Positions 1 to 64,000 of a DNA stretch of 64,000 nt are shown piece after piece. Source of the DNA: an uncultured Gammaproteobacteria bacterium (lineage in GTDB: Bacteria; Patescibacteriota; Microgenomatia; Levybacterales; UBA12049). Below the pieces are notes generated by a model that searched no databases, had not been told where the DNA came from, and was given only the letters and a program-made list of their open reading frames with translations. The DNA is taken from positions 26,926 through 90,925 of the forward strand of contig CAZWXQ010000006.1 in NCBI GenBank assembly GCA_964637955.1. Reading direction: 5' to 3'. Position 1 is the first letter of the stretch. Each line of letters begins with the position of its first letter. The translations under genes and the position numbers were made by a program.

Positions 1-3000
1 AGAGCAAATACTGCAAATAACGGAGGCACTATACCTGTTGCTTCTGTGGCTGGTGCTACTTCATTTGCTTCTCTCGTGGTTAATAACTCTGGTGTTGGAG
101 ATATTTTTGCAGCTTCTAAGTCTGGTGCGACTAAATTCGTAATTAAAAATGACGGAACAATTGGTTTTGGGGATGCAAACTATACAAGTTGCGATACGCT
201 CTCAACTGATTCGTCAGCGCTATTAAGCTGCGGAGTTGCGGGCTCAAGCGTTGGAGATACGTTATTGGCCGTATATGTTATTTCTTCTCATGCAGGATTA
301 AATCTTACTGTTAATTTCAGTGGAGCAGCAAATTCTGCCCCAGCTTCATCAAGTGGAACTATTACATTTCCTTCAAATGCCTCAAAAATGACAGTTGAAG
401 CAAGAGCCGGTGGAGGAGGCGGAGGAGGAACAGGAGGAGCAACAGCTATTAAGAATGCCGGTGGAGGAGGAGAAGGAGGATATTCACGCGAATTTCTCAG
501 TAGTCTTTCGAGCACATACTATGTAAAAGTAGGAGGGGGAGGAAATGGAGGAGCTGCGGGAGGTATTAACGCTGGTGCCCAAGGTACCTCAACCTGTTTT
601 GGTACAAATGCGAGCGATGCTTGTTCTGGGGCAATGATTAATACTGCCGGAGGGTTGGGAGGAGCAGGTATTAATTCTGCTGTAACCGCAGCTGGAGGAA
701 ATGGAGGAAGTGCAACTGGGGGAGATCTGAATATTCAAGGTCAGTCAGGATTTGCAAGCGCTGCAGTAGCGACATCGAATTTCAGTGGAGCAGGAGGAGG
801 AGCAGGAGGAGGCCGTCAGGTAACAGTTGCCGGTGCGGATGGAAATAGCGGATCAAGTGGTGGTGGAGGATCTGGAGCTGGAGGTATTACTTCGGCTGCT
901 ACAACAAGAGCAGGAGGTAGAGGAGGAGATGGGTATATTGTCTTCTATATCTATAAGAGTGGGGATCAGAGTCTTGCTGGTTGGAATCAGTTTGCGAGTG
1001 GAGTTTTAGCTCCTGATATTTTAACTACTGATGTATTAATCGGTGGAAATTCTACAGAATCTGCTAAATTTGGCTTTTTAAATGTCGCTGGTGGAATTCC
1101 TACGGCTTCTATTTCTGCAGGTATCGGAAATTTTGCTACATATTTAACAGGTGATGGAACTCTTAGTACCACTAATAATTCGACTCTTACACTTGGAGGA
1201 GGAGCTACTGGAAATGTTCAAATTAATCCACTTGGTGGAGCTCTATTCTCAATCGGAACCTCAAATCCTCTTGCAAGCATAGACTTAAGATATTCTTCCG
1301 GAACCAACAGAGGTGGAATTACTGCAGTTGCTTCTGTTTCGGGAACCACTTCCTTTGCTTCGCTTGTGGTTAATAACTCTGGAGTAGGAGATCTTTTTGC
1401 AGCAAGTAAGTCAGGTGCAACTAAATTTGCAGTCAATAACAATGGTAATTTGCAGTTTGCAGGAACAACAAATAGTTTATCTACTATAGCTAGTGCTGCT
1501 ACAGCATCTAGAACCTGGACATTGCCCGACGCGACAGGGACTGTTTGCCTTACTACTACTTGTGCCGCTGGCATTAATCTGTTGCAGCTTAACTCTAATG
1601 TAATTTCTCAAAACAACAATACATATGACGTAATGTTTGGGGGAACAGCTACGGCTACTGCTAAATTCGCATTCATAGGTAATGCTGGTAGTGCGACTCC
1701 AATTGCAAGTATCTCAGCTACAACAGCAAGTAGCGGAAATGGAAATGGATTAGTATTTGATTCAGGCTCCTCCTCCATTCAGTCGCTAAGAAGAAATACT
1801 CTTACCGTTGGAGGAAATACCACTGGTTCTATTCAATTCTCAGCTGGTGGAAACTCCACATTGTTCATAAAAGCAAATGGCGATATAGGAGCAGGAACAA
1901 ATAACATTGATCCACGTTCCTCTTTTGATATAAGGTCAAATACGGGAAATTCAGGAGGAACTATTTCCGTAGCTAGTGTTTCAGGAACGACTTCATTTGC
2001 AGCGCTACTTATTGATCAAAGAGGAGCAGGAGATATATTTACAGCTTCTACAGCCGGAGTTCCAAGATTTTCAATTACGAACGCTGGAGGATTTAAAATT
2101 GGGGAACTGCAGGGATCACTAGGTGAATGTCTGAAGTCGGGTGGAGCAGGAGCTTCGCTATCTTGGGGAGCATGTGGAGGTAGTGGAGCAGCCGGAACCT
2201 GGACTCTAAATTCATTAAATGGAACTCATACACCTATTAATAATACAGCAGATCTATTAATTGGTGGAATTTCTACCTCTTCCGCACTGTTTAAGGTCAC
2301 AGGGTTAAGTAGTGCATTGTCAAATCTATCTGTGGGAATTGGTTCGATGACAAGTCCAACGGGACTTCTAAATGTTGAAGGAGCTTATACCGGAAAAGCA
2401 TTAGCTATATTCAATCAGCTAGGAAATCAGGATATATTTACAGCTTCTACTTCTGGTACTCCTAGATTTGCCCTTGGAGCTAATGGAGAAATAAAAGTTG
2501 GATCAGGCGGTAATCTTTCATCTGGAATATCTGGTCAGTGTCTTATTTCAGCGGGCAATGGGGCAACAGTAAATTGGGGTGGTTGTGCATCAGGAGCTGG
2601 AGCAGGTTGGTGGACACTTCAAAGCGCACAGGGTACAGTTTATCCTGTAAATGCAACATTGGATATGCTAGTAGGTGGCACTTCAACTTCAGCAGCTAAG
2701 TTTGCTTTTACTGGAAGTGCAGGAAGCGCAAATCCAATAGCTTCTTTCTCAGCAACAACGGTTTCAAATGGAAATGGAAACGGATTATCATTCGATTCAT
2801 CAAATTCTACTATTCAGTCACTCAGAAGAAACTCATTAACTATTGGAGGAAATACCACAGGATCTATTCAATTTATTGCTGGTGGAAATTCTACATTATT
2901 CTTAAAGGCAAATGGAGACATTGGTACTGGAACAAATAATAATGATCCAAAAGCTTCATTTGATATTCGATCAAATACGGCGAATGGTGGTGGTACTGTA

Positions 3001-5109
3001 GCCGTAGCCTCTGTTTCCGGAAAAACATCTTTCGCAGCTCTAGTAGTGAATAACTCAGGAACAGGTGACTTAATAGCAGCTTCTACTGGAGGGCAAACTA
3101 GATTTAAGATCACAAACAATGGAAGCGTAATGCTTGGAGGAGATTTTATAGCAGCAAGTAATACTGCAAAGTTAACTAATAATGGAAGTCCAGCAACTAT
3201 TAACGCCCTAGGTGATCAAAACAGCTTAGTTCCAAATGCTTCATTTGAAGTAGCAACAGGTTCTGGAGCGATATCAAATGATTTTGAATTTGCTGCAGGA
3301 TGGGTAGTTTCAGCTACAACTTCGGGTACAGTAAGAGTTGATAATAGCACATCTTCTCATGGAGACAGATCTATAAAAGTTCAATTTACAAATAATAGGT
3401 CTGCGATTTATTCTGCCTGTTTCCCTGTAAATGCAGTAGATACAAATGATGGATATAATATTAATTACAACTATAGATATACAGCAGCTCCAGTGCCAAC
3501 AGTAAGAATGGGACTAAGTTATTATAATTCTAAGGCGAATTGTAATAATAATACATCAGCTCTTCATACAGCTCCTTTCAGTACAGCAGCTTTAGGAGCA
3601 GCAAGCGCAAACTGGCAACAAGTTGCAGGGGCAGCTGTAACTTTAACTGCACAAAATGCAAGATGGGCAAGAGTAAATATTTTTGTAGCATGTACCACTA
3701 ACTGTACAAATGCAACCATCTGGCTTGATGCAGTAAGAGTTTCAATGCAGAGTTTGACTGCTTCTGGTCTTGATTTGGCTGAAAATTATACAGGTGACCC
3801 AGAGAATCTTGCTGAGCCTGGAGATGTAGTTAAGCTAGTAAAACGCGACGGAAAATCCATAGTTGTTCCTGCGGATAGTGTTTATGGGAAAGATGTAATC
3901 GGAGTTGTTACCACTAAACCTGGGCTTGTACTTGATGACGAGATGGATTCTCCAAAAGTGCCCGTTGTTCTTGCTGGAAGAATTCCTGTTAAAGTATCTA
4001 CAGTAAATGGAAAAATTAAAGTTGGAGATAAGTTGACCTCGTCAAGTATTCCAGGAGTGGCTATAAAAGCTATTAAATCTGGTCAAATTATTGGAACTGC
4101 GATGGAGGATTATGATAGTGATGAGATTGGTCAGATCGTAGTTCATTTCAGTCTTCAAAATAACTCAGGTAGCATTAGTGATTCATTTGAGAATGTTTCA
4201 CTTGAATCAAATTCGTTTGGAGAAGAAGTATTAAATGAATTAAAAAATCAGGAAAATCAAGGATTGTCAGGGTCTGAAATCGTAACAGATAGGTTGATTG
4301 CTTCAGTTGAGATCGTAACTCCAAAATTAACTGTAGATACACTTCATGCTAAGAAAATAATTGTTGATGAGATAGAAGGCTTAACTTCTATAAACAGTAG
4401 ATTAGCTGATCTTGAGGCAAAAGTGGCCACCATGAGCGCTACACAGTCTTCAGATAGTACGCTTAATGTGTCCGTAGAGTACGCAACGATTAGTTCTCAA
4501 TTATCTGAGAATAACATAAAACTTGAGCAGCAGAATAAGCTCATGCAGATGATAAGTGAACAGCTTGCTAGTTCATCAGCTAATACAACTTCAAGCTCAT
4601 TAGTAGCTATTGAAACACCAACATTTACTGATAATTTAAGAATTAAGGGGAATGCTCTTATTGAGGGAGTAGTAAATGTAGTTGATTCAATTATCACAAA
4701 TAACATCATAGTTAACGGTTTAGCGACTTTCTTCGGAGACGTAATTTTTAAATCAAATGCAACATTCGAAGGTCCAGTTACATTCAGTTCTGATATGGGT
4801 GGATCTGTAGTTATTGAAAAAGAAAAAGATAAAGCAGAGATTAAGTTTAATAAAGAATTTGAAGAATTGCCACTTCTCAATGCTTCGGTTTCATTTGAAG
4901 AGCAGAAGGACGAGGAAGGAAATGTTATTCCATCCGATGAATTACAGAAGGATTACTTTAAAGAAAAATACGAATACATAATCGTAAATAAGTCTAAGAA
5001 AGGTTTTGACATTGTTCTAAATAAAAAAGCTTTGACTGACCTCACATTTACTTGGACAGCTATAAGAGTGAAAGATCCGATAAATATTCAAAGCAGAAAA
5101 CCAGATTGA
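1..5109 (+). CDS. Giant Gly/Ser/Thr-rich repetitive cell-surface protein (5' partial; frame is open back to window start)
   Basis: ORF 46..5109. Frame-1 translation of nt 1-45 (RANTANNGGTIPVASVAGATS) matches the internal repeat consensus, so the gene continues upstream. Contains ~5 copies of a ~45-aa module (SVSGTTSFASLVVNNSGVGDLFAASKSGATKF...) and poly-Gly stretches. C-terminal part contains a conserved domain shared with 31054..35490. Confidence 0.75.
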   Translation, partial: RANTANNGGTIPVASVAGATSFASLVVNNSGVGDIFAASKSGATKFVIKNDGTIGFGDANYTSCDTLSTDSSALLSCGVAGSSVGDTLLAVYVISSHAGLNLTVNFSGAANSAPASSSGTITFPSNASKMTVEARAGGGGGGGTGGATAIKNAGGGGEGGYSREFLSSLSSTYYVKVGGGGNGGAAGGINAGAQGTSTCFGTNASDACSGAMINTAGGLGGAGINSAVTAAGGNGGSATGGDLNIQGQSGFASAAVATSNFSGAGGGAGGGRQVTVAGADGNSGSSGGGGSGAGGITSAATTRAGGRGGDGYIVFYIYKSGDQSLAGWNQFASGVLAPDILTTDVLIGGNSTESAKFGFLNVAGGIPTASISAGIGNFATYLTGDGTLSTTNNSTLTLGGGATGNVQINPLGGALFSIGTSNPLASIDLRYSSGTNRGGITAVASVSGTTSFASLVVNNSGVGDLFAASKSGATKFAVNNNGNLQFAGTTNSLSTIASAATASRTWTLPDATGTVCLTTTCAAGINLLQLNSNVISQNNNTYDVMFGGTATATAKFAFIGNAGSATPIASISATTASSGNGNGLVFDSGSSSIQSLRRNTLTVGGNTTGSIQFSAGGNSTLFIKANGDIGAGTNNIDPRSSFDIRSNTGNSGGTISVASVSGTTSFAALLIDQRGAGDIFTASTAGVPRFSITNAGGFKIGELQGSLGECLKSGGAGASLSWGACGGSGAAGTWTLNSLNGTHTPINNTADLLIGGISTSSALFKVTGLSSALSNLSVGIGSMTSPTGLLNVEGAYTGKALAIFNQLGNQDIFTASTSGTPRFALGANGEIKVGSGGNLSSGISGQCLISAGNGATVNWGGCASGAGAGWWTLQSAQGTVYPVNATLDMLVGGTSTSAAKFAFTGSAGSANPIASFSATTVSNGNGNGLSFDSSNSTIQSLRRNSLTIGGNTTGSIQFIAGGNSTLFLKANGDIGTGTNNNDPKASFDIRSNTANGGGTVAVASVSGKTSFAALVVNNSGTGDLIAASTGGQTRFKITNNGSVMLGGDFIAASNTAKLTNNGSPATINALGDQNSLVPNASFEVATGSGAISNDFEFAAGWVVSATTSGTVRVDNSTSSHGDRSIKVQFTNNRSAIYSACFPVNAVDTNDGYNINYNYRYTAAPVPTVRMGLSYYNSKANCNNNTSALHTAPFSTAALGAASANWQQVAGAAVTLTAQNARWARVNIFVACTTNCTNATIWLDAVRVSMQSLTASGLDLAENYTGDPENLAEPGDVVKLVKRDGKSIVVPADSVYGKDVIGVVTTKPGLVLDDEMDSPKVPVVLAGRIPVKVSTVNGKIKVGDKLTSSSIPGVAIKAIKSGQIIGTAMEDYDSDEIGQIVVHFSLQNNSGSISDSFENVSLESNSFGEEVLNELKNQENQGLSGSEIVTDRLIASVEIVTPKLTVDTLHAKKIIVDEIEGLTSINSRLADLEAKVATMSATQSSDSTLNVSVEYATISSQLSENNIKLEQQNKLMQMISEQLASSSANTTSSSLVAIETPTFTDNLRIKGNALIEGVVNVVDSIITNNIIVNGLATFFGDVIFKSNATFEGPVTFSSDMGGSVVIEKEKDKAEIKFNKEFEELPLLNASVSFEEQKDEEGNVIPSDELQKDYFKEKYEYIIVNKSKKGFDIVLNKKALTDLTFTWTAIRVKDPINIQSRKPD
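1620..3010 (+). repeat. Internal tandem duplication inside giant CDS (period ~1035 nt / 345 aa)
   Basis: nt ~1660-1770 (AKFAFIGNAGSATPIASISATTASSGNGNGLVFDSG) recurs at ~2695-2810 (AKFAFTGSAGSANPIASFSATTVSNGNGNGLSFDSS). The following ~100 aa also repeat, with conserved Cys pairs (CLKSGGAGASLSWGACGG / CLISAGNGATVNWGGCASG). Confidence 0.6.
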
Positions 5110-5189
5110 CCTCTGGTCAATCTGATAAGTAACTCAAAACTCACAAGTTCGTTAAGAGTTACTAACCAGATTAATTATGAATTAGAAAT

Positions 5190-5740
5190 ACAAGATTAGA
5201 GATTACAGAAACTAAATTAATTTTTAAATAACAATCACTAATCTATTATTCAAAAATTCATAAAGGAAAAGGAAATACAGAATTAAATCTGTATAGGAAA
5301 ACTAAAGAGATACTGATTAGGATCAAGATTAGAGATTACAGTTCTTAAATTTAATTTTGATATTTTAAATCACTAATCTAAATCTGAAATCAGTATAAGG
5401 CAAAAATATTGCTCATGGGGTTAAGGGGAGATCAGAGGAGCAAAGCACTGATTTAGCTTCGCTAAACCAGTATAAGAAAAACTAGAACTCTTCGCTTTAG
5501 GCGAATCGTTAAGTTTTTCTAAAAACAATAGGTCAGAGATAAGAGATTAGAGATCACAGTTTAGAAATTTTTAACATTACAATCACTAATCTCTTATCAA
5601 GATCTTGAAAATTATAAAGACCTACAGGGTTAATGTAGATCAGAAGTGGGCGCTACTGATTTAACTAAGTTAAATCAGTATAAGAAGCTCTAGAACTCGT
5701 CGCCTTAGGCGACTCGTTAAGAGGCTTCTAAAGAAAGGAG
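5190..5740. repeat. Intergenic tandem hairpin repeats (3 copies of AGATTAGAGATTACAG...AATCACTAATCT; 2 copies of a ~210-bp unit)
   Basis: Inverted-repeat hairpins at 5193-5244, 5326-5379 and 5536-5598 (the last with a 13-bp perfect stem GATAAGAGATTAG/CTAATCTCTTATC). A second submotif (C/T)CAGTATAAGAA..CTAGAACTC.TCGC.TTAGGCGA.TCGTTAAG occurs at 5467-5513 and 5675-5721, each with a GTCGCC-TTAGG-CGAC hairpin. Confidence 0.6.
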
Positions 5741-5748
5741 GGAATAAT

Positions 5749-5808
5749 ATGAAAAAATTACATATCGCAGTAAGAAATTATTTACTGCTATTACAAACTG
5801 ATCCTTAG
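5749..5808 (+). CDS. Candidate 19-codon small ORF (MKKLHIAVRNYLLLLQTDP) with near-consensus SD
   Basis: AAGGAGG at 5735-5741, 7 nt before ATG 5749. Sits immediately 3' of the second tandem repeat unit. Below the 60-aa ORF-track cutoff. Confidence 0.3.
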   Translation: MKKLHIAVRNYLLLLQTDP

Positions 5809-6007
5809 GTATAAAAATAAAATTTAATTTTGGGCAAATTGTTACAGCTTTGGCGGATCAGGCTTTGATTCGACATAGCAACATAGAAATGCTTCATGTA
5901 GGGCTTTTAAAATAACATTACATGGACTGATTTCATAGACAGGTAGGCAATATTCGCCAAAGCTGTATAGGGCAAATAAGAGTAGGAGATTACAAAGAGC
6001 TTTTAGT

Positions 6008-8701
6008 CTAGAAAATATTTTTACTGTGGGATTTATTATGAGAGTGAAGTATCCACAGAACCAAGTTAAATATTGAGACTAGAAGGAAGGGAAGAGTTTT
6101 AGCTATCCCAAAGCTATTTAAGAATAAGAGCTCGAAGATAAAAGAGCCAATTATTAATACCTCAAAACTCATTCCGATAAAGTGCTCTGAGTAGTGAATG
6201 GATTTTCCTATAAAATCTAGTCCCTCTGATTGATGTTCAAGATTAATTTTAAATTTGAGATGCTCGCGCTCTCGATATTCAAAGAGAGGAGAATTTTTAT
6301 AATTCTTAGCCATTGCCATAAGTAAATATTGGGTTTTATCTTTTTTACCCTGTTTTTTTCTGAAGTAAAATTGGCCATATTTATTTGTTTTTGTGCTGCT
6401 TATAATTGCTTCATCTTCTTTGTCGGTTAAGTAAACATTGGCGTTAGGAATTGGTTTGTCATTTTCATCATAAATAACTCCATGAATATAATTATCATTT
6501 CTATCTTTTTTATCGACTAAGTAATAGAAGTAAGAAGGTATGTAGGAAATCGGGATTCTGTGTCTTTTTGAAAACGCGAAAAGAGTAAGAGCGATAACTA
6601 TTCCAAGGCTAATTATTGAAACTAAATCAAAAAATCTAGTAGAGCCTGTTAAATTTTCTGAATAAATTTGAGTGTTATAAATAAAAACATCGTTCAGTGT
6701 TCTTCGGTAATAATTAAAAAGACCTAGTAGAGAAATGTTGGTATTTTCAAGCGTTACATTTGGATATTCTTGGCCTTTATTTGGTCCGATCTCAAACTCC
6801 ACAGTTTTATCTTTATGTTTTAAATCAGAAATTTCTGCTTTATATCTTCCCTGAGGGAGAACTAGATTAAGTTCACCATTTGAATTGGAATAGATTGGAT
6901 TTCCTTCAGATAATGAGCTTGAAGGAATAATTTTATATGTTTTTGAAGAAGGATTGTAGGCAGAAATATGAACTCTTGCGCCTTCAATAGGTTTCTCATT
7001 CGTTGAAATGATTTTAAATTTTTTGACAACTTTTACTTTTGCAATTTGCTGCTCAGTAAGATTTCCATTCGCGTCATTTATTCTAAGAAAAAGTCCATAA
7101 TTGCCAGGATCTGCGCTTGTTTTTAGATTTCCAAAATAAACCCCATTTTCTATTTCAAGCAAGCTCACGATATCAGTATTGGCTTGGGCTTTTTGAGGGA
7201 AATCAAAAATGCCTAATATGTTTTCGTTTCTTAAATTTGCCTCAACTATGCTTGCATTTGTTTTATCTTGCATGGCGAATTTAAATTGAAATTCAGAATT
7301 TTGGGGAATAACTAAGAAATTATTTTTTTCTGGAATAAGTGAAGTTATGATGGTATTGTCGCTTGAAGCTATTAAAGACAAAATATTTGCACTCAGAGGC
7401 GATGAATTTGAAGCACTTTTGAATGTATAGATGTCAGAAATTACCTGATTATTGTTTTTATCTGTTGCATAAACTTTAAAGAAATATTTCGTATTAGGTT
7501 TTAGGTCCTTAAGGGAAATATGAGTTCCAAGATTTAAATTTGTAGATGATCTTTTGTTTAGATCATTTATTGAAGTGCCATACATAACAACTTTTACGGT
7601 TTTAATATTTGTTTGAACATAGACTCTTGCTTCGGTTGATTTTATTTCTGGAATTTCAATTTCTTCAAATTTAGGGAGTATTTTTTTTGGGGGAATTACG
7701 GGTGGGAGAGGAGTAGGGGTTGGAGTTGGACCTACGCTATGTTTGTAATAATCGTAGTTAAAGGAGTATGTTGTTGATGCGTTGCTAAATAGAATTCTGC
7801 TTGAAGTTCTAAATAATGTTTTACCGCTTTCGGTGTTGTTAGTTTTTAATTTAAATCCTACGAAAGCAGAGGTCGAAGCAGATGGATATGAGCTTATATT
7901 CCACGTTATAGTTCTATTTATGAGATCAATTACAGGTGGGGTATTTCCATACCCAATTGTTGCACTTCCGTTAACATATTCAAGGATATCTAGAGTTGCA
8001 TCATTTTCACCATCTCTGGTTCCTCTAGACCATCCCGCCTCTAAATTAAATGAAGCCGGTATAAAAAGAGAAGTGCCATATGTAATTTGATATTCAATCT
8101 CTTCATTTTCTCCAAAAACTATATTTCCAATTGGATTTATTCTTCTAATTAAGTTTTCAAAATCTGATCCTTTCGGATTCACATTTGCAGTAATTGCTAT
8201 TTGATCGTTACTTACAATTGAAAGTCCATATGCTTGAGAGTCAATTTCTTGGTCTGATGAATTTAAAGTAGTGATAATTCCAGTTTTGTTTCCTAAACTT
8301 CCTGTGGTTGATGAATTTGAAGCGAAATTAAAGCAATATAAATTACCTGCATTTGTTAGATTTGAGCTTGAAAAAGTAACAGTTCGATTTGTAATTGAAT
8401 AGGCAGTCAGTCCAACTCCTGGCCATGGGACGCCATTATCTGGAATATTTGATGTATCAACATTCCAATTTGAGGGATTTGAATCAATATTAAAATCCGC
8501 AGGGAACTGTACACTAACTTTATTTTCTATCCCTGAAGTCGCGCTAGATGGGGTAGCGCAAATCGTTCCAGTTAAAGTGGTGTTTGGAGTCATTCTATTT
8601 AATTTCAGCATTGCTGTGGTCAATTTGTCGGCTTGAGCGGAACTATTGAAAATTAGAAATAAAGAAATAAAAAGAGTAAAGATGAAATAACACTTTTTCA
8701 T
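6008..8701 (-). CDS. Large secreted/membrane-anchored surface protein with carboxypeptidase-regulatory-like beta-sandwich domains
   Basis: N-terminal signal peptide (MKKCYFIFTLFISLFLIFNSSAQA). PTPTPTPLPP linker, TM helix (FFDLVSIISLGIVIALTLFAF) and C-terminal hydrophobic segment. GARVHISAYNP...GRYKAEI and GVIYDENDKPIPNANVYLTD...GQFYF resemble CarbopepD_reg-type domains. Confidence 0.7.
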   Translation of the reverse strand: MKKCYFIFTLFISLFLIFNSSAQADKLTTAMLKLNRMTPNTTLTGTICATPSSATSGIENKVSVQFPADFNIDSNPSNWNVDTSNIPDNGVPWPGVGLTAYSITNRTVTFSSSNLTNAGNLYCFNFASNSSTTGSLGNKTGIITTLNSSDQEIDSQAYGLSIVSNDQIAITANVNPKGSDFENLIRRINPIGNIVFGENEEIEYQITYGTSLFIPASFNLEAGWSRGTRDGENDATLDILEYVNGSATIGYGNTPPVIDLINRTITWNISSYPSASTSAFVGFKLKTNNTESGKTLFRTSSRILFSNASTTYSFNYDYYKHSVGPTPTPTPLPPVIPPKKILPKFEEIEIPEIKSTEARVYVQTNIKTVKVVMYGTSINDLNKRSSTNLNLGTHISLKDLKPNTKYFFKVYATDKNNNQVISDIYTFKSASNSSPLSANILSLIASSDNTIITSLIPEKNNFLVIPQNSEFQFKFAMQDKTNASIVEANLRNENILGIFDFPQKAQANTDIVSLLEIENGVYFGNLKTSADPGNYGLFLRINDANGNLTEQQIAKVKVVKKFKIISTNEKPIEGARVHISAYNPSSKTYKIIPSSSLSEGNPIYSNSNGELNLVLPQGRYKAEISDLKHKDKTVEFEIGPNKGQEYPNVTLENTNISLLGLFNYYRRTLNDVFIYNTQIYSENLTGSTRFFDLVSIISLGIVIALTLFAFSKRHRIPISYIPSYFYYLVDKKDRNDNYIHGVIYDENDKPIPNANVYLTDKEDEAIISSTKTNKYGQFYFRKKQGKKDKTQYLLMAMAKNYKNSPLFEYREREHLKFKINLEHQSEGLDFIGKSIHYSEHFIGMSFEVLIIGSFIFELLFLNSFGIAKTLPFLLVSIFNLVLWILHSHNKSHSKNIF

Positions 8702-8855
8702 GAGCTATCTTTAGCATAGCCATCAGATTGGATATTGTCCATATTGCTCATTAATTTGTTTAAGATTATTTATGGTGCCAAATTTATTTTATTATTGAGG
8801 AGTTTTAATATGGTTTTCTTGACAATTTTTGGCATAAATAATAATCTAAATTAAG

Positions 8856-9557
8856 ATGAAAAAATCCCCAAAGGTGAAACTCTCACCTAAAAAGTTAGTT
8901 GTAATTATCGTCGTAATAGGGCTTTTGGTAGCAACTGTTATTGGATTGTTCTACATGATGGATTATAAAAAGAAGCAAGCAATTAAAAATAATCCCCAGT
9001 TGGCAACTGCACAAGACACAAAAGATATTGTTGAAAAAGTGGGGAAGCTCATAAAGCTTCCGAGCGAAACTCCTTCAATTGCAACTGTTTCAGATATTAC
9101 TAAGCTTAGAAATCAAACTCTTTTCCAAAATGCCCAAAACGGCGATAAAGTTCTGATTTTTAATCAAGCAAAAAGAGCAATTGTTTATAGGCCAAGTGAA
9201 AATGTGATTATTGAAATTGGAAATGTGGTAGTTGCTCCTGAAAGTTCACCTTCTGCTGGTTCACAAGAGGCTGAAAAGGTGAGAGTAGTTCTTCTTAATG
9301 CAACCACAACAGCAGGTTATGCTAAGAAAATTGGCGCTGACTTAGCAAGTGAATTCCCAAACCTTGAAGTTTCTAGCACCTCGAATGCAAATGGAGATTA
9401 TAAGGAGAATACAGTTTATGTAATTACTAGTAATAAAGCTTCGACTGACTTGGCAAAAAGCATCGCATCTTCTATAAATGGGGAAGTGAAGTCTGTTTTA
9501 CCAACTGATGAGACAAAGCCTGCTAATGCTGATGTTTTAGTAATCCTCGGCAAATAA
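8856..9557 (+). CDS. Membrane-anchored LytR_C-domain (cell-envelope-related) protein
   Basis: N-terminal TM (LVVIIVVIGLLVATVIGLFYMM). C-terminal VRVVLLNATTTAGYAKKIGADLASEF...NTVYV resembles the LytR C-terminal domain. Confidence 0.5.
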   Translation: MKKSPKVKLSPKKLVVIIVVIGLLVATVIGLFYMMDYKKKQAIKNNPQLATAQDTKDIVEKVGKLIKLPSETPSIATVSDITKLRNQTLFQNAQNGDKVLIFNQAKRAIVYRPSENVIIEIGNVVVAPESSPSAGSQEAEKVRVVLLNATTTAGYAKKIGADLASEFPNLEVSSTSNANGDYKENTVYVITSNKASTDLAKSIASSINGEVKSVLPTDETKPANADVLVILGK

Positions 9558-9577
9558 TACTGCTTTATAAACAAAAA

Positions 9578-9602
9578 CCCACCAGTTATGGTGGGTAATT
9601 TG
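9578..9602 (+). terminator. Hairpin CCCACCA-GTTA-TGGTGGG + TAATTT after the LytR_C gene
   Basis: Perfect 7-bp GC-rich stem 21 nt after the stop codon, followed by a short T tract. Confidence 0.4.
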
Positions 9603-9646
9603 CAGCTAACATGAAGATATAATTCTTTCTTTAAGCTCGCCCAGTT

Positions 9647-9807
9647 TTGTAGACTCAAAAAGGATACAAGCACATAATCCCGCATATTTGTAGACTCAAA
9701 AAGGATACAAGCACCTGCCCAATGCTTGTATCCTATTTCAATCAAAATATGCGGGGTCTGCCTCCCGTATTAAACGGGACTTCGCAAGCTTGTATCCTAT
9801 TTCAATC
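9647..9807. repeat. MITE-like repeat cluster: two direct 27-bp copies and two inverted 20-bp copies of one motif
   Basis: TTGTAGACTCAAAAAGGATACAAGCAC at 9647-9673 and 9688-9714. Inverted variant GCTTGTATCCTATTTCAATC at 9724-9743 and 9788-9807. Internal CCCGCATAT/ATATGCGGG and CCCGT-ATTAA-ACGGG hairpins. Confidence 0.5.
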
Positions 9808-9992
9808 TGCACATTTAAATGGGCGAATCTTATTAAAAACAGCAAAAATGAATTGTTGAATTATCAAGGATTGGCAACTTAATCTGTTATTTTTGGCCTC
9901 AACTATTTAACTTGACAATTTTCACAGTTCCTGTTTCAATATTTACGGCAGTTAGTTTTATTCCTGCCTGAAAAACTAACTGTTATTTTGAA

Positions 9993-10054
9993 GAGCATTG
10001 CTTTTCGTACCTTGTATTTATCATCCTGAGTAACGAAAGCGATGCTCTTTTTTT
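9993..10054 (+). terminator. Strong intrinsic terminator-like hairpin + T7 run with no annotated upstream + strand gene
   Basis: AGAGCATTGCTTTTCGT...ACGAAAGCGATGCTCT (16-bp stem with one G-U and one bulge) followed by TTTTTTT at 10048-10054. Confidence 0.5.
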
Positions 10055-10480
10055 GCAAAAGAGCAGTCAGTTTGTTGTTTTATCTTTTATAAAAGTGCTA
10101 CTGGTAAATCTAATCCTCTTTCATTTAGTCTTGTTAATTGTTCACGCCCAAGCTTAGTCAAAAAATCTTCTTTTAAGTTACTAGCTTCAGGTTTTTTACT
10201 TATACCTAAAAGTTTTAAAAGTTTATTTACCATGTTTATTTGAATTTTAACACACCTTGTCAATACTGTCAAACCTATAGCAAAAAAGAGTATTTAAATC
10301 GTATGTCCTGTAGTTTTAAGCATCGAAATTAGATTGTCAAATCAATCTAAACGAAATTAAATAAAACATGTGGATAACTCGTTGATAGATATTTTATCCC
10401 CAAAACCTTGTGGAAAAGCTTGTTACCCTTTAATTATTTATGTGATTTTTTCCGGAGTTGTTTTTATTGGTTTTAGAGGA

Positions 10481-11254
10481 TTAACTTTGCTTGATAATTG
10501 GGGTGAAGAGGGTGCGAAGTGAAGGCTTATATTCGTAATTAGCAGTTGATTCGAATAAAACCTTAATAAAAGAAAGCTTTTTATCGAACCTTACCATTTT
10601 CTTTTTTTGACTACCTATATCACGTATTCTAATGAGAGTGTCATTAAGGTTGCCAAGTTCCTTATACATTCCAATTTTTACAAAAACTTGAGAAAGAACA
10701 AATGGGTAAGCAGTGTCCTTATTGAACTTAATTAAGTCTTTTGGTAGCCTTGTTTTAGCTATCATCGCAGTCTCAAATTTGAATGTTTCTCCTGTGATCA
10801 AATGCTTATAGATATCATCAAATAGCAGTGGGTAATTTGAACTCCCTATTTTACGATTTTTATCATTCACAAGAGTCGTTTGACAACCAACTGCGCCTGC
10901 TTTTAGGTTTGTTTCAAGGAATTTTACCTGCTTTGCAAGTCTAGTTCTGTCTGCGATGTTTGTTGCATCCATGAGAGCTAGGTATGATCCTTTTGAAAGA
11001 CGTACTGCGCGGTTTAGGGTGCTTGCGAGGCCATATCTCTGAAGGTTATTATAAATTCTAAGTCTTTTGTCAATCTTCTTATATTTTCGAAGAATTTTGA
11101 GGCTATTATCTCCAAGATAGTCAACTACAGCTACAATTTCAAAATTTTGGTAAGTTTGATTGCTAAGGCTATTTAGGCAGGCCTCAAGATATGCCTCTGA
11201 TTTATAAACAGGCAATATGACAGATATTAATGGTTTTGGGTTTGCTTTTATCAT
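10481..11254 (-). CDS. Family 2 glycosyltransferase
   Basis: ISVILPVYKSEAYLEACLNSLSNQTYQNFEIVAVVDYLGDNS is a GT2 N-terminal signature; DxD-like motifs present. Confidence 0.85.
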   Translation of the reverse strand: MIKANPKPLISVILPVYKSEAYLEACLNSLSNQTYQNFEIVAVVDYLGDNSLKILRKYKKIDKRLRIYNNLQRYGLASTLNRAVRLSKGSYLALMDATNIADRTRLAKQVKFLETNLKAGAVGCQTTLVNDKNRKIGSSNYPLLFDDIYKHLITGETFKFETAMIAKTRLPKDLIKFNKDTAYPFVLSQVFVKIGMYKELGNLNDTLIRIRDIGSQKKKMVRFDKKLSFIKVLFESTANYEYKPSLRTLFTPIIKQS

Positions 11255-11327
11255 AGCTGGGAAGACTACTTATGAGGGCAGAATATGGTTGTATTTAGAT
11301 AAATGTTATCAGATATTTTTAATCAAG

Positions 11328-14297
11328 TCAATTTTTACGACTCCTTCTTTCGTAAATATAAAGACCTAGCAGAACGATAATTGTTCCAACGCTTAGAATG
11401 TATCCTAAGTATTGTAAGTATTGGGGTAGGTAGACGATTATAGTTGAATTTGGATTTGTAGATTTTGGATCATAAATCCAACCATTTGCCCAGTTATTTA
11501 CTAAAATATGATTATCAAGCTTTTTTCCGAAGATTACTGGAAACTGTTTTTTTAGCTTGTTATTTGATTTAACTTCATATGCTCTCCATCCTGAATCGAA
11601 GCTTTGATAATAAGTTAGAATTCGAGAATCTGTTTTTTTACTATTCTTGTTTATTAAAACTATTCCAGAAAGGAAGTCATATGGAACTATATTTGATTTA
11701 ATACTTTTTAATTCATTGACAGCTGTTTGATTGCCGATAGCAGTATTTTGAAAATGATATGAATATCCTGCGCCATATTCTTTCATTGGTGGTAGAAAAA
11801 GGTAATTTTTTTCAAAATTTTTATTTTTAGGCAACTTAATATCAATGTCAGCTTTTCGTGAGTCATGATTAATTACGGCAAATTGAAGCTGTCTTCCGGT
11901 AGTATTTTTACTTTCAATCTGAATTAGATATGAAGATCTTTGTGAGGCTCTATCAAGAATTATTGCATAGCAGCTTTCACTATTAAATGAAGTAAATTTG
12001 AGTGTTTTTTCATTTGTTGCTTCTTGTTTAAATATCGCATTCTTATCTTTTGGCTTTAAACAATCACCTGTTTTATGGTTTAGGAAAAATATGTCAGTGT
12101 TACTGTCATAATTATCTTGATCAATTTTATTGAATGTGATTTTAGCTTTACTGCCTATTATTTCAATGTTCGGTTGCTGGTCATAGAAATTTGGATCAAG
12201 CGGAGGAAGTAGGATGGGTGAGTTTTTAACATTCTCTGGTAAATTAGAATATAGAGAGATTGTTCTATCAGTTTCAGTTATTTCGATAGGGAATTCTAGA
12301 AGTCTTCGACTATCAAACAGTGATCTGAACAAATAGTAGTAGTCATATTCTTTGCTTTCATCTGTATAGTATTGACCTAGGTCATCAAATGCGTAATCCA
12401 CATTATTATAAGAGTAGGTAGGGCCAATATTTTTAACTTCATTTAATGAATATGTATTTCTGAAATTTTGAGGACTACTTTTAAGATTTACTTTATAAAT
12501 ATAAATATCATTCGTTTTAGGATCATTGTCGGATAATGTCTTTACAAGAGTAAATTTTTTATTTGCTTTGAGATAATTTTTAAGCTCAGTAACATATAAG
12601 AATTCATATGGATTTAAATATGGGGAAATATTATCATCGTAAATAATCCAATTGACTTGGTATTTTTCCATAATATTATCGATTTGATCAAATCTTTGAG
12701 AAAAAATAGCGTGCGTCATTTCCCAATAATAGTTTTCGTTGCCACGTCCCCAAACATCAAATGAGCGATCCATTACAGGTTGTTCGATTCCATACCATAA
12801 GAATCCAGATCCGCTATAGCCCCATTTGTAAACACTCCAGCCCCAATTCCATCCCTGTGGTAGATTGGCAATTCTTTCATTTTTATTTTGCTCTCCAAAA
12901 TATTTAAATAAATCAAAATAAATAGTTGGAATGTTAATTTTAGTTCTTGAATAAAGTAGGTTTCCTGTAAATGTTGGGATTGAAACGAAAATTAATGAAC
13001 AGAAAATTACTGCTGATGCAGCTAAGATAAGTAGTTTTTCTTTTTTGATTTTTATTTTATCTATCATTAAGCTAAGAAAAGCAGACACGCCAATTCCAAA
13101 AAGCACAGCGCAGAAAAATACAAAAGCTAATGAGAATTTAGTAAAGCTAATTCTAAACGCTTGTTTAAAAACAGGCAGATTTTGAAGAATTTCAGAGATC
13201 GAAGAGAATGGAAATGTGTTGGTTGCCAGAAATGTAAGGGAAAGTAAAAAGCCTATAAAAAAGAATGTAGAGTGTTTTGAATCACGTTTATATATAGATT
13301 TTATGCATCCAAGAAGAACAAATATAAATAGCCCAATTCCTATTAATTGAACAGGCTTTTTATTCATATGATTTTCCCAATGATCAAATACTTTAAACAC
13401 AGTTCCATCCGGAACTATGTCAATCGCTTCTGATAAAAATCCTTTAAATTGAAAAATATTATCTAGGGTTCCATATTTTTTATTTTTTTCAAGAAAATCT
13501 TCAGTCGATGAAATGTTGTTGTATGAATTTAAATAAGTTCCGCTATTTTTAAAAGTGTAATATCCAACAGGGAAGAGCCAATAAGAATTAATTAGAATAG
13601 TTATGAAAAGAATTAATATTCCAGACTTAATGCTTTTTAGATCCCTATTATTTAAGAAATCCAAAAACAAGAATATGAGTAAAAGCATTATATAAACTAG
13701 GAATATTGGTGGTATAAATCCTTGAGTAGAAGTGATTAACGTAATTAGCGCGAAGATAAATAAATATTTTTTGTTTCTATTTTCAAGATACTTAATAAGG
13801 CTAAAGAATAGCCATGGCATTGCGGCATAATGAACTATAAAAGCTTCAAGTTGAATATAAAAATTTTGAATTGTTGCATAATTTAACATATAAAAAATTC
13901 CACCAAGAAGTGCTGATGCTTCACTTATGATTTGGTTTTTATTTGAAACGAGTTTTCTAACCAAATAAAATATTCCAACAGATCCTGCTAAGAGGCAAAT
14001 AAAAGTAAAAATTGACCTAAGAAACATATCGGGAATTACGATCGACATTATGAATAGTATGATTGAGTGGGGAAGTGTTGCGCCGTATCCATGTCCACCG
14101 TAAGTTCCTACTCCCTGATTTGCTTGCCAAGTGGATGTTAAAGCTCGCGAAATATTTAGTCCGAAATTAAATTCAGGATGAAGATTATCCCAACCTGTAT
14201 ACCAAGTGGTTGAGAAATTTGTGACGAATATAGCAGCAAAGACTAAAACTAAAACCGTTAAATAGTAGTTTATTTTGGGCAATTTTAGTTTTCTCAT
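11328..14297 (-). CDS. Polytopic membrane protein, GT-C-type glycosyltransferase-like (ArnT/PMT/YfhO-like) with large C-terminal extracytoplasmic domain
   Basis: About 12 predicted TM helices in the first ~430 aa, Asp in first loop (GWDNLHPEF), long soluble C-terminal region, C-terminal TM. Start overlaps the upstream GT1 gene by 4 nt (operon). Confidence 0.5.
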   Translation of the reverse strand: MRKLKLPKINYYLTVLVLVFAAIFVTNFSTTWYTGWDNLHPEFNFGLNISRALTSTWQANQGVGTYGGHGYGATLPHSIILFIMSIVIPDMFLRSIFTFICLLAGSVGIFYLVRKLVSNKNQIISEASALLGGIFYMLNYATIQNFYIQLEAFIVHYAAMPWLFFSLIKYLENRNKKYLFIFALITLITSTQGFIPPIFLVYIMLLLIFLFLDFLNNRDLKSIKSGILILFITILINSYWLFPVGYYTFKNSGTYLNSYNNISSTEDFLEKNKKYGTLDNIFQFKGFLSEAIDIVPDGTVFKVFDHWENHMNKKPVQLIGIGLFIFVLLGCIKSIYKRDSKHSTFFFIGFLLSLTFLATNTFPFSSISEILQNLPVFKQAFRISFTKFSLAFVFFCAVLFGIGVSAFLSLMIDKIKIKKEKLLILAASAVIFCSLIFVSIPTFTGNLLYSRTKINIPTIYFDLFKYFGEQNKNERIANLPQGWNWGWSVYKWGYSGSGFLWYGIEQPVMDRSFDVWGRGNENYYWEMTHAIFSQRFDQIDNIMEKYQVNWIIYDDNISPYLNPYEFLYVTELKNYLKANKKFTLVKTLSDNDPKTNDIYIYKVNLKSSPQNFRNTYSLNEVKNIGPTYSYNNVDYAFDDLGQYYTDESKEYDYYYLFRSLFDSRRLLEFPIEITETDRTISLYSNLPENVKNSPILLPPLDPNFYDQQPNIEIIGSKAKITFNKIDQDNYDSNTDIFFLNHKTGDCLKPKDKNAIFKQEATNEKTLKFTSFNSESCYAIILDRASQRSSYLIQIESKNTTGRQLQFAVINHDSRKADIDIKLPKNKNFEKNYLFLPPMKEYGAGYSYHFQNTAIGNQTAVNELKSIKSNIVPYDFLSGIVLINKNSKKTDSRILTYYQSFDSGWRAYEVKSNNKLKKQFPVIFGKKLDNHILVNNWANGWIYDPKSTNPNSTIIVYLPQYLQYLGYILSVGTIIVLLGLYIYERRSRKN

Positions 14298-15649
14298 ATT
14301 CGGTTTTGAATTAGAGAATAGGCAGATTTAAGATTGAATGAAAACCTTGGCTTGTCATTTATTTCGAAAATATTTATATTTGCTTTTGCAATTAAATTTG
14401 TGCTGTTTCTTGTTTCACCGAGTGCAGTAGAGAAGTCAGTTAAAACTTTATTGAATGATTTTTCTTGTGATTTCAGAATTAAATTTCCAAATGACTGCGT
14501 ATTAAAATTAAAAGCTAAGTCGCTAGTTTTTAATTCAAATTTATCCATCAAAATTTCTATATCATCATTTTTAAGCATCTTAGACATTTTACTACTTAAT
14601 ATAAAAGGTTTACCATATGTTATGGTATGAGAGAAGCATCCCGAGCCTCCAATAAGTCCTCTGTAAGGGAAGACAACGAGGTCTGCAGCTTGGAAATATG
14701 TAGGGATTTCTTCTTCCGGTACAAACCCTGTTACTTTTATTCCATTATCTTTGGATGCAGTATTTAGAAGTTCTTTGTAGAATTTTTGATAATACTTTTC
14801 ATGCTTTAGAGAGTATGCTTCTCCACCTGCGATAACTAAGCGAATATTTTTATATTCTTTCTTTTCTCTTAATTTTTTAACGTTACTTATAATCCAGTCA
14901 GCACCTTTATAATAAGAAACAAAACCGAAATAAAGGATTACGAATTCATTTTCTTTTACTCCAATTTTTTCTTTTGATTCACTTACGGTTTCTTTAGTCG
15001 CGATTTTATCAAGCCAGAATCTATTTAGAACTATTTTTTCAGGATTTACATACTTGGTAAGTCTGTCATAAATAACCTCATCCATAACTACGAATTTATT
15101 TACAATTATTCCTAAACTTATATACATAGATTTTAATCCTAAGTTAAATATTTTTAATTTTAGAGATTTTTTACTTAGGCCAAAATGCTTTGCTATGAAA
15201 TCAAGATTATTTACTACATTATGCGAGAAATAGGTTATATGTTTTCGAGTTAATTTTATGAGCACCATAAATGGAAGTAAGAGTGCGAAGTTTTTAATTC
15301 CACCGTTTACGAAGAATTCAGAATGAACTTGTACATATTTTACGTTATCAAATTTAAATAACCATTTTAAAATAATAGGGAAGAGAGAAGGATGTTTTTG
15401 GTCAAAAATTCTAAGTACCAAAATTCTTCCATTTGCATAAAGCTTTGGACTGTTGTCTCCCTGGACCTTTTCAGCAAAAACTACAAAGCGTTTATTATAC
15501 TTTTTACTAATAGGTTCTATTAAAGTCTTGGTATACCACGCGATACCATAATTCTTTTCACCCTTTCTTCTCGATTCGGGATAATCAGAAATTACAATAA
15601 TAGTATCTTTATTATTAAAATCTTTGATAAATTCCATATTTATTAACAA
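14294..15649 (-). CDS. Family 1 (GT4-type) glycosyltransferase
   Basis: C-terminal RLVIAGGEAYSL...VTGFVPEEEIPTYFQAADLVVFPYRGLIGGSGCFSHTITYGKPFI matches the GT1/GT4 EX7E region. First gene of a minus-strand GT1 / GT-C / GT2 operon. Confidence 0.8.
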   Translation of the reverse strand: MLINMEFIKDFNNKDTIIVISDYPESRRKGEKNYGIAWYTKTLIEPISKKYNKRFVVFAEKVQGDNSPKLYANGRILVLRIFDQKHPSLFPIILKWLFKFDNVKYVQVHSEFFVNGGIKNFALLLPFMVLIKLTRKHITYFSHNVVNNLDFIAKHFGLSKKSLKLKIFNLGLKSMYISLGIIVNKFVVMDEVIYDRLTKYVNPEKIVLNRFWLDKIATKETVSESKEKIGVKENEFVILYFGFVSYYKGADWIISNVKKLREKKEYKNIRLVIAGGEAYSLKHEKYYQKFYKELLNTASKDNGIKVTGFVPEEEIPTYFQAADLVVFPYRGLIGGSGCFSHTITYGKPFILSSKMSKMLKNDDIEILMDKFELKTSDLAFNFNTQSFGNLILKSQEKSFNKVLTDFSTALGETRNSTNLIAKANINIFEINDKPRFSFNLKSAYSLIQNRI

Positions 15650-15976
15650 GTGCCTTTCTCTTCGATCTCCCTAAATTAGAGTGATCCAAGAGAAAGGTGA
15701 ACAGGAAGGTGGGTAGCATACAGCTACAAAGTTGCGTCGTTGGACGCAGCTCCACTAACTGGATCGCCTGTAGGTTTCTACACAATCGCCGCTAATTTTG
15801 GCAACTATGTCTATTCCTACTGGGAAACCAGCCTTTCTCAGGTATTGTGCAGAACATGCACATTCTCTGCTTGCGCAGCTAGGTCAGATACCTCCAACCT
15901 TTTCCTTACCTCCCAGAGGTAAGAGGGCGTACGCCGAACGGCGTACTCTAAACCCTCTCCCTCGGAGACGGCGTGC

Positions 15977-16837
15977 TCAGCTTTCGCGGAGCGGTCTACA
16001 GGACTGCGGAGCCCAGGCGGAAGCGACGTCGTCGCTTTTGTCTCCGTCCTGGATGTCCCAGTTCTGGGAAGTCAGCTTCGATCGCTCGGAGCTGTCCAAG
16101 TGCAGTAGCGCACCCGCAAGGCCATCGTCGTAGAGACGACCGCCGTTAGGTGCTTCAGGCACGCCGCCGTACTGGTTGACCAGCGCGGAGAACGTGTAGC
16201 ACTTGGAGGTTGGCGTCCAGCCACCCATCTTGAGGGGGAGACACCACGAGGGTGCGAAGATCGACTTGACGGTCGAGTTCGCTCCCTGGATGCCCCAGTC
16301 CTTCTTGTCGAGGATGGCCTTCTGGGCTTGGGTCACGTGGACCACGGCACCGATGATCGGCTTGTTGCCGGACTTCTTCCGGATCAGGCCGAAATCGGTG
16401 TTCAGGGCGTCCTCCTCGATGCCGAACTGGTTGTCCACCTTCTGGATGGTCAAGCAAGTCCGGGCTTTCGTTACCGAGGGGGTCCAGCCGCCGGTGGCGA
16501 GAGGGGCGCACCTGTTCGGGGTCCAAATGGAGCGTACGCGGCCTTCGCCTTGCACGAGCCATCCGGCATCCGAGAGGTCTTCTCTCTGGTCCTTGGTCAG
16601 GGAGACGACGACGCCTGCGCGCTGTCTTTTCCCGTTGTAGAGAACCCCGTTCTTCGCGGAGCCTCGCTGGACGTTGATCTGGATGCCGTAGAGGCGGTCC
16701 AGGGTGTTGAGGCTGAGGCACGAGGCCGCAGTCGCAACGTTGTCGGAACCCACGAGGGGAACCGAAGGGCTGACGCCGATCAGGCCGAGGGCCATGAACA
16801 GCGCTGCTACCAGGGTGATGAGCCGCGTTCGGCGCAT
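15977..16837 (-). CDS. Secreted protein with three tandem ~85-aa Cys-containing repeats (high-GC island 1)
   Basis: Signal peptide MRRTRLITLVAALFMALGLIGV, SD AAGGAGGA before ATG. Three repeats, each ending W.P..C.PL..GGWTP. GC3-rich codon usage, sharply different from flanks. Confidence 0.7.
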   Translation of the reverse strand: MRRTRLITLVAALFMALGLIGVSPSVPLVGSDNVATAASCLSLNTLDRLYGIQINVQRGSAKNGVLYNGKRQRAGVVVSLTKDQREDLSDAGWLVQGEGRVRSIWTPNRCAPLATGGWTPSVTKARTCLTIQKVDNQFGIEEDALNTDFGLIRKKSGNKPIIGAVVHVTQAQKAILDKKDWGIQGANSTVKSIFAPSWCLPLKMGGWTPTSKCYTFSALVNQYGGVPEAPNGGRLYDDGLAGALLHLDSSERSKLTSQNWDIQDGDKSDDVASAWAPQSCRPLRES

Positions 16838-16930
16838 CGGATCCTCCTTTCGAGGAGTGGGTGGTCATAAGACCCCAACCGGAACGATCCCTCAGGACCG
16901 AAGAACGGTATTCAGGTCTAGACCGGTGGT

Positions 16931-18145
16931 CTAGGACAGCGGACGGCAGCTCTCGGGCGACCACAGCGTGACGGTCTGGCCCTTGTTGGCCGAAGCGACC
17001 GACGCAGTGTTGAGATGCATCGTCCAGCCGGGGAGTGCCGAGTACCTCTGGTTCAGCCTGAGCTGAGCGCCAGCGAGGTCGCCCTCGTTGTACTGCCAGT
17101 TGATCTTGTCCTCCGGCGTGTTCGTGAGAGCCGCGAGATCGTCGGTCGTCAGACAGACATCCTCGGGATCCTCGCTGCCGGTGGTGCCAGGATCGACTGG
17201 ATCGGGATCGGGGCCCGTGGCCGCACCGGTCATGCCGGAGTTGGCGTGGACGTTCCCGATCTCGGGCTGCACGCATGCGAAGGGCGTGCTGAGTTCGCTC
17301 CAGGAGAACCCGGACGCCCACACGGTGACTTCGCCCTTGGCGATGACGTTCGTGTACTGCGTGGAGCCCTGGCCGTCGGAATCGACGAGATGCTCATGGT
17401 AGCCCTTGAGCTTCTTCGTGATCCGGCCGGGATCGTTGGTCGTGACCACGTTGGGCCAGATGACCACGATGTTCTTGCCGTCGACCTGGAGGCCGGCGAC
17501 GTAGTTGACGTCGACGATGCGGTCGCCGTCAAGGTCAAGGGAGTCTTCCTCGGGCTGGCGAGCCTGGAACTTGACCGCGTCTGCGGTGAAGCCGGCTGCG
17601 TCGAACCACGCCTTCCAACCGTCGTTGTGGAAGTACGGGTCCAGCTCCGCGAGGAACTGCTGGTGGATCGCGAGCGCGGGTGCGCCTGCGCATTCACCGT
17701 TCGGGTTGCCGGGCTCGGGCGAGGCGTCGACGGGGCACAGGAAGATGTTCCCGTTGCTGTCGGCGTTCGCGTAGTCCGGGCACTGATCGATGCTGTTGTC
17801 CCAGCAGTCGCCGTCCCGATCGTTGTCGGTGCGAGTGCCAGGCTTGCAGCCATCGAGGATCGCGGACTTGCCGTCGTCGTCACCGAGGTTGTCGATGAAC
17901 CCGCCGGCAGCCGCCGCGAAGTTGCTCATGAGGTTCCCGCCGTGCTGCGGCAGGTTGCTCCCGTTGATCGGGACCAGCAGTGCCCCCACGATGAGAGCGC
18001 TGGTCAGGATGATGGCGAGAGCCACGGCGAGGGTCTCGAGGACCTTCGCGATGGACTTCGACCAGTTGGGGCGCGTGCGCTGCACGGGCTGCAGGTTGCC
18101 CTGCGCCATACCGGGCACGGTAGCCCAGCTTGCCTGGTTCGTCAT
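16931..18145 (-). CDS. Membrane-anchored protein with Asp-rich Ca-binding-type repeats; C-terminus shares the island-1 repeat domain
   Basis: Start chosen at internal Met (MTNQASW..., SD AGGAGA upstream) rather than ORF-track 18334. TM VLETLAVALAIILTSALIVGALLV. DNDRDGDCWDN and DLDGDRIVD motifs. C-terminal ...GWTMHLN...VTLWSPESCRPLS matches the repeats of 15977..16837. Confidence 0.6.
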   Translation of the reverse strand: MTNQASWATVPGMAQGNLQPVQRTRPNWSKSIAKVLETLAVALAIILTSALIVGALLVPINGSNLPQHGGNLMSNFAAAAGGFIDNLGDDDGKSAILDGCKPGTRTDNDRDGDCWDNSIDQCPDYANADSNGNIFLCPVDASPEPGNPNGECAGAPALAIHQQFLAELDPYFHNDGWKAWFDAAGFTADAVKFQARQPEEDSLDLDGDRIVDVNYVAGLQVDGKNIVVIWPNVVTTNDPGRITKKLKGYHEHLVDSDGQGSTQYTNVIAKGEVTVWASGFSWSELSTPFACVQPEIGNVHANSGMTGAATGPDPDPVDPGTTGSEDPEDVCLTTDDLAALTNTPEDKINWQYNEGDLAGAQLRLNQRYSALPGWTMHLNTASVASANKGQTVTLWSPESCRPLS

Positions 18146-18437
18146 GGGAGAGAGTCTCCTTGTTGTGTGCGAGTGGATGCGTCCGACTCGGTTGATGGGG
18201 TGGGTAGCCCTGGGTTTTGATTCCCTGGACACCTCCTTGGTTGGAGAGCTTCTTGACGACCTTTCTTTCGTCTGGATTGGTTGGGTTGGCCGATTGACTG
18301 GGTAGAGAGCTGAATAGACGTGATGTCCACTCATCTCTTAAGTTAAGCCCATTCGAGGCAACGATTTCTAGCACTGTTGCTAGCACGTATCGCCTGAACT
18401 TAACTCATAACTAACCCCCAGAACTCGCGCAGCATAT

Positions 18438-18550
18438 GAATTTTCAATTTAAAATTTTCAATTTTCAATGAATTTTCATTTGTTTAATTTTTAAATTTTA
18501 AACATTTGGATTTCATTTGAAATTTGAAATTAAAAATTAATAATTCTTGT
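18438..18550. repeat. AT-rich intergenic repeat family (AATTTTCAATTTTAAATTTTTAATTTTCAT...AAATTTTAAACATTTGGATTTCATT), copy 1
   Basis: Nearly identical to the copy at 36941-37045; related copies at 28285-28355, 37755-37830 and 39420-39530. Confidence 0.6.
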
Positions 18551-19245
18551 GCATGGCACAAGTTGTGGGGAATAGCTATAAAGTTAAGCTAATCAACCAA
18601 CTAAAAAATTGATAATTAGAAATTCCTGTTCACCTTGTTAACGTACTAATCTTCGCAGAAACCTTATTTTTGTAATTGCTTACAAGTAAGATCTACTCGA
18701 AGTGCAATTTATTCTTCTGTCCTTAAGGATAAAGAAGAATGTTGCAAAAATTCGCCCTGCAGAGCAGGACCTTGCTGTTTATAAAAGAGCCCGCAAATGG
18801 GCAATTTATAAAAAGCTCGCGTATTATATTACATATTATAGGCCTTTGTCAAGTTGGCTTGGTAGGGATAGGGAAGGGGTATAGTGTTATAGCAAATTTG
18901 TATAAAAAATCTGGACATATCATTAATTGTCCAATTACTATTATATATGCTATAGGACACTGTATGTTGTTTAGTTTGGTATGAAGTTTAAGCTATCAAA
19001 ACAGCTGAAAACTAGCTAAAAAGCACTCTAGCCTCAGGTCAAGGTAGAGAAAGGGAATAAGCTATTTATTTAGTTTCGATCTGAGGCTAAAAGGTGAGAT
19101 ATTAGCCTCAATCAGAAAATACGAAAAAAATACGAACGATATGACTAAATTGTGAAAATTGAGGCTGGAAGTATGTTTTGAGGCTATTTCAAGCCTGGAA
19201 TTTGGTTGCATTTAGCCTCGGCTTATTAGATACTTATAATTAGAT

Positions 19246-21405
19246 ATGGAAAAAGATAGAGTAATACTTGAGATCAAGACTTCGAGAGTAAGTGAAGAGA
19301 CGACTGAGTCTATGGTTCAATTTTTAGCTTCGCTTACTGGGCTTCGGAAGCGGTTTATGCTCATGTGGAAGCTGGGGCATCCAATTAGCCTCGAGATAGC
19401 CATGTTTAACCAGACTATTCACTTCTACGTAACATGCCCAGCTTCACTAAAGACATTTATAGAAGGCCAGCTTACAGCCGCATATCACAGATCACTTATT
19501 GTAAATACAAAAGACTATATGCCTGAGATTCTTACCAATAAATCAACACTTGCTACGGGGCAAATGAAGCTTAGTTCAAGCTATCTCTATCCACTTAAAG
19601 TCTACAGTGAATTTAAGGATGTGGACCCATTGGCTTCACTTCTTTCATCTCTTTCAAAGGCCCAACCAAATGACAGAATAGTTATTCAATATCTTTTAAA
19701 TCCTGTTGGATCGAGTTGGCATAAAAGTGGAGAACGCCAAATGAATAGAAAGACTAAAGACGCTGCTGGAGTAGAGCATGCCAATCCTCAAGCAAAAATT
19801 ATCGGAGAAAAAATTGCGTATCATGGATTTAAGACTGCTGTAAGAATAGCAGTAAATTCTTCATCCTATGAAAGAAGTAGGTCCTTGATGTATGAAGTTG
19901 CGAATAGTTTTTCTTCGTTTAATAACCCGGGAGGAAATTCTTTGTCATATAAAAAACTTTATCTTTGGCAGAAAAATAGATTTATAAAAGCGATAAACAG
20001 GAGGAGTAAAAGGTTCGCGCCCTCAACTCAGATTTTAAATATAGAAGAAATTGCGACACTTTTCCATTTTCCTACAGAACAACTTTCTAAAGTTCATTCT
20101 ATTTCATGGCATAAGGTAGTTCTTTCAGAGCCGCCTGAAAATTTACCTATTGCTGAGGGTCTCTCAGAAGAAGAGAAAGCAGATCTTAATTTCTTCGCTT
20201 CCACGGAATTTAAAAATAAACAGACTACTTTCGGAATTAAATCTAAGGACAGAAGAAGACATGTTTATATCATCGGAAAAACTGGAGCAGGAAAGTCTAC
20301 TCTCATTGCGAATATGGCTATAAATGATATGAGAAACAAAAGAGGATTTTGCATCATTGATCCGCATGGAGATTTGTGCCAGGTCTTACTAGATTACATT
20401 CCAAGCTACAGAGTAAATGACGTAATTTATTTGGATCCTGCGGATCGAGAGAGATCATTTGCGATAAATCCACTTGAAATAAGTGAGCCGCATCAAAGGG
20501 AGCTAGTAGTTTCAGGAATTGTATCGATTTTCAATAAACTTTACGGCCATTCTTGGGGTCCGAGGCTCGAATATATACTTAGAAATACCTTGATGAGTGT
20601 AATCGATATGCCGGATGCGACACTTCTTATGGTGCCTGAAATGCTTTCAAATGATGCATTCCGAGCAAAAGTGGTAGCAAATTTAACAGATCCTGTTCTA
20701 AAAAGTTTCTGGGAAAACGAATTCGCCAATTACACAGATAAACTTAAGGCAGAATCTATAATGCCAATCCAAAATAAAGTCGGGCAGTTCGTAAGTAGTA
20801 CTGTTATTCGAAATATAATTAAGAGTCCTAAGTCCACAATTGATCTTCAAAAAGTAATGGATGAAGGTAAGATTGTTTTAGTTAATTTGTCACAAGGACA
20901 GCTAGGGGAGGATAACGCAGCACTTCTTGGCGCAATGCTTATTACCAAGATTCAGTTGGCTGCTATGAATAGAGTAACTCAAAAGGAAGAGGATAGGCGA
21001 GACTTTTATCTTTATGTTGATGAGTTCCAGAACTTCGCCACGTCATCATTTGTTAAAATATTGTCCGAGGCTCGCAAGTATAGATTGAATCTTATATTGG
21101 CTAATCAATATATAGCTCAGGTGCCTGAGGATGTCAGGTCTGCGATTTTCGGAAATGCCGGAACTATGATGTCATTCCTTATCGGAGCTGAAGATGCACC
21201 TTTTATGGCGAAAGAATTTAGTGAGAGGTTTGAAGAAAAAGATCTATTGTCTCTAGGAAACTACCAGACTATCTTAAAGCTTGCAATCGATAACATAAGT
21301 CAGTCTCCATTCCTGGCTCAGACTCTGCCTTTGCCGCGATCTGTTACTCAGAATAGGGAAAAGGCGATTCGCTCTTCAAGAGAGAGGTATACGAGACCGA
21401 TATAA
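19246..21405 (+). CDS. VirD4/TraG/TraD-family-like P-loop ATPase (coupling-protein-like), cytoplasmic, with ~330-aa N-terminal domain of unknown function
   Basis: Walker A YIIGKTGAGKST, then CIIDPHGD and YLYVDEFQNF...ILANQ motifs typical of TrwB/VirD4 and DUF87/HerA-like ATPases. No N-terminal TM helices. Confidence 0.65.
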   Translation: MEKDRVILEIKTSRVSEETTESMVQFLASLTGLRKRFMLMWKLGHPISLEIAMFNQTIHFYVTCPASLKTFIEGQLTAAYHRSLIVNTKDYMPEILTNKSTLATGQMKLSSSYLYPLKVYSEFKDVDPLASLLSSLSKAQPNDRIVIQYLLNPVGSSWHKSGERQMNRKTKDAAGVEHANPQAKIIGEKIAYHGFKTAVRIAVNSSSYERSRSLMYEVANSFSSFNNPGGNSLSYKKLYLWQKNRFIKAINRRSKRFAPSTQILNIEEIATLFHFPTEQLSKVHSISWHKVVLSEPPENLPIAEGLSEEEKADLNFFASTEFKNKQTTFGIKSKDRRRHVYIIGKTGAGKSTLIANMAINDMRNKRGFCIIDPHGDLCQVLLDYIPSYRVNDVIYLDPADRERSFAINPLEISEPHQRELVVSGIVSIFNKLYGHSWGPRLEYILRNTLMSVIDMPDATLLMVPEMLSNDAFRAKVVANLTDPVLKSFWENEFANYTDKLKAESIMPIQNKVGQFVSSTVIRNIIKSPKSTIDLQKVMDEGKIVLVNLSQGQLGEDNAALLGAMLITKIQLAAMNRVTQKEEDRRDFYLYVDEFQNFATSSFVKILSEARKYRLNLILANQYIAQVPEDVRSAIFGNAGTMMSFLIGAEDAPFMAKEFSERFEEKDLLSLGNYQTILKLAIDNISQSPFLAQTLPLPRSVTQNREKAIRSSRERYTRPI

Positions 21406-21609
21406 ATTATTATTCTTTTCTCCGAGAAAAGAATCAAAAGCTCTCGTCAGTTCTTGATTTGTGCTTTCAAGTATTTGCTCATTTATCGGGTGATTTCACC
21501 CCCTCCTCAACAAGTTTGTGAGGAATCCCCCTGATAATTCGCTCATGCTTTCATGCACAATTCTGCGAAATTGACGAAATTTAATATTAGTATTTCTGGA
21601 ATTGGGTAT

Positions 21610-21630
21610 AAAAAAAGCGCCCGCAGGCGC
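21610..21630 (-). terminator. GC hairpin GCGCC-CGCA-GGCGC flanked by A7 (T7 on minus strand); terminator for 21652..22356, weakly bidirectional
   Basis: Located 22 nt beyond the minus-strand stop codon. Confidence 0.6.
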
Positions 21631-21651
21631 TTTGATTCGCTTAGAACGAAC

Positions 21652-22356
21652 TTACTTGCTTCTTCTTCTGAGGAATAATCCACCAACTGCTGCTGGAATA
21701 AGTCCAATTAAAGCTAGTGATTCTGCTCCTGTTGAAGGAGTTTGAGTCATTTTAGGTGCAGGCATAACTGGAAGTCCACCTTTAGTTGTAGTTGTTTGTT
21801 CTATGCAGAATTGTGAATTATCACGACTTTCGTCTTTACCGAAAGTAACAGATGCTTGGTTAACTACGCAAACAGTGTTTTGAGTGTTTGGAAGTGAACC
21901 TGCTCCTTTAACTTTAGCAACAATTATAAATCGCTTTGTTTCGTTTGAGTTAATATTTTCAATTTTATATGTAAGTTTGTTGCTATTTGAATCAAAAGTA
22001 CCAGGTCCAGAAACAAATTCTACATAATTAGGTAAGTAATCAGTAAATGTTACTTCATCTAATTTAGAACTTCCAGTGTTTGTAACGCTAAGTTGGAATT
22101 TAATTGTTTGTCCAGGAGCATATTTTGGATCATTGATTGTAAGATTATCAACATAAACCTCTACATTGCCTTTAGTTTTTGTAGGATGTAATACTTTTTT
22201 ATCTAGAACAAACTTATTTGAAGTTTCACAAGTTTCTCCACCACCATAAATTGGCTGACAATCAATTGTTCCATATCCGCCATTTGAAGTAGCAAAAGCA
22301 TTGCCAGTGAAGGCGATAAACGCGAAAGCTGTTAATGCAAATATTAATTTTCTCAT
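21652..22356 (-). CDS. Secreted surface protein (DUF11/CARDB-like beta-sandwich) with C-terminal TM + RRRSK sorting-signal-like tail
   Basis: Signal peptide MRKLIFALTAFAFIAFTGNAFA. C-terminus ...TPSTGAESLALIGLIPAAVGGLFLRRRSK resembles a sortase/exosortase-type anchor. Confidence 0.6.
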   Translation of the reverse strand: MRKLIFALTAFAFIAFTGNAFATSNGGYGTIDCQPIYGGGETCETSNKFVLDKKVLHPTKTKGNVEVYVDNLTINDPKYAPGQTIKFQLSVTNTGSSKLDEVTFTDYLPNYVEFVSGPGTFDSNSNKLTYKIENINSNETKRFIIVAKVKGAGSLPNTQNTVCVVNQASVTFGKDESRDNSQFCIEQTTTTKGGLPVMPAPKMTQTPSTGAESLALIGLIPAAVGGLFLRRRSK

Positions 22357-23013
22357 AAATAAAATTTAAAAAAGCAATACGTTTTTATGTATTGCTAGAT
22401 TTATAAACGGCATTCTAACACACATTATAGGACATGTCAAGTAATTAATAAAGTTGATTAATAGTTGGAAAATCTCAAATATCAAATGTAGATTTCAATT
22501 TATAATATATATAGTAGGAAAGAAACCATTACTATAATATAGAACTAAAAAGGGGATTAAGGATTTTTTTGATGGAAATTGTTTCTCTTTTTATTTTATG
22601 TAGATTGTTTTGTTTGTTGATGTCTATAGAATGAATTGATTTTGTTGATTTTATGCACTTGCATTTTAATTACCTTTCGCGGAAATTGTAATTAAAGTAC
22701 TGCGGGCTGAAGATACTTTCTTGCACTTGTCTCGCCTTACTTCGTAATTGCTCACTAAGTACTGCGTGGTGAAGTTCAATTGTATCTCCTTGCCCTTTAA
22801 CTACGTTAAAGGACTGCGAAGTAAGTTTGCAAACTTACTTCTTGACAACAAATAGGTCCATATGATGTAATACAACTACTTCAGCCGCGGGGCGGCAACT
22901 TTAAATTCCAGTTTTAATATTTTCCCAATGATATATTTCAGTTGGGATCAAGCTTTATGCTTTAACAATTTTCAATGGTAATTATCTGCCAGTATTTTTA
23001 ATTTAAATTTTAT

Positions 23014-24393
23014 ATGCCAGTAAAGAAAAAAACACCAAAAGAAGAAGAGGATATAGTATTAGAGCCTTCATCTTCCGAAGATAAATCGGAAAAATCAGAG
23101 GAGGCTAGTAATGCTGTGGATTTGGTAGGAACTGCTAGTGAGGAAGTCAAAGAGCCAGAGGTAAAAGAATTAGAATCTCAAGAGCCAATGACTGCTCCTC
23201 AATCAATTCAGGCTGAACCTGCACAGTCACAGTATTCAGCGCCTGCATCAAATGGATACTCCAATTTTAGAGAGCCAAGAATAGAGCAAGCTTATGAAGT
23301 ATCAGGATATTTAGATATCCAGCCAGAAGGTCATGGATTCTTAAGACCTAAATTTATTCCTTCACATAAAGATATCTATATTTCTCAATCTCAAATTAGA
23401 CGCTTTATGCTTAGAAGTGGAGATTTGATTGAAGGATTGGGTCGTCCTCCAAAAGACACAGAACGTTATTTTGGACTACTTAAAGTGGAAAAAGTAAATG
23501 GAAATCCAGCAGATCAATCAATAATGAGAGATTATTTTGATGATCTCACAGCAGTTTATCCAAAAAAGCAGGTAGTTTTAACGACAGGTAAAATGCCACT
23601 TTCAACAAGAATTATTGATCTTATGGCTCCAATTGGATTTGGACAAAGAGCAATGATCGTTTCTCCACCTAAGGCTGGAAAAACAACTATTCTTAAGGAG
23701 ATCGCAGCAGGAATCTCACAGAATTTCCCACAAGCTCATCTTATGGCAGCTCTTGTAGGAGAAAGACCAGAAGAAGTAACTGATATCGCAAGCTCTGTAA
23801 AAGGTGATGTAATAGCTTCAAATTTTGATGAACCACCTGAGAATCAGACTAGAGTGGCTGAGATTACTCTTGAGCGTGCAAAGAGATTGGTTGAGTCAGG
23901 TAAAGATGTTGTTATTCTCTTAGATTCAATTACTCGTCTTGCAAGAGCATATAACTTGGCAGTAGCTCCATCCGGAAGAACTTTATCAGGGGGATTTGAT
24001 CCTGCAGCTCTTTGGCCTGCAAAGAAATTCTTTGGAGCAGCAAGAAATTGTCAGGAAGGTGGATCTCTAACTATTATCGGTACTGCGCTTGTAGATACAG
24101 GCTCTAGGATGGATGATCTTATCTATGAAGAGTTTAAAGGAACAGGAAATTCAGAAATTCATCTTGATAGAAGACTAGCCGAGAAGAGAATCTTCCCAGC
24201 GATTGATGTTGAGAGAAGTGGAACACGTCAAGAGGAATTGATTTTATCACCAGAACAGCTTAAAAAGACAGTTACTTTAAGACGGATGCTTGGAATGCTT
24301 GGAGATGGGGGAGAAGCGACAGCGAGTTTAATTGAGCAGCTTCAGAAAAAAGAATCAAATGATGAATTCCTCGATTCATTAGGAAAAGGATAG
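23014..24393 (+). CDS. rho: Transcription termination factor Rho
   Basis: RNA-binding region then ATPase core: RAMIVSPPKAGKTTILKEIA (Walker A), LLDSITRLARAYN, DTGSRMDDLIYEEFKGTGNSEIHLDR. Acidic N-terminal extension. Confidence 0.9.
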   Translation: MPVKKKTPKEEEDIVLEPSSSEDKSEKSEEASNAVDLVGTASEEVKEPEVKELESQEPMTAPQSIQAEPAQSQYSAPASNGYSNFREPRIEQAYEVSGYLDIQPEGHGFLRPKFIPSHKDIYISQSQIRRFMLRSGDLIEGLGRPPKDTERYFGLLKVEKVNGNPADQSIMRDYFDDLTAVYPKKQVVLTTGKMPLSTRIIDLMAPIGFGQRAMIVSPPKAGKTTILKEIAAGISQNFPQAHLMAALVGERPEEVTDIASSVKGDVIASNFDEPPENQTRVAEITLERAKRLVESGKDVVILLDSITRLARAYNLAVAPSGRTLSGGFDPAALWPAKKFFGAARNCQEGGSLTIIGTALVDTGSRMDDLIYEEFKGTGNSEIHLDRRLAEKRIFPAIDVERSGTRQEELILSPEQLKKTVTLRRMLGMLGDGGEATASLIEQLQKKESNDEFLDSLGKG

Positions 24394-24507
24394 AGCTTTT
24401 GTATCATCCCAAATTTATTTCGGGATCTAGTTGCTGAAACAAGTTCAGCATGACAAGAGAATTTTGTTTGACTCATATCTTTTGTTTTGTTAAAATTTTA
24501 GATTAGT

Positions 24508-25644
24508 ATGTTCAAAAACTTACTGAAAAAGAACCCTCTCCTTGCCAAGAACCCAATTGATCGTTTTATTCTTCATTTCTCCCAATTTAGTGCATTTTTC
24601 TCTCTTTATCTTAAGCATAAGATTGTATTTTTTTCTCGCCACTTTGAAAAGAACAAGAATCGATTAGTGAAATTTTTTATGATGAAAAGAGGCCGATATG
24701 CAAGACCTTTTTTGCACATCTCAGCGATGGGAGTTCTCGTAGTTGGAATAATACTTTCGCCTTTGATAGGTGAGAGTTATCCTATTTTTTCTCAGGGAAA
24801 TAATTCATCCGCCCAAGCCCAAGCTCCTCAGGAGTCAATAATCGTTGGAGATAATGTATTTTCGACCAGTGTGTCTCAGAAGCCTCGTGACAAAATTATT
24901 ACTTACACAGTCCAAAAAGGAGATACTCTTTCAACGGTTGCTAGAAAGTTCGGTATTTCAGTTGAGACTCTCCAGTGGGAAAATGATTTAAACGGAGAAA
25001 ATATTTCAGTGGGAGATGATCTTCGAATTCTTCCCGTAACTGGAATTGCATATAAAGTTTCACAAGGAGAGACTATCTATTCAATTGCAAAAAAACTTGA
25101 TACTGAGCCTCAGAAGATCGTCGATTTCCCATTCAATGATTTTGAAAACCCTGAAACTTTCTCATTGGCTTCAGGCCAAATCCTTATCGTGCCTGACGGA
25201 GTTAAGCCTTCAGAGCAGCCTACATATGTAAGACCAAGACAGCCAATTTACGTTCAGGGACCAGCTTCTGTTAGTGGATCTGGATTTGCATGGCCACTTA
25301 GAGGTGGTGTTAGTCAGTATCCCTCCTGGTATCATATGGCGCTTGATATAACCTCAGATGTAGGAACTCCAATAGTGGCAGCCACAAACGGAACAGTTTC
25401 AAATGTTATAACTGGAACATATGATGGGGGATATGGAAATAATGTCTATATAAGTAACGGTGGAGGAGTTCAAACGCACTATGCTCATATGTCTCAGGTT
25501 TATGTTAGCCCAGGTCAGAGTGTAACTGCTGGTAAGACAGTGGTTGGAACAGTTGGACTTACCGGAAGAACAACCGGACCTCATTTGCATTTTGAAGTAA
25601 TCCAAAATGGTGTTCTTGTTAATCCGCTTGGCTATTTACAATAA
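24508..25644 (+). CDS. LysM-domain M23 family metallopeptidase (peptidoglycan hydrolase); true start possibly the internal Met at ~24679
   Basis: Two LysM motifs (YTVQKGDTLSTVARKFGI, YKVSQGETIYSIAKKL). M23 motifs HMALDI...GPHLHFEV. TM/signal anchor after MMKRGRYARPF. Confidence 0.8.
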   Translation: MFKNLLKKNPLLAKNPIDRFILHFSQFSAFFSLYLKHKIVFFSRHFEKNKNRLVKFFMMKRGRYARPFLHISAMGVLVVGIILSPLIGESYPIFSQGNNSSAQAQAPQESIIVGDNVFSTSVSQKPRDKIITYTVQKGDTLSTVARKFGISVETLQWENDLNGENISVGDDLRILPVTGIAYKVSQGETIYSIAKKLDTEPQKIVDFPFNDFENPETFSLASGQILIVPDGVKPSEQPTYVRPRQPIYVQGPASVSGSGFAWPLRGGVSQYPSWYHMALDITSDVGTPIVAATNGTVSNVITGTYDGGYGNNVYISNGGGVQTHYAHMSQVYVSPGQSVTAGKTVVGTVGLTGRTTGPHLHFEVIQNGVLVNPLGYLQ

Positions 25645-25701
25645 AAATCCTTTGGAAGTTGGTTTAATATTTCTAATATTGAAGGAAGTCATGTGAATTT
25701 T

Positions 25702-25774
25702 GGGCTCATAGCTCAGCTGGTAGAGCGCTTCTATGGCATAGAAGAGGTCAGGGGTTCGAATCCCCTTGGGTCCA
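25702..25774 (+). tRNA. tRNA-Ala (anticodon GGC by my fold)
   Basis: GGGCTCATAGCTCAGCTGGTAGAGC...GGTTCGAATCC cloverleaf with G3:U70 Ala identity pair. No encoded CCA. Confidence 0.8.
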
Positions 25775-25810
25775 CATTTTTCAACGATAATATATTTATG
25801 GAGATTTTAT

Positions 25811-27031
25811 CTAAGCTTGATTAAAAATATCAGCAAAAGCTGGCATCGCAATTTTTTGTAATATTTCTAATTCCTTCATTTTATGATTTATTTGAGCTTG
25901 AGTAATTCTAGTTTTCTGTAAATTGTGATTTTCCTCTGCTTTCTGCTCTAAAATTTCGATTTCATCTTTGCTCAAATTTCTGTTTCTGACAGAAGATAAT
26001 TGACTTGCATCCATTGTAAAGAATAAATCAGTTTGTACCATGTCGTTAAATCCGGTTCTCGGATCTGTACTTGTACTTACATCACTATTTGTTGCAAATC
26101 TTCTATCTTCAAGGAGTAAATAACAATTTGCAAATAACTTATCTCCGTCCTCAACTAATTGTTTTATTAATACTCTTCTTACTATACCTTCAGGTGAGGT
26201 GGCATATCTTATATCTCCAGCTTCAGGCGGTGCTTCTTCTTCAGGGTATTTAAATTCAGGGTATTCAATTCTTTCAGTAGGTTGTCTGCCCATTTTAACA
26301 AGCTGTTCAGAAGGAACAACTAATGGAATAATTTCACCAGGTCTTCTTCTGCTGTATTTTCGATTAAATTCAATACTTTTCTCCTGATTTTTAGGTGTAA
26401 AACCGTTTTTCCATCTAAGTAAGTTGTAAACAAATGTATCTCTTGAATAATTAGTTTCTAGTCTAGGTTCAGTACCTATCCATTGATTACTGGATAGAAA
26501 ACCTTCCATATCTGTTCTTGGTTTTCCAAATAAGAATTCTCCTGTCCTTTCTCTGTGTTGCAATAAAATTTGAGTCCAATCTGCTATGTTTCCGATAACA
26601 ACATCTATTTCATCGGAGTCAATTGGGAGTCCTTCTAAATATGTAATTGCTAAACTATTACGATTTCTATCCCTGCTGCCTTTTCCATAGAATTTTGTAG
26701 GAAGAATTCTACTTGTGCTTACAGGACGACGAGTGCTTAAGCGACCTGTAGAATTTTTTGTTATGTCATAAATTAGGTCCAAATCTAAGGCAACTTCAGA
26801 ATGCATAGAAGGTAAATCAAATGAATTATTGAGAACTGGACCTTTTGTGGTTAATCCTTCACCTCTTAAGTCATTTACAGATTTGCTTTGAAGTTCAAAT
26901 ATCATGAACCCGGCTTCCTCTAAAGCTTTTCTTGCTTCAGGGGTGAAGCGGGTTATTCCATCGCCTTTTATTTCCTGAGCTCCAATATCTTGCGTGTCGG
27001 TAACTGGTAATATATCAATTTCTCTTTCCAT
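25811..27031 (-). CDS. Hypothetical protein (406 aa), no recognised domain
   Basis: Long ORF divergent from the MerR-like gene, 40-bp intergenic gap. Confidence 0.55.
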   Translation of the reverse strand: MEREIDILPVTDTQDIGAQEIKGDGITRFTPEARKALEEAGFMIFELQSKSVNDLRGEGLTTKGPVLNNSFDLPSMHSEVALDLDLIYDITKNSTGRLSTRRPVSTSRILPTKFYGKGSRDRNRNSLAITYLEGLPIDSDEIDVVIGNIADWTQILLQHRERTGEFLFGKPRTDMEGFLSSNQWIGTEPRLETNYSRDTFVYNLLRWKNGFTPKNQEKSIEFNRKYSRRRPGEIIPLVVPSEQLVKMGRQPTERIEYPEFKYPEEEAPPEAGDIRYATSPEGIVRRVLIKQLVEDGDKLFANCYLLLEDRRFATNSDVSTSTDPRTGFNDMVQTDLFFTMDASQLSSVRNRNLSKDEIEILEQKAEENHNLQKTRITQAQINHKMKELEILQKIAMPAFADIFNQA

Positions 27032-27071
27032 AATTTTGACTTCTTATTTAGAAGTTTGTATACTATAAACT

Positions 27072-27920
27072 ATGACGCAACGTCAAAGTCAAGGCAAAGT
27101 TTTAGATGATTCAGGCACAAATCTTATAAGTATCAGAGAATTTGCTCAAATTTGTCGTACTACTCCAAGAACTATAAGGTTTTATGATCAAAAAGAATTA
27201 TTAAAACCCAGGTACATTGATAAATGGACAAGTTATAGATATTACGATGTAGAGCAGGTAAAAGACTTTCTTATGATTAAATTTATGCAGAATTTCCATA
27301 TCCCTCTTTCTCAAATAAAACTAAATTTACAAATAAAATCAAATGACTCGTATTTAAAAGAACGTTTAGTTGGTTTAAGAAATGAAATAGAGGAGAGTAA
27401 AAAAGAAATTGAATTCTTAGAGAAAATTCACACATTGTTCTTTGATGATAAAAATATTAAAAATATATTTAAGAAAGAGGAAATTGGGCCATTTTATTTG
27501 TTTGGTTGTAGGTTTGAAAAAACTTCTTATGATCTGATCGATAAGCATAGGGAAAATGTGAGACAGGAAGCAGGAAAGCAGGGTATTAAATTCAATAAAG
27601 ATCTTGTCGTATATTTAGATTCGAAGTTTAAGCCAAAAAATACTAGTATCGAAGTTTATGTAATTTGCGAAAAAGATTATTCAAGTAATAAATTTTTAGC
27701 TGAAAATTATATATATAAGTTTTTTAATAAAACTAAAGCTTTAACGTATGATTACCAAGGTCCTGAAATATATTTCATCATAATTTATCAGAGATTATTT
27801 TATTTACTTAATAAGATTAAGATTAAGATGAATGATAATAATTTTGAAATTTATGAAGGTGCAGGGGAAAAGAGTTCAATTTATGCTTTTGAAGCAAAAT
27901 TAATTTTTCCTGTAGGCTAG
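27072..27920 (+). CDS. MerR-family HTH transcriptional regulator with C-terminal effector-type domain
   Basis: ISIREFAQICRTTPRTIRFYDQKELLKP is a MerR N-terminal HTH, followed by a coiled-coil. Confidence 0.65.
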   Translation: MTQRQSQGKVLDDSGTNLISIREFAQICRTTPRTIRFYDQKELLKPRYIDKWTSYRYYDVEQVKDFLMIKFMQNFHIPLSQIKLNLQIKSNDSYLKERLVGLRNEIEESKKEIEFLEKIHTLFFDDKNIKNIFKKEEIGPFYLFGCRFEKTSYDLIDKHRENVRQEAGKQGIKFNKDLVVYLDSKFKPKNTSIEVYVICEKDYSSNKFLAENYIYKFFNKTKALTYDYQGPEIYFIIIYQRLFYLLNKIKIKMNDNNFEIYEGAGEKSSIYAFEAKLIFPVG

Positions 27921-28284
27921 TGTATTTACAATTATTGCTTTTTAAAAGTTTTTACTATATACTGCAATTGGTGCCCATGGAAACTTCATAAGTTCTCTGG
28001 GGAAAGAAAATGTTGTTCTCAGAGAATACCTCAGATACATACTATATCATCTCAAATCGAGAGTTTTTGTTTTGTTTTCAAAATAGAAACTTGTAGAAAA
28101 ATACTCGTTTTCCCAATTAATGGGATATTGCGAGGAAAGTGAGCCCAGTGCTTAGATCAAAGATCTAAGTATAAGTAACTCTAAAGCTCACTCTGTTCGC
28201 TAAAGAGTTACTAATACTAAAGTATAAGATTTTACTAATCTTTTTCTTCGAAAAAGAAAGCAAATCTAAAAAGGAGGTGAAAAA

Positions 28285-28355
28285 TTAATTTTCAATTTTA
28301 ATTTTCAATTTTCAATTAATTTTGAATTTTGAATTTTAAATTTTAAATTCGAAAA
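28285..28355. repeat. AT-rich repeat family copy 2 (AATTTTCAATTTTAATTTTCAATTTTCAATT...)
   Basis: Immediately upstream of 28357 ATG. Preceded by an AGTATAAG...hairpin...TCTAAAAAGGAGG module resembling the 5675-5745 unit. Confidence 0.5.
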
Positions 28356-28356
28356 T

Positions 28357-28752
28357 ATGGCATTTCAAGATCAAACATTAACATGTAGAGATTGCGGACA
28401 GCCTTTCGTATGGACAGCGTCAGAACAGGAATTTTACCAATCAAAAGGATTTCAAAATTCTCCAGTAAGATGTCCAAAAGATAGAGCTGCTAAAAAAGCG
28501 AGAATGGATGGTGGAGGACGAGGTGGTCCAAGACAAATGTATGAAATAACCTGCTCAAATTGTGGCAGAAAAGATTCAGTTCCATTCCAGCCAAGAGGAG
28601 ATAGACCAGTACTTTGTGGAGATTGTTTCAGGAAGCAAAAAGATGGTGCTCCTATGAACGCAGACAGAAATAATCATTCAGACAATAATGACACTGTTGA
28701 AGCTCCAATGGAAGAAACTCCAATGGAAGAAGAGCAGCCAAAATCTGAATAG
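28357..28752 (+). CDS. Double CxxC zinc-ribbon protein (zf-trcl-like)
   Basis: CRDCGQPF...RCPKD and CSNCGRK...LCGDCFRK. Two repeated FQ..PV.C..C units. Acidic C-terminus. Confidence 0.7.
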   Translation: MAFQDQTLTCRDCGQPFVWTASEQEFYQSKGFQNSPVRCPKDRAAKKARMDGGGRGGPRQMYEITCSNCGRKDSVPFQPRGDRPVLCGDCFRKQKDGAPMNADRNNHSDNNDTVEAPMEETPMEEEQPKSE

Positions 28753-28789
28753 TTATTTTCAAAATAACAACTATATTTTCCCGCATCTT

Positions 28790-28840
28790 TGATTTGATAG
28801 TTTTATATCAGGTCAAATTAAAAAAAGATGCGGGATTTTT
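28790..28840 (+). terminator. Long-range hairpin CCCGCATCTTT...AAAGATGCGGG + ATTTTT
   Basis: 11-bp perfect stem enclosing ~23 nt, T tract after; 37 nt downstream of zinc-ribbon stop. Confidence 0.45.
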
Positions 28841-28895
28841 AGTGGCTTAAAATAGGACAATTCTATTTAGGTATTAGGAAAATTAGATTAATTTA

Positions 28896-30989
28896 CTATC
28901 TAGCTGGGGAAGGAGATACGCTTGGTCTTGCTGATGGTGAAGGTGTAAGGCTTGTTGTTGGGCCTGGAATTTTAACAGGTGGATTTTGTTCTGGAAGTTG
29001 AGCTTGTGGTTGATTTACTTGAAGATCACCTTGATTAACTGAAGGCTGCGTGTTTGCTTGCTGACTATTTGCTGCTTTTTGTTGAAGAGCAGCAATCTCT
29101 TTATCAATTACGTCAACACTAGCTTTATCTTTAATTACTAATTGTCTTACTGTTTGATATTGTGTAAGTGCTCCTTGGAAGTCTCCTTTTTGCTCTAAAG
29201 CATGACCTAAATTATAGTATGCGTTAGCAAAGTCTGGTTTTAGGCTGGCAGCATATTGGAATTGTCTGATTGCATTATCCCATTGACCCAATTGATAGTA
29301 AATTCCACCATAATTTATGTATTCTTGAGGGTTATTTGGATCAAGAATGATCGCCTGTTGGTTTGCGAGTAATGCAAATTGATCTGCATTTTGACCAAAT
29401 CCGATGAGTGCTCTATAAATAGATGAAAGATTCTGCCAGTTAACTGATGTTTGAGGAGAAACTGTGCTTGCATTTCTGCCACTATTTATAGCTTGTTGGA
29501 TAAGTTGATATATTGTTTGTTGTTGTTCTTGGGTAGGTTGTGTGCCTTGAGGGATACTTAAAGCCAAGTTGTTAGCTATAGCAAGGTTAATTTGAGAGAA
29601 TATTCTGTGATATCCATCCCTTTGTGGGAACATTCTGATAGCGTCTGTTTGATATTTGTATGTATTCTGAGCATCGTTCTTTGAAGCGTAGATGAGTGAT
29701 TTTTGGAATAAGTAGTCTGAAGCTAAGAATCTCACGCTAACTATGCCTATTACGAATGTGAATACCCCAACTAGTACTGCAAATGCGACTGGAAGTAAGT
29801 TAGAGTGTTCTGAGCTTGTTCTTGAGTTTGGATCAGTAAGTGCAAATACGCCTTGTCTAAGTGTAACTAATCTTAAATCTACATCAAAGAAGTTTGAATT
29901 GTGATGTTCTCCAAATCCTCGACTTACACTATATAAAGCTAATATTACGAAGAATAACATTATTGAAGAATATGAGAAAGGAAGTATGAAAGCTAGTACT
30001 ACTGCCAAGATTAAAGGAGTAAATAATGGTTTAGTTCTGAATATTTTATAGATTAAGAATAAGAATGACAGAATGCCAAGAAGTCCTGTTGTAGCTATTA
30101 ATTCAAGCGCGAATGTAGATGATCTTAAGAATGATAGATTCCAAAGGGCTTCACTTGCGTTAAATGTTGCTGGCTTGAATCTGGTGAAGTCAGTTAAGAA
30201 TGTGCCTAGGCCTGATCCCATTAAGAAGCCTTGAACCACACGGCCATTATCCTGAGATATTGCTGCGAATGCTGTTTGAAAACCTGTTTGATATGGTAAG
30301 ATAACTGGCTTTTGAAGAGTAAACATGGCAATTGCTGTAATAACTACACCTAAAAGAAGTACGAAAGCTCCTCCTACAAAGATTAAGCTACCTTTCTCTG
30401 CTACGGCTTTCTTTTTGAGAGCTGGAAGAGCCATGTAAAGAGCCATAGCTAAAATGAGAACTAAGTACATTAGTTGATCGAAGAGTGATCCAAATGTAGT
30501 GAAAGTCTGAACTTTAGCAAATGAAAATGGAAGCAAATAGATCTTTAGGTATGAAAGAAGAGTAATAGCTGAAACTAAAATTCCTCCACCAATCAACATT
30601 CCCAGCAGAAACTTGAAATCTTGCTGTTTCTTAGCCGTGTTGGTGATTATGAAGAAGAATAGTGCTGCGAACATGAAGGGAACAAATGTAATAAGAGAAT
30701 CAAATCTGTTTACTGCAAATACGCTTGAAAGGAGAGCTGCTAATATTAATAGTACTATTGGAAGATCAAATGGGGTTCTTCTGAGCCTTACGTTCTTGGT
30801 AAGAATTCCTCTAGCTGCCATTAAAACCAAGCCTGAAATTACTACAAAAGCAATACCTGCTTGTTTTGGAATTAGATATGCATCTGTTGTAATAGATGCT
30901 ACTAGAACAGGAAATAAAAGTAAATAAATACCTTGTATTACTACAGAAGCTTTATCTAATTGATGGGCATGTTTGTTTCTGTTTTCCAT
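28896..30989 (-). CDS. O-antigen ligase/polymerase (Wzy_C)-like polytopic membrane protein with C-terminal TPR repeats and Pro-rich tail
   Basis: About 11 TM helices. TPR-like AIRQFQYAASLKPDFANAYYNLGHALEQKGDFQGALTQYQ. PSPSARPSVSPSP tail. Confidence 0.65.
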   Translation of the reverse strand: MENRNKHAHQLDKASVVIQGIYLLLFPVLVASITTDAYLIPKQAGIAFVVISGLVLMAARGILTKNVRLRRTPFDLPIVLLILAALLSSVFAVNRFDSLITFVPFMFAALFFFIITNTAKKQQDFKFLLGMLIGGGILVSAITLLSYLKIYLLPFSFAKVQTFTTFGSLFDQLMYLVLILAMALYMALPALKKKAVAEKGSLIFVGGAFVLLLGVVITAIAMFTLQKPVILPYQTGFQTAFAAISQDNGRVVQGFLMGSGLGTFLTDFTRFKPATFNASEALWNLSFLRSSTFALELIATTGLLGILSFLFLIYKIFRTKPLFTPLILAVVLAFILPFSYSSIMLFFVILALYSVSRGFGEHHNSNFFDVDLRLVTLRQGVFALTDPNSRTSSEHSNLLPVAFAVLVGVFTFVIGIVSVRFLASDYLFQKSLIYASKNDAQNTYKYQTDAIRMFPQRDGYHRIFSQINLAIANNLALSIPQGTQPTQEQQQTIYQLIQQAINSGRNASTVSPQTSVNWQNLSSIYRALIGFGQNADQFALLANQQAIILDPNNPQEYINYGGIYYQLGQWDNAIRQFQYAASLKPDFANAYYNLGHALEQKGDFQGALTQYQTVRQLVIKDKASVDVIDKEIAALQQKAANSQQANTQPSVNQGDLQVNQPQAQLPEQNPPVKIPGPTTSLTPSPSARPSVSPSPAR

Positions 30990-31053
30990 GTATCTAATAA
31001 CTGTAATTTAGCAAAAGTATAATGTCAAGCATAAATAATTAGTAATAACTATA

Positions 31054-34000
31054 TCAATTTATAAGAATCCAATTAAAAGGAACTGATTTCTCAATTGCTT
31101 TAGATAACCCAACGGAAAACGATTCTCCAGGGACTTGTCTCAGTAGATATACGCTCTGATTTGGGATGCTAGTTCTTGGAGTGATATATATTAGTGAATC
31201 CTTGGTGACTAAAGGATTTCTGATAGTTAGTTCATTTTTATAAGGCATTATGTCTGCAGTTCCTGCTGATCCTGTGGCTATTACCTCAGTTTCGCTTACG
31301 GCCAAGGCTTTATGTATAAAGCTAAGATTTAGCTTATTAAAAGTCCCTGATCCTGAAGCTTCTACGTCACCCTTATAATTAAATGTTAATACTGCTGAGC
31401 CCGTGCCAGTTTTAAATTCAATTTTGGACTCGTTTATATCATCAGATTTAAAGTCAAATATAAGATCACGACCGGGGATTGGAGCAATTATATTTGCCAA
31501 AAGTTCGCCATTAACCTGCGCATTTTTAGCAAAGTATGCGTTTCCTCCTACTTTTAGATTTCCTTCAGTATCAAATTCTACAAGGCCTCCTGCGATGGAG
31601 ACACCTCCTTGTCTTAAGGGTTGAAGTTCAAGGTTTCCTCCGAGAACATTTATGCTTCTTCCAGCAATTGAAAGCTGTGCGCCTACGAATAGTCTCTCGG
31701 CAATATTTGCTTCATAGAAGCTGGTTTGACCCCATGAAACGAGACTTTCCGTAAAGGTTCCTGAGCTTGCGCTAAATCCGGCAATATCATTTGAGCCATT
31801 AGCAGATGCCAAGTTTGTAGTAGAAGCGGATTCACTACTATTATAATAGTAGTTATTAGAAATATAAGTGTTACTTGCTGAAGAAGAGGATAGGTTAATT
31901 CCTTGAAGCTTGGCCAAGGCTTCTTCAGAAAGATCTAGTTGGTCAGCTATGATTTTGTCTGCTCTAAGGGTTCCTGAAATGCTCGCATCGTTTGTTTGTA
32001 ATGAGTTTGAGGCTAGATTGCCTGAGAAGCTGGCATTTCCTTCTGCGTCAATTGAAGCTATGGCTGAATTTGAGGCATTAAAGACTTCAACCTTTGAAGA
32101 CTTATCGCTTGTCGGCAATTTGATTACAAGTTTTTCTCCAGACTTAGGCTTGATAATATCTGACTCAATGATAGGTGAGGAAAGTGCGATTTGTTTTTGG
32201 CCAACTCTCTCGTCGACTATACTATATATATAGTCCCTAATATTTTTCCCTGCAATTGTAATATCTTCACTAGCGATTGCCAGTGTATCAACTGAAAGAT
32301 TTTCAATGTGGGCTACTATTATATATGCGCTACTTACCGTCAGTCTTCCGAGCTCTAGATATCCAGCTTTTATGTTGGCTGCGAAAAGATCTGAAAATGC
32401 CTCAACTTTAGTTATTGGTAGATCATCATAGGTTATTCCGAAGCCGTTTTCTTGATTTGGAGTAATATTGAGTGAATCTGCGCGAGTAATGAATTTTTCA
32501 CTACTATTATAAGTAGCTTTCACAAATATCATTACTCCATCCTGATTTTCATCCCAATCTTCAAGTGCTTGGCCTATGACTGGTCCAGGATCTGTTGCTC
32601 TCATTATTTTTCCGGGAGTACTTGATGACGTTACATAGTCACCTTGAAAAATTTTGCCATTTTCATTGCTTGCCTTAACGATGATTCTTCCGCTAAGCGC
32701 AACAGGAACTTGTTTTTGTTCTCTGTATTGATTTCCATTAAAGCCTCCGAGTAAAAGGCCAGGAGCTGTTGATATTGCTCCAATTGCGCGTGGGTCATAA
32801 GGAGTTGAGCTTCTTTTCACAAAAACACCTCTTTGAGGATCCATAGTTACGACTTCGCCTGCTGTTAAGCTGGTGTCATATGTTGGATAATTCTCAGCCA
32901 CATCATAAACACTGGTAGCCGTGGAGGATGAGTAGATTACCCCTTCAGAATTATTGTCATTGTTACAATCCGAATCACTTCCAACACAGAGTCCACCACC
33001 TGAGATTTGAACTTTTGACTCGGGGTTAACTGTTCCTATCCCAACATTACCACCATTTCCATTATTTGACATGACTATTAGATTGCCTGCAATTGTCGCT
33101 GTCGGGAGGTTAGTGCTAACATTTATGATCCCAAATTTGGCGGAAGAGGTGGAATTTCCCCCAACTAAGAAGTCATTTGTAGAATTACTCAAAAAAACCG
33201 ATCCGAGCGATTGGTTAAGGTTTGAGTTTTGTGATCCCGATGAGCAAGGTGCCCAAGTTGGTGAGGATCCATTTGAAATAAGACATAATCCGCTTGCTCC
33301 AATTGAAAGTCTGTTTAATCCATTTGAATTATTAGCATAGAGCATATCACCTGAATTGTAACTTGTGATTCCAGTTCCGCCAAAATTTACGCCAAGTGAA
33401 TTATTCACGCTCCATATGCCTTGATTAATTACTGGTACGCCAGTGGAGGAGGAAGTGTTTAGTCCAGTTCCTCCATAAGTGTTTGTGATAAGTCCAGCTT
33501 TCCATGATCCGGTATTTATGGTTCCATTTGTAATGCCAAGTCCATTAATGTTTCCAGAGGTTAAAATATTTCCACCGTTATCAACTAAGAATTTTGTTAT
33601 CGCTCCAGTCGATGCAATTATAAGATCCCCGGTCGAGTTTTGGTTAATACTTAAAATAGCTTGTCTCCCAGAGGTTCCATTTACGAGAAGCATATCTTCG
33701 ACTAAAACTGCTCCTTGTACCAGAGAATCGCTGTTTGATGTATTTTTAATTCCTTTTCGTATGTCAATCGAACCTGAGCCATCTGGTGAGAGAATTATGT
33801 CGCCATTGGTTTGCGACGTCGTAGAGAGAACTAGTGTTTTTCCTGAGATAGTAAAAGTTCCACCGGTTGCTTGAAAAGTCGGACTAGCATTTCCACCAAT
33901 AGTCAAATTTCCAGATGAGTTTAAGGAGAGTAGAACATTTGAAGTCTCTGAAGAGCTAGTAATTGGTTCAAGCCCTTGAACTGTTTCTGAGTTTTGAGAA

Positions 34001-35490
34001 TATGCAACAGTGGCGATTGGTTGTCTAGGAGTTAGTTCTTTTGTTTCATCGACTGTTATTCCCAAAAAGAGGGAAGGATTCTCGGAGAAAAGATTTTGAG
34101 GGATTGGTGTGTTTTTCCCCAAAACTACATTAAAAATTCCATCAGCATTTGGAGTAGCCGGAATTACTTCTTGCCAAAGAAGAGCAGAGCCAGATGCTAC
34201 TGCGTTTTTATAAAGCCCCATTCTTAGATTTGTTTCATAATTTATAGCTTGTCCACTGGCGTCTGTTATTCTTCCTTGGAAAGTAAGCACTCTTGAAGCA
34301 GTTGAAGGATTAGAGCCTAATACTGATAGACTTTTTTGATTTACTGAATTTACTCTTGATAAAAGTAGGTATGAAAATAAAATCACGGTCAGCATAAGAA
34401 GAGAAAGGTGAAAATAGGAAACAAATGTATATGAATGATATCTTTTGTACCAATTTGGTCTTGAATATCTACTAATGTGGATGATTTTTTTATGAACGGG
34501 CATTCCTTCGGTTGAAATGCTTGAAGGAGAATAGGTAGATTTAGATATGTTTTTGACTGAAAAATTATTTTGAGTATTAGCAAATGTATTAAATGTTGAT
34601 TTTGCGTTTTGTTCAAAGACTGGTTTTCCCTTAGCGATCCAAATAGCCTTATCAGCTTGAGATAAAGCGGCAGCAAAAGGGGTAACCAGTAGAGTTTCTG
34701 CCGCTAATTTTAGGCCTATATTTGATTTTTGGGCTATTCTAACCGGGGGAATACTAGAATATTTGATATCCTTTGATACATTTTCTTCAGTTAAATTTGG
34801 GGTAAAAGCGGGTATTATTAATTTATCGTCTAGCCTCGATTCGTTTAGCACTTGAATATTTGATCTGATAAGTTCGTGCTCAGTCGCCCAATTTGAGTAT
34901 CTTCGCAGAGATGAAAGCTTTCTATTAACAGAAGCAGGGGAGAGAAGTAGTGAATTTAGAAGATAATTTTTAAATTCATTTATTGAATTATTATTTACAT
35001 TATTTAAGGCTAAGCTAGCTTTGCTGTTAGCATTTGGAGCGTCTATTATGCTAGCCTCAAGCCAGTTTTTGTACTGTTTTAAGTCTATGATATAGTTTTT
35101 TATAGTAAGATTAGATGCCTTTTCTGTGTATAGATAATTTTTAAATTCTCTTATTCTCCACGTGTCTTGATCAATTTCACGATCAATTTCAATTTTAGCC
35201 TCAAATGGAGATTGTGAAACAATGCCTTGAGAATGAAGGAACGTAAAAAATTTACGAAGACTTGAGATGTTTCTTTCAACTGAGGACGCGGAATAGATTG
35301 AAAGTGAGGCTAATTTGAAGCTTTCTATTAATTCATAATTAATTTCGAGCGGATTAAAGCCCATATTAAATTGCTTTTCATACCATTTAGTAAACCTATT
35401 CACATCTGATACATAGTTTTTCACGGTAACTTTTGAAGCTGGGTGGCTTTGATTGAGTAAATAGTCTCGAAATTGTTCAGATAAGTTCAT
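31054..35490 (-). CDS. Giant (1478 aa) surface protein: N-terminal triple tyrosine-recombinase-type SAM-like (core-binding) modules, one TM helix, Gly/Ser/Thr-rich extracellular repeats, C-terminal domain shared with 1..5109
   Basis: aa 5-95 FRDYLL...VTVKNYVSDVNRFTKWY...SSVERNISSLRKFFTFLHSQGIV resembles XerC/D N-terminal domain. Two further partial copies (EFKNYLYTEKASNLTIKNYIIDLKQYKNWL; EFKNYLLNSLLLSPASVNRKLSSLRRYSNWA). TM YTFVSYFHLSLLMLTVILFSYLLL. No recombinase catalytic domain. Confidence 0.7.
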   Translation of the reverse strand: MNLSEQFRDYLLNQSHPASKVTVKNYVSDVNRFTKWYEKQFNMGFNPLEINYELIESFKLASLSIYSASSVERNISSLRKFFTFLHSQGIVSQSPFEAKIEIDREIDQDTWRIREFKNYLYTEKASNLTIKNYIIDLKQYKNWLEASIIDAPNANSKASLALNNVNNNSINEFKNYLLNSLLLSPASVNRKLSSLRRYSNWATEHELIRSNIQVLNESRLDDKLIIPAFTPNLTEENVSKDIKYSSIPPVRIAQKSNIGLKLAAETLLVTPFAAALSQADKAIWIAKGKPVFEQNAKSTFNTFANTQNNFSVKNISKSTYSPSSISTEGMPVHKKIIHISRYSRPNWYKRYHSYTFVSYFHLSLLMLTVILFSYLLLSRVNSVNQKSLSVLGSNPSTASRVLTFQGRITDASGQAINYETNLRMGLYKNAVASGSALLWQEVIPATPNADGIFNVVLGKNTPIPQNLFSENPSLFLGITVDETKELTPRQPIATVAYSQNSETVQGLEPITSSSETSNVLLSLNSSGNLTIGGNASPTFQATGGTFTISGKTLVLSTTSQTNGDIILSPDGSGSIDIRKGIKNTSNSDSLVQGAVLVEDMLLVNGTSGRQAILSINQNSTGDLIIASTGAITKFLVDNGGNILTSGNINGLGITNGTINTGSWKAGLITNTYGGTGLNTSSSTGVPVINQGIWSVNNSLGVNFGGTGITSYNSGDMLYANNSNGLNRLSIGASGLCLISNGSSPTWAPCSSGSQNSNLNQSLGSVFLSNSTNDFLVGGNSTSSAKFGIINVSTNLPTATIAGNLIVMSNNGNGGNVGIGTVNPESKVQISGGGLCVGSDSDCNNDNNSEGVIYSSSTATSVYDVAENYPTYDTSLTAGEVVTMDPQRGVFVKRSSTPYDPRAIGAISTAPGLLLGGFNGNQYREQKQVPVALSGRIIVKASNENGKIFQGDYVTSSSTPGKIMRATDPGPVIGQALEDWDENQDGVMIFVKATYNSSEKFITRADSLNITPNQENGFGITYDDLPITKVEAFSDLFAANIKAGYLELGRLTVSSAYIIVAHIENLSVDTLAIASEDITIAGKNIRDYIYSIVDERVGQKQIALSSPIIESDIIKPKSGEKLVIKLPTSDKSSKVEVFNASNSAIASIDAEGNASFSGNLASNSLQTNDASISGTLRADKIIADQLDLSEEALAKLQGINLSSSSASNTYISNNYYYNSSESASTTNLASANGSNDIAGFSASSGTFTESLVSWGQTSFYEANIAERLFVGAQLSIAGRSINVLGGNLELQPLRQGGVSIAGGLVEFDTEGNLKVGGNAYFAKNAQVNGELLANIIAPIPGRDLIFDFKSDDINESKIEFKTGTGSAVLTFNYKGDVEASGSGTFNKLNLSFIHKALAVSETEVIATGSAGTADIMPYKNELTIRNPLVTKDSLIYITPRTSIPNQSVYLLRQVPGESFSVGLSKAIEKSVPFNWILIN

Positions 35491-36028
35491 ATTTATGATT
35501 CCCGAAATAAAGTATTAAAAATGCTCTTTTAGCCTTGAGATTATACGGATTATACTGATTATTCTTGTGTAATAAATTAATTACTGTTATACAATAAGAA
35601 TAGTGTAGCTTTGTGCCTGAAGTCAAGAACCTGGAGTAGTGTGAAATGATATATTTAGTTATAATTAGGTAGAATAAATAACGATTTTTAAAGTTTTGTG
35701 AAAAGTAATTCTTTGTGTAAATTCAGCTTTGGACTGTGAAAAACTTAATTTTCCACAGAATAATATCTAAATTTTCATGCTTGGCGGTTGGTTTGTCATT
35801 TTTGGCGAAGAAGAGTGGTATGTGCTAGCTTTCTGACGTTTTTATTTAGCCTCAATTGCAAATTCCTTATCAGTAGCATGTCTCGCACTGCTAAATTTTC
35901 AAGTTATTATGTGTTTATTTACGCGTTAAATAAGCCTGTATGCCACCTTTAATATGTTTGCTAATGCCTTAGTGGTGATTTAGTTTGGTTTTAGCTTCGT
36001 TATCCAAGTTATTATACCAAGATTTAAT

Positions 36029-36973
36029 TTACTTTATTCTGTTTTTTAACTTTGCAGCTCTTATAAGCCAAGTAAGTATAGTTATCAGAGAAACTGTAAC
36101 TAGTAGACCTTTTACTGGCAATGCGAAAAATACTTTTGATTCGTGTAGTAGGGGGCCATTTTCAGAAATTGCCACATTAAGATCAGCCTTATATATTCCT
36201 AGAAGAAAGTTTTCATTCCAGGCTAACTTGCCGTTTGAGTTAGCTATAATTCTGCTCGAGTTTTCTAGTATCGTGGTTGGTTCAATTTCGACATTTCCTA
36301 CAGTTTGGCCAAACATGTTTTTTATGACTAAATTTCCTTTTGAAGTAACAAAATGCTTGCTGGTATTACTTATTTCTAATTCAGCTTCAACTGGACCATT
36401 TGAAACAAATCGGGGTATGGTAAATTTGGAAATAGCTCCGGTTGATTTATCATCTGATCCAACAGTAAGAAGAAGATTTACGCCTAAGCCTGCTTTATTC
36501 AAAACTATATTTGTCTTAGCTTCGCCAGAAGCTGTTTGAGATAAGAAAATAGCTGTGAAATAATAATCTCTTTGTTCAACTTCATCAGTAACCGGGATCA
36601 TTAGCAAGAGATTTTTCCTTTGAAAAGGTGGCACTGTGAGCTCGCTTAAGGGTTTTCCCTGGTCTGATATAGTTACTTTTTCAAAGAAAGATTTATATTC
36701 TTCTGAGAGTTCTGGATCAAAATTAGGTTCTCCGCTAAAATCAGAATTAGCCTTGAATGGGCGAAGAAAGATATTGTAAGTTATATTTTGATCCGATGAA
36801 TTATAAATATTTATCGGAGCTTTCACGACAGAAGGTGAGCTTGCGCGAATCTTAATTACGCTTGGGTTTACGCTTGTGGAAAAATTTTGAGCACTAGCGT
36901 TTTGTGCAAATGTAGTTAAAAGCATAAGCGCAATTAGAAGTATAATTTTCAATTTTAAATTTTTAATTTTCAT
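36029..36973 (-). CDS. Secreted protein with C-terminal TM anchor (hypothetical)
   Basis: N-term MKIKNLKLKIILLIALMLLTTFAQNASA is a signal peptide; first 10 codons encoded by AT-rich repeat. C-term VKGLLVTVSLITILTWLIRAAKLKNRIK. Confidence 0.55.
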   Translation of the reverse strand: MKIKNLKLKIILLIALMLLTTFAQNASAQNFSTSVNPSVIKIRASSPSVVKAPINIYNSSDQNITYNIFLRPFKANSDFSGEPNFDPELSEEYKSFFEKVTISDQGKPLSELTVPPFQRKNLLLMIPVTDEVEQRDYYFTAIFLSQTASGEAKTNIVLNKAGLGVNLLLTVGSDDKSTGAISKFTIPRFVSNGPVEAELEISNTSKHFVTSKGNLVIKNMFGQTVGNVEIEPTTILENSSRIIANSNGKLAWNENFLLGIYKADLNVAISENGPLLHESKVFFALPVKGLLVTVSLITILTWLIRAAKLKNRIK

Positions 36974-37045
36974 TCAATTATTAAATTTTAAAACATTTAG
37001 ATTTCATTAATAATTTTAAATTAGTAATTTTAAATTATTATTAGC
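36941..37045. repeat. AT-rich repeat family copy 3 (overlaps start codon of 36029..36973)
   Basis: ATAATTTTCAATTTTAAATTTTTAATTTTCATTCAATTATTAAATTTTAAAACATTTAGATTTCATT matches 18438-18550. Confidence 0.6.
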
Positions 37046-37049
37046 AAAG

Positions 37050-37793
37050 CTAATAACTAGGAATAGCTATGAAAGTAACTGTATTTGAATAGGGGCCTCG
37101 AGGCTGAGATGAGGAAACATTCACTTTGTAAGTAATCGAAGCTTCCTGGCCTAAGCTAGAGCTCTCAGAGAGCATGGTGGTTGGAGTCTCATCTTTTGAT
37201 GCATCTGAGAATTGTTTGAAATAATTTTCTCTATCAAAGCTAGTGTCATTTTCCACGCAGCTAGATTTACTAGAATCACATCTATATCCAAATCCATAAG
37301 TAAGAGTGCTGTCCCATTTGTCTGAAGTATAATCTGTGCATTTTCCATTATCACAAGTCGTGTCTGGGATTTTCACGCCTTTTTTAGCTTCGGTTAATTC
37401 ATGATTTTCAATTCCTGTAACTTTATAGCCAGCCTTATTCATGTTTTTAACTTTCAAAATATTGCTTCTGGTCACTGGATTGGTTGGGGAAAGTGAGCCG
37501 AAATCGATATTAGTGCTTGAAATAGAAAAACTGAATGGGTTATTTTCTGGAGAATAGTTTTTTCCCAAATCAACTTTATAGTTCACGCCTGAAAGCTCAT
37601 TACCCGTATTAGATGTGTCTATATCGATATTATTTGATGTAGTCGGGTCTGCAAAAGAATTGATGTTTTCAATCTGAACTTTATACATCGAATTCTGAGA
37701 TGACTGGGCACGAACCAAAGGCATAGAAATAAACAAATAAGCAAATAAACAAATAAGCAAATAAATTTTTAATTTTAAATTTTTAATTTTCAT
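37050..37793 (-). CDS. Secreted hypothetical protein (247 aa)
   Basis: N-term MKIKNLKLKIYLLICLFAYLFISMPLVRA signal peptide, again starting inside an AT-rich repeat copy (37755-37830). Cys-containing middle region. Confidence 0.5.
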   Translation of the reverse strand: MKIKNLKLKIYLLICLFAYLFISMPLVRAQSSQNSMYKVQIENINSFADPTTSNNIDIDTSNTGNELSGVNYKVDLGKNYSPENNPFSFSISSTNIDFGSLSPTNPVTRSNILKVKNMNKAGYKVTGIENHELTEAKKGVKIPDTTCDNGKCTDYTSDKWDSTLTYGFGYRCDSSKSSCVENDTSFDRENYFKQFSDASKDETPTTMLSESSSLGQEASITYKVNVSSSQPRGPYSNTVTFIAIPSY

Positions 37794-37906
37794 TGAAATA
37801 TTAATTCAAAATTTACAAATAATAATTTTCCGTTAATTAAATCGTAGCACAAAAGTAATATAACCTGCCATGAAGTCAGTTTCGCTGCAATTTAAAGACC
37901 TATAGT

Positions 37907-37935
37907 TTGACATTTACCTTAAAATATGGTAGGAT
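37907..37935 (+). promoter_or_regulatory. Sigma70-like promoter TTGACA-17-TAGGAT upstream of long structured leader of high-GC gene 38286..38729
   Basis: Consensus -35, 17-nt spacer, TAnnnT -10, all in AT-rich DNA just before the GC jump. Confidence 0.4.
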
Positions 37936-38028
37936 ATAGATCGCTTTTTGAGGCTAAATTAGCCATTTGCGGTTAAAATTAGCATCATTAAGTTTATTTA
38001 TTCTGAGAGGTTAATTTTTCTCAGATCT

Positions 38029-38130
38029 GGTCGCTTAAAGCGGCCTCGCACCTTAACAGATTGTCTAGTAGCTTCTATCTGAATTTATTCAGATTTAGAA
38101 CTACTTGATGCCGATACTTAATGTATCGGT
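38029..38130 (+). promoter_or_regulatory. Conserved ~100-nt hairpin-rich leader element, copy A (second copy 46288-46392)
   Basis: GGTCGC-TTAAAG-CGGCC hairpin, CTCGCAC, AGTAGCT..TCTGAATTTATTCAGATTTAG..CTACT, then CCGATAC-TTAATG-TATCGG hairpin. Aligns position by position with 46288-46392. Confidence 0.45.
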
Positions 38131-38285
38131 ATGGAATGAAAATTATAAATTATTGCTCATGTAAAGTGAGGACAATGGTTTAGTTATTAGTAAAAATAGC
38201 TGATCTTTTGTCCTTACTTTGCTTTGGCCGCAAGGTCACATAGAAGAGTTCGCTCGACTATGAGAGCAGAAAGCAGAGAAAGAAC

Positions 38286-38729
38286 ATGTCTGAGGAGCAG
38301 AAAGCATGCAAGCAGAAAACTCAGACAAGCTGGAGCACAGGCATGTCACTTCTTAGTGTTCGCCAGAACAGCGAGCTTGAGTTCGCTCGAGCCGTGAGGA
38401 AGATCCTGGAAAAGGCCATCAAGGAGAAGGTGACGATCACCCGCATCGTCAACGATCCCGAGTGGGTCATCCGGATCATCCGTGTCGATCAAGAGGGGGG
38501 GGTTTCCTCCGTCAGGTTCGAGGCGGTCTTCTACTCCGTGAGTCCTTTCGCCTACGACAACAGGTACTTCAAGTACCTCAGCCTAGTCATCACGGATGAC
38601 AATGGCTTCGGGGGCTCAGCGGAGTTCAAGTTCACTGACGATCAGATGTTCGTGACAGTTGGCTCATTGTGGCCGTCCACGCATCCGATCCAGCTGAACC
38701 TGACGTTCGACGACGACAATTTCCGCTAG
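38286..38729 (+). CDS. Hypothetical protein (147 aa), high-GC island 2
   Basis: GC3-rich codons (atc, ttc, aag, gag, gac), unlike neighbours. Contains an in-frame G8 homopolymer at 38495-38502. Confidence 0.6.
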   Translation: MSEEQKACKQKTQTSWSTGMSLLSVRQNSELEFARAVRKILEKAIKEKVTITRIVNDPEWVIRIIRVDQEGGVSSVRFEAVFYSVSPFAYDNRYFKYLSLVITDDNGFGGSAEFKFTDDQMFVTVGSLWPSTHPIQLNLTFDDDNFR

Positions 38730-39419
38730 GCCATAGGGGCGAAAAGGGGAGTCTGCTCTCTCTCCTCAGCTCCGGGTACGGAACTCTTAGTGAGGTATCG
38801 CGTGTGCAGAACGCTACCGATAATATCGTCAAGCTCGCGCGCTTCTTGAGGCGGTTATCCGTCTTGGCTTCGCAGTTCTGACGATCGGACGTGGTCTTCG
38901 TGCAGCCTACAAGCTGCTCGGCAAACTTTAGCTCGAAAGGAGCGGAAGGTGAAGAAGCCTCAGAATCCGAAGAGGATCCTGGTTCGCAGTTGGCCTAGGC
39001 CTCCTGGTCTCATTAGGCCATGGGTAGATCCCAGGATCGCTCCCAGCACCGGCAAGCAGAAGAAGTCTGTTGTCATCAAGTTCTGAAAGGAGCAGATTAG
39101 GGCAAGTAGCTCAATTCATTCCGCAATCATCCTAAGGGGAAATTCAGCCCTATGGATACAACTCGTGCTCTAAAAGGCATGGGTGAAACTGCACAGGTAC
39201 TGGGACGAAAGTCTTGGAAATAGAGACTAGATCTGGCGATCTTAAGGTTGTGCTGCATCGCTGCACCCCCTCGAGTTCTCCTCATTTTTTCTCCTTAACA
39301 CCTGTGTTTTTTCATGCCCATTTATAGTCATTAGTTAATAGGTATTAGATATTAGGCAATAGATTTAAAGCTAGTCACTAGTATCTAGTAACTAATAACT
39401 CAGGAGTGCTATACTTCAA

Positions 39420-39530
39420 GTATAATTTTCAATTTTAAATTCTCAATTTTCAATCAAGCTCAAAATTTTAAAATTAAAAATTAATACATTTATATTTCAA
39501 TGAAAATTAAAAACTCTAAATTAAAAATTA
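39420..39530. repeat. AT-rich repeat family copy 5 (inverted pair; supplies leuS start codon and first ~10 codons)
   Basis: AATTTTCAATTTTAAATTCTCAATTTTCAATCAA... then ATGAAAATTAAAAACTCTAAATTAAAAATT. Confidence 0.5.
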
Positions 39531-41950
39531 ATTCACGCTATTTTCCGCACAAAATTGAGGCTAAATGGCAAGAGAAATGGGCGAGTGATAAGATTTATGA
39601 GTTCAAATCTGATTCCTCAAAAGAAAAATATTATAACCTAGTAGAGCTTCCTTATCCTTCAGGAGATCTTCACTTAGGACATTGGTTTGCTTTTGTTCCG
39701 CCGGATGCTCACGCGCGATACATGCGTATGAATGGTAAAAATGTTCTATTTCCGAATGGGTTTGATGCATTTGGATTACCTGCTGAGAATGCTGCAATAA
39801 AACGTGATATCCATCCCAAAGATTGGACTATGAAAAACATCGAAACTATGAGGGGACAATTTGAAACCATGGGAACTATGATTGACTGGACTCACACCAC
39901 TAAAACGTGTCTTCCAGATTATTACCGCTGGAATCAGTGGATTTTCTTAAAGATGTTTGAAAAGGGCATTGCATACAGAGGAAAAGCGCTATCAAACTGG
40001 TGCCCAAAGGATCAAACTGTATTAGCTAACGAGCATATTGAGAGTGGAAAATGCTGGAGATGTGGAGAAGTTGTTGAGCAAAAAGAAGTAGAGCAGTGGT
40101 TCTTGAAGATCACAGATTTTGCCGATAAACTTCTTTGGGAGAATACTGATGAAAAGATCAGTAATGGAGTTGATTGGCCAAAAAGTGTCCGAGAAGCTCA
40201 GAATAATTGGATTGGAAGAAAAGATGGTATAAAGATTAAGCACGAGGTCGTAGGAACAGATCTTTCATTTGAAACTTTTTCAGCTTTTCCTGCATGGTTA
40301 TGGGCAGATTCATTCATAGTCATTGCTCCCGAACATCCACTGGTTAAAGAGCTTGTAAAAGGAACAGATAGCGAAAAAGAAGTTTTGGAATTTGTAGATG
40401 AAATGTCAAAGGAAACTGAGCTGGAAAGAAAAGAGACTACAGAAAAAAAAGGTGTTTTCACAGGAAGATATGCAAAGGATCCATTTGGCGGTAAAGATAT
40501 GCCTATTTGGCTTGCAAATTTTGCATTGCTAAATTTTGGGACAGGTATAATTAGATGCTCTAGCCATGATCCAAGAGATTTTGAGTTTGCCACAAAGTAT
40601 AAATTAGATCTTAAAGAGGTAGTAGATAGATATAATGATCAGCCCGCAAATGCTCACGACAATAAAGGTGTTCTTAAAGATTCAGGGCCATTTAGCGGTC
40701 GAAAAGTTAGCGAAGTAAGAGAAGAGGTGCTAGATTGGATTGAAAAAGAAGGAATTGGCGTTAGATTTGTAAATTATCATCTTCATGATTGGTCTATTTC
40801 AAGACAGCGCTATTGGGGAACACCTGTGCCAATTATTCATTGTGAAAAAGATGGAGATGTGCCAGTACCATTTGATCAGCTTCCGGTTGAGATTCCTTAC
40901 GAAGTAGATTATACACCACAGGGAAAGCCTCCTTTGGCATCAGCGGAAGATTGGTTAAATGTTGAGTGTCCTGTTTGTCACGGGCCGGCTAAGAGGGATG
41001 CCGAGACTTTAGACACTTTCTTTGATTCTGCTTGGTACTATTATCGTTACGTTTCGCCTCATTTTGAGGAAGGACCGTTTGATAGCGAGCTTGTCAAAGC
41101 GAGCATGCCTGTAAATGTGTATTTTGGCGGAGGAGAACACACTCTTGGTCACACGCTGTACGCGCGCTTTTTCACAAAGTTCTTTAAGGAGTTAGGATTA
41201 GTAGATTTTGATGAGTTTGCGCTGAAGCGAGTTCAACATGGAGTGATTCTAGGGCCTGACGGAAACCGCATGAGTAAATCAAAGGGAAATGTAGTAAATC
41301 CAGATGATGTAGTTCGTGAATACGGAGCAGACACCGTCCGTTTATATCTGTGCTTTATGATGCCTTATGAGGCTACAGCACCTTGGTCAGTAGGCGCAAT
41401 CTCAGGTATATTTAGATTCCTCAAAAGAGTTTGGGATTTGCAAAATAGTTTGGGGGAAAATATTGAATTAAATTCAGAAGATGAGTATTGGTTAAATAAA
41501 ACTGTTAAGAAGGTTGGAGAAGATCTTGAGGAGATACATTTTAATACCGCTGTTTCAACTCTCATGGAGTGGTTAAATTATTTATCCTCCAAGAAAGAGA
41601 TCTCAAATCTTGAGTATAAAACATTTTTGAAGCTACTTGCTCCTTTTGCGCCACATATTACAGAAGAAATATGGAGCCAGATAGATGATGAATTTCCAGT
41701 AAGCTCTATTCATCTTGAATCATGGCCCGAGTTTAATCAGGCTAAGATAGTTCAAGATGAAGTAAATATTGCAGTACAGATAAATGGCAAAGTTCGTGGA
41801 GCGATAAAAGTAGAAAGCTCAAAAATTGAATCTCAATCAGATATAGAGGAGATTGTAAAAAATGATCAAAATATATCAAAATATCTAGGAGGACAACAAA
41901 TTAAAAAAATAATTTATATAAAAGGAAAAATTATTAGCTTTGTTATTTAG
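39500..41950 (+). CDS. leuS: Leucyl-tRNA synthetase
   Basis: FPHKIEAKWQEKW N-terminus, HIGH-type motif (PYPSGDLHLGHWFAF), CP1 editing region, KMSKS (RMSKSKGN). N-terminal MKIKNSKLKI comes from the repeat element. Confidence 0.9.
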   Translation: MKIKNSKLKINSRYFPHKIEAKWQEKWASDKIYEFKSDSSKEKYYNLVELPYPSGDLHLGHWFAFVPPDAHARYMRMNGKNVLFPNGFDAFGLPAENAAIKRDIHPKDWTMKNIETMRGQFETMGTMIDWTHTTKTCLPDYYRWNQWIFLKMFEKGIAYRGKALSNWCPKDQTVLANEHIESGKCWRCGEVVEQKEVEQWFLKITDFADKLLWENTDEKISNGVDWPKSVREAQNNWIGRKDGIKIKHEVVGTDLSFETFSAFPAWLWADSFIVIAPEHPLVKELVKGTDSEKEVLEFVDEMSKETELERKETTEKKGVFTGRYAKDPFGGKDMPIWLANFALLNFGTGIIRCSSHDPRDFEFATKYKLDLKEVVDRYNDQPANAHDNKGVLKDSGPFSGRKVSEVREEVLDWIEKEGIGVRFVNYHLHDWSISRQRYWGTPVPIIHCEKDGDVPVPFDQLPVEIPYEVDYTPQGKPPLASAEDWLNVECPVCHGPAKRDAETLDTFFDSAWYYYRYVSPHFEEGPFDSELVKASMPVNVYFGGGEHTLGHTLYARFFTKFFKELGLVDFDEFALKRVQHGVILGPDGNRMSKSKGNVVNPDDVVREYGADTVRLYLCFMMPYEATAPWSVGAISGIFRFLKRVWDLQNSLGENIELNSEDEYWLNKTVKKVGEDLEEIHFNTAVSTLMEWLNYLSSKKEISNLEYKTFLKLLAPFAPHITEEIWSQIDDEFPVSSIHLESWPEFNQAKIVQDEVNIAVQINGKVRGAIKVESSKIESQSDIEEIVKNDQNISKYLGGQQIKKIIYIKGKIISFVI

Positions 41951-41980
41951 GTTTTGAATAAAGTTTAGAATGACAAGGAT

Positions 41981-42583
41981 ATGGATCCTAAAGAGTATGT
42001 AGAGTTAGGGAAGCGCAATATTATTCCTATTAGCTTAGGCACATTAGGTATTCTTCTTTTAATCGGTGGTATTTTTCAAGCATATTCCTCGCGCTCAACT
42101 GAGCCTGATTTAGTTTTTGAAGAAAGTAAAGTCGAAGAGAAAAATACAGAGCTTGTGATTGATGTTTCGGGTGCAGTTATGAATCCTGGAGTCTATAAAT
42201 TAGCTTCTGGGAGTAGGATGGTAGATGCATTGGCTTCCGCTGGAGGACTTTCCTCAGAAGCAGACCGAGACTATGTAGAAAAGAATATAAATTTGGCTGG
42301 AAAAGTCTCAGATGGATTAAAGATCTATATTCCAAGGGTAGGGGAAGATATTTTGGTTGAGGCTCAAAGTTCTGGTGGTTCGATTGGTAGTACTGGGGGT
42401 CAAGTGATAAATATAAATCTGGCTTCAAGTACAGATCTTGAGGCTCTTCCTGGGGTTGGAGAAGTGACTGCGCAGAAAATCATTGATGGTAGACCATACG
42501 CAAGCATAGATGAGCTTCAATCAAAAGATATAGTGGGTGACGCTACTTACGAGAAGATAAAAGATCAAATAGCCGCAAATTAG
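41981..42583 (+). CDS. comEA: Competence protein ComEA (membrane-anchored helix-hairpin-helix DNA-binding protein)
   Basis: N-terminal TM. C-terminal INLASSTDLEALPGVGEVTAQKIIDGRPYASIDEL tandem HhH. Confidence 0.8.
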   Translation: MDPKEYVELGKRNIIPISLGTLGILLLIGGIFQAYSSRSTEPDLVFEESKVEEKNTELVIDVSGAVMNPGVYKLASGSRMVDALASAGGLSSEADRDYVEKNINLAGKVSDGLKIYIPRVGEDILVEAQSSGGSIGSTGGQVININLASSTDLEALPGVGEVTAQKIIDGRPYASIDELQSKDIVGDATYEKIKDQIAAN

Positions 42584-43407
42584 CTTTTTTTAGGTTCCTT
42601 GGTGTCTATTGGAATCATCATATATGTGGTTGTTCCTTTTCCTTCTTCTGATTCTACTCTTATGGTCCCTCCATGAGTTGTTATTATCCATTTTGTTATA
42701 TATAGACCTAGACCAGAGCTTATTTTTTTAGTTTTATCGCTGTTATTAAGCTCTGCATATTTCTTAAATAAATCCTTTTGTTTTTCTTTTGGAATACCAA
42801 TTCCATTGTCGCTAACTATAATTGTCGCATTTTGGCCTTGATGTTTTAAGAAAACCTTGATTAAGCCATTTTCATTTGTATATTTGAGGCTATTTGAAAG
42901 TAGGTTGTTTAATGCTTCTGTTATTCTTACTTTATCAAAGTAAAACTTAGGAAGACTTGTGACTATCTCTGAGGTAACAGTGATATTTTTATTTTTAGCT
43001 TCAGATTCAAATACTAAAAGCTGTTCTTTTACCAAGGCTCCAAGATCAGATAATTCCTTCTTTAGGTTCAGTTTGCCTTGGCTTACTTTTGCAGCATCAA
43101 GAATGGTCGAGATCTGAAATAGTACGTTATCGGATTGTTCAAGAATTAGTCCAAGCATGTCCTTTTCATCTGCGGGACTGAGTTTGCCAGATTTTATAAG
43201 AGATGCGCTGTTTTTTATAGCTACGACTGGGGCTCTCAAGTCATGTACCATGACCTGCGTCATCTCTTCTTGATTTGTGCGCCTGGGCAGAATTTCTACA
43301 TCCTCACCTTTTTGTTTTTTACGATCAAGATAAAGCCACCATAATAAATAAATTGCTACGAGAAGTAATAATAGAGCTGAGAGTAGGAGCAGGGCAGTTG
43401 TATTCAT
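42580..43407 (-). CDS. Sensor histidine kinase
   Basis: N-terminal TM. H-box HDLRAPVVAI. HATPase_c motifs DNGIGIP, GLGLYITKWII. Confidence 0.8.
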   Translation of the reverse strand: MNTTALLLLSALLLLLVAIYLLWWLYLDRKKQKGEDVEILPRRTNQEEMTQVMVHDLRAPVVAIKNSASLIKSGKLSPADEKDMLGLILEQSDNVLFQISTILDAAKVSQGKLNLKKELSDLGALVKEQLLVFESEAKNKNITVTSEIVTSLPKFYFDKVRITEALNNLLSNSLKYTNENGLIKVFLKHQGQNATIIVSDNGIGIPKEKQKDLFKKYAELNNSDKTKKISSGLGLYITKWIITTHGGTIRVESEEGKGTTTYMMIPIDTKEPKKS

Positions 43408-43412
43408 GGTTC

Positions 43413-43805
43413 TTAAACCGGTTGGCCATCAACAGGAGCTTTAGGTTGAATAAGTTCCTGAATTTTAGTAGCTAAAAACTCTGGTGTTATTTGGTACTTT
43501 AATATATAGTCTACAGCTCCTGCATTAATAGCTTTTTCAATGAGTTCATTCTGACCAAAATTAGAGAGCATAGCTACTGGAATGTTTTGAGTAGCAGGGT
43601 CACTTTTAAGAGTGATAAGAACCTCATTTCCTTGAATGTCTGGAAGTACTTGATCAAGAAGCACAAGATCAGGTTGCTGTGTTTTTACTTTCGCTATGCC
43701 ATCATTGCCGTTTGAAGCAGTGATAACTTCATATCCGTGTATCTTTAAAGAAGCAGAGAATACTTTTAATATTGCTTCGTCATCATCTACAAGTAGAATT
43801 CTCAT
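43413..43805 (-). CDS. Single-domain response regulator (CheY-like receiver)
   Basis: MRILLVDDDEAIL...DLVLLDQVLPDIQG. Start moved to internal Met (ORF-track start 43844). Confidence 0.75.
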   Translation of the reverse strand: MRILLVDDDEAILKVFSASLKIHGYEVITASNGNDGIAKVKTQQPDLVLLDQVLPDIQGNEVLITLKSDPATQNIPVAMLSNFGQNELIEKAINAGAVDYILKYQITPEFLATKIQELIQPKAPVDGQPV

Positions 43806-43937
43806 AGTTAAGTTAAAAGTAACACCCTCACGCTCAAATTGCAATATGCAATATGAATTTGAGCGTGGAACTTTAGCTTTTAATTAATCGAATTTCGCTT
43901 GGCGTGGTGTTATGATTAGAATAAGCGGAGAAGTGCT

Positions 43938-45179
43938 ATGTCTCCAAAATTTATCTATTTGATAGTAGCCTGTCTTTTTATTTTGCTATCTATAAGAATA
44001 GCTTTATTTTATTCTTCTGTCGAAAAATATCCTCCAGGCCAGATAATCAGTTGGCAAGCAAAAGTGCTAACACAGCCGAAGCTAAGCGTTCGTGGTCAGC
44101 AGTTTTCAGTATCTATGCCAAATTCGCAAAGAGTTTTGCTAAATTTGAAGCTAATTCCTCAGGTTTCGTATGGAGATAGTCTTTTGATAAGAGGTAAAGT
44201 GGATTATATAGAAGTCGGAGAAGGAGATTTGATCGCTTTTATGAATTATCCTGAGTTTAGGATAGTTGAGGTAGGCAGGGAAGGCAGTTTCATAATTAGA
44301 ATTCGAGAACACATTATCAGCTTTTTTAATTCATCTCTTCCTCAAACATATTCATCTCTAATGCTTGGAATAGTTTTTGGCATAAAAGAGGAGATGCCTG
44401 CTGATTTTTACTTGGATCTTCAAAAAACAGGACTTATGCACGTAATAGCTGCATCCGGAATGAATATAACCATGCTTGGGGGATTTTTGAGTTTGATTTT
44501 TGCCATGTTTTTTAGACGACAAGTAGCACTTATTCTTACAATTCTTGGAATCATTCTTTATGCCGTGCTTGCAGGCCTTGAGCCGTCCATAGTCAGAGCT
44601 TCGATTATGGGTATTTTGGTTTTTCTAGCCCAGCTTACAGGGCGTCAGAATAGCAGTTTCCTGGCACTATTCTTTGCTGCTTTCTTAATGCTTATGCGAA
44701 CGCCTAGTCTAATTCTTGATGTTGGATTTCAATTGTCGTTTTTAGCAACATTTGGTTTGGTTTATCTTAGGCCTATATTTGCATTTATTCCAGGCATTAA
44801 AAGGTTTTCAGAAAAGTCAGTAATTGTTGAAGATTTGACCACTACTTTAACAGCTCAGATTTCGACTTTGCCAATTCTTCTGGCCAATTTTGGAAGTTAT
44901 AGTCTCTGGTCAATTCCAGTAAACGCGATTGTACTTTGGACAGTTCCAATACTAATGATAATAGGTGGAGCAGCTGCGATAATTTCTTTTCTGATTGAGC
45001 CTATGGCAAGAGTGGTATTATACTTTTCTGTACCATTTTTGCTTTATTTTACAAAAATCGTTGAGGTTTTTGGAAGTTTTCCAGGTCAGATAAATATAAA
45101 AAGCATGTCATTAATGATAATCTCAGGCTATTATTTAATAATTCTGGCAATAATTGTCTATTTTAGAAATAAAAAGTAA
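43938..45179 (+). CDS. comEC: ComEC/Rec2 DNA-uptake channel, membrane competence domain (no fused lactamase domain)
   Basis: Polytopic. GLMHVIAASGMNITMLGGF competence-domain signature. Confidence 0.8.
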   Translation: MSPKFIYLIVACLFILLSIRIALFYSSVEKYPPGQIISWQAKVLTQPKLSVRGQQFSVSMPNSQRVLLNLKLIPQVSYGDSLLIRGKVDYIEVGEGDLIAFMNYPEFRIVEVGREGSFIIRIREHIISFFNSSLPQTYSSLMLGIVFGIKEEMPADFYLDLQKTGLMHVIAASGMNITMLGGFLSLIFAMFFRRQVALILTILGIILYAVLAGLEPSIVRASIMGILVFLAQLTGRQNSSFLALFFAAFLMLMRTPSLILDVGFQLSFLATFGLVYLRPIFAFIPGIKRFSEKSVIVEDLTTTLTAQISTLPILLANFGSYSLWSIPVNAIVLWTVPILMIIGGAAAIISFLIEPMARVVLYFSVPFLLYFTKIVEVFGSFPGQINIKSMSLMIISGYYLIILAIIVYFRNKK

Positions 45180-45215
45180 TAGTTTGATATTGTCCTTATT
45201 CAATAGAATTCATGT

Positions 45216-46082
45216 ATGAAGAAGGTATATTTTTTTATTTTCACAGCTTCTATTTCTCTATTAATTCTAATTATATTCGTATTATTTAGCTTCAATGATA
45301 AAAAGCTTCACATAATAATGTGTGATGTAGGGCAGGGTGATGGGATTTTGATTGATACCCCTGATAATGCCCAAATTCTAATAGATGGAGGTCCTGATAA
45401 GAGTGTTCTTGAATGCTTATCAAAGCATATGCCGTTTTGGGATAGAAGTATTGAGGCTATAATCCTTACTCATCCACACGCAGATCACTATTTTGGCCTG
45501 ATAGATGTAATAGAGCGATATAAATTGAATGGGTTTTATACCGAAGCCGTAAAAACGAATTCTGAGGGTTTTGATTTGCTTGAAGCTAAATTAGCAAGTA
45601 AAAAAATGAGTGCTAAAGATTTGAGCGTAAACGATAATTTTAGAAATAAGTCTGGAGTAAATATAAAAATATTATGGCCGAAGCTAGAAAATTCTAAAGA
45701 AATAGATCAGAATAGCGCAGATATAGACCTAAATGGATTAAGCGTAGTAGCCTTGCTAACGTACGGGAATTTTTCAATGCTTCTTACAGGTGATGCTGGA
45801 GAAAATGTCATGAATCAATTAGAAAATGTGGCTGGCGATATCGATATATTAAAAGTCCCACATCATGGCTCCAGGACAGGAATGGATGATGGATTCCTAA
45901 AGTTGGTAAAGCCGGAAATAGCTTTGATCTCGGTTGGACAGAAGAATAAATATGGTCATCCAGCAAAGGAAAGTTTGGATCTACTCAAAAAGAACAATAT
46001 TAAGATTTTTAGGACTGATAAGAACGGGACGATTGAGATTATATCTGATGGGAGAAGCTATAAAGTTAAATCTTCAAAATAG
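45216..46082 (+). CDS. ComEC C-terminal-type metallo-beta-lactamase-fold protein encoded as separate ORF
   Basis: HIIMCDVGQGDGILID, ILTHPHADH, KVPHHGSRTG. Same reading frame as comEC but separated by three stop codons in 36 nt. Confidence 0.75.
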   Translation: MKKVYFFIFTASISLLILIIFVLFSFNDKKLHIIMCDVGQGDGILIDTPDNAQILIDGGPDKSVLECLSKHMPFWDRSIEAIILTHPHADHYFGLIDVIERYKLNGFYTEAVKTNSEGFDLLEAKLASKKMSAKDLSVNDNFRNKSGVNIKILWPKLENSKEIDQNSADIDLNGLSVVALLTYGNFSMLLTGDAGENVMNQLENVAGDIDILKVPHHGSRTGMDDGFLKLVKPEIALISVGQKNKYGHPAKESLDLLKKNNIKIFRTDKNGTIEIISDGRSYKVKSSK

Positions 46083-46094
46083 GCCCCATAGTCG

Positions 46095-46124
46095 TTGACT
46101 ATTAAATTTGCCTTGTGATAAAAT
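46095..46124 (+). promoter_or_regulatory. Sigma70-like promoter TTGACT-18-TGATAAAAT (extended -10-like) upstream of ~500-nt structured leader
   Basis: Located in AT-rich DNA 13 nt after the MBL gene stop. Confidence 0.4.
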
Positions 46125-46287
46125 TCATTCTTGTGTGCTTGATGCTAAAAGCTTCACTCTTCGGATTTGCCCGTAGAATTGAGGATTAGATAAAGTATGC
46201 AAATTTGGTTTCAAATTAAATATTGAAACTTCGTCCCGCGTTTATGCGTGGGTCTTTGTCTCTTGGACATCCGTCCTGGGACTCGTT

Positions 46288-46392
46288 CCACTTTAAAGAG
46301 TGGAGCATCGCACATTAAAATGTTATTAAGTAGTAGCTGTCTGATTTATTCAGATTTAGTTCTACTAATCCTACATATTTAAAATATGCAGG
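46288..46392 (+). promoter_or_regulatory. Conserved hairpin-rich leader element, copy B
   Basis: CCACT-TTAAAG-AGTGG hairpin, CATCGCAC, AGTAGCTGTCTGATTTATTCAGATTTAGTTCTACT, CCTACATATTTAAAATATGCAGG hairpin. Further hairpins (GGACCCCTCTAGGTCC, CTGAAGCTACGCGCTTCAG, GTCAGTCTTAAAGCTGAC) before the ORF. Confidence 0.45.
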
Positions 46393-46631
46393 ACAGAATT
46401 TTAACCTAGATGGGTACATCTTGATAATTAGCTTTTTGTTAATTATTAAAATGGACCCCTCTAGGTCCTCATCTATTTAACCTCATCCCATACTGAAGCT
46501 ACGCGCTTCAGAATAAAAGTCAGGGGCATCGTCCACTGACAAAAGTCCATTTGGCCGTAGTGAGTCAGTCTTAAAGCTGACTTGTTGGCATCATCCGAAG
46601 GGTCAATAGACCCTCAAGGGGAGTTACATCC

Positions 46632-47123
46632 ATGGGTTCTTCGGTCACTCCGATCCATTCTCGTGCGCTCAGCGCATGGGTCGTGTTCCGCGTCGAGGGC
46701 TCTGACAAGCCTTTGGTGGAGATCAAGGCGTACGGTTCCGACCACGCGACCCTGAAGGCTGACGCCATCCGCCAGATCAAGGCTTGCATCGAGAGCAAGC
46801 AGAAGTTCGAGCTTCTCGATGACGTGACGGTCTACCAAGACGTCATGGTCTGTGGGACGGTCCCGCCCGGCAACACGGAGTTCTGTCTCCTGGTTCGCTT
46901 CAGCGGCACCATCCACGACATCGTCGAGGCAGCCGGGCCCCAGCTCGAGAGGCTCTTCAAGCAGCTTCCGCAGCTCGCCGAGAAGGACGTCGATCCGCAT
47001 CACCTGACGCTGCTTCGCAGGGTCATCGACAACGCGACCACCGTCGACGAGGCGCAGGCCTGGTTGACTGAGCGCCGTCTCGGCAACAAGGCGCGAACGC
47101 GCAAGCTGGCGACCGGTCGCTGA
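46632..47123 (+). CDS. Hypothetical protein (163 aa), high-GC island 3
   Basis: SD AAGGGGAG 8 nt before ATG. GC3-rich balanced composition. The antisense 188-aa ORF is Arg/Leu/Asp-rich frame shadow. Confidence 0.6.
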   Translation: MGSSVTPIHSRALSAWVVFRVEGSDKPLVEIKAYGSDHATLKADAIRQIKACIESKQKFELLDDVTVYQDVMVCGTVPPGNTEFCLLVRFSGTIHDIVEAAGPQLERLFKQLPQLAEKDVDPHHLTLLRRVIDNATTVDEAQAWLTERRLGNKARTRKLATGR

Positions 47124-48082
47124 TCCCTTCTGGCATCTGGCTGGACTCAACATCTGGCAAGTTGCCGAGTCCCATCGCACCGAAAGTGCGAGCTAGTTCA
47201 CCCCGAAGGGAGTGAATTGGATGAAGACATCATTCCACCCGCCGAAGGATTTGCTGCGAGCCGCCAAGGCCAATTTCGTGGACTCTCGTGTTGTCCATCG
47301 AATCCGCGATCATTCGGTGAGAAAGTGCCCAAGGCACTGCAACATCGCCTGGTACACGGCGGCTCCACTCAGGCCTGGTGAAATCCCAGCCCAGGATCTG
47401 GCTCGCATGTCGCGAGACTACATGTCCAGATCTGGGTAGATCGGGGTTTGAGGTCGGCTGATCGTCCGGAAGCGCTTGAGCATGTGCTCGAGAACAGGGT
47501 TTCAGTCCCACAAGCGCCAAATCCGGTTTCGGAGAGGTAAAGTTGCCAAGGAGGTGACATAAATTCTGTAACAGAAAATGTGTGAGGTAGTGCTATGGAC
47601 TCGAAAGAGTAAAAGAGGAGGACAAGGATGTTCTCGCCAAGCCAGAACTTTAGCGTTCTGACCCAGCGAGACTTTCTCGTTTCTTTTTCCCCATAGCACT
47701 ACTATCGCACCCTTTATATAAAAAAATTATTTCTCTAATTTTCTTCTAAAATCATAAAATTAATAAAATATTTCCATACCATAATTCTCCGGATTAAAGA
47801 CTTCCTTTGGTCGCCCTACATTTAATTTGGGCCTTCCTTTGGTCGAACATGCAATAATTTCCAGGACTCCATTCAGTAGCAAAATGAGCAAAAATCCCTA
47901 ATTTTTTTCACAAAATCTTGGCAGGTGATATAGTTTGAATGCTAGCATTTAGGAAGCTAAAAGGTAGTAAATAATTCCAAAAAGGCGATGTGAAAAATTA
48001 AATATTTACAATATATGATTTATTATTTACCATTTTTGTTATTGTTAAATCGTAAATGATAAATGGTATATGATATTTATCT

Positions 48083-48817
48083 TTAGGCTTTTGAGACAGA
48101 GGTATTGACGCCTCTTAATCTTCCAATTTCTTCAAGTTTTTCATCTAGGCCGTCATCGTCAACAGTCTTTAAATCTACTTGCTCTTTGCTTGCTGCCATA
48201 AGTCCAGTAATTATTCTCCGAGCTTTTTCTGCATCCTTTTTCCAAAACCAATTTAGACTAATGAGGTTTTCTGTAAAGTTTACATCGACAATATGTAGTG
48301 TCGCAAAAATCGGAGCGGTTTCTACATAAACATCCGAAATATCTTTTACCGAAATTGAGTGAATTCTTTCAGAGAAAAAGAAAGGGCGGTGGATGAAAGT
48401 TATTTTTGCCGTGTCTATAACTACCTCTCCTGGGAGAAGGGGAACAATATTTTTAAATCTTGCAACCATTTTTTCTGACTTATTTAATAATCCGAAAAAT
48501 TTAAAAGTATTTTTCCTGTGTTCTCTTACGGATTCCTTCATAGCTTCTTTTATTCCATCTTTTTGAGCTTCCTTTAGGTAATTTGGCAGTGGATCATTTT
48601 CAATTTGTTCGTCTGCATTTTTAACTGCTTTCAGTTCTATGGTCTCATCTCCTGTATTATCTGTAGTGGTTGATTTATTTTCGACGACTTCTAAAGCGGT
48701 ATCTGATTTATTGCGAGATGATTTACCACCTTTTGATATAGTTTCTGAGTCACTAGATTTATCCTCTTGATCATAATGAGGAACCATGGGATCGATATGA
48801 ATTTTTTGTCCAAACAT
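48083..48817 (-). CDS. Hypothetical protein with acidic low-complexity N-terminus and possible bacterial PH-like C-terminal domain
   Basis: 244 aa. C-terminal region resembles a bacterial PH-like domain; no TM segment. Confidence 0.5.
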   Translation of the reverse strand: MFGQKIHIDPMVPHYDQEDKSSDSETISKGGKSSRNKSDTALEVVENKSTTTDNTGDETIELKAVKNADEQIENDPLPNYLKEAQKDGIKEAMKESVREHRKNTFKFFGLLNKSEKMVARFKNIVPLLPGEVVIDTAKITFIHRPFFFSERIHSISVKDISDVYVETAPIFATLHIVDVNFTENLISLNWFWKKDAEKARRIITGLMAASKEQVDLKTVDDDGLDEKLEEIGRLRGVNTSVSKA

Positions 48818-49034
48818 AAACGAATTATGATCTGAAGCAATTAAGAAGAATTGTGAAATATGTATGAGTTTTGTCGGAAAAGATGATTAAAAGAAAAATG
48901 CATACAGGAAAGGTGAAAATAGGGTTTGGGGAGGGGGCTAAATGAGCCGTCATTACTACCGCACTTGGGTAGACTAGACAGGTCAATGCTCCTCCCATTC
49001 CCTTACGCCTTCCTGACGCTCTTGACCCGCAGGT

Positions 49035-49910
49035 CTAGTGCGCCTTCACCGCGTTAACGGCTCGGATGAGTCGTGCGTTCTTGGGGCCACCATCCATGCG
49101 AGTTCGCATGAAGAGGTCATAGACCGCACGGTCGTAGATCGTCCTGTCTAGAACGAGCTTGAACTTCTTCGAAGACACCATCGAGCCGGGATCTCTGTGC
49201 GTGTAAGGCCAGGTGGACAGTTCATCGTTCGTGAACCAGTTTGTTGGATCGATGAACTCGATCGGCGGGCACGCGTGGGCGTAGCCGTACCGAACGATGC
49301 GGTCGCTGGTCAACTTGTCCTTGATCGTGTCCAGGCAGTAGGTGTCCGGGTATCCGGTCAGGTAGATGGCGATCTCCTTCAGCGTTGCCGTCGGAGACAA
49401 GAAGGGCGGTACGCCCAACATGAACCAGCCACCAGGCCGATTGAACCAGAGGACGAGACCCTCGTTGGCTGCGTAGAACAGCTCACCGCGGGAATACCTG
49501 CGTGAGATGCCGGGGGCTCCGAGTACCGCGTTGCGGTAGTTGAAGACCAGGTTCGGCATCTCGTCCGGTGCGTACCACGACGCGAAGCAGAAGTTGGCAT
49601 CGATGACGACGTTCTCGACCGTGACGGTCTTGAAGTCGCGCTTGATGCGCTTCTTCGGCTTGATCAGCGTGTCGCACAGCGCCGGATCGTCGTGGATGAC
49701 CAGGATCGGATGGCCACTCGTCAGTGTCACCTTCTGGACACCTCTTGCCACGTGGGCGCGGATTGTGTCGTTGGGTGTGCTGGCGCTAGCCACAGAACCG
49801 ACGATGAGGACCGCGGATGTCGCGATCAAGATCGAGGCTCCAAGCTTCCTGAGATTCACTGCGTTTCCTCCGAGTACTAGGCGATTCCTGAGACGGTTCG
49901 GCCTCGACAT
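49035..49910 (-). CDS. Secreted hypothetical protein (about 292 aa), high-GC island 4
   Basis: Start set at MSRPNRL... because the ORF-track ATG (50075) lies upstream of the predicted promoter. Signal peptide LGASILIATSAVLIVGSVASA. GC3-rich codons, several Cys. Confidence 0.6.
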   Translation of the reverse strand: MSRPNRLRNRLVLGGNAVNLRKLGASILIATSAVLIVGSVASASTPNDTIRAHVARGVQKVTLTSGHPILVIHDDPALCDTLIKPKKRIKRDFKTVTVENVVIDANFCFASWYAPDEMPNLVFNYRNAVLGAPGISRRYSRGELFYAANEGLVLWFNRPGGWFMLGVPPFLSPTATLKEIAIYLTGYPDTYCLDTIKDKLTSDRIVRYGYAHACPPIEFIDPTNWFTNDELSTWPYTHRDPGSMVSSKKFKLVLDRTIYDRAVYDLFMRTRMDGGPKNARLIRAVNAVKAH

Positions 49911-50034
49911 CAGTCGATGACGAACTCTTTCCTGTATGCGAATTGAAATGTGCTGTCGCGAGCATCTTTTTTCTCTGTCGATGTTTTCTCCAGATGAGCT
50001 TTGCAAAAAAGCGAGATTCTTTTGACGGCTGACA

Positions 50035-50062
50035 TTATACCATAAAAAGTGTGACACATCAA
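50035..50062 (-). promoter_or_regulatory. Sigma70-like promoter (TTGATG-16-TGGTATAAT, extended -10) on minus strand driving island-4 gene
   Basis: Read on minus strand: TTGATGtgtcacactttttaTGgTATAAT. Lies in the AT-rich gap shared with argS. Confidence 0.45.
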
Positions 50063-50107
50063 AACTATAGGTCAATAATTCAAGGCTAAAATGTTATATG
50101 ATACAAT

Positions 50108-51790
50108 TTGTTTATGAAAATAAAAGAAGAGTTAGAAAAGAAGCTTTCAGAAATTGTTTCTGAGCTTGTAGGTCAAGAAATTGAAGCACAGGTTTCTATT
50201 CCAAACGACCTTTCTAAGGGAGATTTTACATCAAATATCGCCATGAGGCTTGCTGGAAAAATGGGGAGCCCAATGGAGGCAGGAGAGAAGATAGTCGAGA
50301 AACTTCGCGAGGATAAGGATTTATATTCCAAATTTACCAAGATCGAACTTGTGAACCCAGGATTTATAAATTTCTTTATTTCCCATGAATTAATATTTGA
50401 TTCTGTTGCTAAAGCGTTGAAGGGATTTGAGAACGATGTAGCCAAGGCGAGCATAATTATGGAGTTTGGAGACCTCAATCCTTTTAAAGAGCCTCATATT
50501 GGGCACATCAGAAACTTTACTTTAGGTGAAGCTTTATCGAGACTGTTTGAATTTACTGGCAATAAGGTTTTTAGAGTAAATTATGAAGGTGATGTAGGTA
50601 TGCATGTGGCTAAATCTATTTGGGGAATTAGAAAGTCTGGCGAGTTTGAAAAAGTATCAGGGGAAGATTTGGAAGCTCGAGCAAAATTTTTAGGTAAATG
50701 CTACGCCTCAGGCGCAAAGGCTTTTGAAGAAGATGAGGTTGCAAAGAAAGAAATTGTGGCTATAAATAAAAAGGTTTATGAAAAAGACCCAGAAATTATA
50801 GAGATTTGGGAAATTGGAAGAGCATGGAGCCTTGAGTATTTCGAAGGGCTTTATAAAAGGGTTGGAGTGAAATATGAAAATTATTATTTCGAGTCAGAAA
50901 TTGCAGAGCAGGGGAAAAAGATCGTTTTGGAAAATCCTGATGTTTTTGAAAATGATAACGGGTCATATATTTTTCGGGGTGAAAAATTTGGATTACATAC
51001 CAGAGTTTTTATAAACAGCGAGGGAAATCCTATTTATGAAGCGAAGGATTTGGGGTTGGCTTTTGCGAAAAATCGAGATTTTCCAAATGTCGATAAATCG
51101 ATAATTATGACGGCAAATGAACAAGCTGATTACTTCAAAGTTTTGATAAAAGCGTTGGGAGAAGTGGATGAAAAAATCGCCGAAAAAACTGCTCATTTAT
51201 CATATGGTTTTATAGATCTTAAGGAAGGGAAAATGTCGTCGAGAAGTGGAAATGTAGTGTCTGGTTTTTGGTTACTTGATGAAACAAAAAAAAGATTAAA
51301 AGAAGGGTTTAAAGAGGTCTCAGACGACGTCGCAGAAGATTTAGCTATCGGAGCAGTAAAATGGTCAATGCTTAAGTTTTCACGGGAATCTAACATTAAG
51401 TTCTCGATAGAAGAAAGCATTGATTTGGCAGGCAATTCAGGTCCGTATATTCAGTATACATACGCTCGAATTTCGTCAATTATTTCTAAATCCTCAAAAA
51501 GCGATATAGCCTCAATTTCCGTGAAAAATTACCCCCCAGAATTGCTAGCACTAGGCCGACTTGTTTGCCAATTTGAAAGTGTTGTAAAAACCGCTAAAGA
51601 CCATTTTTCGCCAAACTTTTTAACAGAATATCTGTTTGTTCTCGCCCAAAACTTTAATGCGTTTTATGAAAAGGAAAAGATCATTGGGAGTGAAAATGAA
51701 AGTGAAAAATTGGCGGTAAGTTTGGCAGTAAAAAATGTAATAGGAAAGGGTTTGAATTTACTAGGAATTAATACCCCGGAGAAGATCTAG
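50108..51790 (+). CDS. argS: Arginyl-tRNA synthetase
   Basis: HIGH motif (PHIGHIRN), KMSK-type motif (KMSSRSGN), C-terminal DALR anticodon-binding region. Confidence 0.9.
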   Translation: MFMKIKEELEKKLSEIVSELVGQEIEAQVSIPNDLSKGDFTSNIAMRLAGKMGSPMEAGEKIVEKLREDKDLYSKFTKIELVNPGFINFFISHELIFDSVAKALKGFENDVAKASIIMEFGDLNPFKEPHIGHIRNFTLGEALSRLFEFTGNKVFRVNYEGDVGMHVAKSIWGIRKSGEFEKVSGEDLEARAKFLGKCYASGAKAFEEDEVAKKEIVAINKKVYEKDPEIIEIWEIGRAWSLEYFEGLYKRVGVKYENYYFESEIAEQGKKIVLENPDVFENDNGSYIFRGEKFGLHTRVFINSEGNPIYEAKDLGLAFAKNRDFPNVDKSIIMTANEQADYFKVLIKALGEVDEKIAEKTAHLSYGFIDLKEGKMSSRSGNVVSGFWLLDETKKRLKEGFKEVSDDVAEDLAIGAVKWSMLKFSRESNIKFSIEESIDLAGNSGPYIQYTYARISSIISKSSKSDIASISVKNYPPELLALGRLVCQFESVVKTAKDHFSPNFLTEYLFVLAQNFNAFYEKEKIIGSENESEKLAVSLAVKNVIGKGLNLLGINTPEKI

Positions 51791-51826
51791 TTTGACTTCT
51801 AAATCTACAAGTCGTAGCATAAAATT

Positions 51827-53086
51827 ATGCATAAACTTCGTTCGGAAAGAGGATTTTTCTTATCAGGAATTTTGCTTGGAGCAGGAGCGATACTGGTTAT
51901 GGGGGTCATGTTTGTGATTGTTTTGAGAAGTTTTTTGTCCAGCCGCTCTCTAGCTTGGCGATCAGACTTTCAGAAAGGTTGTTCGTGGAAGTCCCCAGAT
52001 GTATCGAATAAGAAATCTATCTGCGGTGAGCATATTTACCAATATGATTCTGGGGATAATCTTGTCAATATTGTTACGCATTCAGGTTATAACGATTTAT
52101 ATTCAATATCTAAGGATACAGGTAATTTGATTTGGAACACATCTGTTTTAAGTGCTTTTTATAAGCAAGATGGCTCAATTTATCCAAATAACAACAAGGA
52201 TTCATTTAAATCTTTTAACAATAAAATTTACTTGTTCGGAATAAGTAGAGTAACCGCTTTAAGTTCAGACACAGGTGAGCAAATAAATTCGGTAATATTT
52301 CCATTTCATACAAGTTCAGATGCCGTATTGGAAGATGAAAAATTTCTAATCGTAAGTGATGAAGGAAAATTATATGAAATAGATCCAGAGACTTTATCAT
52401 ATAGTCAAAAGGGAGATTTGCCCTATTGGGATAAAGAGATCCCGAAAATGAAAGTGGATGGAAATATTATTTACTACATAGGTGATCCTAATCAAGATCA
52501 GCATTATGATAGTAAGTTTATGGCTTTTGATTTTGTAAACAAAAAATTGATTTGGGCAATTGATAATGTTCCTCAGGATTTAGGTGGGTCACCAATGGAT
52601 GATAAATATATATATGTTTTTAGTAATGATCAAGTTTTTGCCTTAAATAAAGAAGCAGGTGAGTTAGCATGGTCAATACATGCAAATGAAAATAATCCTC
52701 GCATGAACAGTAATCCTATGCTCATAGCTCTTTCTAAAAACAATATAGTAGCTGCATTTGATGATAAAATAAACGTATTAGATAAATACTCCGGTAATGT
52801 TGTCAATTCATTTCCAGAGGACGGTGAAGTTGCTAGTGCATTAAAAATAGACAATGACATAATGTATATTTTATATATCAATTTAGATCATGCTTTCGAT
52901 GGTGTGTCGAAAAGTTGGGTAGTGGCACAAGATATTAATACTGGAAAAGAAATAGCAAAATTCAGTTACGGTAAAACCGGTATTGATAGCATATTTTCAG
53001 ACCCCATAATAGGTGATAGTTATATCTATGCGATATGCAGACGCCAGGCATGTGCATTTAAGAAGCCTCAGATAACTAATGAATAG
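51827..53086 (+). CDS. Membrane-anchored PQQ-like beta-propeller repeat protein
   Basis: N-terminal TM, then repeated ...NLIWNTSVL / KLIWAIDNV / GELAWSIHAN motifs. Confidence 0.55.
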   Translation: MHKLRSERGFFLSGILLGAGAILVMGVMFVIVLRSFLSSRSLAWRSDFQKGCSWKSPDVSNKKSICGEHIYQYDSGDNLVNIVTHSGYNDLYSISKDTGNLIWNTSVLSAFYKQDGSIYPNNNKDSFKSFNNKIYLFGISRVTALSSDTGEQINSVIFPFHTSSDAVLEDEKFLIVSDEGKLYEIDPETLSYSQKGDLPYWDKEIPKMKVDGNIIYYIGDPNQDQHYDSKFMAFDFVNKKLIWAIDNVPQDLGGSPMDDKYIYVFSNDQVFALNKEAGELAWSIHANENNPRMNSNPMLIALSKNNIVAAFDDKINVLDKYSGNVVNSFPEDGEVASALKIDNDIMYILYINLDHAFDGVSKSWVVAQDINTGKEIAKFSYGKTGIDSIFSDPIIGDSYIYAICRRQACAFKKPQITNE

Positions 53087-53128
53087 CTACTAGTTTTAAT
53101 TTAAATTTAAACATGCTAGAATTCTTTC

Positions 53129-54427
53129 ATGAAATTTAATAAGAAAGTTCTTCCAAATGGCCTCACTGTAATTTCTGTCCCAATGCCCTCATTTGAATCT
53201 GCAACAGCTCTTATTATGGTTGGAGCAGGTAGTCGCTACGAAACTCATAAGAACAATGGTATTTCTCATTTCCTAGAGCACATGGCCTTTAAAGGGACCA
53301 AGACGCGCCCCACATATCTAGAAATTGCAGGCCTGATCGATGGAATTGGTGGCGAATTCAACGCATTTACCTCTAAGGAATACACTGGGTATTATGTTAA
53401 GGCTGGAAAAAATAATGTTGAGGTCATAACTGATCTTCTTTCAGATATGATTCAGAATTCACTTCTTGATTCAGCCGAGATTGAAAAGGAAAAAGGAGTA
53501 ATAATTGAAGAAATCAATTTATATGAAGATACTCCAATGAGGCATATAGGTGATATTTTTGAAAGACTTCTTTACGGAGATACTCCGCTTGGCTGGGATA
53601 CGGCAGGGGAAAAGGATATTATTAAGTCTCTGAAGCGTGAAGATTTTGTAGATTACATGAAATCACTATATAGCCCTGATAATATTACTATTATCTTCGC
53701 AGGTGGAATTGAGAGTAAGGCAGTTGAGAAGCTTGCTTTTAAATATTTGGGCACTCTTAAGAAATCAAAGACAGCAAAAGCACTTCCAATTAAAGAGGAT
53801 CAGTCTAAGCCAGTTGCAGCTATAAAGCATAAGGTTACAGAGCAGGCTCATCTTGCTCTTGGAGTAAGAACTGTTTCTTTGGATTCACATGACAGATATC
53901 CGCTTTCAGTTTTAGCTTCAATTTTAGGTGGGGGAATGAGTTCTAGATTGTTCTCAGAGGTTCGTGAGAAAAGAGGACTTGCTTACTATGTACGAGCTTC
54001 ATCTGATCATTATGCAGATGCAGGTTCATTAGTCGTTACAGCTGGAGTTGATCCTAAGAGAATATTTGAAGCCGTTGAAGTAATAATTGCCGAGTTAGCT
54101 AATCTTAGAGATGAGAAAAAGCCTATTTCTAAAGAAGAGCTAAGAAAAGCGAAAGAATATATTAAAGGGCACTTGGTTTTGGAACTTGAAGATAGTCGAA
54201 GTGTATCAATATACTACGCAACACAACAAATATTAGAAAAAGATATCGATAATCCAGAAGAAGTATTGAAAAAAGTTGACGCAGTGACAATAGATGATAT
54301 ATTGCGAGTTAGTAAAAAATATTTAGTAAGTAAAACTTTGAACTTTGCAGTAATTGGTAATTTTGGAAAAGATAAAAAGACTGAAGACGAAAATAAGAAA
54401 AAGTTTGAAAAACTCCTTAAGCTCTAA
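53129..54427 (+). CDS. M16 family (insulinase/pitrilysin-like) zinc peptidase
   Basis: HxxEH motif HFLEHMAFKGT, downstream Glu region. Confidence 0.85.
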   Translation: MKFNKKVLPNGLTVISVPMPSFESATALIMVGAGSRYETHKNNGISHFLEHMAFKGTKTRPTYLEIAGLIDGIGGEFNAFTSKEYTGYYVKAGKNNVEVITDLLSDMIQNSLLDSAEIEKEKGVIIEEINLYEDTPMRHIGDIFERLLYGDTPLGWDTAGEKDIIKSLKREDFVDYMKSLYSPDNITIIFAGGIESKAVEKLAFKYLGTLKKSKTAKALPIKEDQSKPVAAIKHKVTEQAHLALGVRTVSLDSHDRYPLSVLASILGGGMSSRLFSEVREKRGLAYYVRASSDHYADAGSLVVTAGVDPKRIFEAVEVIIAELANLRDEKKPISKEELRKAKEYIKGHLVLELEDSRSVSIYYATQQILEKDIDNPEEVLKKVDAVTIDDILRVSKKYLVSKTLNFAVIGNFGKDKKTEDENKKKFEKLLKL

Positions 54428-55239
54428 ACTATCCTCATTCTAGGGGTTCCGATTCCAAGTTTTCTAGTATAGATTATTCCATTTCCCAGGTGAATTTCTT
54501 TTCCTTCTCTTAATCCATCAATCTGTCTTTTCATTTTTTCTGATAAGACAAAACCGGCTCTTTCAAAAATTGCTGAATAAGCAGAGTTAGAACTTACAGG
54601 AACAAATAGAAGATCATTTCCTCTTAAAAGACTTGGGTATTTAGCTTGAATTTCTCTAGCTGCTTTGATTTCTTGTATTTTTTCATTTTCATAACGCTGT
54701 TGAGTGCTCATTTCTGGAACTAAGTCATTAGTTGCTGTCAAATGTGCTTTAATAATTCCTCTTTGAAGTCTAGCGATTAGCAAATCTAGTCTACCTCTTC
54801 CTTCTGGAGATCTTAAATCTAATTCAGTTGAATATCCTTCTGCAGTAGTGAGGTCCGCGCTTGTAAAATCGGTGTGTCTGTCTGGAAATTTGAGAAATTC
54901 TAAAAATGCCTGATCATTAGTATGCAGAGTGAGCCTGCTAATTGTATCATAGGATTTAGCTATGCTTCCATCTGCTTGCATTCCAGTTACTTGATATGTT
55001 CCATCAGGGAGTCTAGTTGCAGATGTCCCGTGGTCAAGTTTAATCGCAGGATAAGTTAACAAAACGTCAGCAAGAGATCTTAAGTGTTGTGCTTGTGTTG
55101 ATAAATCAATATCGACTCTAGGTGCTGGTTCAGGAAATCCTACTCCAGATTCAACGGGCGCTGCGGAACTTGGCATTAAGGCGCGATCTCTCTTTCCAAA
55201 CAAAGCTGGTAATCTTGATAAAGATAATTCAGGTCTCAT
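54424..55239 (-). CDS. Hypothetical protein (possible GNAT-fold C-terminal region)
   Basis: 271 aa. C-terminal ...AYSAIFERAGFVL weakly GNAT-like. 4-nt convergent overlap with the M16 gene. Confidence 0.45.
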   Translation of the reverse strand: MRPELSLSRLPALFGKRDRALMPSSAAPVESGVGFPEPAPRVDIDLSTQAQHLRSLADVLLTYPAIKLDHGTSATRLPDGTYQVTGMQADGSIAKSYDTISRLTLHTNDQAFLEFLKFPDRHTDFTSADLTTAEGYSTELDLRSPEGRGRLDLLIARLQRGIIKAHLTATNDLVPEMSTQQRYENEKIQEIKAAREIQAKYPSLLRGNDLLFVPVSSNSAYSAIFERAGFVLSEKMKRQIDGLREGKEIHLGNGIIYTRKLGIGTPRMRIV

Positions 55240-55347
55240 AGTAAGCGCGAATTATATCAAAATATATCAAAATGTCAAATTTGGGAAGTCAACGTGCATA
55301 AGATCTATTTCTTTTTAATGTTTAATGATAACTCATAGTTAACTATT

Positions 55348-57234
55348 TTGTTACAGTTTGTGCCGTTGCTTTTATTCCAAAAGAATTTGTATAGTGGAAT
55401 GGCTAAAAGGATGTCGGCAGAAATAAAGCCAGGGCTTAATCCAGATCAATTAAGTGCGCAAAGTGAGGTTTTATTACCTGATGCGATCGTAAGACAAGAA
55501 ATGATTTCTCCTCTTGAAGAAGAAGCTCCTCCTGAACATTGTGGAATTGTGGTAATAATTCCCAAAGAGCCCAAAAAGCTTCTTGATACGCTATACCTGG
55601 CGGGAAGTGGGGTTGCTCATAGAGGTTCAGATAATGGAGTTGGGTTATTATCGATTGGAGGAGATAAGCTTAAATTAATTCATGCTGAAGGAACTTATCA
55701 GCAGGCATTATCCGCCTCACTGACAAGCGAAACTACTTTAAATGGTAATGTCCATGTCCAAAGACTTAAGCGTGAAAGTATAATGGCTGGGCTTGATGAA
55801 GTTTCTGAGTTATCTGCAGTTCATGTAAGATATGGTACGGCTGGAGATTACTCCGTAGATAATGATCAGCCAAGTCTTGAAATTGCCTCTGATAATACTG
55901 AAGTAAGCGTTTCTCATAATGGTGAATATCCGGGTGCTGAAAAAATTAGAGCAAAAATTAGAGGTGAAGTTTCCCCAGAAGCAAGCGATACGATTTTAAT
56001 CACAAAGCTGTTGGCGCAGGAAATCGGTTACGGTGCAGGGCAAGGAGTATCTCTTGGAGAAAATTGGGATCGGGCTTTTAAAAAAGTATTTGAGGAAAAT
56101 CCTGGAGCCGCAGCCCAATTCACTTTTCTTAGAGATCCAAAAACTAATTATTGGAGAGCATATTTTTCTAGAGATATGGATGGAATTAGACCCATGATTG
56201 AGGGCAATACAGCCGAGGGAGATTTGATATTTGCCTCAGAAACTGTTGCTATGGATGAGATTGGTGGAAGTGTGGTTAGGTCACTAAGAGCAGGGGAGAT
56301 CACAAGCGTTGATAGTAATGGGCAAAAAAATATCTTGAGAGAAGGTCAACTTGTTCAAAATTCATCAGGAATTCTTTCTCAAAAAGAAGTTGAGAGGCTT
56401 TGTGTAATGGAAAAGATCTATTTTGGTCGCCCTGATTCACTTGAGCCAAATCCTTTTACAGATCCTTCCGAATGGAGATCTTATGGACAGATAAGAGATT
56501 CAATTGGTGCGCGTCTTGCAGAGCTCTACGGTGATCAAGTTGACTTGGATTTTGTGGTAGGTGTTCCTAAATCAGGAATTCCATATGCGGAGGGTTTTTC
56601 TAGGCAATCACGCGTGCCTTATCAAGGGATAATTATTCACGATTTAAATATGAGAGTTTTTATGCAGGATCAGCATAGAAGTGCAATGCGAGCTCTTGCA
56701 AGAAGTAAATTTAAAATAGACAAAAGAGACATACTGAAAGGAGCAAGAGTGGGTGTCTTTGATGATACTTTGATTCGTGGAACTGAGGCTCCAGCTATAA
56801 TTAATCTTCTTAAAGATGCAGGAGCATCACAGGTAGATTTATTTCTTGGATATACGCCATATAATCACACCTGTCATCTAGGAATGAGCACTAGAAATTA
56901 TACTGAGCTTGCAGGACATAGATTGGGACTTGATCCTTATAATCCAGATACACAGGCTTTATCTAAAGAAATCGGTGCTCATAAAACATTTTTTCTTCCA
57001 CCAGCAGACCTAATTGAATTAACTTCGCTTCCTGGGCATGAATTTAAGCGCCCTAATGATCCAACTGAGATAACTTTGGCAAATGACCAATGTGGAGGCT
57101 GTATTTTTGGCAACTATCCTGTGGATAAAGATGGGGAGCGGCAATCTGCAAGATCTTCATTAACAGTATTGGATAGAGCGGATTTCAGGAGGTTTAGAGA
57201 CCCTAATTTTCCTGAGTTTGTTCACGCAAAATAG
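55348..57234 (+). CDS. Amidophosphoribosyltransferase (PurF)-like: class II Gln amidotransferase + PRTase domain, with ~64-aa N-terminal extension before the nucleophile Cys
   Basis: EHCGIVVII Ntn-type Cys. PRTase loop VGVFDDTLIRGTE and DFVVGVPKSGIPYAEGF. Confidence 0.6.
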   Translation: MLQFVPLLLFQKNLYSGMAKRMSAEIKPGLNPDQLSAQSEVLLPDAIVRQEMISPLEEEAPPEHCGIVVIIPKEPKKLLDTLYLAGSGVAHRGSDNGVGLLSIGGDKLKLIHAEGTYQQALSASLTSETTLNGNVHVQRLKRESIMAGLDEVSELSAVHVRYGTAGDYSVDNDQPSLEIASDNTEVSVSHNGEYPGAEKIRAKIRGEVSPEASDTILITKLLAQEIGYGAGQGVSLGENWDRAFKKVFEENPGAAAQFTFLRDPKTNYWRAYFSRDMDGIRPMIEGNTAEGDLIFASETVAMDEIGGSVVRSLRAGEITSVDSNGQKNILREGQLVQNSSGILSQKEVERLCVMEKIYFGRPDSLEPNPFTDPSEWRSYGQIRDSIGARLAELYGDQVDLDFVVGVPKSGIPYAEGFSRQSRVPYQGIIIHDLNMRVFMQDQHRSAMRALARSKFKIDKRDILKGARVGVFDDTLIRGTEAPAIINLLKDAGASQVDLFLGYTPYNHTCHLGMSTRNYTELAGHRLGLDPYNPDTQALSKEIGAHKTFFLPPADLIELTSLPGHEFKRPNDPTEITLANDQCGGCIFGNYPVDKDGERQSARSSLTVLDRADFRRFRDPNFPEFVHAK

Positions 57235-57274
57235 CTATTTACTATTTTCCGTTTTCCAATTACAATATGAATCT

Positions 57275-57736
57275 ATGAACAGAAGCGTTGTAATAGTAAA
57301 GCCAGATGGAGTCCAAAGAGGACTTATCGGTGAAATCATCCACAGATTTGAAAGAAAAGGATTGAAATTAGTTGCATGCAAAATGATCGCGCTTGAAGAT
57401 GCACTGCTTGAGCAGTGGTATGTTCATCATAAAGATAAGCCATTTTTCCCAGGCTTGAAGTCGTATATGCAATCATATCCAGTTGTAGCTATGGTTTGGG
57501 AGGGATATGAGGCTGTTCCAGCTATACGAGCTATGCTTGGTGTTACAAAGTCTCGAGAAGCAGCTCCAGGAACTATAAGAGGAGATTTCGGAATGAGTCA
57601 GCAATATAATCTCATTCATGCTTCAGAGAACAGTGAAGCTGCAGAAAAAGAAATTGGACTTATGTTTGATGATTCTGAAATTTTCGAATGGGAGAGAACA
57701 GAAGCAGAACACGTTTATCTCCCAGACGAGAAGTAG
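57275..57736 (+). CDS. ndk: Nucleoside diphosphate kinase
   Basis: MNRSVVIVKPDGVQRGLIGEIIHRFERKGLKLVA; catalytic His region LIHASENSEAAEKEI. Start moved to internal Met. Confidence 0.85.
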   Translation: MNRSVVIVKPDGVQRGLIGEIIHRFERKGLKLVACKMIALEDALLEQWYVHHKDKPFFPGLKSYMQSYPVVAMVWEGYEAVPAIRAMLGVTKSREAAPGTIRGDFGMSQQYNLIHASENSEAAEKEIGLMFDDSEIFEWERTEAEHVYLPDEK

Positions 57737-58312
57737 TTAATTTTCTTCAGGTTTTACGCTAGGCTTTAATTTCAGATTGTGATTTAAGACTCTTTCAATA
57801 ACATTAACAGGCCATATGTTTGAGCCTTCAAATATGTCAGTATCACTTTCATCTGTAAAAATTCTTAAATTAGTTAACTCTGAATAAATAACAGCATTTT
57901 CCTCACTTATATCCCAGTTTTTATAATATTGCGGAGTTCTTGCCCAAAGAATAAGATTTAGGAGCGATTCTGTTTCTCTTGGTAAAGCCCACTGTGTAAG
58001 CATGTCATCTCTGTAATATGAATCATGACCTTGTTGTTGTTCAGAGTGAGATTTTTCTCTTCTTTCGTATCCTAGCTTTAAAGCTTCACCTAGCTCAACT
58101 ATCTTATCCCAATACTCTGGCATAGACTGGGCTAATCTATTCCAATCGCTTGGAGAAAGTTCCTGAGGATTATAAACTTCATTATTTTCATCAAAAGGTA
58201 TATAGCTTAAGACAATGTTCGCATCTCGTCCTCTTTTTTCGATGTATTCATCTTCGACATGCGGGGCATAGTAAACATCATAATCATGCTCTAGTCTGTT
58301 TTTTACTGGCAT
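57737..58312 (-). CDS. Hypothetical protein (191 aa)
   Basis: No recognised domain. Abuts the ndk stop. Confidence 0.5.
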   Translation of the reverse strand: MPVKNRLEHDYDVYYAPHVEDEYIEKRGRDANIVLSYIPFDENNEVYNPQELSPSDWNRLAQSMPEYWDKIVELGEALKLGYERREKSHSEQQQGHDSYYRDDMLTQWALPRETESLLNLILWARTPQYYKNWDISEENAVIYSELTNLRIFTDESDTDIFEGSNIWPVNVIERVLNHNLKLKPSVKPEEN

Positions 58313-58321
58313 GTGTGGATA

Positions 58322-58777
58322 TTACTTTTGTTTTTGTGTCTCGTCAACAGTGGTATTGTGTCTGATTTTTTTAAGATCTGAAATGCCAATTAAGAATAGA
58401 ATTGATATGCAAAATTCAGTGACTAGGCAGTACTGGCAAAATTCTTTTATTACAGCTGCTTGGAGGAAGAGAAAATAGCTGGAGATAATCATGCCTGAAA
58501 AAACTAATAATAAATAAATTTTATATATTGATGTCTTAAAGCCAGAAAAAAGTAAAGTTGAGAGTGCCAAGGTCGTAGCATAAAATAATACTCCTACTAG
58601 AGAAACAGGGATGCCCATTATTTCTGCATATTTACTTGTAAGGACTACTTCACAGCCTGAGAAGGTGCATGGGGGAATGGTATTCTGAAAATGGAGAATT
58701 GTTAGATATGATGAGATGAAGAACGCCATGAGAGAGAAAATTAATCCGTAAAAATATTTATTTTTTAGTAGGCTCAT
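58322..58777 (-). CDS. Vitamin K epoxide reductase (VKOR)-family membrane oxidoreductase
   Basis: 4-5 TM helices. CTFSGC loop Cys pair and CQYC active-site motif. Confidence 0.75.
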   Translation of the reverse strand: MSLLKNKYFYGLIFSLMAFFISSYLTILHFQNTIPPCTFSGCEVVLTSKYAEIMGIPVSLVGVLFYATTLALSTLLFSGFKTSIYKIYLLLVFSGMIISSYFLFLQAAVIKEFCQYCLVTEFCISILFLIGISDLKKIRHNTTVDETQKQK

Positions 58778-58842
58778 TAATAAAATAGATTATATCTAAT
58801 CTCTAATAAATAAATGTGATCAATATCATTAAGACTTGTGAT

Positions 58843-59694
58843 TTATCTTAGAGGTTTGGTGGTGGGTTTAGCTGTTATTTCTGTGTTACTTGATGAGCCT
58901 GCTGATCCTAGTTCAGAATCAATTAAGGTTTTAAATCCCGCAAGTCCATTTGGAGCTATTTGTTTATTTCCTACGAAGAATGATGGAGTAGAGTTAAGTC
59001 CGAGTGAAATAGCCTCAGTTTCGCCTGCCTTAACAGCATTTTTGGCTTCATCTGAGTTCATGATTTCTAGAAACTTAGCCTCGTCCATTCCTGCAATCTG
59101 AGCATAGCTAGTAAATACTTCTGTTGGATCCTTGAGTTCTTCCCAGTCTTTTTGTTTGCTAAAGAGTAAGTCTTTCATTTCTTTAAATTTACCAAGCTTC
59201 CAAGCTGCATATCCAGCTTGGCCTGAGATTAATGCATTTTGGTGAATTCCTGTAAGAGGGAAGAATCTGTAAACCACTTTTACTTTTCCGTCATATTCAG
59301 AAAGAAGCTGATTTATGATTGGGTTATATGAAGCACATGCTGGACATTGGAAATCAGCATATTCATAAACCACTATTTTTGCTTGAGGATTTCCAAGGAC
59401 TATATCGTTTGCTGAAACTGCTTTAAGATTTTCTTTTACCACAGGTTCAGCGGTAGGACCTTGCTTATTTGCTAATTGGACGAGGATTGCAAGTCCAGCG
59501 ATACAGGCGATGATGACTCCACCCCAAAGTGCGACCTTTTTCATCATTTCAGAGCGCTGTTCTTTTTTGAGGCTTGCTTCCCAGTTGGAGCTTGATTTTT
59601 CTGGAGTATGTTCCTTCTTTTGCATCCTTATATTCTTAAATAAAGTGAAGCAAAAATCAATAGGTAAGTATATGATGGCTATGGTAAAATACAA
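58843..59694 (-). CDS. DsbA-like thiol:disulfide oxidoreductase, membrane-anchored (start may be an internal Met)
   Basis: TM ALWGGVIIACIAGLAILV. Thioredoxin CxxC FQCPAC. Adjacent to the VKOR gene, consistent with a DsbA-VKOR disulfide-bond-forming pair. Confidence 0.75.
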   Translation of the reverse strand: MYFTIAIIYLPIDFCFTLFKNIRMQKKEHTPEKSSSNWEASLKKEQRSEMMKKVALWGGVIIACIAGLAILVQLANKQGPTAEPVVKENLKAVSANDIVLGNPQAKIVVYEYADFQCPACASYNPIINQLLSEYDGKVKVVYRFFPLTGIHQNALISGQAGYAAWKLGKFKEMKDLLFSKQKDWEELKDPTEVFTSYAQIAGMDEAKFLEIMNSDEAKNAVKAGETEAISLGLNSTPSFFVGNKQIAPNGLAGFKTLIDSELGSAGSSSNTEITAKPTTKPLR

Positions 59695-59775
59695 TGAAAG
59701 TATAATTTATTAGATATCATTTATCATTTATTAATTCAATAGTAAATCGTAAATTCTAAATTGTATATTTTTCTT

Positions 59776-59849
59776 GTTCCCGTAGCTCAACCGGATAGAG
59801 CAGTCCCGTCCTAAGGGAAAGATTGGAGGTTCGACTCCTCTCGGGGACG
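59776..59849 (+). tRNA. tRNA, probably Arg (anticodon CCU by my fold)
   Basis: GTTCCCG acceptor, GCTCAACCGGATAGAGC D-arm, anticodon loop GTCCTAA, GGAGGTTCGACTCCTCT T-arm, CGGGGAC 3' acceptor. One mismatch in anticodon stem. Confidence 0.6.
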
Positions 59850-59911
59850 CATATTGTATCAGGTACGTTTTTATTGACAATTTATTAAAAAGTAGCATAC
59901 TGACCCCACTT

Positions 59912-60286
59912 ATGCCTAACACGCCTGACAATAGAGAAAATAAAGCTTACCAATTTTCTAAAAAAGCATCTGATCTAACTTCTATGGATTTAGCACATGC
60001 AGCACAAGCTATAGGGGGAGGTTTAAATCTCGCTGATGGTAATTTATTTGATAATAGTCTTTTACATTCAGATATAGGTTTTTCAATTAGATTTGGAAAT
60101 CCAAACGGAGATGACACAAGCACATATATTACTCATCCATGGGGATTAAGTTTAGGATTTAAAGATCCTCAAGTTACGCTTGAAGGCAGAACGGTAGTTG
60201 TTGAAGGATGGACAGGTACAAAAATTGGAAGAATTGAACTTTCTCAAGGTTCGGTTGTATTTAAGCAAGCTCCCTCTGATGAATAA
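59912..60286 (+). CDS. Hypothetical protein (124 aa) in mid-GC block downstream of tRNA
   Basis: ORF with codon usage unlike the low-GC flank. Confidence 0.45.
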   Translation: MPNTPDNRENKAYQFSKKASDLTSMDLAHAAQAIGGGLNLADGNLFDNSLLHSDIGFSIRFGNPNGDDTSTYITHPWGLSLGFKDPQVTLEGRTVVVEGWTGTKIGRIELSQGSVVFKQAPSDE

Positions 60287-60334
60287 TTTTCTTCTTGACA
60301 CAGCTAGGCCTATATTGATAAAATTCCTCGGATT

Positions 60335-60814
60335 ATGTCACGAGCTGAAGGATCAATTCCGTTCGAAAAACCACATTCTCAAAATATTCGTTTGGGAAAT
60401 AAGCTGGCTGTAAGATACAGAGGCTCAGGCTCAGCTCTTCCTATTTCGGATGAAATAGCAACAAGTAAGAATCTTAGACGAAGACAGAATGACAGAGTTG
60501 CAGGTGAGCCTCTTCCATTGATGTCTCCTACATTTAAAAAAGCTACATATTCAGGTGTCCATGCAGGTGGATTGGCAATAGATATAAAAGAAGCTGTAGT
60601 TAGACCAACTGGAAGAATAGAGATGGAGATAAGCTATATGGGCTTACCACCAGTGCGAGAAGTCTCGAGTGTAAGAGAAGAATTTGCTTCAGGTAACATA
60701 GTAATTGGAGCAGCCGATACCGAGACTGAAATTTTAGTTACTGACGATGTAATTATTTTTCCAAACTACTCAAATCATCTTATTCCGCATCTAGACAAAG
60801 AACCAGCCGCATAA
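60335..60814 (+). CDS. Hypothetical protein (159 aa)
   Basis: ORF, same block. Confidence 0.45.
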   Translation: MSRAEGSIPFEKPHSQNIRLGNKLAVRYRGSGSALPISDEIATSKNLRRRQNDRVAGEPLPLMSPTFKKATYSGVHAGGLAIDIKEAVVRPTGRIEMEISYMGLPPVREVSSVREEFASGNIVIGAADTETEILVTDDVIIFPNYSNHLIPHLDKEPAA

Positions 60815-60884
60815 AATCCTCATAGCAATAACTATAAGTTATTTTTATCTTGAGAAATTAGCCTTACAGTGGTATAATACAGGC

Positions 60885-63800
60885 GATGAAAGAAGCAACT
60901 TTATTAAGAGAGCCAGTAAACCTTAAAGACAGCCAAATGCCTCACTTAGATGTAGGAGCAGAGCTTGCTGGATTAAGACGAAGAGGCTCTGGATTTCTGT
61001 ATTTAAAACGATTGGAAAGAGATCCTATGAATATGGATGAGTATATTCATGTTACTCGTATTGATCAGAATGGAAACGCGATAGTTTTGGGTCAAAGGTG
61101 GGTAGCTGCAACAAATACTTATGAGGAGATTAGGCAAGGCAGTTATGATAAAAAATATAGCAACAATGTCCTAAAGCAGGGGAAGATAGATAAAGCTTAT
61201 CATCACATAAAAGACAATACTACAGGTATGTATTGGTTAACTCAAATTACTGACTGGGACGTTACAGGATTAGCACCAACTTCTCAAAGTTTACTTGCTC
61301 AGGAATTTGAATCAAAACAGCAAAATGCCTTTGTTTATGATAAAGATGGTAGAGTGATTAGTGGTCCTGGATATACAAGGCCATGGGCTTATCAGGGTGT
61401 AACTCCGCCTTGGACATATAATTATCCTCAAGAATCATATCCTTGGGTACAGCAAGGGCCAGTACCAGCTCCAGCATCTCCTGCTGAGGAGACACAACCT
61501 GCACCGGAAAACCCAGCGGTAACAGCCATAAATAATTTGGGAGCTTCGATCCAAGAAGGGTTTGGAAGAGTGGAAGAAGAGTTAACTCAACTTGAAGAAG
61601 CGGACACACAGTTAGGCCAAAGAATTGGAGCATTGGAAGGAAATGCACTTACAGAGGAAAGAGTAAGAGAAATTGCGACAGCTGCAGCAATGGCTGCTCT
61701 TGCAGCTTCGAGAGATGCTGGTGCCACTCCAGACAGAAGAGCTACTCCAGATCCGATTACTACTCCAGCCCCAGATAGGACTGATGGATCTCCAGCAGTA
61801 AGACCTGTTGCTGCTCAGCCTGCTCGAGCTCCTATGCCACCAACTCCTAGGGTTGAACCAGCTCCAGATGCTCATGCTGATGGATCACAGACTGTAGTAG
61901 AAAATCAAGCTCAAGAGGCTTATCTCCAATCCTTGGCTGATTTTATGGATGAAGTTGCTGCAGATGCTTATTCAAACCATCAGGAATTAGAAGCCGCCCG
62001 CGCAGAAGTTAGAGAATTGCGCGAAGAAATTGGAGAGCTTGATGGACGTTCTATAGCTATTTTAGCTTTAGTTAATAATATTAATAATAGATTAGGTGCT
62101 CAAGTTGCAGCTCCTACTGTTACGCCAGATCAAGCTGCACGAGCACCACAGCCTGGTGATAATCAAACAACACCTCCAGACGTAACACCTTCCGGTGGTC
62201 AAGCCAATCCTGATAGTACCCAGCCAGTACAAGCTGAGCCAGGGCCGACTGCCGCTCCATCACGTGACAATCCGTCTCAGACAACAGCTCCAGCGGTGGA
62301 GGCAGAGCCTGAAGTAGCGGAAGATCAAGTTGCTCGGGAATTAGCATCACTTAGAACTCTCTTGGAAGATATGGATCGAGTACAAGAATCTCAGAATTCA
62401 GAACTTGCGAATCTTTCAGGACAACTCCAAGCACTATCCGAAGGAGAGGATGAGCGAACATCAAGAATTGTAGCAGCAGCGCTTTTAGCTCATAGAAGAC
62501 AAATAGAAGAAGATCAAGCTACCGCTCCATCAGTCGCAACATCTGCGGCTTCATCAGGCGAACAAGCGCCTGCAGGTGAGTCAGCGTCTCCTTCTGGGTC
62601 TGCGACTATTTCTGGATCGGCTGCAGCTGAGTCCATTGCAGCTACAGCTGCGGTGGCAACAGAAGTAGAGATGAAAACCCCCAGAAGAATTAGAAGAGTA
62701 ATCGATGCTTGGAAATTGGGCTCAGCCTCTATGGATGAATCAAATAAAAGAGTTGCAGATGCGATCGAAAGACACCTTCCTCATATTCATGCTAAAGCTA
62801 AAGCAAAAACAGCTGGTAGAGTAGCTGGAAATGTTGCTGTAGGATTAACTGCAGCTTCTGTTATCGCCGTTTCAAAAGGAGCTGAAGTCACAAGAAAAAC
62901 AGCTCGCAAAATGGATGCTTCTAATAAAGAAGCAGCAAGGAGAGCTGCTATAGCTATAGATGATTTTAGTCAAAGAAATGAAGTAACTTCTAAGCCACTT
63001 GATCCTAAATTTGCATTCAGGCATAGTCGTGTTGGTAGAGTTTTAGTGCCAACTGTAAAAGCAGCCGGAGCAGTAAATAGAGGAGTAGGAAGAGCAGAAG
63101 ATACGATTGGAGAAGTTATGACCCCAGTGGTTATGGGTACAGCAGCAGCTATTGACAAAAGCGTTGCTGGGTCAGTTATTTTGGGAAGTAAAGGTATTTC
63201 AAGTGTGAGAGGATTTAGAGATTCTGTTGTAAATAGGATAAACCGTGGAAAACCAATTAATGAAAATGTCGGTGAGCAAACATCAGGCATAGGATATGCT
63301 ATTCCTGTTTGGGGAGATGACGGAGATGAAATGGACGAGGCGTCTCCAGTACATCCGAGACCAGCAGAAGACGCAAGATCTGCTGATGTTTTTTCAGTTC
63401 AGCCAGATCAGACGGAAGATGCTTCGCAAGAACCAGTATCTGTACCTGTAGCAGCAGGAGCATGGGATTTGCCAGGACTTGATGCTTGGGGTTTTGCAGA
63501 TGAAGCCCAGATAATTCCTTCAGGACAAACTGCTCCATTGATAACTCTGCCAAAACCTTCAGACCCAATTTTTTGGGAAAGTGAGGAGTGGACGGATGGT
63601 GCTCCTATACCTGATTGGGTAACAGGAAATGGTGGAGATCCTAAAGGTGGATCTAAGGCTCCAGCTGAAGTAATTCTTGAGCCTGAGGCTGAAGAAGATA
63701 GACCTTTAAGCCCAGAAAGATTATTTAACGGAACTGGCTTATTTAAAGATCCAGCCTTGCTTACTGCAGGCGAAGAAACCCCTTTAATAGGCGAAGGGTC

Positions 63801-64000
63801 TATTGAAGAAAGCCCTAAGCTAGAAGATGTAAAGATTGTTTATGAAGGAAGAGATATGCATGGAAGATTCGTTTCACCAGTTGATGGTCTAAATAAAACT
63901 ATAGTTTTCGATAATCAAGCTAATTTTTCTTTAACCGATAGAGGAAGAGAAGCAAGGCTAAATGTTTTTAAATATTTTGATTTTCCTACCGAATTGTCAG
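60885..64000 (+). CDS. Large (>1038 aa, 3' partial) Ala/Pro/Glu-rich low-complexity protein with globular N-terminal ~175-aa domain and coiled-coil segments
   Basis: Manual translation from ATG 60885 shows no stop to window end, which is why it is absent from the ORF track. Only short antisense ORFs cover the region. GC about 45%. Confidence 0.55.

Follow-up and report, generated by a model that had tools for sequence, protein, structure and literature searches.

A persistently GC-rich two-gene island of conserved position beside a glycosyltransferase cluster in a low-GC Patescibacteria genome

The window, the whole stretch of DNA analysed here, comprises 64,000 nt, in which all positions are given. 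Island 1 (~15650-18420, ~2.8 kb) carries two genes, A and B, flanked on one side by a cluster of glycosyltransferase genes and on the other by a divergently oriented ATPase gene. The features of the locus are as follows:

10481..11254, minus strand: GT2-family glycosyltransferase (257 aa), open reading frame, third gene of the glycosylation cluster
11328..14297, minus strand: multi-span GT-C-like glycosyltransferase (989 aa) with a weak AftD N-terminal match, overlapping the GT1 stop codon
14294..15636, minus strand: GT1-family glycosyltransferase (PF00534 at 1.5e-15), native low GC
15637..15976, minus strand: A-GT1 spacer, predicted structured RNA, GC about 0.49, from the A stop codon to the GT1 start codon (ATG at 15637)
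15977..16837, minus strand: gene A (286 aa), predicted Sec-type signal peptide, then three tandem ~72-77-aa modules with one Cys at each end
16838..16930, minus strand: B-A spacer, GC about 0.6, Shine-Dalgarno (SD) sequence AAGGAGG 5 nt before the A start codon
16931..18145, minus strand: gene B (404 aa), predicted transmembrane anchor, Cys/Asp-rich segment, central domain, divergent C-terminal module
18146..18430, minus strand: 5' leader of B, non-coding, GC 0.44-0.58, SD sequence AAGGAG 10 nt before the ATG
18431..18550, minus strand: AT-rich upstream region, GC 0.13-0.28, phased AATTTTCAATTTT-type repeats
19246..21405, plus strand: VirD4/TraG-like coupling ATPase with a DUF8128 N-terminal domain, divergent from the island

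The mean GC content of island 1 is 0.622 (~62%) against a background of ~36% in the genome of this ultra-small Patescibacteria bacterium; 200-nt windows outside the four GC-rich islands of this stretch average 0.361 +/- 0.055, with a maximum of 0.52. In 100-nt windows, GC rises at the left edge from 0.23-0.29 (15550-15699) to 0.48 (15650-15749), holds at 0.59-0.70 through the core (~15900 to 18200) and falls at the right edge from 0.44-0.58 (18200-18449) to 0.13-0.24 (18400-18549). The step is sharp and two-tiered, with the non-coding outer ~300 nt on each side at ~0.5 and genes A and B at 0.64. This profile, with a rise from ~0.29 to 0.48-0.67 at 15650 and a drop at ~18420, confirms the compositional step placed at both edges by the preliminary description, and the two minus-strand open reading frames listed there (15977-16837 and 16931-18145) are both present, with the atypical GC3-rich codons ascribed to them. 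GC at codon positions 1/2/3 is 0.59/0.49/0.82 in A and 0.62/0.47/0.88 in B, compared with 0.37/0.27/0.23 in the adjoining GT1 gene and a GC3 of 0.23-0.33 in the neighbour genes. Codon choice in A and B is reversed relative to the genome for every amino acid, their G/C-ending codons being rare ones for this cell. The borders carry neither an integrase gene nor a tRNA nor flanking direct repeats (the nearest tRNAs lie at 25702 and 59776), and a repeat search of the window returned no direct or inverted repeats bracketing 15650-18420.

Three further GC-rich ORFan islands, unrelated to island 1, lie within the same 64 kb. Islands 2 and 3 display the codon bias of island 1 and no evident export signal, and the island 4 protein has no homologue except itself among 5.8 billion proteins, including the data of the sister genome. 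No common border or sequence was found among the four islands.

The AT-rich region 18431..18550 is likely the promoter region of the B-A unit: it contains a promoter-like TTGAAA-17-GAAAAT (18468-18440, minus strand; consensus match only), and its repeat families D1, D3 and D4 recur at four other intergenic sites. The B leader (fold z = -3.7 versus dinucleotide shuffles) is 80-88% identical to that of the related locus L001, with the SD sequence and ATG kept, whereas the low-GC intergenic DNA further upstream is barely alignable; canonical SD sequences precede both genes. The A-GT1 spacer, with hairpins directly after A and a long hairpin just before GT1, folds with a minimum free energy of -144 kcal/mol (z = -8.4) and is 90-97% identical to its L001 counterpart, exceeding the ~83% of the flanks. 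Compensatory changes affect 15 of its 91 pairs; shuffles gave 6.3 +/- 1.7 and slid controls 0-8. Searches with nhmmer matched this spacer in closer loci of the close subclade only; in distant loci the spacers are strongly structured too, mainly through a terminator-like hairpin and a hairpin abutting the GT1 start codon. Neither structured end matches Rfam, in which only the two tRNAs of the window reach the gathering score, and at E <= 1 nothing meaningful appeared within 15500-19400. Folding and covariation mark the non-coding ends of island 1, which are conserved in line with the species tree, as predicted structured RNA, and the strong hairpins between A and GT1 suggest that these genes lie on separate transcripts. 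The island would form its own transcription unit, running from the AT-rich promoter region through the structured GC-rich leader, B and A to the trailing hairpins.

Among the neighbours, the GT-C-like gene matches PF11847 at 1.6e-4, under the family cut-off, and is kept beside GT1 in 12+ loci, and the GT2 counterparts in L001, L002 and L004 have PF00535/PF13641. The VirD4-like gene reported beside the island is confirmed by PF10412 (34.1 bits, cut-off 20.5; 1.8e-8), PF12696 (26.8 bits, cut-off 22) and PF01935 (DUF87; 39.3 bits). By these profiles its product is a predicted P-loop coupling protein with TrwB/TraG-type domains, and a distant member, since its NCBIfam matches all fall far under the cut-offs. 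The gene adjoins the island in L001, L007, L010, L008 and L012 and is absent there in L003, being a neighbour in the closer subclade only.

The two proteins and their Cys-bracketed module

Protein A has one N-terminal hydrophobic segment (residues 3-31) followed by ATA|AS, as judged by hydropathy and inspection, and protein B has one at residues 29-63, modelled by AlphaFold2 (AF2) as a helix at 28-55. A is thus predicted to be secreted and B to be membrane-anchored. The export first proposed for both proteins stands to that extent, as a prediction based on these segments, inspection, hydropathy and the AF2 helix.

A module profile, with matches counted in the correct frame only, finds three copies in A (per-copy E 1e-23 to 1e-28), confirming the three tandem repeats; the ~85 aa originally given for the unit is the repeat period including linkers, and the module itself measures ~72-77 aa counting both Cys. 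The six Cys of A are invariant in 8 homologues, and AF2 models the modules as compact. Each module would be a ~72-aa alpha/beta unit with a disulfide stapling the first residue to the last. Neither A nor B matches a curated family in Pfam, NCBIfam, PADLOC, PHROGs or PDB sequences, in agreement with the novelty claimed for the shared Cys-containing module. The module family forms about 50 clusters (52) among 1.84 billion representative proteins, and the homologue searches recovered 8 homologues of A and 3 of B among 5.8 billion proteins. On sequence criteria, this is a previously undescribed, putatively disulfide-stapled protein module.

Comparison of B with its homologues (P0009-P0011; alignment A6, 15 sequences) delineates a conserved central helix plus beta domain (ARQPEE...WPNxxTT...YTNV), modelled by AF2 with pLDDT of 85-93, and a divergent C-terminal module with the last residues WSPESCRPLS. 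The idea that B ends with one copy of the A unit holds only in part. The window's B C-terminus has the Cys...WxPxxCRPL frame in common with the A modules, and orthologous B proteins (P0009, L004, L007 and L019) carry a clear A-type module at this position, but a profile from the A repeats alone does not detect the C-terminus of the window's B, and BLASTP of A against B reaches only E = 0.005. Instead of an A-type copy, the module is therefore classed as a divergent subtype, and the subtype differs between the window and L001. A thrombospondin-type-3-like Asp/Cys motif in B (DNDRDGDCWDNSIDQCPDYANAD), noticed by eye, has no Pfam match.

Position, composition and sequence change across related loci

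Every related locus that was recovered has the cassette at this position, with neither patchy presence nor an empty site. On every fetched contig extending into GT1, GT1-GT-C is directly preceded by the B(-A) genes, which mostly exceed the flanks in GC, and the GT2 gene follows wherever contigs reach. A JGI contig of 443 kb has the order VirD4 - B - A - GT1 - GT-C - GT2, and Logan contigs of other runs present the matching part of it, either B - A - GT1 - GT-C or VirD4 - B - A. Twenty further JGI loci contain a B-like gene, which is directly upstream of GT1 in all 14 that reach GT1. This arrangement spans GT1 identities of 39-100% across related loci.

The composition of the cassette persists over the same distances. 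In loci with a GT1 42-66% identical to that of the window, GC3 is 0.69-0.88 in B/A versus 0.19-0.37 in GT1/GT-C. Between B-A loci the flank genes descend to 40-65% amino-acid identity, with synonymous sites at ~75-80% of saturation, and island GC3 is 0.72-0.88. For the window and L004, the proportion of synonymous differences (pS) is 0.53-0.57 in the island, about 80% of the compositional saturation value of 0.68, and 0.75-0.83 in the flanks, about 75-80% of the saturation value of 1.02. Since island and flanks stand at a similar share of saturation, their relative synonymous ages are equal, and GC3 has not converged. The B-like genes at the locus range in GC3 from 0.23 to 0.88, so that, judging by this spread at one locus, the B-A family looks native and its GC enrichment lineage-specific and maintained. 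Translational optimisation through expression-linked codons was rejected as an explanation: the ribosomal-protein genes of L003 have GC3 of 0.29-0.42 and are not GC3-rich.

The proteins evolve fast. Between relatives, A and B are 66-67% identical in amino-acid sequence and the flanks 88-95%; the interior is divergent, and position and flanks are conserved. For the window and L001, dN is 0.26-0.27 in A/B and 0.04-0.07 in the flanks, and dN/dS is 0.49-0.58 in A/B, which, being below 1 overall, is no proof of positive selection, versus 0.03-0.09 in the flanks. Hypermutation was rejected, island dS not being raised where no recombination block is involved: in the close pair L004/L008, B has a dS of 0.21 versus 0.15-0.18 in the flanks, values taken as equal. 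Divergence is instead distributed in blocks. In the DNA comparison of the window with L001, blocks of 88-96% identity stand beside blocks of 43-51%, and L004 and L008 differ by blocks of 70-73% with sharp edges in a 96% background. Modules 1/2/3 of A are 67/87/96% identical between P0002 and P0004 and, incongruently, 80/64/47% identical between P0002 and P0003. Judged from these alignments, the A and B genes are mosaic, with whole modules exchanged between lineages. Polarised substitutions in the island amount to 9 S>W, 1 W>S and 5 S>S, too few for a test of fixation bias and leaning to decay, a direction in which parsimony is biased at GC-rich sites.

Explanations of the GC-rich composition

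We consider it probable that island 1 is a long-resident, vertically inherited, recombining Patescibacteria (CPR) cassette for hypervariable surface proteins beside an envelope glycosylation cluster, with its GC content held by fixation bias. B would be a membrane-anchored protein with a conserved ectodomain and one C-terminal module, and A a secreted protein with three. Because the cassette is always directly upstream of the GT1/GT-C/GT2 cluster, we infer that both are cell-surface components displayed on, or working with, the glycan layer made by these enzymes, and they may themselves be glycosylated; the link to the cluster is one of gene adjacency only. A and B diversify rapidly, largely through homologous recombination in which lineages exchange sub-genic blocks as well as entire modules, a pattern to be expected of surface structures on which phages, or the host cells to which the epibiont attaches, impose diversifying selection. 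The GC-rich state (GC3 about 0.8-0.9 versus about 0.25 in the genome), which extends to the non-coding parts, appears stationary and would need a bias towards fixation of G/C. Of the possible causes, we consider GC-biased gene conversion at this recombination hot spot the likeliest; the alternative would be selection acting on the unit as DNA or RNA. To our knowledge, GC-biased gene conversion this large (GC3 +0.6, edges tens of bases wide) is undescribed in bacteria, and our search of the literature on GC-rich islands in CPR/Patescibacteria found nothing relevant.

Against this explanation speak the three other, unrelated GC-rich ORFan islands in the same 64 kb, one of them without any homologue, which imports from an unsampled GC-rich pool would explain more easily. 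It is conceivable, at somewhat short of an even chance, that the genome has two compartments, with small loci kept at GC3 about 0.8 by local fixation bias and the rest drifting to about 0.25. Such loci, four of them in 64 kb, would code for proteins that evolve fast and are for the most part exported or lineage-specific. Their bias would come either from selection on transcripts or from GC-biased gene conversion where recombination is concentrated.

Recurrent allelic replacement, that is, an old locus whose alleles are overwritten by recombination with copies in an unsampled higher-GC relative or element, so that GC is re-imported time after time and not kept up in place, is the strongest rival, although we regard it as unlikely. 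Some window-L001 blocks are 95-96% identical while the flanks are at ~83%, which shows recent cross-lineage exchange, and in L004/L008 divergent blocks were brought into a 96% identical background. The family also occurs in L014, where the genome is slightly richer in GC (flank GC3 0.45-0.48); different GC-rich secreted-protein genes occupy the site in L010; and several unrelated GC-rich islands in one genome would fit repeated import. Against it, none of about 35 loci has GC-rich flanks. The roughly 50 clusters of the family occur, wherever their context was examined, in low-GC surroundings, and the non-coding ends of the island follow the species tree.

Rather less probable is selection at the nucleic-acid level that would keep the unit GC-rich independently of recombination, through mRNA stability or structure, slow translation of rare codons that would assist export and folding with disulfides, or evasion of AT-directed binding or cleavage. 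It would account for GC enrichment of the whole unit, including leader, spacer and trailer, for the mirror-image codon choice, which amounts to rare codons in this cell, for products that are predicted exported proteins needing disulfides, and for a degree of enrichment that is lineage-specific. Yet we know of no precedent for selection of sufficient strength to maintain a GC3 of 0.88 in a small bacterial genome whose background is AT-biased; the same codon bias occurs in islands 2 and 3, which lack an evident export signal, and low-GC B-like genes suffice in some lineages.

The preliminary description had favoured recently acquired foreign DNA. Acquisition from a high-GC donor, for instance an actinobacterial host, whose composition has not yet decayed, agrees with the sharp boundaries, with codon usage like that of a typical high-GC organism and with the three other GC-rich ORFan islands, including the homologue-free island 4 protein. 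For island 1 it is already contradicted, and we hold it to be very improbable: synteny holds between species that have flanks almost saturated at synonymous sites, with the island equal in relative synonymous divergence; the edges are devoid of mobility genes, tRNA and direct repeats; and low-GC family members occupy the same locus. No A/B homologue could be placed in high-GC genomic surroundings, every context examined (L012, L014 and L015 among them) being of lower-GC Patescibacteria type, and neither 185,579 GTDB species representatives nor viral contigs gave a match. A phage or defence origin was likewise rejected, with no PHROGs, PADLOC or viral-contig match.

A chimeric join of a high-GC fragment from another organism into a low-GC contig, also raised at the outset and suggested by the composition step alone, has practically no probability left and is already refuted by recurrence across assemblies, as the same junctions were assembled independently in Logan SRR14271336 (100% identity), homologous, diverged junctions occur in the JGI 443-kb contig (A 66% and B 59% identical to the window) and in many assemblies of other samples, and the conserved structured spacer runs continuously from the island to the GT1 start codon.

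Comparison with known systems and significance

O-antigen and capsule loci are flexible surface islands, read under a constant-diversity or phage-predation model; such islands are usually larger, their gene content is replaced wholesale and their GC is typically under that of the genome. The cell-wall-associated island of Haloquadratum walsbyi is a flexible ('replacement' or metagenomic) island for surface structures (PMC4535781). Island 1 resembles flexible surface islands in its fixed position, conserved flanks and atypical base composition and in very high divergence between close relatives by recombinational allele replacement. With its signal peptide or transmembrane anchor, Cys pairs and adjacent GT1/GT-C/GT2 genes, it may also be like them in encoding exported or surface proteins beside glycosyltransferases. 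Unlike them, it is one persisting orthologous two-gene cassette with sub-genic module swapping, and its GC3 is persistently 0.6 over that of the genome. In the model of Lawrence and Ochman, horizontally acquired islands ameliorate in composition. Island 1 shares with classical acquired islands a sharp compositional break and foreign-looking codon usage, but it lacks mobility genes, tRNA and att-like repeats, is syntenic rather than patchy, has no known donor and has not ameliorated although its synonymous divergence is close to saturation.

GC-biased gene conversion in recombining bacterial genes was reportedly described by Lassalle et al. in 2015 in PLoS Genet, and its effects are said to amount to a few percent of GC3 over many genes. 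As in such cases, high GC3 in island 1 coincides with clear recombination tracts, but the shift is one of +60 points, confined within sharp borders to a unit of 2.8 kb. Diversity-generating retroelements (DGRs) are common in CPR genomes and vary their targets by adenine-specific substitution. As with DGR targets, a fast-evolving C-terminal region belongs here to a predicted exported protein of a CPR genome; we rejected this mechanism, however, as no template/variable repeat pair involves 15650-18420, no reverse transcriptase is encoded in the 64 kb and variation proceeds by block exchange. In the hypervariable surface gene of Gracilibacterium, an array of 9-mer (PTD) repeats varies within a genome of 28.9% GC, with no compositional island described (Sieber et al. 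2019, PMC6851277). That case likewise concerns a CPR bacterium and a single locus for an extracellular protein pressed to diversify, whereas the protein family and the mechanism differ.

Textbooks treat atypical GC as a sign of recent gene transfer, with the expectation that the incoming DNA will drift to the composition of its host. Island 1 retains a GC3 excess of 60 points after a synonymous turnover about equal to that of its neighbours, and composition alone therefore misdates it; no process known to us readily accounts for a composition kept this long. If fixation bias holds the island, it would provide an unusually clean bacterial case in which to compare biased gene conversion with selection at synonymous sites. 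Should the genome indeed consist of two compartments, island 1 would be the first case in which stationarity can be demonstrated, because its orthologues are traceable across species, and the genome would offer a natural system for separating gene conversion from selection in bacteria. The locus also adds a putatively disulfide-stapled protein module and a predicted structured RNA, both new, upstream of a conserved glycosylation gene cluster. For the organism itself, an uncultivated epibiotic bacterium, the cassette may supply the variable outer face of the cell, with a possible part in attachment to the host or in evasion of phages.

Base composition and the genes of island 1

Mean GC of the 64-kb window is 0.38, and four GC-rich islands (15741-18400, 38221-39180, 46481-47640 and 48881-50000) stand out from the remainder, where 200-nt windows have a GC of 0.361 ± 0.055 (maximum 0.52). 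In 100-nt windows, GC at the left edge of island 1 rises from 0.23-0.29 to 0.48 at 15650, remains at 0.59-0.70 throughout the core (~15900-18200) and descends via 0.44-0.58 to 0.13-0.24 by 18400-18550, giving a mean of 0.622 for the island and 0.64 for its genes A and B. GC at codon positions 1/2/3 is 0.59/0.49/0.82 in A, 0.62/0.47/0.88 in B and 0.37/0.27/0.23 in the adjoining glycosyltransferase gene, with codon choice in A and B reversed for all amino acids (e.g., AAG 91% versus 28%, ATC 94% versus 17%). These windowed and codon-position values confirm the GC step and the two-gene GC-rich island of the preliminary description, and both genes were found, on the minus strand:

18146-18430, minus strand: leader of B
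16931-18145, minus strand: B, 404 aa; Shine-Dalgarno AAGGAG, 10 nt before ATG 18145
15977-16837, minus strand: A, 286 aa; Shine-Dalgarno AAGGAGG, 5 nt before ATG 16837
15637, minus strand: ATG of GT1, first of three glycosyltransferase genes (GT1, GT-C, GT2), 340 nt beyond the A stop codon

Given the canonical Shine-Dalgarno sequences, the B start at 18145 is preferred and a longer ORF starting at 18334 was set aside. A has a single hydrophobic segment at its N-terminus (residues 3-31, then ATA|AS) followed by three tandem units, and B has one hydrophobic helix only (residues 29-63). All six Cys of A are invariant in eight A homologues; in the window they enclose the units as C40-C110, C128-C199 and C213-C280, with the consensus C-x5-LD-x2-[YF]GI...NG-L...AGAV...T-x2-Q...L...GW-x2-QG...SAW-x-P-x2-C-x-PL. 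That A and B share this repeat holds for the family, since a clear A-type unit occupies the B C-terminal position in orthologues (P0009, L004, L007, L019), but the window's own B copy is a divergent subtype (A versus B BLASTP E = 0.005), missed by a profile built solely from A repeats. Both subtypes are united in single proteins, e.g., P0025.

Neither A nor B has matches in Pfam, NCBIfam, PADLOC, PHROGs or PDB sequences, and no relative of A was found among 185,579 GTDB species representatives or in IMG/VR. Searching 1.84 billion representative proteins exhaustively with a profile returned only 52 clusters; in most of these the protein is B-like and ends in the module, and a few of the weakest are spurious repeat proteins. 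The module is a new protein family, and the earlier reading of a novel exported paralogous pair is upheld: judged from sequence, A and B would be exported, disulfide-bracketed modular proteins. B also contains an Asp/Cys-rich motif, DNDRDGDCWDNSIDQCPDYANAD (residues ~100-125, window 17770-17850), which appears to resemble the calcium-binding thrombospondin type-3 repeat, albeit with no Pfam score; it is kept in L001, the related locus on a JGI 443-kb contig, and replaced in other lineages.

A fixed position upstream of the glycosyltransferase cluster

B-A is a gene unit of its own, fixed in position upstream of the GT1/GT-C/GT2 cluster across a clade within Patescibacteria. On a Logan contig of SRR14271336, which encodes an identical A protein, the genes are likewise ordered B - A - GT1 - GT-C - GT2, and in L001 the homologues (A 66% and B 59% identical) lie between the VirD4-like ATPase gene and GT1 - GT-C - GT2, with GC 0.60-0.67 in the island and ~0.3 around it. 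The arrangement recurs in six additional Logan loci, and a degenerate-pattern scan with the B alignment as source added 20 loci from JGI metagenomes; in all 14 of these that reach GT1 a B-like gene is immediately upstream, with GT-C next where the contig continues. More distant family members also conform to this pattern: L012 has a B+A fusion and then GT1, L014 has module-family genes flanking GT1-GT-C on both sides, and L015 adjoins the CLIPPER-domain gene that is found beside the VirD4 gene in L001 and L007. The first proposal for island 1, recently acquired foreign DNA or a chimeric join, is rejected, because the same locus occurs on independent Logan and JGI contigs with its composition kept despite synonymous turnover.

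The named genome nearest by the VirD4-like gene (79% identity) is the 'Patescibacteria group bacterium' MAG H43-bin061_1 (L010, JBBTWB010000018.1). At 1000-3900, beside that gene, it has a different island (GC 0.51-0.64) encoding two other signal-peptide proteins with neither a Pfam match nor the A/B module; GT1 and GT-C are not on this contig. This site may act as a hot spot of GC-rich genes for secreted proteins. The contig L009 (CAZSXQ010000036.1), 7 kb long and labelled 'uncultured Gammaproteobacteria bacterium', also has a VirD4-like gene 79% identical to that of the window and begins with 250 nt of GC-rich sequence (0.54); it probably comes from Patescibacteria, was mis-binned and ends within the equivalent island.

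Mosaic diversification and persistence of the GC-rich state

The B-A unit diversifies fast, driven by recombination. Between the window and L001, DNA identity switches between high and low blocks within island 1:

17276-17872, 18173-18369 and 15690-15988: 88-96% identity, above the ~83% of the flanks
16886-17182: 43-51%, C-terminal module of B
17873-18072: 43-51%, N-terminal region of B
16089-16185: 43-51%, third module of A

Similarly, L004 and L008 are ~96% identical in the flanks, and their islands contain sharp-edged blocks of 70-73%. Identities of A modules 1/2/3 are discordant among homologues (P0001/P0002 74/71/49%, P0002/P0004 67/87/96%, P0002/P0003 80/64/47%). Sub-genic cassettes are exchanged between lineages by recombination, alongside relaxed or diversifying selection. 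Relative to L001, amino-acid identity is 88-95% in the flanks (dS 0.8-1.3, dN/dS 0.03-0.09) and 66-67% in A and B (dN 0.26-0.27, dN/dS 0.49-0.58). In L004, L005 and L006, three near-identical contigs of separate runs, a 360-nt stretch of the GT1 5' part (positions 2654-3012) holds 13 of the 22 differences, all in L005, which looks like a recent recombination tract reaching from the island side into GT1.

The GC-rich state has been long maintained. Raw synonymous difference between the window and L004 is 0.75-0.83 in the flanks and 0.53-0.57 in A and B; full randomisation under each compartment's own codon usage would give 1.02 and 0.68, so that island and flanks are each at ~75-80% of saturation. 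Under neutral decay to genome equilibrium most of the gap in GC3 (GC at third codon positions) would be gone, yet A/B have a GC3 of 0.82-0.88 (window) and 0.72-0.83 (L004), against 0.23-0.37 in the flanks. Across all loci, GC3 of the B-like gene at this position forms a continuum from zero to extreme excess:

GC3 of the B-like gene versus its flank
No excess: L028/29, 0.33 versus 0.34; L033, 0.23 versus 0.29
Moderate excess: L019, 0.47 versus 0.34; L021, 0.60 versus 0.28
Extreme excess: window, 0.88 versus 0.24

The family is therefore native to the locus and its enrichment a lineage-specific, maintained state. Codon optimisation for expression is ruled out by ribosomal-protein genes of L003 (GC3 0.29-0.42), a codon-confined effect by the leader, spacer and trailer, which are also GC-rich, and hypermutation by a B dS of 0.21 versus 0.15-0.18 in the flanks of the close pair L004/L008.

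Candidate structured RNA, other islands and the probable nature of island 1

The 340-nt A-GT1 spacer, 90-97% identical to that of L001, folds at -144 kcal/mol (z = -8.4), and when five sequences representing three lineages are aligned, compensatory change occurs at 15 of 91 consensus pairs (column shuffles 6.3 ± 1.7, slid controls 0-8). The B leader is conserved and folds with z = -3.7; neither element matches Rfam. Pre-GT1 spacers are strongly structured in all 18 measurable loci (z -5.4 to -9, mononucleotide shuffles), the large multi-hairpin element being detected only in the closer subclade and distant loci having just one hairpin that resembles a terminator and another directly at the GT1 start codon. 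Drawn from few independent sequences, these data are suggestive of a structured RNA in part of island 1, most likely terminators for the B-A unit plus a leader that regulates the glycosyltransferase genes, and island 1 also brings a candidate new structured RNA.

Three further islands (GC 0.53-0.57) lie amid housekeeping genes, next to LeuRS, a ComEC-like lactamase-fold gene and ArgRS, with one ORF each (GC3 0.73-0.83):

38286-38729, plus strand: ORF of the island at 38221-39300
46632-47123, plus strand: ORF of the island at 46481-47640
49035-49910, minus strand: ORF of the island at 48881-50000, the only one with an N-terminal hydrophobic anchor

None matches Pfam, NCBIfam, PADLOC or PHROGs, and these islands have no sequence in common with each other or with island 1. 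The protein of the last matches only itself among 5.8 billion proteins, and SRR14271332, a second run, again yielded it beside the same neighbours. Downstream of the first ORF, ~550 GC-rich nt (38730-39290) without an ORF of at least 80 aa might form a further structured RNA or represent a gene that is short or has decayed.

Intergenic AT-rich phased repeats resembling AATTTTCAATTTTAAATTTTTAATTTTCA (18433-18545, 28277-28349, 36938-37036, 37754-37820, 39414-39535), one of which adjoins island 1, may be promoter regions of bent DNA or copies of a dispersed intergenic element; an inverted pair (37760-37805/39488-39533, 89% complementary) flanks the second island at a distance. Two intergenic direct-repeat pairs, 5429-5513/5637-5721 (85 nt, 78% identity, 208 nt apart, with hairpin-like segments) and 9637-9673/9678-9714 (37 nt, 89% identity, tandem), may be small RNAs or regulatory sites. 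A 1687-aa ORF at 46-5109, with somewhat raised GC (0.40-0.47) and four diverged ~128-nt repeat copies (22-149, 1312-1439, 1954-2081, 2989-3116), probably encodes a large repetitive surface protein.

For the composition of island 1 we favour a G/C fixation bias that would be tied to the frequent recombination of the locus. Alternatively, selection on the transcript may keep the island GC-rich, or its GC may be imported again and again from an unsampled GC-rich pool, a reading that the three other, unrelated GC-rich ORFan islands keep alive. Island 1 is most likely a hypervariable surface-gene island, and its base composition is unusual in being stable, extreme and inverted. Together with the glycan that the neighbouring enzymes make, A and B would build or decorate the cell surface, and their variation may be driven by pressure from phages or host-cell recognition, as in flexible surface islands (PMC4535781) and a Gracilibacterium hypervariable surface gene (PMC6851277).

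Follow-up and report, generated by a model that had tools for sequence, protein, structure and literature searches.

What are DNA-binding modules of the tyrosine-recombinase type doing at the start of a giant surface protein, and could they still bind DNA from that position? The question is raised by a gene on the reverse strand of the 64,000-nucleotide stretch of DNA analysed here (the window), at 31054..35490 (−), whose 1478-aa product comprises tandem core-binding (CB) domains, a juxtamembrane region, a transmembrane (TM) helix, and a phage-fibre-like ectodomain. The open reading frame (ORF) is present in the ORF list and is genuine; a database record (P0053) is identical to its product, and homologues are collinear with the 1478-aa protein in more than 80 loci. 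The central claim of a preliminary description of this DNA, that CB modules without a catalytic domain make up the cytoplasmic N-terminal end of a giant surface protein that crosses the membrane once, is upheld by sequence, predicted structure, and topology. The gene belongs to an extensive conserved family found in Candidatus Levybacteria (Microgenomatia, Patescibacteria/CPR), and we hold the architecture and this family assignment with high confidence. Little is known of how CPR/Patescibacteria recognise their hosts and react to them, and classical signalling systems are scarce in their genomes; a single chain joining a host-facing fibre to putative DNA-binding modules would offer a testable route from the cell surface to the chromosome.

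Domain architecture and topology

The first module, a SAM-like four-helix bundle at residues ~3-95 (35206..35484 (−)), was delimited with PF02899, the XerC model, AF2, and Foldseek. The proposed likeness of residues 5-95 to recombinases was confirmed by a profile search against Pfam, in which Phage_int_SAM_1 (PF02899) spanned residues 5-89 (E=5.7e-17 over the full-length protein, and 1.6e-10 when residues 1-102 were scanned by themselves). The NCBIfam XerC model matched module 1 at E=2.8e-19, and the XerC and XerD models were matched only over positions 2-92 of ~295, with 69.6 bits against a cut-off of 335 for XerC and 62.2 bits against a cut-off of 330 for XerD. Three SAM-like modules had been claimed; sub-fragment profile scans found two complete ones, at ~3-95 and ~108-213, joined by a linker of ~15 residues, and both also matched PF13495 and PF13102. 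Module 2 (34852..35169 (−); PF02899, AF2) carries a ~20-aa insertion between helices 2 and 3, such that residues 103-164 correspond to positions 1-44 of the 83 in the PF02899 profile and residues 165-222 to positions 48-81. Since the halves jointly cover positions 1-81 of 83 (E=6e-10 when joined), what had been read as two further partial copies is one domain split by the insertion; a third copy is ruled out, residues 223-382 giving no SAM match in the sub-fragment scan.

AF2 modelled module 1 at pLDDT ~90 with helices at residues 3-12, 20-41, 52-63, and 68-87, and module 2 with helices at 113-122, 127-147, 167-180, and 185-204, the insertion forming an extra helix at 154-163. The top Foldseek matches of the N-terminal model were all recombinase CB domains (lambda Int, XerA, IntI, and Brujita Int), on which the predicted four-helix bundle superposes at 2-3 Å rmsd. 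The recombinase motifs T..NY..D...F..W and S..R.lSsLR.Ff.fL are retained, and the family alignment shows LTIKNY..D and NRKLSSLR to be invariant in module 2, the second being the longest invariant run of the N-terminal alignment. The invariant residues are mostly polar or basic (K131, N132, N189, R190, K191, S193, S194, and R196) and sit on the second and fourth helices of the module (AF2 127-147 and 185-204). The CB domains of recombinases, as seen in structures of Cre, lambda Int, and Xer proteins, place helices in the DNA major groove, and we take helices 2 and 4 of module 2 to be the counterparts of these. The reported lack of a catalytic domain was likewise correct, PF00589 being absent at E≤1 here and found in no family member; the protein is therefore not a recombinase and cannot recombine DNA. 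Mean pairwise identity among homologues was 0.48-0.50 for the SAM modules and 0.43-0.58 for the rest of the protein, and by this measure the CB modules are under purifying selection and as conserved as the remainder.

The modules are followed by a conserved cytoplasmic juxtamembrane region (residues 214-354; 34429..34851 (−)), defined in family alignment A1 by the motifs YSxFPPxRLxQK, WxxxGxPxF, NIxKxxYAP, and RPxWYKxYHSY. It contains an amphipathic helix at 248-286, has no match in Pfam, was modelled by AF2 at low to medium confidence, and is missing from a short-linker variant (P0049). The single TM helix that had been reported was recovered at residues 355-388 (34327..34428 (−)), where hydropathy, AF2, and the positive-inside rule predict a signal anchor: there is one strong hydrophobic segment at ~355-378 (hydropathy peak 2.06), and the AF2 helix runs from 355 to 388. 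In 68 of 72 homologues, K+R content is higher before this helix than after it, in agreement with the N-in topology previously assumed, and mean net charge across homologues is +20 for the cytoplasmic part and −33 for the ectodomain. The positive-inside rule supports the prediction that the N-terminus lies in the cytoplasm, which would make this a type II (N-in) single-pass membrane protein. A second, weaker hydrophobic stretch at 258-277, inside the AF2 helix 248-286, leaves some uncertainty as to how the juxtamembrane region sits on the membrane.

The extracellular part had been described as more than 1000 aa of Gly/Ser/Thr-rich repeats. The composition stands, with a G+S+T fraction of 0.34-0.43 over residues 500-900 and 1200-1300, but these are not simple repeats, and the ectodomain holds three confidently folded globular domains with phage-fibre-like folds (AF2, Foldseek). 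The first module, a beta-sandwich at residues ~396-490 (34021..34305 (−); AF2 pLDDT ~80-88), opens with the conserved motif PPRILSFQGRLTD and is conserved family-wide and in SAM-less relatives; its residues 396-462 match NCBIfam Bdello_MAT_N (NF053851) weakly and below the cut-off (E=4.2e-6, 26.7 bits against 60). Composition then delimits a Gly/Ser/Thr/Asn-rich stalk (residues ~491-840; 32971..34020 (−)); it contains two close Cys pairs, 736/749 and 835/842, and AF2 confidence is low, as expected for a fibrous oligomer modelled as a monomer. The beta-barrel at residues ~843-990 (32521..32964 (−); AF2 pLDDT 85-91) resembles intramolecular chaperones and preneck appendages, with a match to PF23982 XM1_gp53 below the cut-off (E=2.5e-4), a Foldseek match to the phi29 gp12 C-terminal fragment 3gqh (probability 1.0, E=2.4e-3), and a match to a BFVD preneck appendage protein (E=2e-9, 28% identity); homologues exceed Pfam cut-offs for Peptidase_G2 (P0064, 26.5 bits against 25) and Peptidase_S74 (P0073, 42.1 against 22). 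The C-terminal ectodomain (residues 991-1478; 31057..32520 (−)), collinear with a MerR-HTH variant (P0141), ends in a conserved beta-sandwich at 1400-1478 (...FNWILIN), with pLDDT 80-90 over the last 80 residues. The ectodomain modules structurally match the phi29 head-fibre base, the K64-1 depolymerase, the Pam1 tailspike, lambda gpJ, and the R2 pyocin fibre, and 84 matches to viral models (BFVD) were obtained at E≤1e-3. As modelled, phage tail-fibre-like modules make up a mosaic ectodomain, and similarity of fold suggests that the fibre is probably trimeric and surface-exposed.

Family distribution and N-terminal variants

A survey of related genomes found the same fusion in at least 146 species-level genomes, mostly of Candidatus Levybacteria; literature searches on the CB-fused surface-protein architecture found nothing. 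At 50% identity the family amounts to ~650 clusters, the count of 656 representatives at E≤1e-30 being an upper bound because the profile also takes in the first part of the ectodomain; the best 150 of the 656 are 415-6048 aa long. Every locus with enough room has one fused ORF of 1346 to more than 3100 aa, and family ORFs overall run from 1346 to more than 6000 aa. Recombinases proper score E~1e-4 against the family profile, compared with ≤1e-29 for family members, a gap that places the split between the two deep in the past.

This distribution bears on the suggestion, made in the preliminary description, of a decayed integrase captured as an N-terminal anchor. A functionless remnant, fused by chance, decay, or misassembly, would agree with the public labels of family proteins ('site-specific integrase, partial' or 'XerD') and with the existence of short entries of 230-700 aa. 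These short members were rejected as genuine stand-alone proteins, however, since the entries are cut by contig ends or by frameshifts that arise in long-read assemblies: locus L001 is collinear with residues 1-1478 over several reading frames, and at L002 a 677-aa product is followed by an overlapping 868-aa ORF with Peptidase_G2. More than 80 independent genomes share one start and architecture, the separation from recombinases is ancient, and the 146 or more genomes, the ~650 clusters, the conservation of the SAM modules at the level of the rest of the protein, and the invariant NRKLSSLR all contradict decay. We therefore give the remnant reading almost no credence. Hundreds of family proteins labelled site-specific integrase or XerD thus carry an annotation error that is corrected here and that has inflated mobile-element counts in CPR genomes and hidden a major surface protein.

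In rare relatives, other domains take the place of the SAM pair. In P0141, ~800 aa of ectodomain are collinear with the window protein through to the last residue (E=2e-82), and two tandem MerR/HTH_17 domains (MerR E=9.5e-22) plus a TM helix stand in place of the SAM pair; P0287 has the same design, and P0161 carries HTH_28/HTH_32 (transposase-type HTH) and TM segments. The replacement of the SAM pair by two MerR HTH domains or HTH_32 points to DNA binding. Half-SAM variants (P0129, P0148) also occur, as do ectodomain relatives with only a signal peptide or short tail (P0147, P0136), from which it follows that the fibre as such can do without a DNA-binding domain.

The CB-like bundles may instead have lost DNA binding and become cytoplasmic protein-interaction or structural modules, for example a folded plug that fixes the N-in orientation, a platform that joins three chains before export, or a docking site for a TPR membrane protein, Sec, or YidC. 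The fibres with a homologous ectodomain and only a signal peptide or short tail speak for this, as do the half-SAM variants, which would hardly form a canonical DNA-binding bundle, and the juxtamembrane region, whose conservation shows other functions to be conserved in the cytoplasmic part. Such a role leaves unexplained the invariant polar and basic residues of NRKLSSLR and TIKNY, the strongly basic cytoplasmic charge, and the fact that the replacements in relatives are again DNA-binding folds rather than arbitrary domains. We consider this structural role somewhat unlikely, and its account of the DNA upstream of the gene is taken up below.

A gene-specific upstream element and its possible reader

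The leader of the gene holds a gene-specific cis-element, a candidate operator for the two CB modules, at 35529..35563 (−), which reads aATAATCa-GTATAATCC-GTATAATCT-CAAGGCTAA and consists of 2-3 direct repeats of 9 bp (GTATAATCN x2-3) and a conserved tail. It occurs once in the 64-kb window. The tandem 9-bp repeat lies upstream of the gene in 68 of 76 loci; across 1.08 Mb, 87 of 95 matches to the element fall upstream of family genes, and in an unbiased metagenome scan 68 exact repeat matches had sufficient sequence downstream, of which 65 stand before a family member (25-55% identity). A structured 5'-UTR RNA was ruled out, as consensus folding found no RNA structure in the leader (RNAalifold energy 0.0) and Rfam gave nothing at the gathering score, its lone sub-threshold hit being a chance miRNA match. 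An apparent likeness of the repeat to the arms of Xer dif sites was set aside as possibly due to chance in AT-rich sequence.

A promoter scan and a three-genome alignment placed a conserved promoter-like pair, TTGACT-18 nt-TATTCT, at 35597..35626 (−), the family consensus being TTGACA-N17-TATTCTAATTGTAT; TTGAC occurs 41-89 nt upstream of the cis-element in all 64 of 64 loci, at variable spacing. Further upstream, motif enrichment identified a TTT(T/A)CACA cluster (35697..35742 (−)), and 54 of 77 upstream regions contained TTTTCACA, compared with 6 of 71 controls. An invertible promoter, as in a fimS-like phase switch, is unsupported, the orientation of the element being constant in almost all loci; L033 is the only locus in which the repeat block is inverted, and the promoter there is not.

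The repeat units contain perfect TATAAT hexamers, and the repeat could therefore be a set of tandem −10 boxes or a sigma-dependent pause site, which under the structural role would make it a strong gene-specific promoter; any conserved gene-specific promoter should show such an exclusive association with its gene. The strict 9-nt period, the variable distance to the TTGACA/TATTCT promoter, and the one inversion are unusual for a core promoter. The structural role also gains from locus L138, which has the full upstream architecture before a surface protein without SAM modules, and this locus counts against an operator model. The three MerR-variant loci are without the tandem 9-bp repeat, their leaders carrying the motif TATGCAAA(C), which in two of the three is repeated in tandem every 10-11 nt, and the half-SAM variants and those without a DNA-binding domain also lack the 9-bp repeat. 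This HTH covariation comes from 3-4 loci of more distant lineages, so phylogeny is a confound.

Taken together, the substitution by unrelated DNA-binding domains and the gene-specific tandem-repeat element lend indirect support to the earlier idea of DNA tethering or binding at the membrane, which stays plausible. Under our model the protein would be a membrane-tethered DNA-binding surface fibre, its outer part (~1100 aa here, >5000 aa in relatives) forming a surface fibre that resembles phage tail fibres, is probably trimeric, and includes an intramolecular-chaperone-like module, and its two CB modules would still bind double-stranded DNA, with the tandem 9-bp repeat in the leader of the protein's own gene as the preferred target. 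The fibre would then act as a ToxR/CadC-like membrane-tethered one-component DNA-binding protein, linking transcription of its own gene to how the surface fibre is produced, assembled, or engaged. We lean slightly towards DNA binding by the CB modules; that the tandem repeat is their site is tentative and on balance doubtful, its 2-3 units agreeing with two linked DNA-binding modules; and the whole model, with autoregulation as a possibility, stands a little short of an even chance. In recombinases the CB and catalytic domains together form a clamp on DNA, and a CB domain by itself may therefore bind it weakly.

Binding of low specificity is the premise of a further alternative, in which the CB modules anchor the nucleoid to the envelope at the fibre base and serve chromosome organisation, segregation, or DNA handling rather than gene regulation. 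This alternative was among the suggestions of the preliminary description, and it draws on the strongly basic cytoplasmic part, on the high avidity that two CB modules per chain in probably three chains would give, and on the small size of CPR cells, in which much of the nucleoid lies within reach of a membrane protein. It would explain neither the deeply conserved gene-specific repeat nor the exchange of that repeat for others in the HTH variants, and the linkage of ComEA, separated by leuS, looks like that of ordinary gene order. We regard a nonspecific tether as quite improbable.

The membrane-tethered fibre model can be carried further, to a version that we put forward as speculation and think unlikely to hold in full. 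Levybacteria would have wired a Pam-pilus-associated fibre adhesin to DNA, the CB domains reading the tandem-repeat operator and thereby reporting fibre contact or assembly; the protein would act from the membrane or once released by proteolysis, needing no signalling proteins in between; and related lineages would independently have arrived at the device by way of MerR-type and transposase-type HTH domains, each paired with a tandem-repeat site of its own. If true, this would be the first known stand-alone use of the tyrosine-recombinase CB domain as a transcription factor, would show that this domain is reusable outside recombination, and would define a new class of one-component system that senses contact, in bacteria living on other cells.

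Neighbouring genes and comparison with known systems

Directly upstream, a 314-aa protein (36029..36973 (−)), as read from the sequence, has a signal peptide, a beta-rich body, and a C-terminal TM helix. Its gene is adjacent and on the same strand in 61 of 82 loci; it matched no family or PDB entry, and we infer by analogy that its architecture is that of the Pam chaperones PamC/PamD or the anchor PamR. Next upstream, a secreted 247-aa protein (37050..37793 (−)), present in 60 of 82 loci, appears Pam-pilin-like from below-cut-off matches to the NCBIfam models CPR_pilus_PamT (E=7e-10, positions 7-241 of 241, 38.7 bits against 240) and CPR_Pam_pilin_C (E=1.4e-7, 31.7 bits against 55). Downstream lies a 697-aa polytopic membrane protein with C-terminal TPR repeats (28896..30989 (−); Pfam TPR families), which directly follows the gene in 28 loci and in L001, L002, L085, L086, and L164. 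ComEA is the only DNA-handling gene nearby, with leuS in between, a linkage that looks like ordinary conserved gene order. A MerR gene in the window (27072-27920) was considered as a membrane-tethered analogue and rejected; it has a MerR HTH and, on reading its translation, no obvious TM stretch, and looks like an ordinary soluble regulator.

The study describing the Pam pilus of CPR bacteria (bioRxiv 10.64898/2026.03.03.709456) places Pam pilins in Microgenomatia and reports that a tail fibre-like protein consistently lies beside pam operons; no integrase-like or DNA-binding N-terminus is described there for the fibre-like protein. If both belong to the same family, the present protein extends the Pam pilus neighbourhood by defining this companion in Microgenomatia. 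Compared with the described Pam operons, this is a minimal cluster that comprises a single pilin-like gene and a single chaperone-like gene.

With the tyrosine recombinases (XerC/XerD/phage integrases) the protein shares the N-terminal core-binding or SAM-like domain, from which point the two diverge: it is without the R-K-H-R-H-Y active site, has two CB modules in tandem per chain, and places this pair before a TM helix and an ectodomain of more than 1000 aa. The family is, moreover, a chromosomal core gene of one lineage and not part of a mobile element. A PDB entry matched by sequence and with a Xer-like N-terminus (9i5v, 'RaiA', 401 aa) was set aside as a hint of ribosome binding, only 34 hpf-like residues being modelled in that structure. 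The ectodomain modules match those of phage fibres and tailspikes and of the phi29 gp12 preneck appendage; unlike those fibres, the window protein is anchored in the cell membrane by its own TM helix and not docked to a virion baseplate, carries its chaperone-like module mid-protein with ~500 aa after it, and is encoded in a conserved chromosomal cluster rather than a prophage. The chimeric MAT fibres of Bdellovibrio, a bacterium that lives on other bacteria, are likewise cell-encoded, phage-fibre-like, and adhesive (PMC10769870). The likeness to these is the weak Bdello_MAT_N match noted above, and host lineage and envelope type differ. We know of no cytoplasmic DNA-binding domain in MAT proteins.

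ToxR-like regulators (ToxR, TcpP, CadC, and PsaE) are membrane-anchored and bind repeated sites near promoters (PMC5430869, PMC8546550, PMC11484849). Like these, the window protein has, by predicted topology, a cytoplasmic N-terminal domain, one TM helix, and a C-terminal domain outside the cytoplasm, all in a single chain. Unlike ToxR, it has a recombinase CB bundle, twice over, as its cytoplasmic fold rather than an OmpR-type winged helix, and a giant phage-fibre-like structure outside rather than a small periplasmic sensor. No winged-helix family was found among its domains (Pfam, NCBIfam), and it is therefore not ToxR-like by homology and only a possible functional analogue. The RsgI-type anti-sigma factors of Clostridium thermocellum also cross the membrane once, joining a cytoplasmic regulatory domain at the N-terminus to a large extracellular module that makes contact with external material; in these proteins the cytoplasmic domain binds a sigma factor rather than DNA, and the ectodomains are carbohydrate-binding modules. 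What the window protein would share with RsgI is the linking of the cell surface to transcription within one single-pass protein.

Core-binding modules and membrane topology

The SAM-fibre protein is encoded by an uninterrupted open reading frame of 1478 aa at 31054..35490 on the reverse strand. In the Pfam scan, Phage_int_SAM_1 matched residues 5-89 (E = 5.7e-17 for the whole protein), a second SAM-like match was recovered at ~112-213 through the SAM_1, SAM_4, and SAM_5 models, and the PF00589 catalytic domain was not found. The NCBIfam XerC and XerD models, each ~295 positions long, were matched over just their first ~92 and scored 69.6 and 62.2 bits, where the respective cut-offs are 335 and 330. 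The protein differs from tyrosine recombinases in the absence of the catalytic domain and is therefore not one of them.

The preliminary description had counted three SAM-like modules, one complete and two partial. When sub-fragments were scanned one by one against the SAM profile (83 positions), residues 1-102 formed a complete domain (profile positions 2-83, E = 1.6e-10), residues 103-164 matched positions 1-44 alone, residues 165-222 matched positions 48-81 alone, and residues 103-222 joined matched positions 1-81 (E = 6e-10); residues 223-382 gave no match to the SAM profile. The two partial copies are thus the halves of module 2, set apart by an insertion of ~20 aa, and the complete modules number two; the SAM-like N-terminus lacking a catalytic domain was upheld, and the count of three was not. 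In a direct comparison, the first two helices of modules 1 and 2 were 36% identical (E = 3e-6).

An AlphaFold2 model of residues 1-410, for which a 21-sequence family alignment was the input, predicted both modules confidently (pLDDT ~90) as four-helix bundles, module 2 gaining an additional helix (154-163) from its insertion. Residues 221-240 and 292-323 were modelled as disordered spacers, residues 248-286 as a long helix of medium confidence, and residues 355-388 as the transmembrane (TM) helix. The best Foldseek matches of this model in the PDB were all core-binding (CB) domains of tyrosine recombinases (lambda Int, XerA, IntI, and Brujita Int), with a probability of 1.0 and an rmsd of 2-3 Å across ~95 columns, and with E-values no better than ~0.16 because the CB domain is small. 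The sole solved chain matching the SAM modules by sequence was chain 14 of PDB 9i5v, a Porphyromonas gingivalis protein with a Xer-like N-terminus deposited as RaiA (401 aa; 400 aa in the paper). As a clue to the role of the Xer-like part this structure was uninformative, just 34 hpf-like residues having been modelled.

An N-terminal signal peptide is absent from the sequence of the window protein, the first 20 residues of which are hydrophilic. Its hydropathy profile peaks strongly at ~355-378 and less strongly at ~258; the weaker stretch is missing from the variant P0049, in which module 2 is directly joined to the TM segment, and is therefore dispensable for topology. Across 72 homologues, lysine plus arginine averaged 3.85 within the 20 residues that precede the TM segment versus 1.92 after it, and mean net charge was +20 for the preceding part and -33 for the following part. 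All four cysteines are C-terminal to the TM segment and form two close pairs. The prediction of an N-in, C-out protein is supported by the positive-inside bias, found in 68 of the 72 homologues, and agrees with the cytoplasmic N-terminus that had been proposed.

Family distribution and conservation

A search with residues 1-410 returned ~50 clusters at E ≤ 1e-29, mainly from Patescibacteria MAGs and several of them labelled "site-specific integrase, partial" or "XerD", and true recombinases reached just E ~ 1e-4. An exhaustive profile search of 1.84 billion representatives yielded 656 proteins at E ≤ 1e-30; as the search profile also spans the first ~200 ectodomain positions, this number is an upper bound on the size of the double-SAM family. 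The best 150 of the 656 were 415-6048 aa long, the shorter ones being truncated entries. When one genome per GTDB species was scanned, at least 146 genomes had a relative, and those with meaningful titles among the matches listed were nearly all Candidatus Levybacteria or Levyibacteriota. Many MAG records with a Levybacteria-type gene and neighbours (L003, L005-L011, and many more) are titled "uncultured Gammaproteobacteria", which on automated records looks like a placeholder or a wrong taxonomic label.

At all loci with enough downstream sequence, the SAM modules start one open reading frame, between 1346 and more than 3100 aa in length, that has one TM segment near residues 340-460. Short members were rejected as real proteins: the locus L001 (10001-16730) belongs to a frameshifted long-read assembly through which the window protein is collinear over residues 1-1478 in several reading frames, and the 677-aa product of L002 (10001-14627) continues in an overlapping 868-aa frame with Peptidase_G2. 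In these two long-read metagenome assemblies, frameshifts split the gene into an "integrase-like" product of ~415-677 aa and at least one large downstream frame, and such frameshifts, together with truncation at contig ends, probably feed the "site-specific integrase, partial" annotations. Sequences of the family are already public, but under misleading names. Our literature search found no paper describing this architecture, the nearest being a single line on a tail fibre-like protein in the preprint on Pam pili.

Among 33 full-length members, mean pairwise identity was 0.48 for module 1, 0.50 for module 2, 0.43 for the juxtamembrane region, and 0.45-0.58 for regions of the ectodomain. The longest invariant run of the N-terminal alignment, NRKLSSLR, is in module 2 and adjoins LTIKNY..D. 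A decayed integrase captured as a membrane anchor had been offered as one explanation of the N-terminus; a decayed or accidental remnant is excluded by the family-wide occurrence of the architecture and by modules conserved like the rest of the protein. The fusion that had been described is real, and we hold the architecture and the family of the SAM-fibre protein to be established with high confidence.

A phage-fibre-like ectodomain beside Pam-like genes

Residues 391-1478, used as a query, returned the same family, with nearly all matches also bearing SAM domains and many bearing Peptidase_G2 (PF11962) or Peptidase_S74 (PF13884), which are intramolecular chaperones of phage fibres and spikes. 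The window protein's own matches were sub-threshold, to XM1_gp53 at residues 843-975 (Pfam) and to Bdello_MAT_N at residues 396-462 (NCBIfam). An AlphaFold2 monomer model of the ectodomain had a low overall pLDDT of 55, despite which three domains were confident (~400-490, ~860-990, and ~1400-1478). Its PDB matches, with marginal E-values of 6e-4 to ~1e-2, included two phi29 structures (the C-terminal fragment of gp12 and the head-fibre base), a depolymerase from a Klebsiella phage, the tailspike of cyanophage Pam1, lambda gpJ, and an R2 pyocin fibre. A viral model library gave 84 matches at E ≤ 1e-3 (best 1e-11), which included preneck appendage, tail-fibre-like, "intramolecular chaperone auto-processing", and K1-lyase C-terminal proteins. 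Given these PDB and viral matches, the outer part as modelled is a mosaic phage-fibre-like structure, for which we infer trimer formation and processing.

The locus is chromosomal, with rho, an M23/LysM peptidase gene, leuS, and comEA nearby. Four genes travel together: those for a 247-aa secreted protein (37050-37793, reverse strand; 60 of 82 loci), a 314-aa protein with a signal peptide, a beta body, and a C-terminal TM helix (36029-36973, reverse strand; 61 of 82 loci), the SAM-fibre protein, and a 697-aa polytopic membrane protein with TPR repeats (28 loci plus close relatives). Over its full length the 247-aa protein aligned with the NCBIfam models of the CPR pilus protein PamT (E = 7e-10) and of the Pam pilin C-domain (E = 1.4e-7), in both cases far under the curated cut-offs. 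Pam pili are CPR-specific donor-strand-exchange pili, most common in Saccharimonadia and Microgenomatia, with PapD-like chaperones that are membrane-anchored and carry a C-terminal TM helix; "a tail fibre-like protein" is consistently beside the pam operon, and the preprint makes no mention of an integrase-like or DNA-binding N-terminus (10.64898/2026.03.03.709456). In its predicted layout, the 314-aa neighbour resembles the Pam chaperones or the anchor PamR. Because of these two likenesses and the co-localisation reported in the preprint, the fibre gene is probably part of a Pam-like surface apparatus, and the two neighbours suggest a minimal Pam-like pilus cluster in Levybacteria. Both neighbours have a near-identical signal-peptide start, MKIKNLKLKI....

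Further envelope-related genes in the window encode a Gly_rich_2 protein of 1687 aa (46-5109), a CarboxypepD_reg protein of 897 aa (6008-8701), a large GT-C-like membrane protein with a GT1 glycosyltransferase after it (11328-15649), and a coupling ATPase of TraG/VirD4-like type (DUF87, TrwB_AAD_bind; 19246-21405). An island of 64% GC at 15977-18334, in a genome of ~35% GC, encodes two membrane-anchored proteins of 467 and 286 aa that had no Pfam match, with spurious open reading frames overlapping them on both strands; it may be either foreign DNA acquired recently or a chimera of the assembly.

A candidate operator and the case for DNA binding

Many of the invariant module residues in the alignment are polar or basic (K131, N132, N189, R190, K191, S193, S194, and R196), and the AlphaFold2 model places them in module 2, on its second helix (127-147) and its fourth (185-204). 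Recombinase CB domains put helices into the DNA major groove, as in the structures of Cre, lambda Int, and Xer, and we take these two helices to be the counterparts. The relative P0141 (1303 aa; locus L084) has ~800 collinear ectodomain residues in common with the window protein, to the last residue (31% identity, E = 2e-82), and its N-terminus consists of two MerR/HTH_17 domains in tandem (MerR E = 9.5e-22), after which come a TM segment and collagen-like repeats. P0287 (L087) has the same MerR-type design, P0290 (L088) is a further MerR-variant relative, and P0161 (L089, L090) combines HTH_28/HTH_32 and TM segments with the same fibre module. Other relatives carry a half-SAM unit and a TM segment (P0129, P0148), a short tail and a TM segment (P0136), or a plain signal peptide (P0147). 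Three unrelated DNA-binding folds thus occupy the same position, which favours DNA binding, and the relatives that have no such domain indicate that the fibre itself is independent of it. The DNA binding first suggested is plausible, and we lean slightly towards the view that the CB modules bind DNA.

The intergenic region upstream of the SAM-fibre gene is ~540 bp, long among such compact genomes, and shares conserved blocks with genomes whose proteins are 84% and 69% identical. The sequence "GTATAATC" was upstream in 64 of 77 loci versus 4 of 71 controls, and "TTTTCACA" in 54 of 77 versus 6 of 71. The tandem repeat element (35529-35563, reverse strand) comprises two to three copies of GTATAATCN and then CG(A/T)GGCTAA, with the core (g)ATAATCn-GTATAATCc-GTATAATCT-cGAgGCTaa, that is, two to three direct 9-bp repeats. 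In 68 of 76 loci the tandem form is on the same strand as the gene and no more than 400 nt upstream of it; this position accounted for 87 of 95 matches in 1.08 Mb (both strands counted), six of the other eight being slightly farther upstream of the same gene. The 64-kb window has a single match, at 35539-35555. The whole metagenome collection, scanned for exact matches to a 25-nt degenerate pattern, held 73, of which 68 had at least 300 nt of downstream sequence; a family member (25-55% identity) followed within 700 nt in 65 of these, and two shorter contigs show the first residues of the gene too. The three exceptions retained the upstream architecture with another or an inserted gene downstream, in L138 that of a SAM-less surface protein. 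This second enriched motif, TTT(T/A)CACA (54 of 77 upstream regions versus 6 of 71 controls; 35697-35742, reverse strand, in the window), is present in 1-4 copies, two of which are arranged as an inverted repeat, TGTGGAAAA-N5/6-TTTTCACA, in the window and in L085.

The element had no consensus RNA fold and no Rfam match. A promoter-like pair, TTGACA-N17-TATTCT, was conserved in 64 of 64 loci, and the element is 41-89 nt downstream of it, a spread that makes the distance between the two variable. In L033 (7530-7560) the repeat block occurs three times, and it alone is inverted relative to the gene, the promoter keeping its orientation; a small TM-peptide frame stands between element and gene in that locus (7632-7826), and a similar small frame follows the element in L139.

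The element was absent from the three MerR-variant loci, which have a different conserved leader motif, TATGCAAA(C), repeated in tandem every 10-11 nt in L084 (GCAAAC(A/C)C x3) and L088 (ATCTATGCA x2) and single in L087; the repeat can be written as GCAAACCC x3. Nor was the element found upstream of the half-SAM variants or of those with no DNA-binding domain. Upstream of the P0161 gene in L089 we observed AAAGCTCAGA x4, and the leader of the half-SAM P0129 (L164, 180-205) has AGACAAC x2 with a period of 8 inside the palindrome GTTAACTAG...CTAGTTAAC.

With perfect TATAAT hexamers inside them, the repeats could instead be an unusual promoter or pause element. The covariation of leader motif with N-terminal domain type is based on few, distant loci. 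Set against this, two tandem modules and two to three tandem repeats are both conserved across the same deep divergence, and from this we infer autoregulatory binding as the most economical reading, within which the tandem repeat is put forward tentatively, as a possible binding site of the CB modules.

Under autoregulatory binding, the signal anchor would insert the protein N-in, and the fibre would be exported and would fold, probably as a trimer, aided by a chaperone-like module, to join or act beside the Pam-like pilus apparatus; the TPR membrane protein may assemble or modify it. Every chain would offer two basic CB bundles on a flexible tether at the cytoplasmic face, and these would bind DNA, most likely the tandem repeat in the leader of their own gene, setting the transcription level of a very costly gene. 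Feedback of a simple kind might bring this about; alternatively, the protein might respond to the state of its fibre by way of clustering or of proteolytic release.

We accordingly rate the SAM-fibre protein as a putative membrane-tethered one-component DNA-binding protein in which a recombinase CB domain is joined to a phage-fibre ectodomain. ToxR, TcpP, and CadC work in outline as in the proposed scheme (PMC5430869, PMC8546550, PMC11484849), but the SAM-fibre protein differs from them in its DNA-binding fold and for this reason does not belong to the ToxR-type family.

Follow-up and report, generated by a model that had tools for sequence, protein, structure and literature searches.

A structured RNA-like element with three known copies in the leaders of GC-rich genes embedded in AT-rich bacterial DNA

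The window considered here is the whole stretch of 64,000 nucleotides of contig CAZWXQ010000006.1 that was analysed. It is AT-rich for the most part (GC about 31-40%) and carries ordinary cellular genes, including those for LeuRS (39500-41950), ComEA, a histidine kinase with a response regulator and ArgRS (50108-51790), as well as a split ComEC (43938-46082) and two tRNAs. Four GC-rich islands, C, A, B and D, are embedded in this DNA (Table 1). The GC3 of their ORFs is 0.73-0.84 versus about 0.30 in the host genes, and because of this strong third-position bias we regard the island ORFs as real coding frames of foreign composition. No Pfam or PHROG matches were found for the ORFs of the four islands. 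Logan contigs from run SRR14271332, which were assembled independently, are 100% identical to the window over the junctions of A, B and D; therefore, these three islands are not assembly chimeras.

Several other features of the window were noticed. Two secreted proteins encoded on the minus strand of island C (15977-16837 and 16931-18145) share a repeated C-terminal motif, W.P.(S/W/R)C.PL. AT-rich repeats with an 8-nt period (AATTTTCAATTTTAAATTTT...) are located at many gene starts (18433-18545, 28280-28349, 36938-37036, 37758-37820 and 39414-39520), and the peptide MKIKN(L/S)KLKI opens three proteins, LeuRS among them. The long intergenic region 5100-5730, which comes after a giant ORF (46-5109), contains two structured repeat families, one of 85 nt (5429-5513 and 5637-5721, 78% identical) and one of 27 nt (at 5193, 5326 and 5544). 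A protein of 1478 aa (31054-35490, minus strand) has two N-terminal phage-integrase SAM-like domains, and no catalytic domain was detected in it. Directly past island A there is a 75-nt hairpin (39326-39400). The motif TTAGTTATTAG, with at most one mismatch, is enriched in the window (11 matches versus 2.7 expected), and its matches cluster in this hairpin, in the long hairpin H4 of copy A described below and at the edge of island C (18404).

Two of the islands, A and B, each contain a GC-rich ORF that an earlier note on this DNA had described as unrelated to the other. Comparison of the two agrees with this, and their GC3 values (Table 1) set against those of the host genes mark both as real coding frames. 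ORF A has no homologues among 5.8 billion proteins and no Pfam or PHROG match, and its structure model is unusable (pLDDT 42). For ORF B, HMMER was run exhaustively against 1.8 billion cluster representatives and revealed two homologues only, P0004 (41% identity) and P0005 (26%), to which a profile search added no further family members. The model of ORF B has an alpha/beta core of fair quality (pLDDT about 85 over residues 11-115), and its structural neighbours are weak and generic, none of them significant.

Table 1. Coordinates of the islands, predicted promoters, element parts and ORFs in the window.
Feature	Position	Strand	Description
Island C	about 15680-18430		GC-rich, embedded in AT-rich DNA
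CCTATAGT motif abutting -35 of unit A promoter	37899..37906	+	CCYATAGT scan
Predicted sigma70-type promoter of unit A	37907..37935	+	TTGACA-17-TAGGAT, TG-extended; consensus match
H1 of copy A	38029..38045	+	GGUCGC / GCGGCC, loop UUAAA; fold, covariance model
Spacer of copy A	38046..38066	+	Single-stranded, UCGCACCUUAACAGAUUGUCU; alignment
H2 of copy A	38067..38105	+	Outer stem AGUAG/CUACU, middle stem, inner UCUGAA/UUCAGA, 2-nt 3' bulge
H3 of copy A	38110..38130	+	GCCGAUAC / GUAUCGGU, loop UUAAU
H4 of copy A	38161..38222	+	62 nt, about 26 pairs, 6 G-U
Island A	about 38200-39300		GC-rich, embedded in AT-rich DNA
ORF A	38286..38729	+	147 aa, GC-rich orphan, GC3 0.77
CCCCATAG, left copy of possible 8-bp direct repeat flanking unit B	46084..46091	+	Overlaps CCCATAGT promoter-adjacent motif
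Predicted sigma70-type promoter of unit B	46095..46124	+	TTGACT-18-TAAAAT, TG-extended; consensus match
H1 of copy B	46285..46306	+	GUUCCACUU / GAGUGGAGC, loop UAAA
Spacer of copy B	46307..46328	+	AUCGCACAUUAAAAUGUUAUUA
H2 of copy B	46329..46366	+	Fold, covariance model, alignments
H3 of copy B	46369..46393	+	CCUACAUAU / AUAUGCAGG, loop UUAAA
H4 of copy B	46404..46466	+	63 nt, 7+4+3+12 pairs, three 1x1 mismatches; collinear with L036:137-198
Island B	about 46440-47700		GC-rich, embedded in AT-rich DNA
Rest of B leader	46467..46631	+	At least 3 further hairpins common to L036; identical 27-mer AATAAAAGTCAGGGGCATCGTCCACTG (46512-46538)
ORF B	46632..47123	+	163 aa, GC-rich, GC3 0.83
Structured 3' end of unit B	47580..47710	+	About 125 nt, z -7.3; 5' half conserved in L036
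Island D	about 48900-49990		GC-rich, embedded in AT-rich DNA

Both ORFs are preceded by long leaders, and the near-consensus sigma70 promoters that the earlier note placed before these leaders were recovered in a consensus scan, with 10 of 12 consensus matches and a TG extension. The leaders contain two copies of the same element at the sites that had been claimed for them, copy A at 38029-38130 and copy B at 46285-46393. In both copies the parts follow the same order, namely hairpin H1, a single-stranded GCAC-UUAA spacer, H2 and H3, and A and B also agree in how the element is oriented and ordered with respect to promoter and ORF. A sensitive blastn comparison aligned 38043-38105 with 46305-46366 (76% identity over 63 nt), which is the sole significant DNA similarity between the two loci, and a 16-mer, ATTTATTCAGATTTAG, is identical in both copies and has no other site in the window. 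Three hairpins are predicted per copy. The folding energy is -40.2 kcal/mol (z -4.8) for copy A and -34.1 kcal/mol (z -5.3) for copy B, none of 200 shuffles folded as well as either real copy, and the reverse strands of both fold worse.

A covariance model built from copy A only (R1) was run over the whole window on both strands with filters off. It scored copy B at 49.4 bits (E about 3e-9), and the next match in the rest of the window reached 15.9 bits; islands C and D are without a copy. Weak model matches at 5651-5716 and 28146-28242 proved to be different elements. Thus the presence of a shared element in A and B is confirmed, far beyond chance. A dimeric operator at the TCTGAAT/ATTCAGA palindrome was also considered and is unlikely, the spacing of the half-sites differing by 1 nt between A and B.

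A third copy was found outside the window. The homologue P0004 of ORF B is encoded on a contig of 1274 bp (L036) from an unrelated metagenome (JGI 3300079105), and the leader upstream of its ORF contains the element on the same strand as the ORF. R1 matches it at L036:16-125 with 33.8 bits. Conversely, a model made only of copy B and the L036 copy (R2) finds copy A at 54 bits (E about 2e-12) and has no other match beyond A, B and L036 in 128 kb of searched strand. Detection is thus reciprocal, and the family has three members, two of them from one genome. The spacer consensus GCAC.UUAA.A..UU.U is kept in all three and is the best-conserved unpaired part of the element; exact matches to the spacer pattern in the window are limited to A and B. 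The ordered set of motifs described earlier is common to A and B, while the H1 loop is not kept in L036.

To describe covariation, the three sequences were placed in a model-fitted alignment, in which 96.6% of the cells pair and 16 of 31 pairs are changed on both sides, values that are biased towards pairing by the fitting. None of 500 shuffles reached these values, and partners slid by 1-3 columns paired at 27-46%. Because this alignment leans towards structure, the count was repeated for B and L036 aligned by MAFFT from sequence only, with helices taken from RNAalifold on a MAFFT alignment of the same leaders; here all 110 cells pair (slid controls 34-43%). Between B and L036, 17 stem pairs differ and every one of them remains paired, eight through changes on both sides and nine through a change on one side that is always wobble-compatible, and compensatory changes are present in all helices. 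In L036, H2 keeps its shape (outer stem, inner stem and 2-nt 3' bulge) with much of the stem sequence and the apical hairpin changed; H2 is nearly identical in A and B, which belong to one genome. The earlier proposal that stem sequences covary with structure preserved, and that this marks a functional RNA-like element rather than a recent duplication, is borne out by these counts, by the copy in an unrelated metagenome and by the lack of any Rfam match.

The element shows a strand bias. In addition to the difference in folding energy between strands, there are 13 G-U pairs in B/L036 and six in H4 of copy A, and A-C cells are absent from the B/L036 alignment. Because of the G-U pairs and the energy difference, the element would function on the plus strand, more likely in the form of RNA than of single-stranded DNA, the latter of which would give the same strand bias.

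The earlier estimate of about 100 nt for the extent of the element holds for the position and order of the three hairpins, while the module runs further 3', to a fourth, long hairpin (H4) of 62-63 nt and about 26 pairs located 3' of H3 in all three copies. H4 is clearly homologous between B and L036. H4 of copy A matches it in size and position; its covariance-model score against H4 of B/L036 is 11.4 bits (E 0.24), so that homology is weakly supported. From the end of the module to the start codon there are 63 nt in A and 165 nt in B and L036. The latter two have leaders that are collinear, structured and conserved up to the start codon, including a block identical at 27 of 27 positions. Folding showed the whole leaders of A (z -8.3) and B (z -8.9) to be exceptionally structured, but not that of island D (z +0.85) despite its shared promoter motif; the hairpin module is therefore an optional part. 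The unstructured leader of island D does contain a GCACATT match, which is no better than chance.

No expression platform shared by the leaders was identified (terminator, anti-SD pairing or SD-sequestering helix). Spacer/start-codon pairing suggested by RNAalifold amounts to 3 bp and is too weak to count. Upstream of the element, between the unit B promoter and H1, a terminator-like hairpin CCCGCGTTTATGCGTGGG with a T-rich tail was noticed at 46235-46252, which, judged from its sequence, might act as an attenuator or mark where a short transcript ends.

These properties of H4 bear on the possibility that the element belongs to a separate small RNA of about 200-330 nt, consisting of the leader up to H4 or cleaved there and acting in trans or on its own operon. 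In agreement with it, the part common to A and B ends at H4, beyond which the two leaders differ; H4 itself is long, nearly perfect and of constant size in the three copies, as would suit a processing site or a 3' end; and the near identity of H2 within one genome together with its difference in L036 is expected for a genome-specific partner. An excisionase-family (HTH_17) gene on L036 hints at a mobile-element setting. On the other hand, a U-rich tail follows H4 in B alone and is absent from A and L036; conservation and structure of B/L036 extend well past H4, up to the ORF; complementarity of H2 to the region after H5, seen in B, is lost in L036, so this pairing was discarded; and Rfam models, including those of phage antisense families, gave no match. 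The nearest known parallels are the leader-derived immunity RNAs, P4 CI RNA of the satellite phage and c4 RNA of P1/P7. Like them, the element is a structured RNA in a long promoter-proximal leader before the first ORF of a horizontally moving unit, and a processing step is plausible at its H4. It differs from them in having no sequence or model match, another hairpin architecture and ORFs unrelated to phage genes, and conserved complementary target sites were not found in its own transcript. On balance we consider a separate small RNA fairly unlikely, though it is one of the main rivals of a leader that acts in cis.

The excisionase-family gene just mentioned lies at 903-1112 of L036, 3' of the ORF B homologue; relatives of its protein were not found within reach, and the counterpart region of the window (47124-47580) contains no intact HTH_17 gene. 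The 3' ends of the two units are also related: B 47483-47615 matches L036 1153-1274. In unit B the structured 3' end (47580-47710) holds a terminator-like hairpin (47665-47681) and the right CCCCATAG copy, and its structure is closed by a perfect 12-bp stem (GTAGTGCTATGG/CCATAGCACTAC). Since leader, ORF and 3' end are all common to B and L036, the AT-rich leader is part of the unit and not host backbone. Comparison of the two units revealed that: (i) the mean column identity of H1-H4 is 84% versus 41% identity of the proteins, and (ii) the GC content is split alike in both metagenomes, H1-H4 having 31-38% and the ORFs 55-63% with GC3 of 0.77-0.83. Such a contrast between AT-rich leader and GC3-rich ORF, maintained across deep divergence and accompanied by so few ORF homologues, speaks against simple transfer, in recent times, from a GC-rich donor that is well sampled.

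The unit boundaries carry short motifs of their own. The motif CCYATAGT occurs exactly three times in the window (37899-37906 and 46085-46092 on the plus strand, 50064-50071 on the minus strand) and CCCCATAG only twice (46084-46091 and 47689-47696, where the composition changes on the left and on the right of unit B), counts that are not above chance, so that the positions alone, noticed after the fact, are striking. Each CCYATAGT is located 0-2 nt upstream of a -35 box, which in each case belongs to a sigma70-like promoter with a TG extension that is directed into island A, B or D; none was found at island C. Going by sequence, CCYATAGT may be a shared operator or boundary motif, and the CCCCATAG pair may be an 8-bp direct repeat, an att core or a target duplication. 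At the right end of island A a weaker CCCATTTATAGTC is present (39309-39321). The boundary motifs hint that the islands are co-regulated or represent inserted cassettes.

These motifs are relevant to the proposal that the element works as single-stranded DNA and would serve a small mobile cassette with GC-rich cargo as a site of recombination, a single-strand origin or an origin of transfer. The element occupies the AT-rich margin of islands that are foreign in composition, the window's only two CCCCATAG copies flank unit B on either side, CCYATAGT lies on the promoter side of three islands, and L036 encodes an excisionase-family protein. Strand-specific hairpins are, moreover, typical of attC sites and single-strand origins. 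Resemblance to integron cassettes extends to the short unit with one orphan ORF of foreign composition and to an imperfect, strand-specifically folding hairpin in which conservation is stronger for structure than for sequence. In contrast to integron cassettes, the units have their own promoters, the hairpins lie upstream of the ORF, and no integron integrase, attI, array or R''/R' core sequences were seen.

An attC site was rejected by reading of the H4 flanks in B and L036, the 5' ones (AATTTTAACC and ATTAAACC) misfitting RYYYAAC and no GTTRRRY following the 3' arm; an integron cassette was rejected as well, since no tyrosine-recombinase catalytic domain was found in the neighbouring ORFs and a promoter-like site belongs to each unit. 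The idea of a rolling-circle nick site at CTTGATA in H4 of B was dropped, since this sequence is not kept in L036 or A and there is no Rep gene. Several further observations speak against a single-stranded DNA site: no recombinase, Rep or relaxase was found in or beside the units, the stems contain many G-T or A-T pairs, weak ones in DNA, and the element is missing from islands C and D. The candidate repeats are located about 200 nt upstream of the element and not within it, and conservation through the whole leader to the start codon fits a transcript better. Such a site is thus unlikely, and the best candidates for a recombination core are the short CCYATAG repeats at the unit boundaries and not the hairpin element.

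The statement of the earlier note that the element belongs to no known class agrees with our searches: no Rfam match was obtained at gathering or permissive thresholds. With Rfam 15 at gathering thresholds the whole window gave the two tRNAs only, and permissive scans of 37800-38900, 46080-47900 and L036 remained at chance level (18 bits at most, E of 1 or more). A T-box leader was considered with regard to the LeuRS and ArgRS genes downstream; its model has no match at E up to 10 in one permissive scan and up to 1 in another, and 1.4-3.7 kb with other ORFs separate the element from these genes. IS110-type bridge RNAs and transposon guide RNAs lie beside a recombinase or nuclease gene (DEDD/Tnp, TnpB, IscB), and the element does not.

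Scans for the exact core in one genome per GTDB species, in JGI/ENA metagenomes and in IMG/VR yielded only chance matches, all of them inspected and without the AGTAG/CTACT and TCGCAC context, and IMG/VR scans with three conserved B/L036 blocks yielded nothing, or chance matches in coding regions. Searches of GenBank phages and PLSDB plasmids by blastn and tblastn with unit B, P0004 and the island C protein revealed nothing, and a full-text literature search retrieved no description of such an element. The only further copy beyond A and B, whose existence the earlier note had made a point to check, is thus that of L036.

Scarcity of copies is also relevant to the view that the element is an intergenic repeat (MITE, BOX or Correia type) peculiar to this genome and devoid of a dedicated function, which came to lie beside inserted DNA by chance. 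Pneumococcal BOX and Neisseria Correia elements are modular hairpin intergenic elements that are transcribed together with their neighbouring genes and can serve as substrates of RNase III, and the element resembles them in being modular, hairpin-forming and intergenic. Both copies found in 64 kb are intergenic, and other AT-rich repeats and hairpins abound between the genes of this genome. Unlike BOX and Correia elements, the element lacks terminal inverted repeats of its own, and no more copies of it were found in the window; its divergence is compensatory and not random decay, and in another metagenome a diverged copy has been inherited together with the same ORF family. We therefore rejected this class of repeat and regard the view as very improbable.

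Taken together, the data describe a new structured RNA-like family with three members and an unusual genomic setting. The earlier note had left its function between a cis-regulator, an att-like site and a small RNA; the evidence leans to a transcribed leader RNA. As is the case for cis-regulatory 5'-leader RNAs in general, the element lies on the coding strand between predicted start and ORF and has a conserved structure. A cis-acting leader is most economical because it accounts for this strand, for the position between promoter-like site and ORF, for the conserved structure and for inheritance with the ORF. From the conservation, the compensatory structure, the strand bias, this position and the linkage to the ORF across two metagenomes, we infer that the element is transcribed and acts in cis as the 5'-leader RNA module of a self-promoted gene unit, and likewise that it has a partner and that H4 has a role. 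This reading is tentative: we consider it quite possible and stop short of calling it probable.

According to this cis-acting leader model, H1-H3, the 21-nt GCAC-UUAA spacer and the 26-bp H4 would form the 5' module, about 180-200 nt long, of a long structured leader RNA that shares its transcript and a strong sigma70-type promoter with the GC-rich ORF; the promoter, the leader, the ORF and the structured 3' end would be inherited as one unit. The module would act in cis on its own transcript. A trans-factor might recognise the invariant spacer and the genome-specific H2, and the two-turn H4 duplex might be a site of double-strand-specific processing or binding, of the RNase III type. Spacer, H2 and H4 together could then set the stability, read-through or translation of a compositionally foreign mRNA. 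The module stands before two unrelated ORFs, and the likeness of H2 in A and B with its difference in L036 would fit either adaptation of H2 together with a partner that is specific to the genome or gene conversion acting on the two copies.

With regard to read-through, the processive antitermination leader RNAs, HK022 putL/putR and EAR, offer a comparison. There, too, similar stem-loop modules (two in the present case) follow strong promoters and precede unrelated genes, with structure shared by covariation, and read-through of a foreign C-rich transcript is conceivable by analogy. The element differs in that it starts 85-150 nt past the predicted start site and not immediately, terminators farther downstream are not known to be bypassed, and no similarity to these RNAs was detected; the parallel is a pure analogy.

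A broader idea, which we think quite improbable, is that the element is the RNA part of an undescribed small self-promoted cassette in an AT-rich reduced-genome bacterium, its leader serving capture or mobility, or else the expression of foreign transcripts. A CCYATAG repeat at the boundary, a sigma70 promoter, a structured leader rich in AT, an orphan ORF that is GC-rich and evolves fast, and a structured 3' end would make up such a cassette, and the leader may make the foreign transcript expressible, for example by processive antitermination. If this is true, the contrast in composition between leader and ORF would be a designed feature and not a sign of recent transfer. Apart from this idea, the element, if the findings hold, adds a new structured RNA family whose non-coding leader is far better conserved than the protein that it precedes, with AT-rich leaders beside ORFs of GC3 near 0.8 in two independent metagenomes, which is hard to reconcile with simple recent transfer. 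The promoter-adjacent motif and the boundary repeats provide handles on the islands as a regulon, a cassette system or both, and the pattern points to a dedicated means by which this poorly known lineage of AT-rich bacteria would carry or express orphan, fast-evolving genes.
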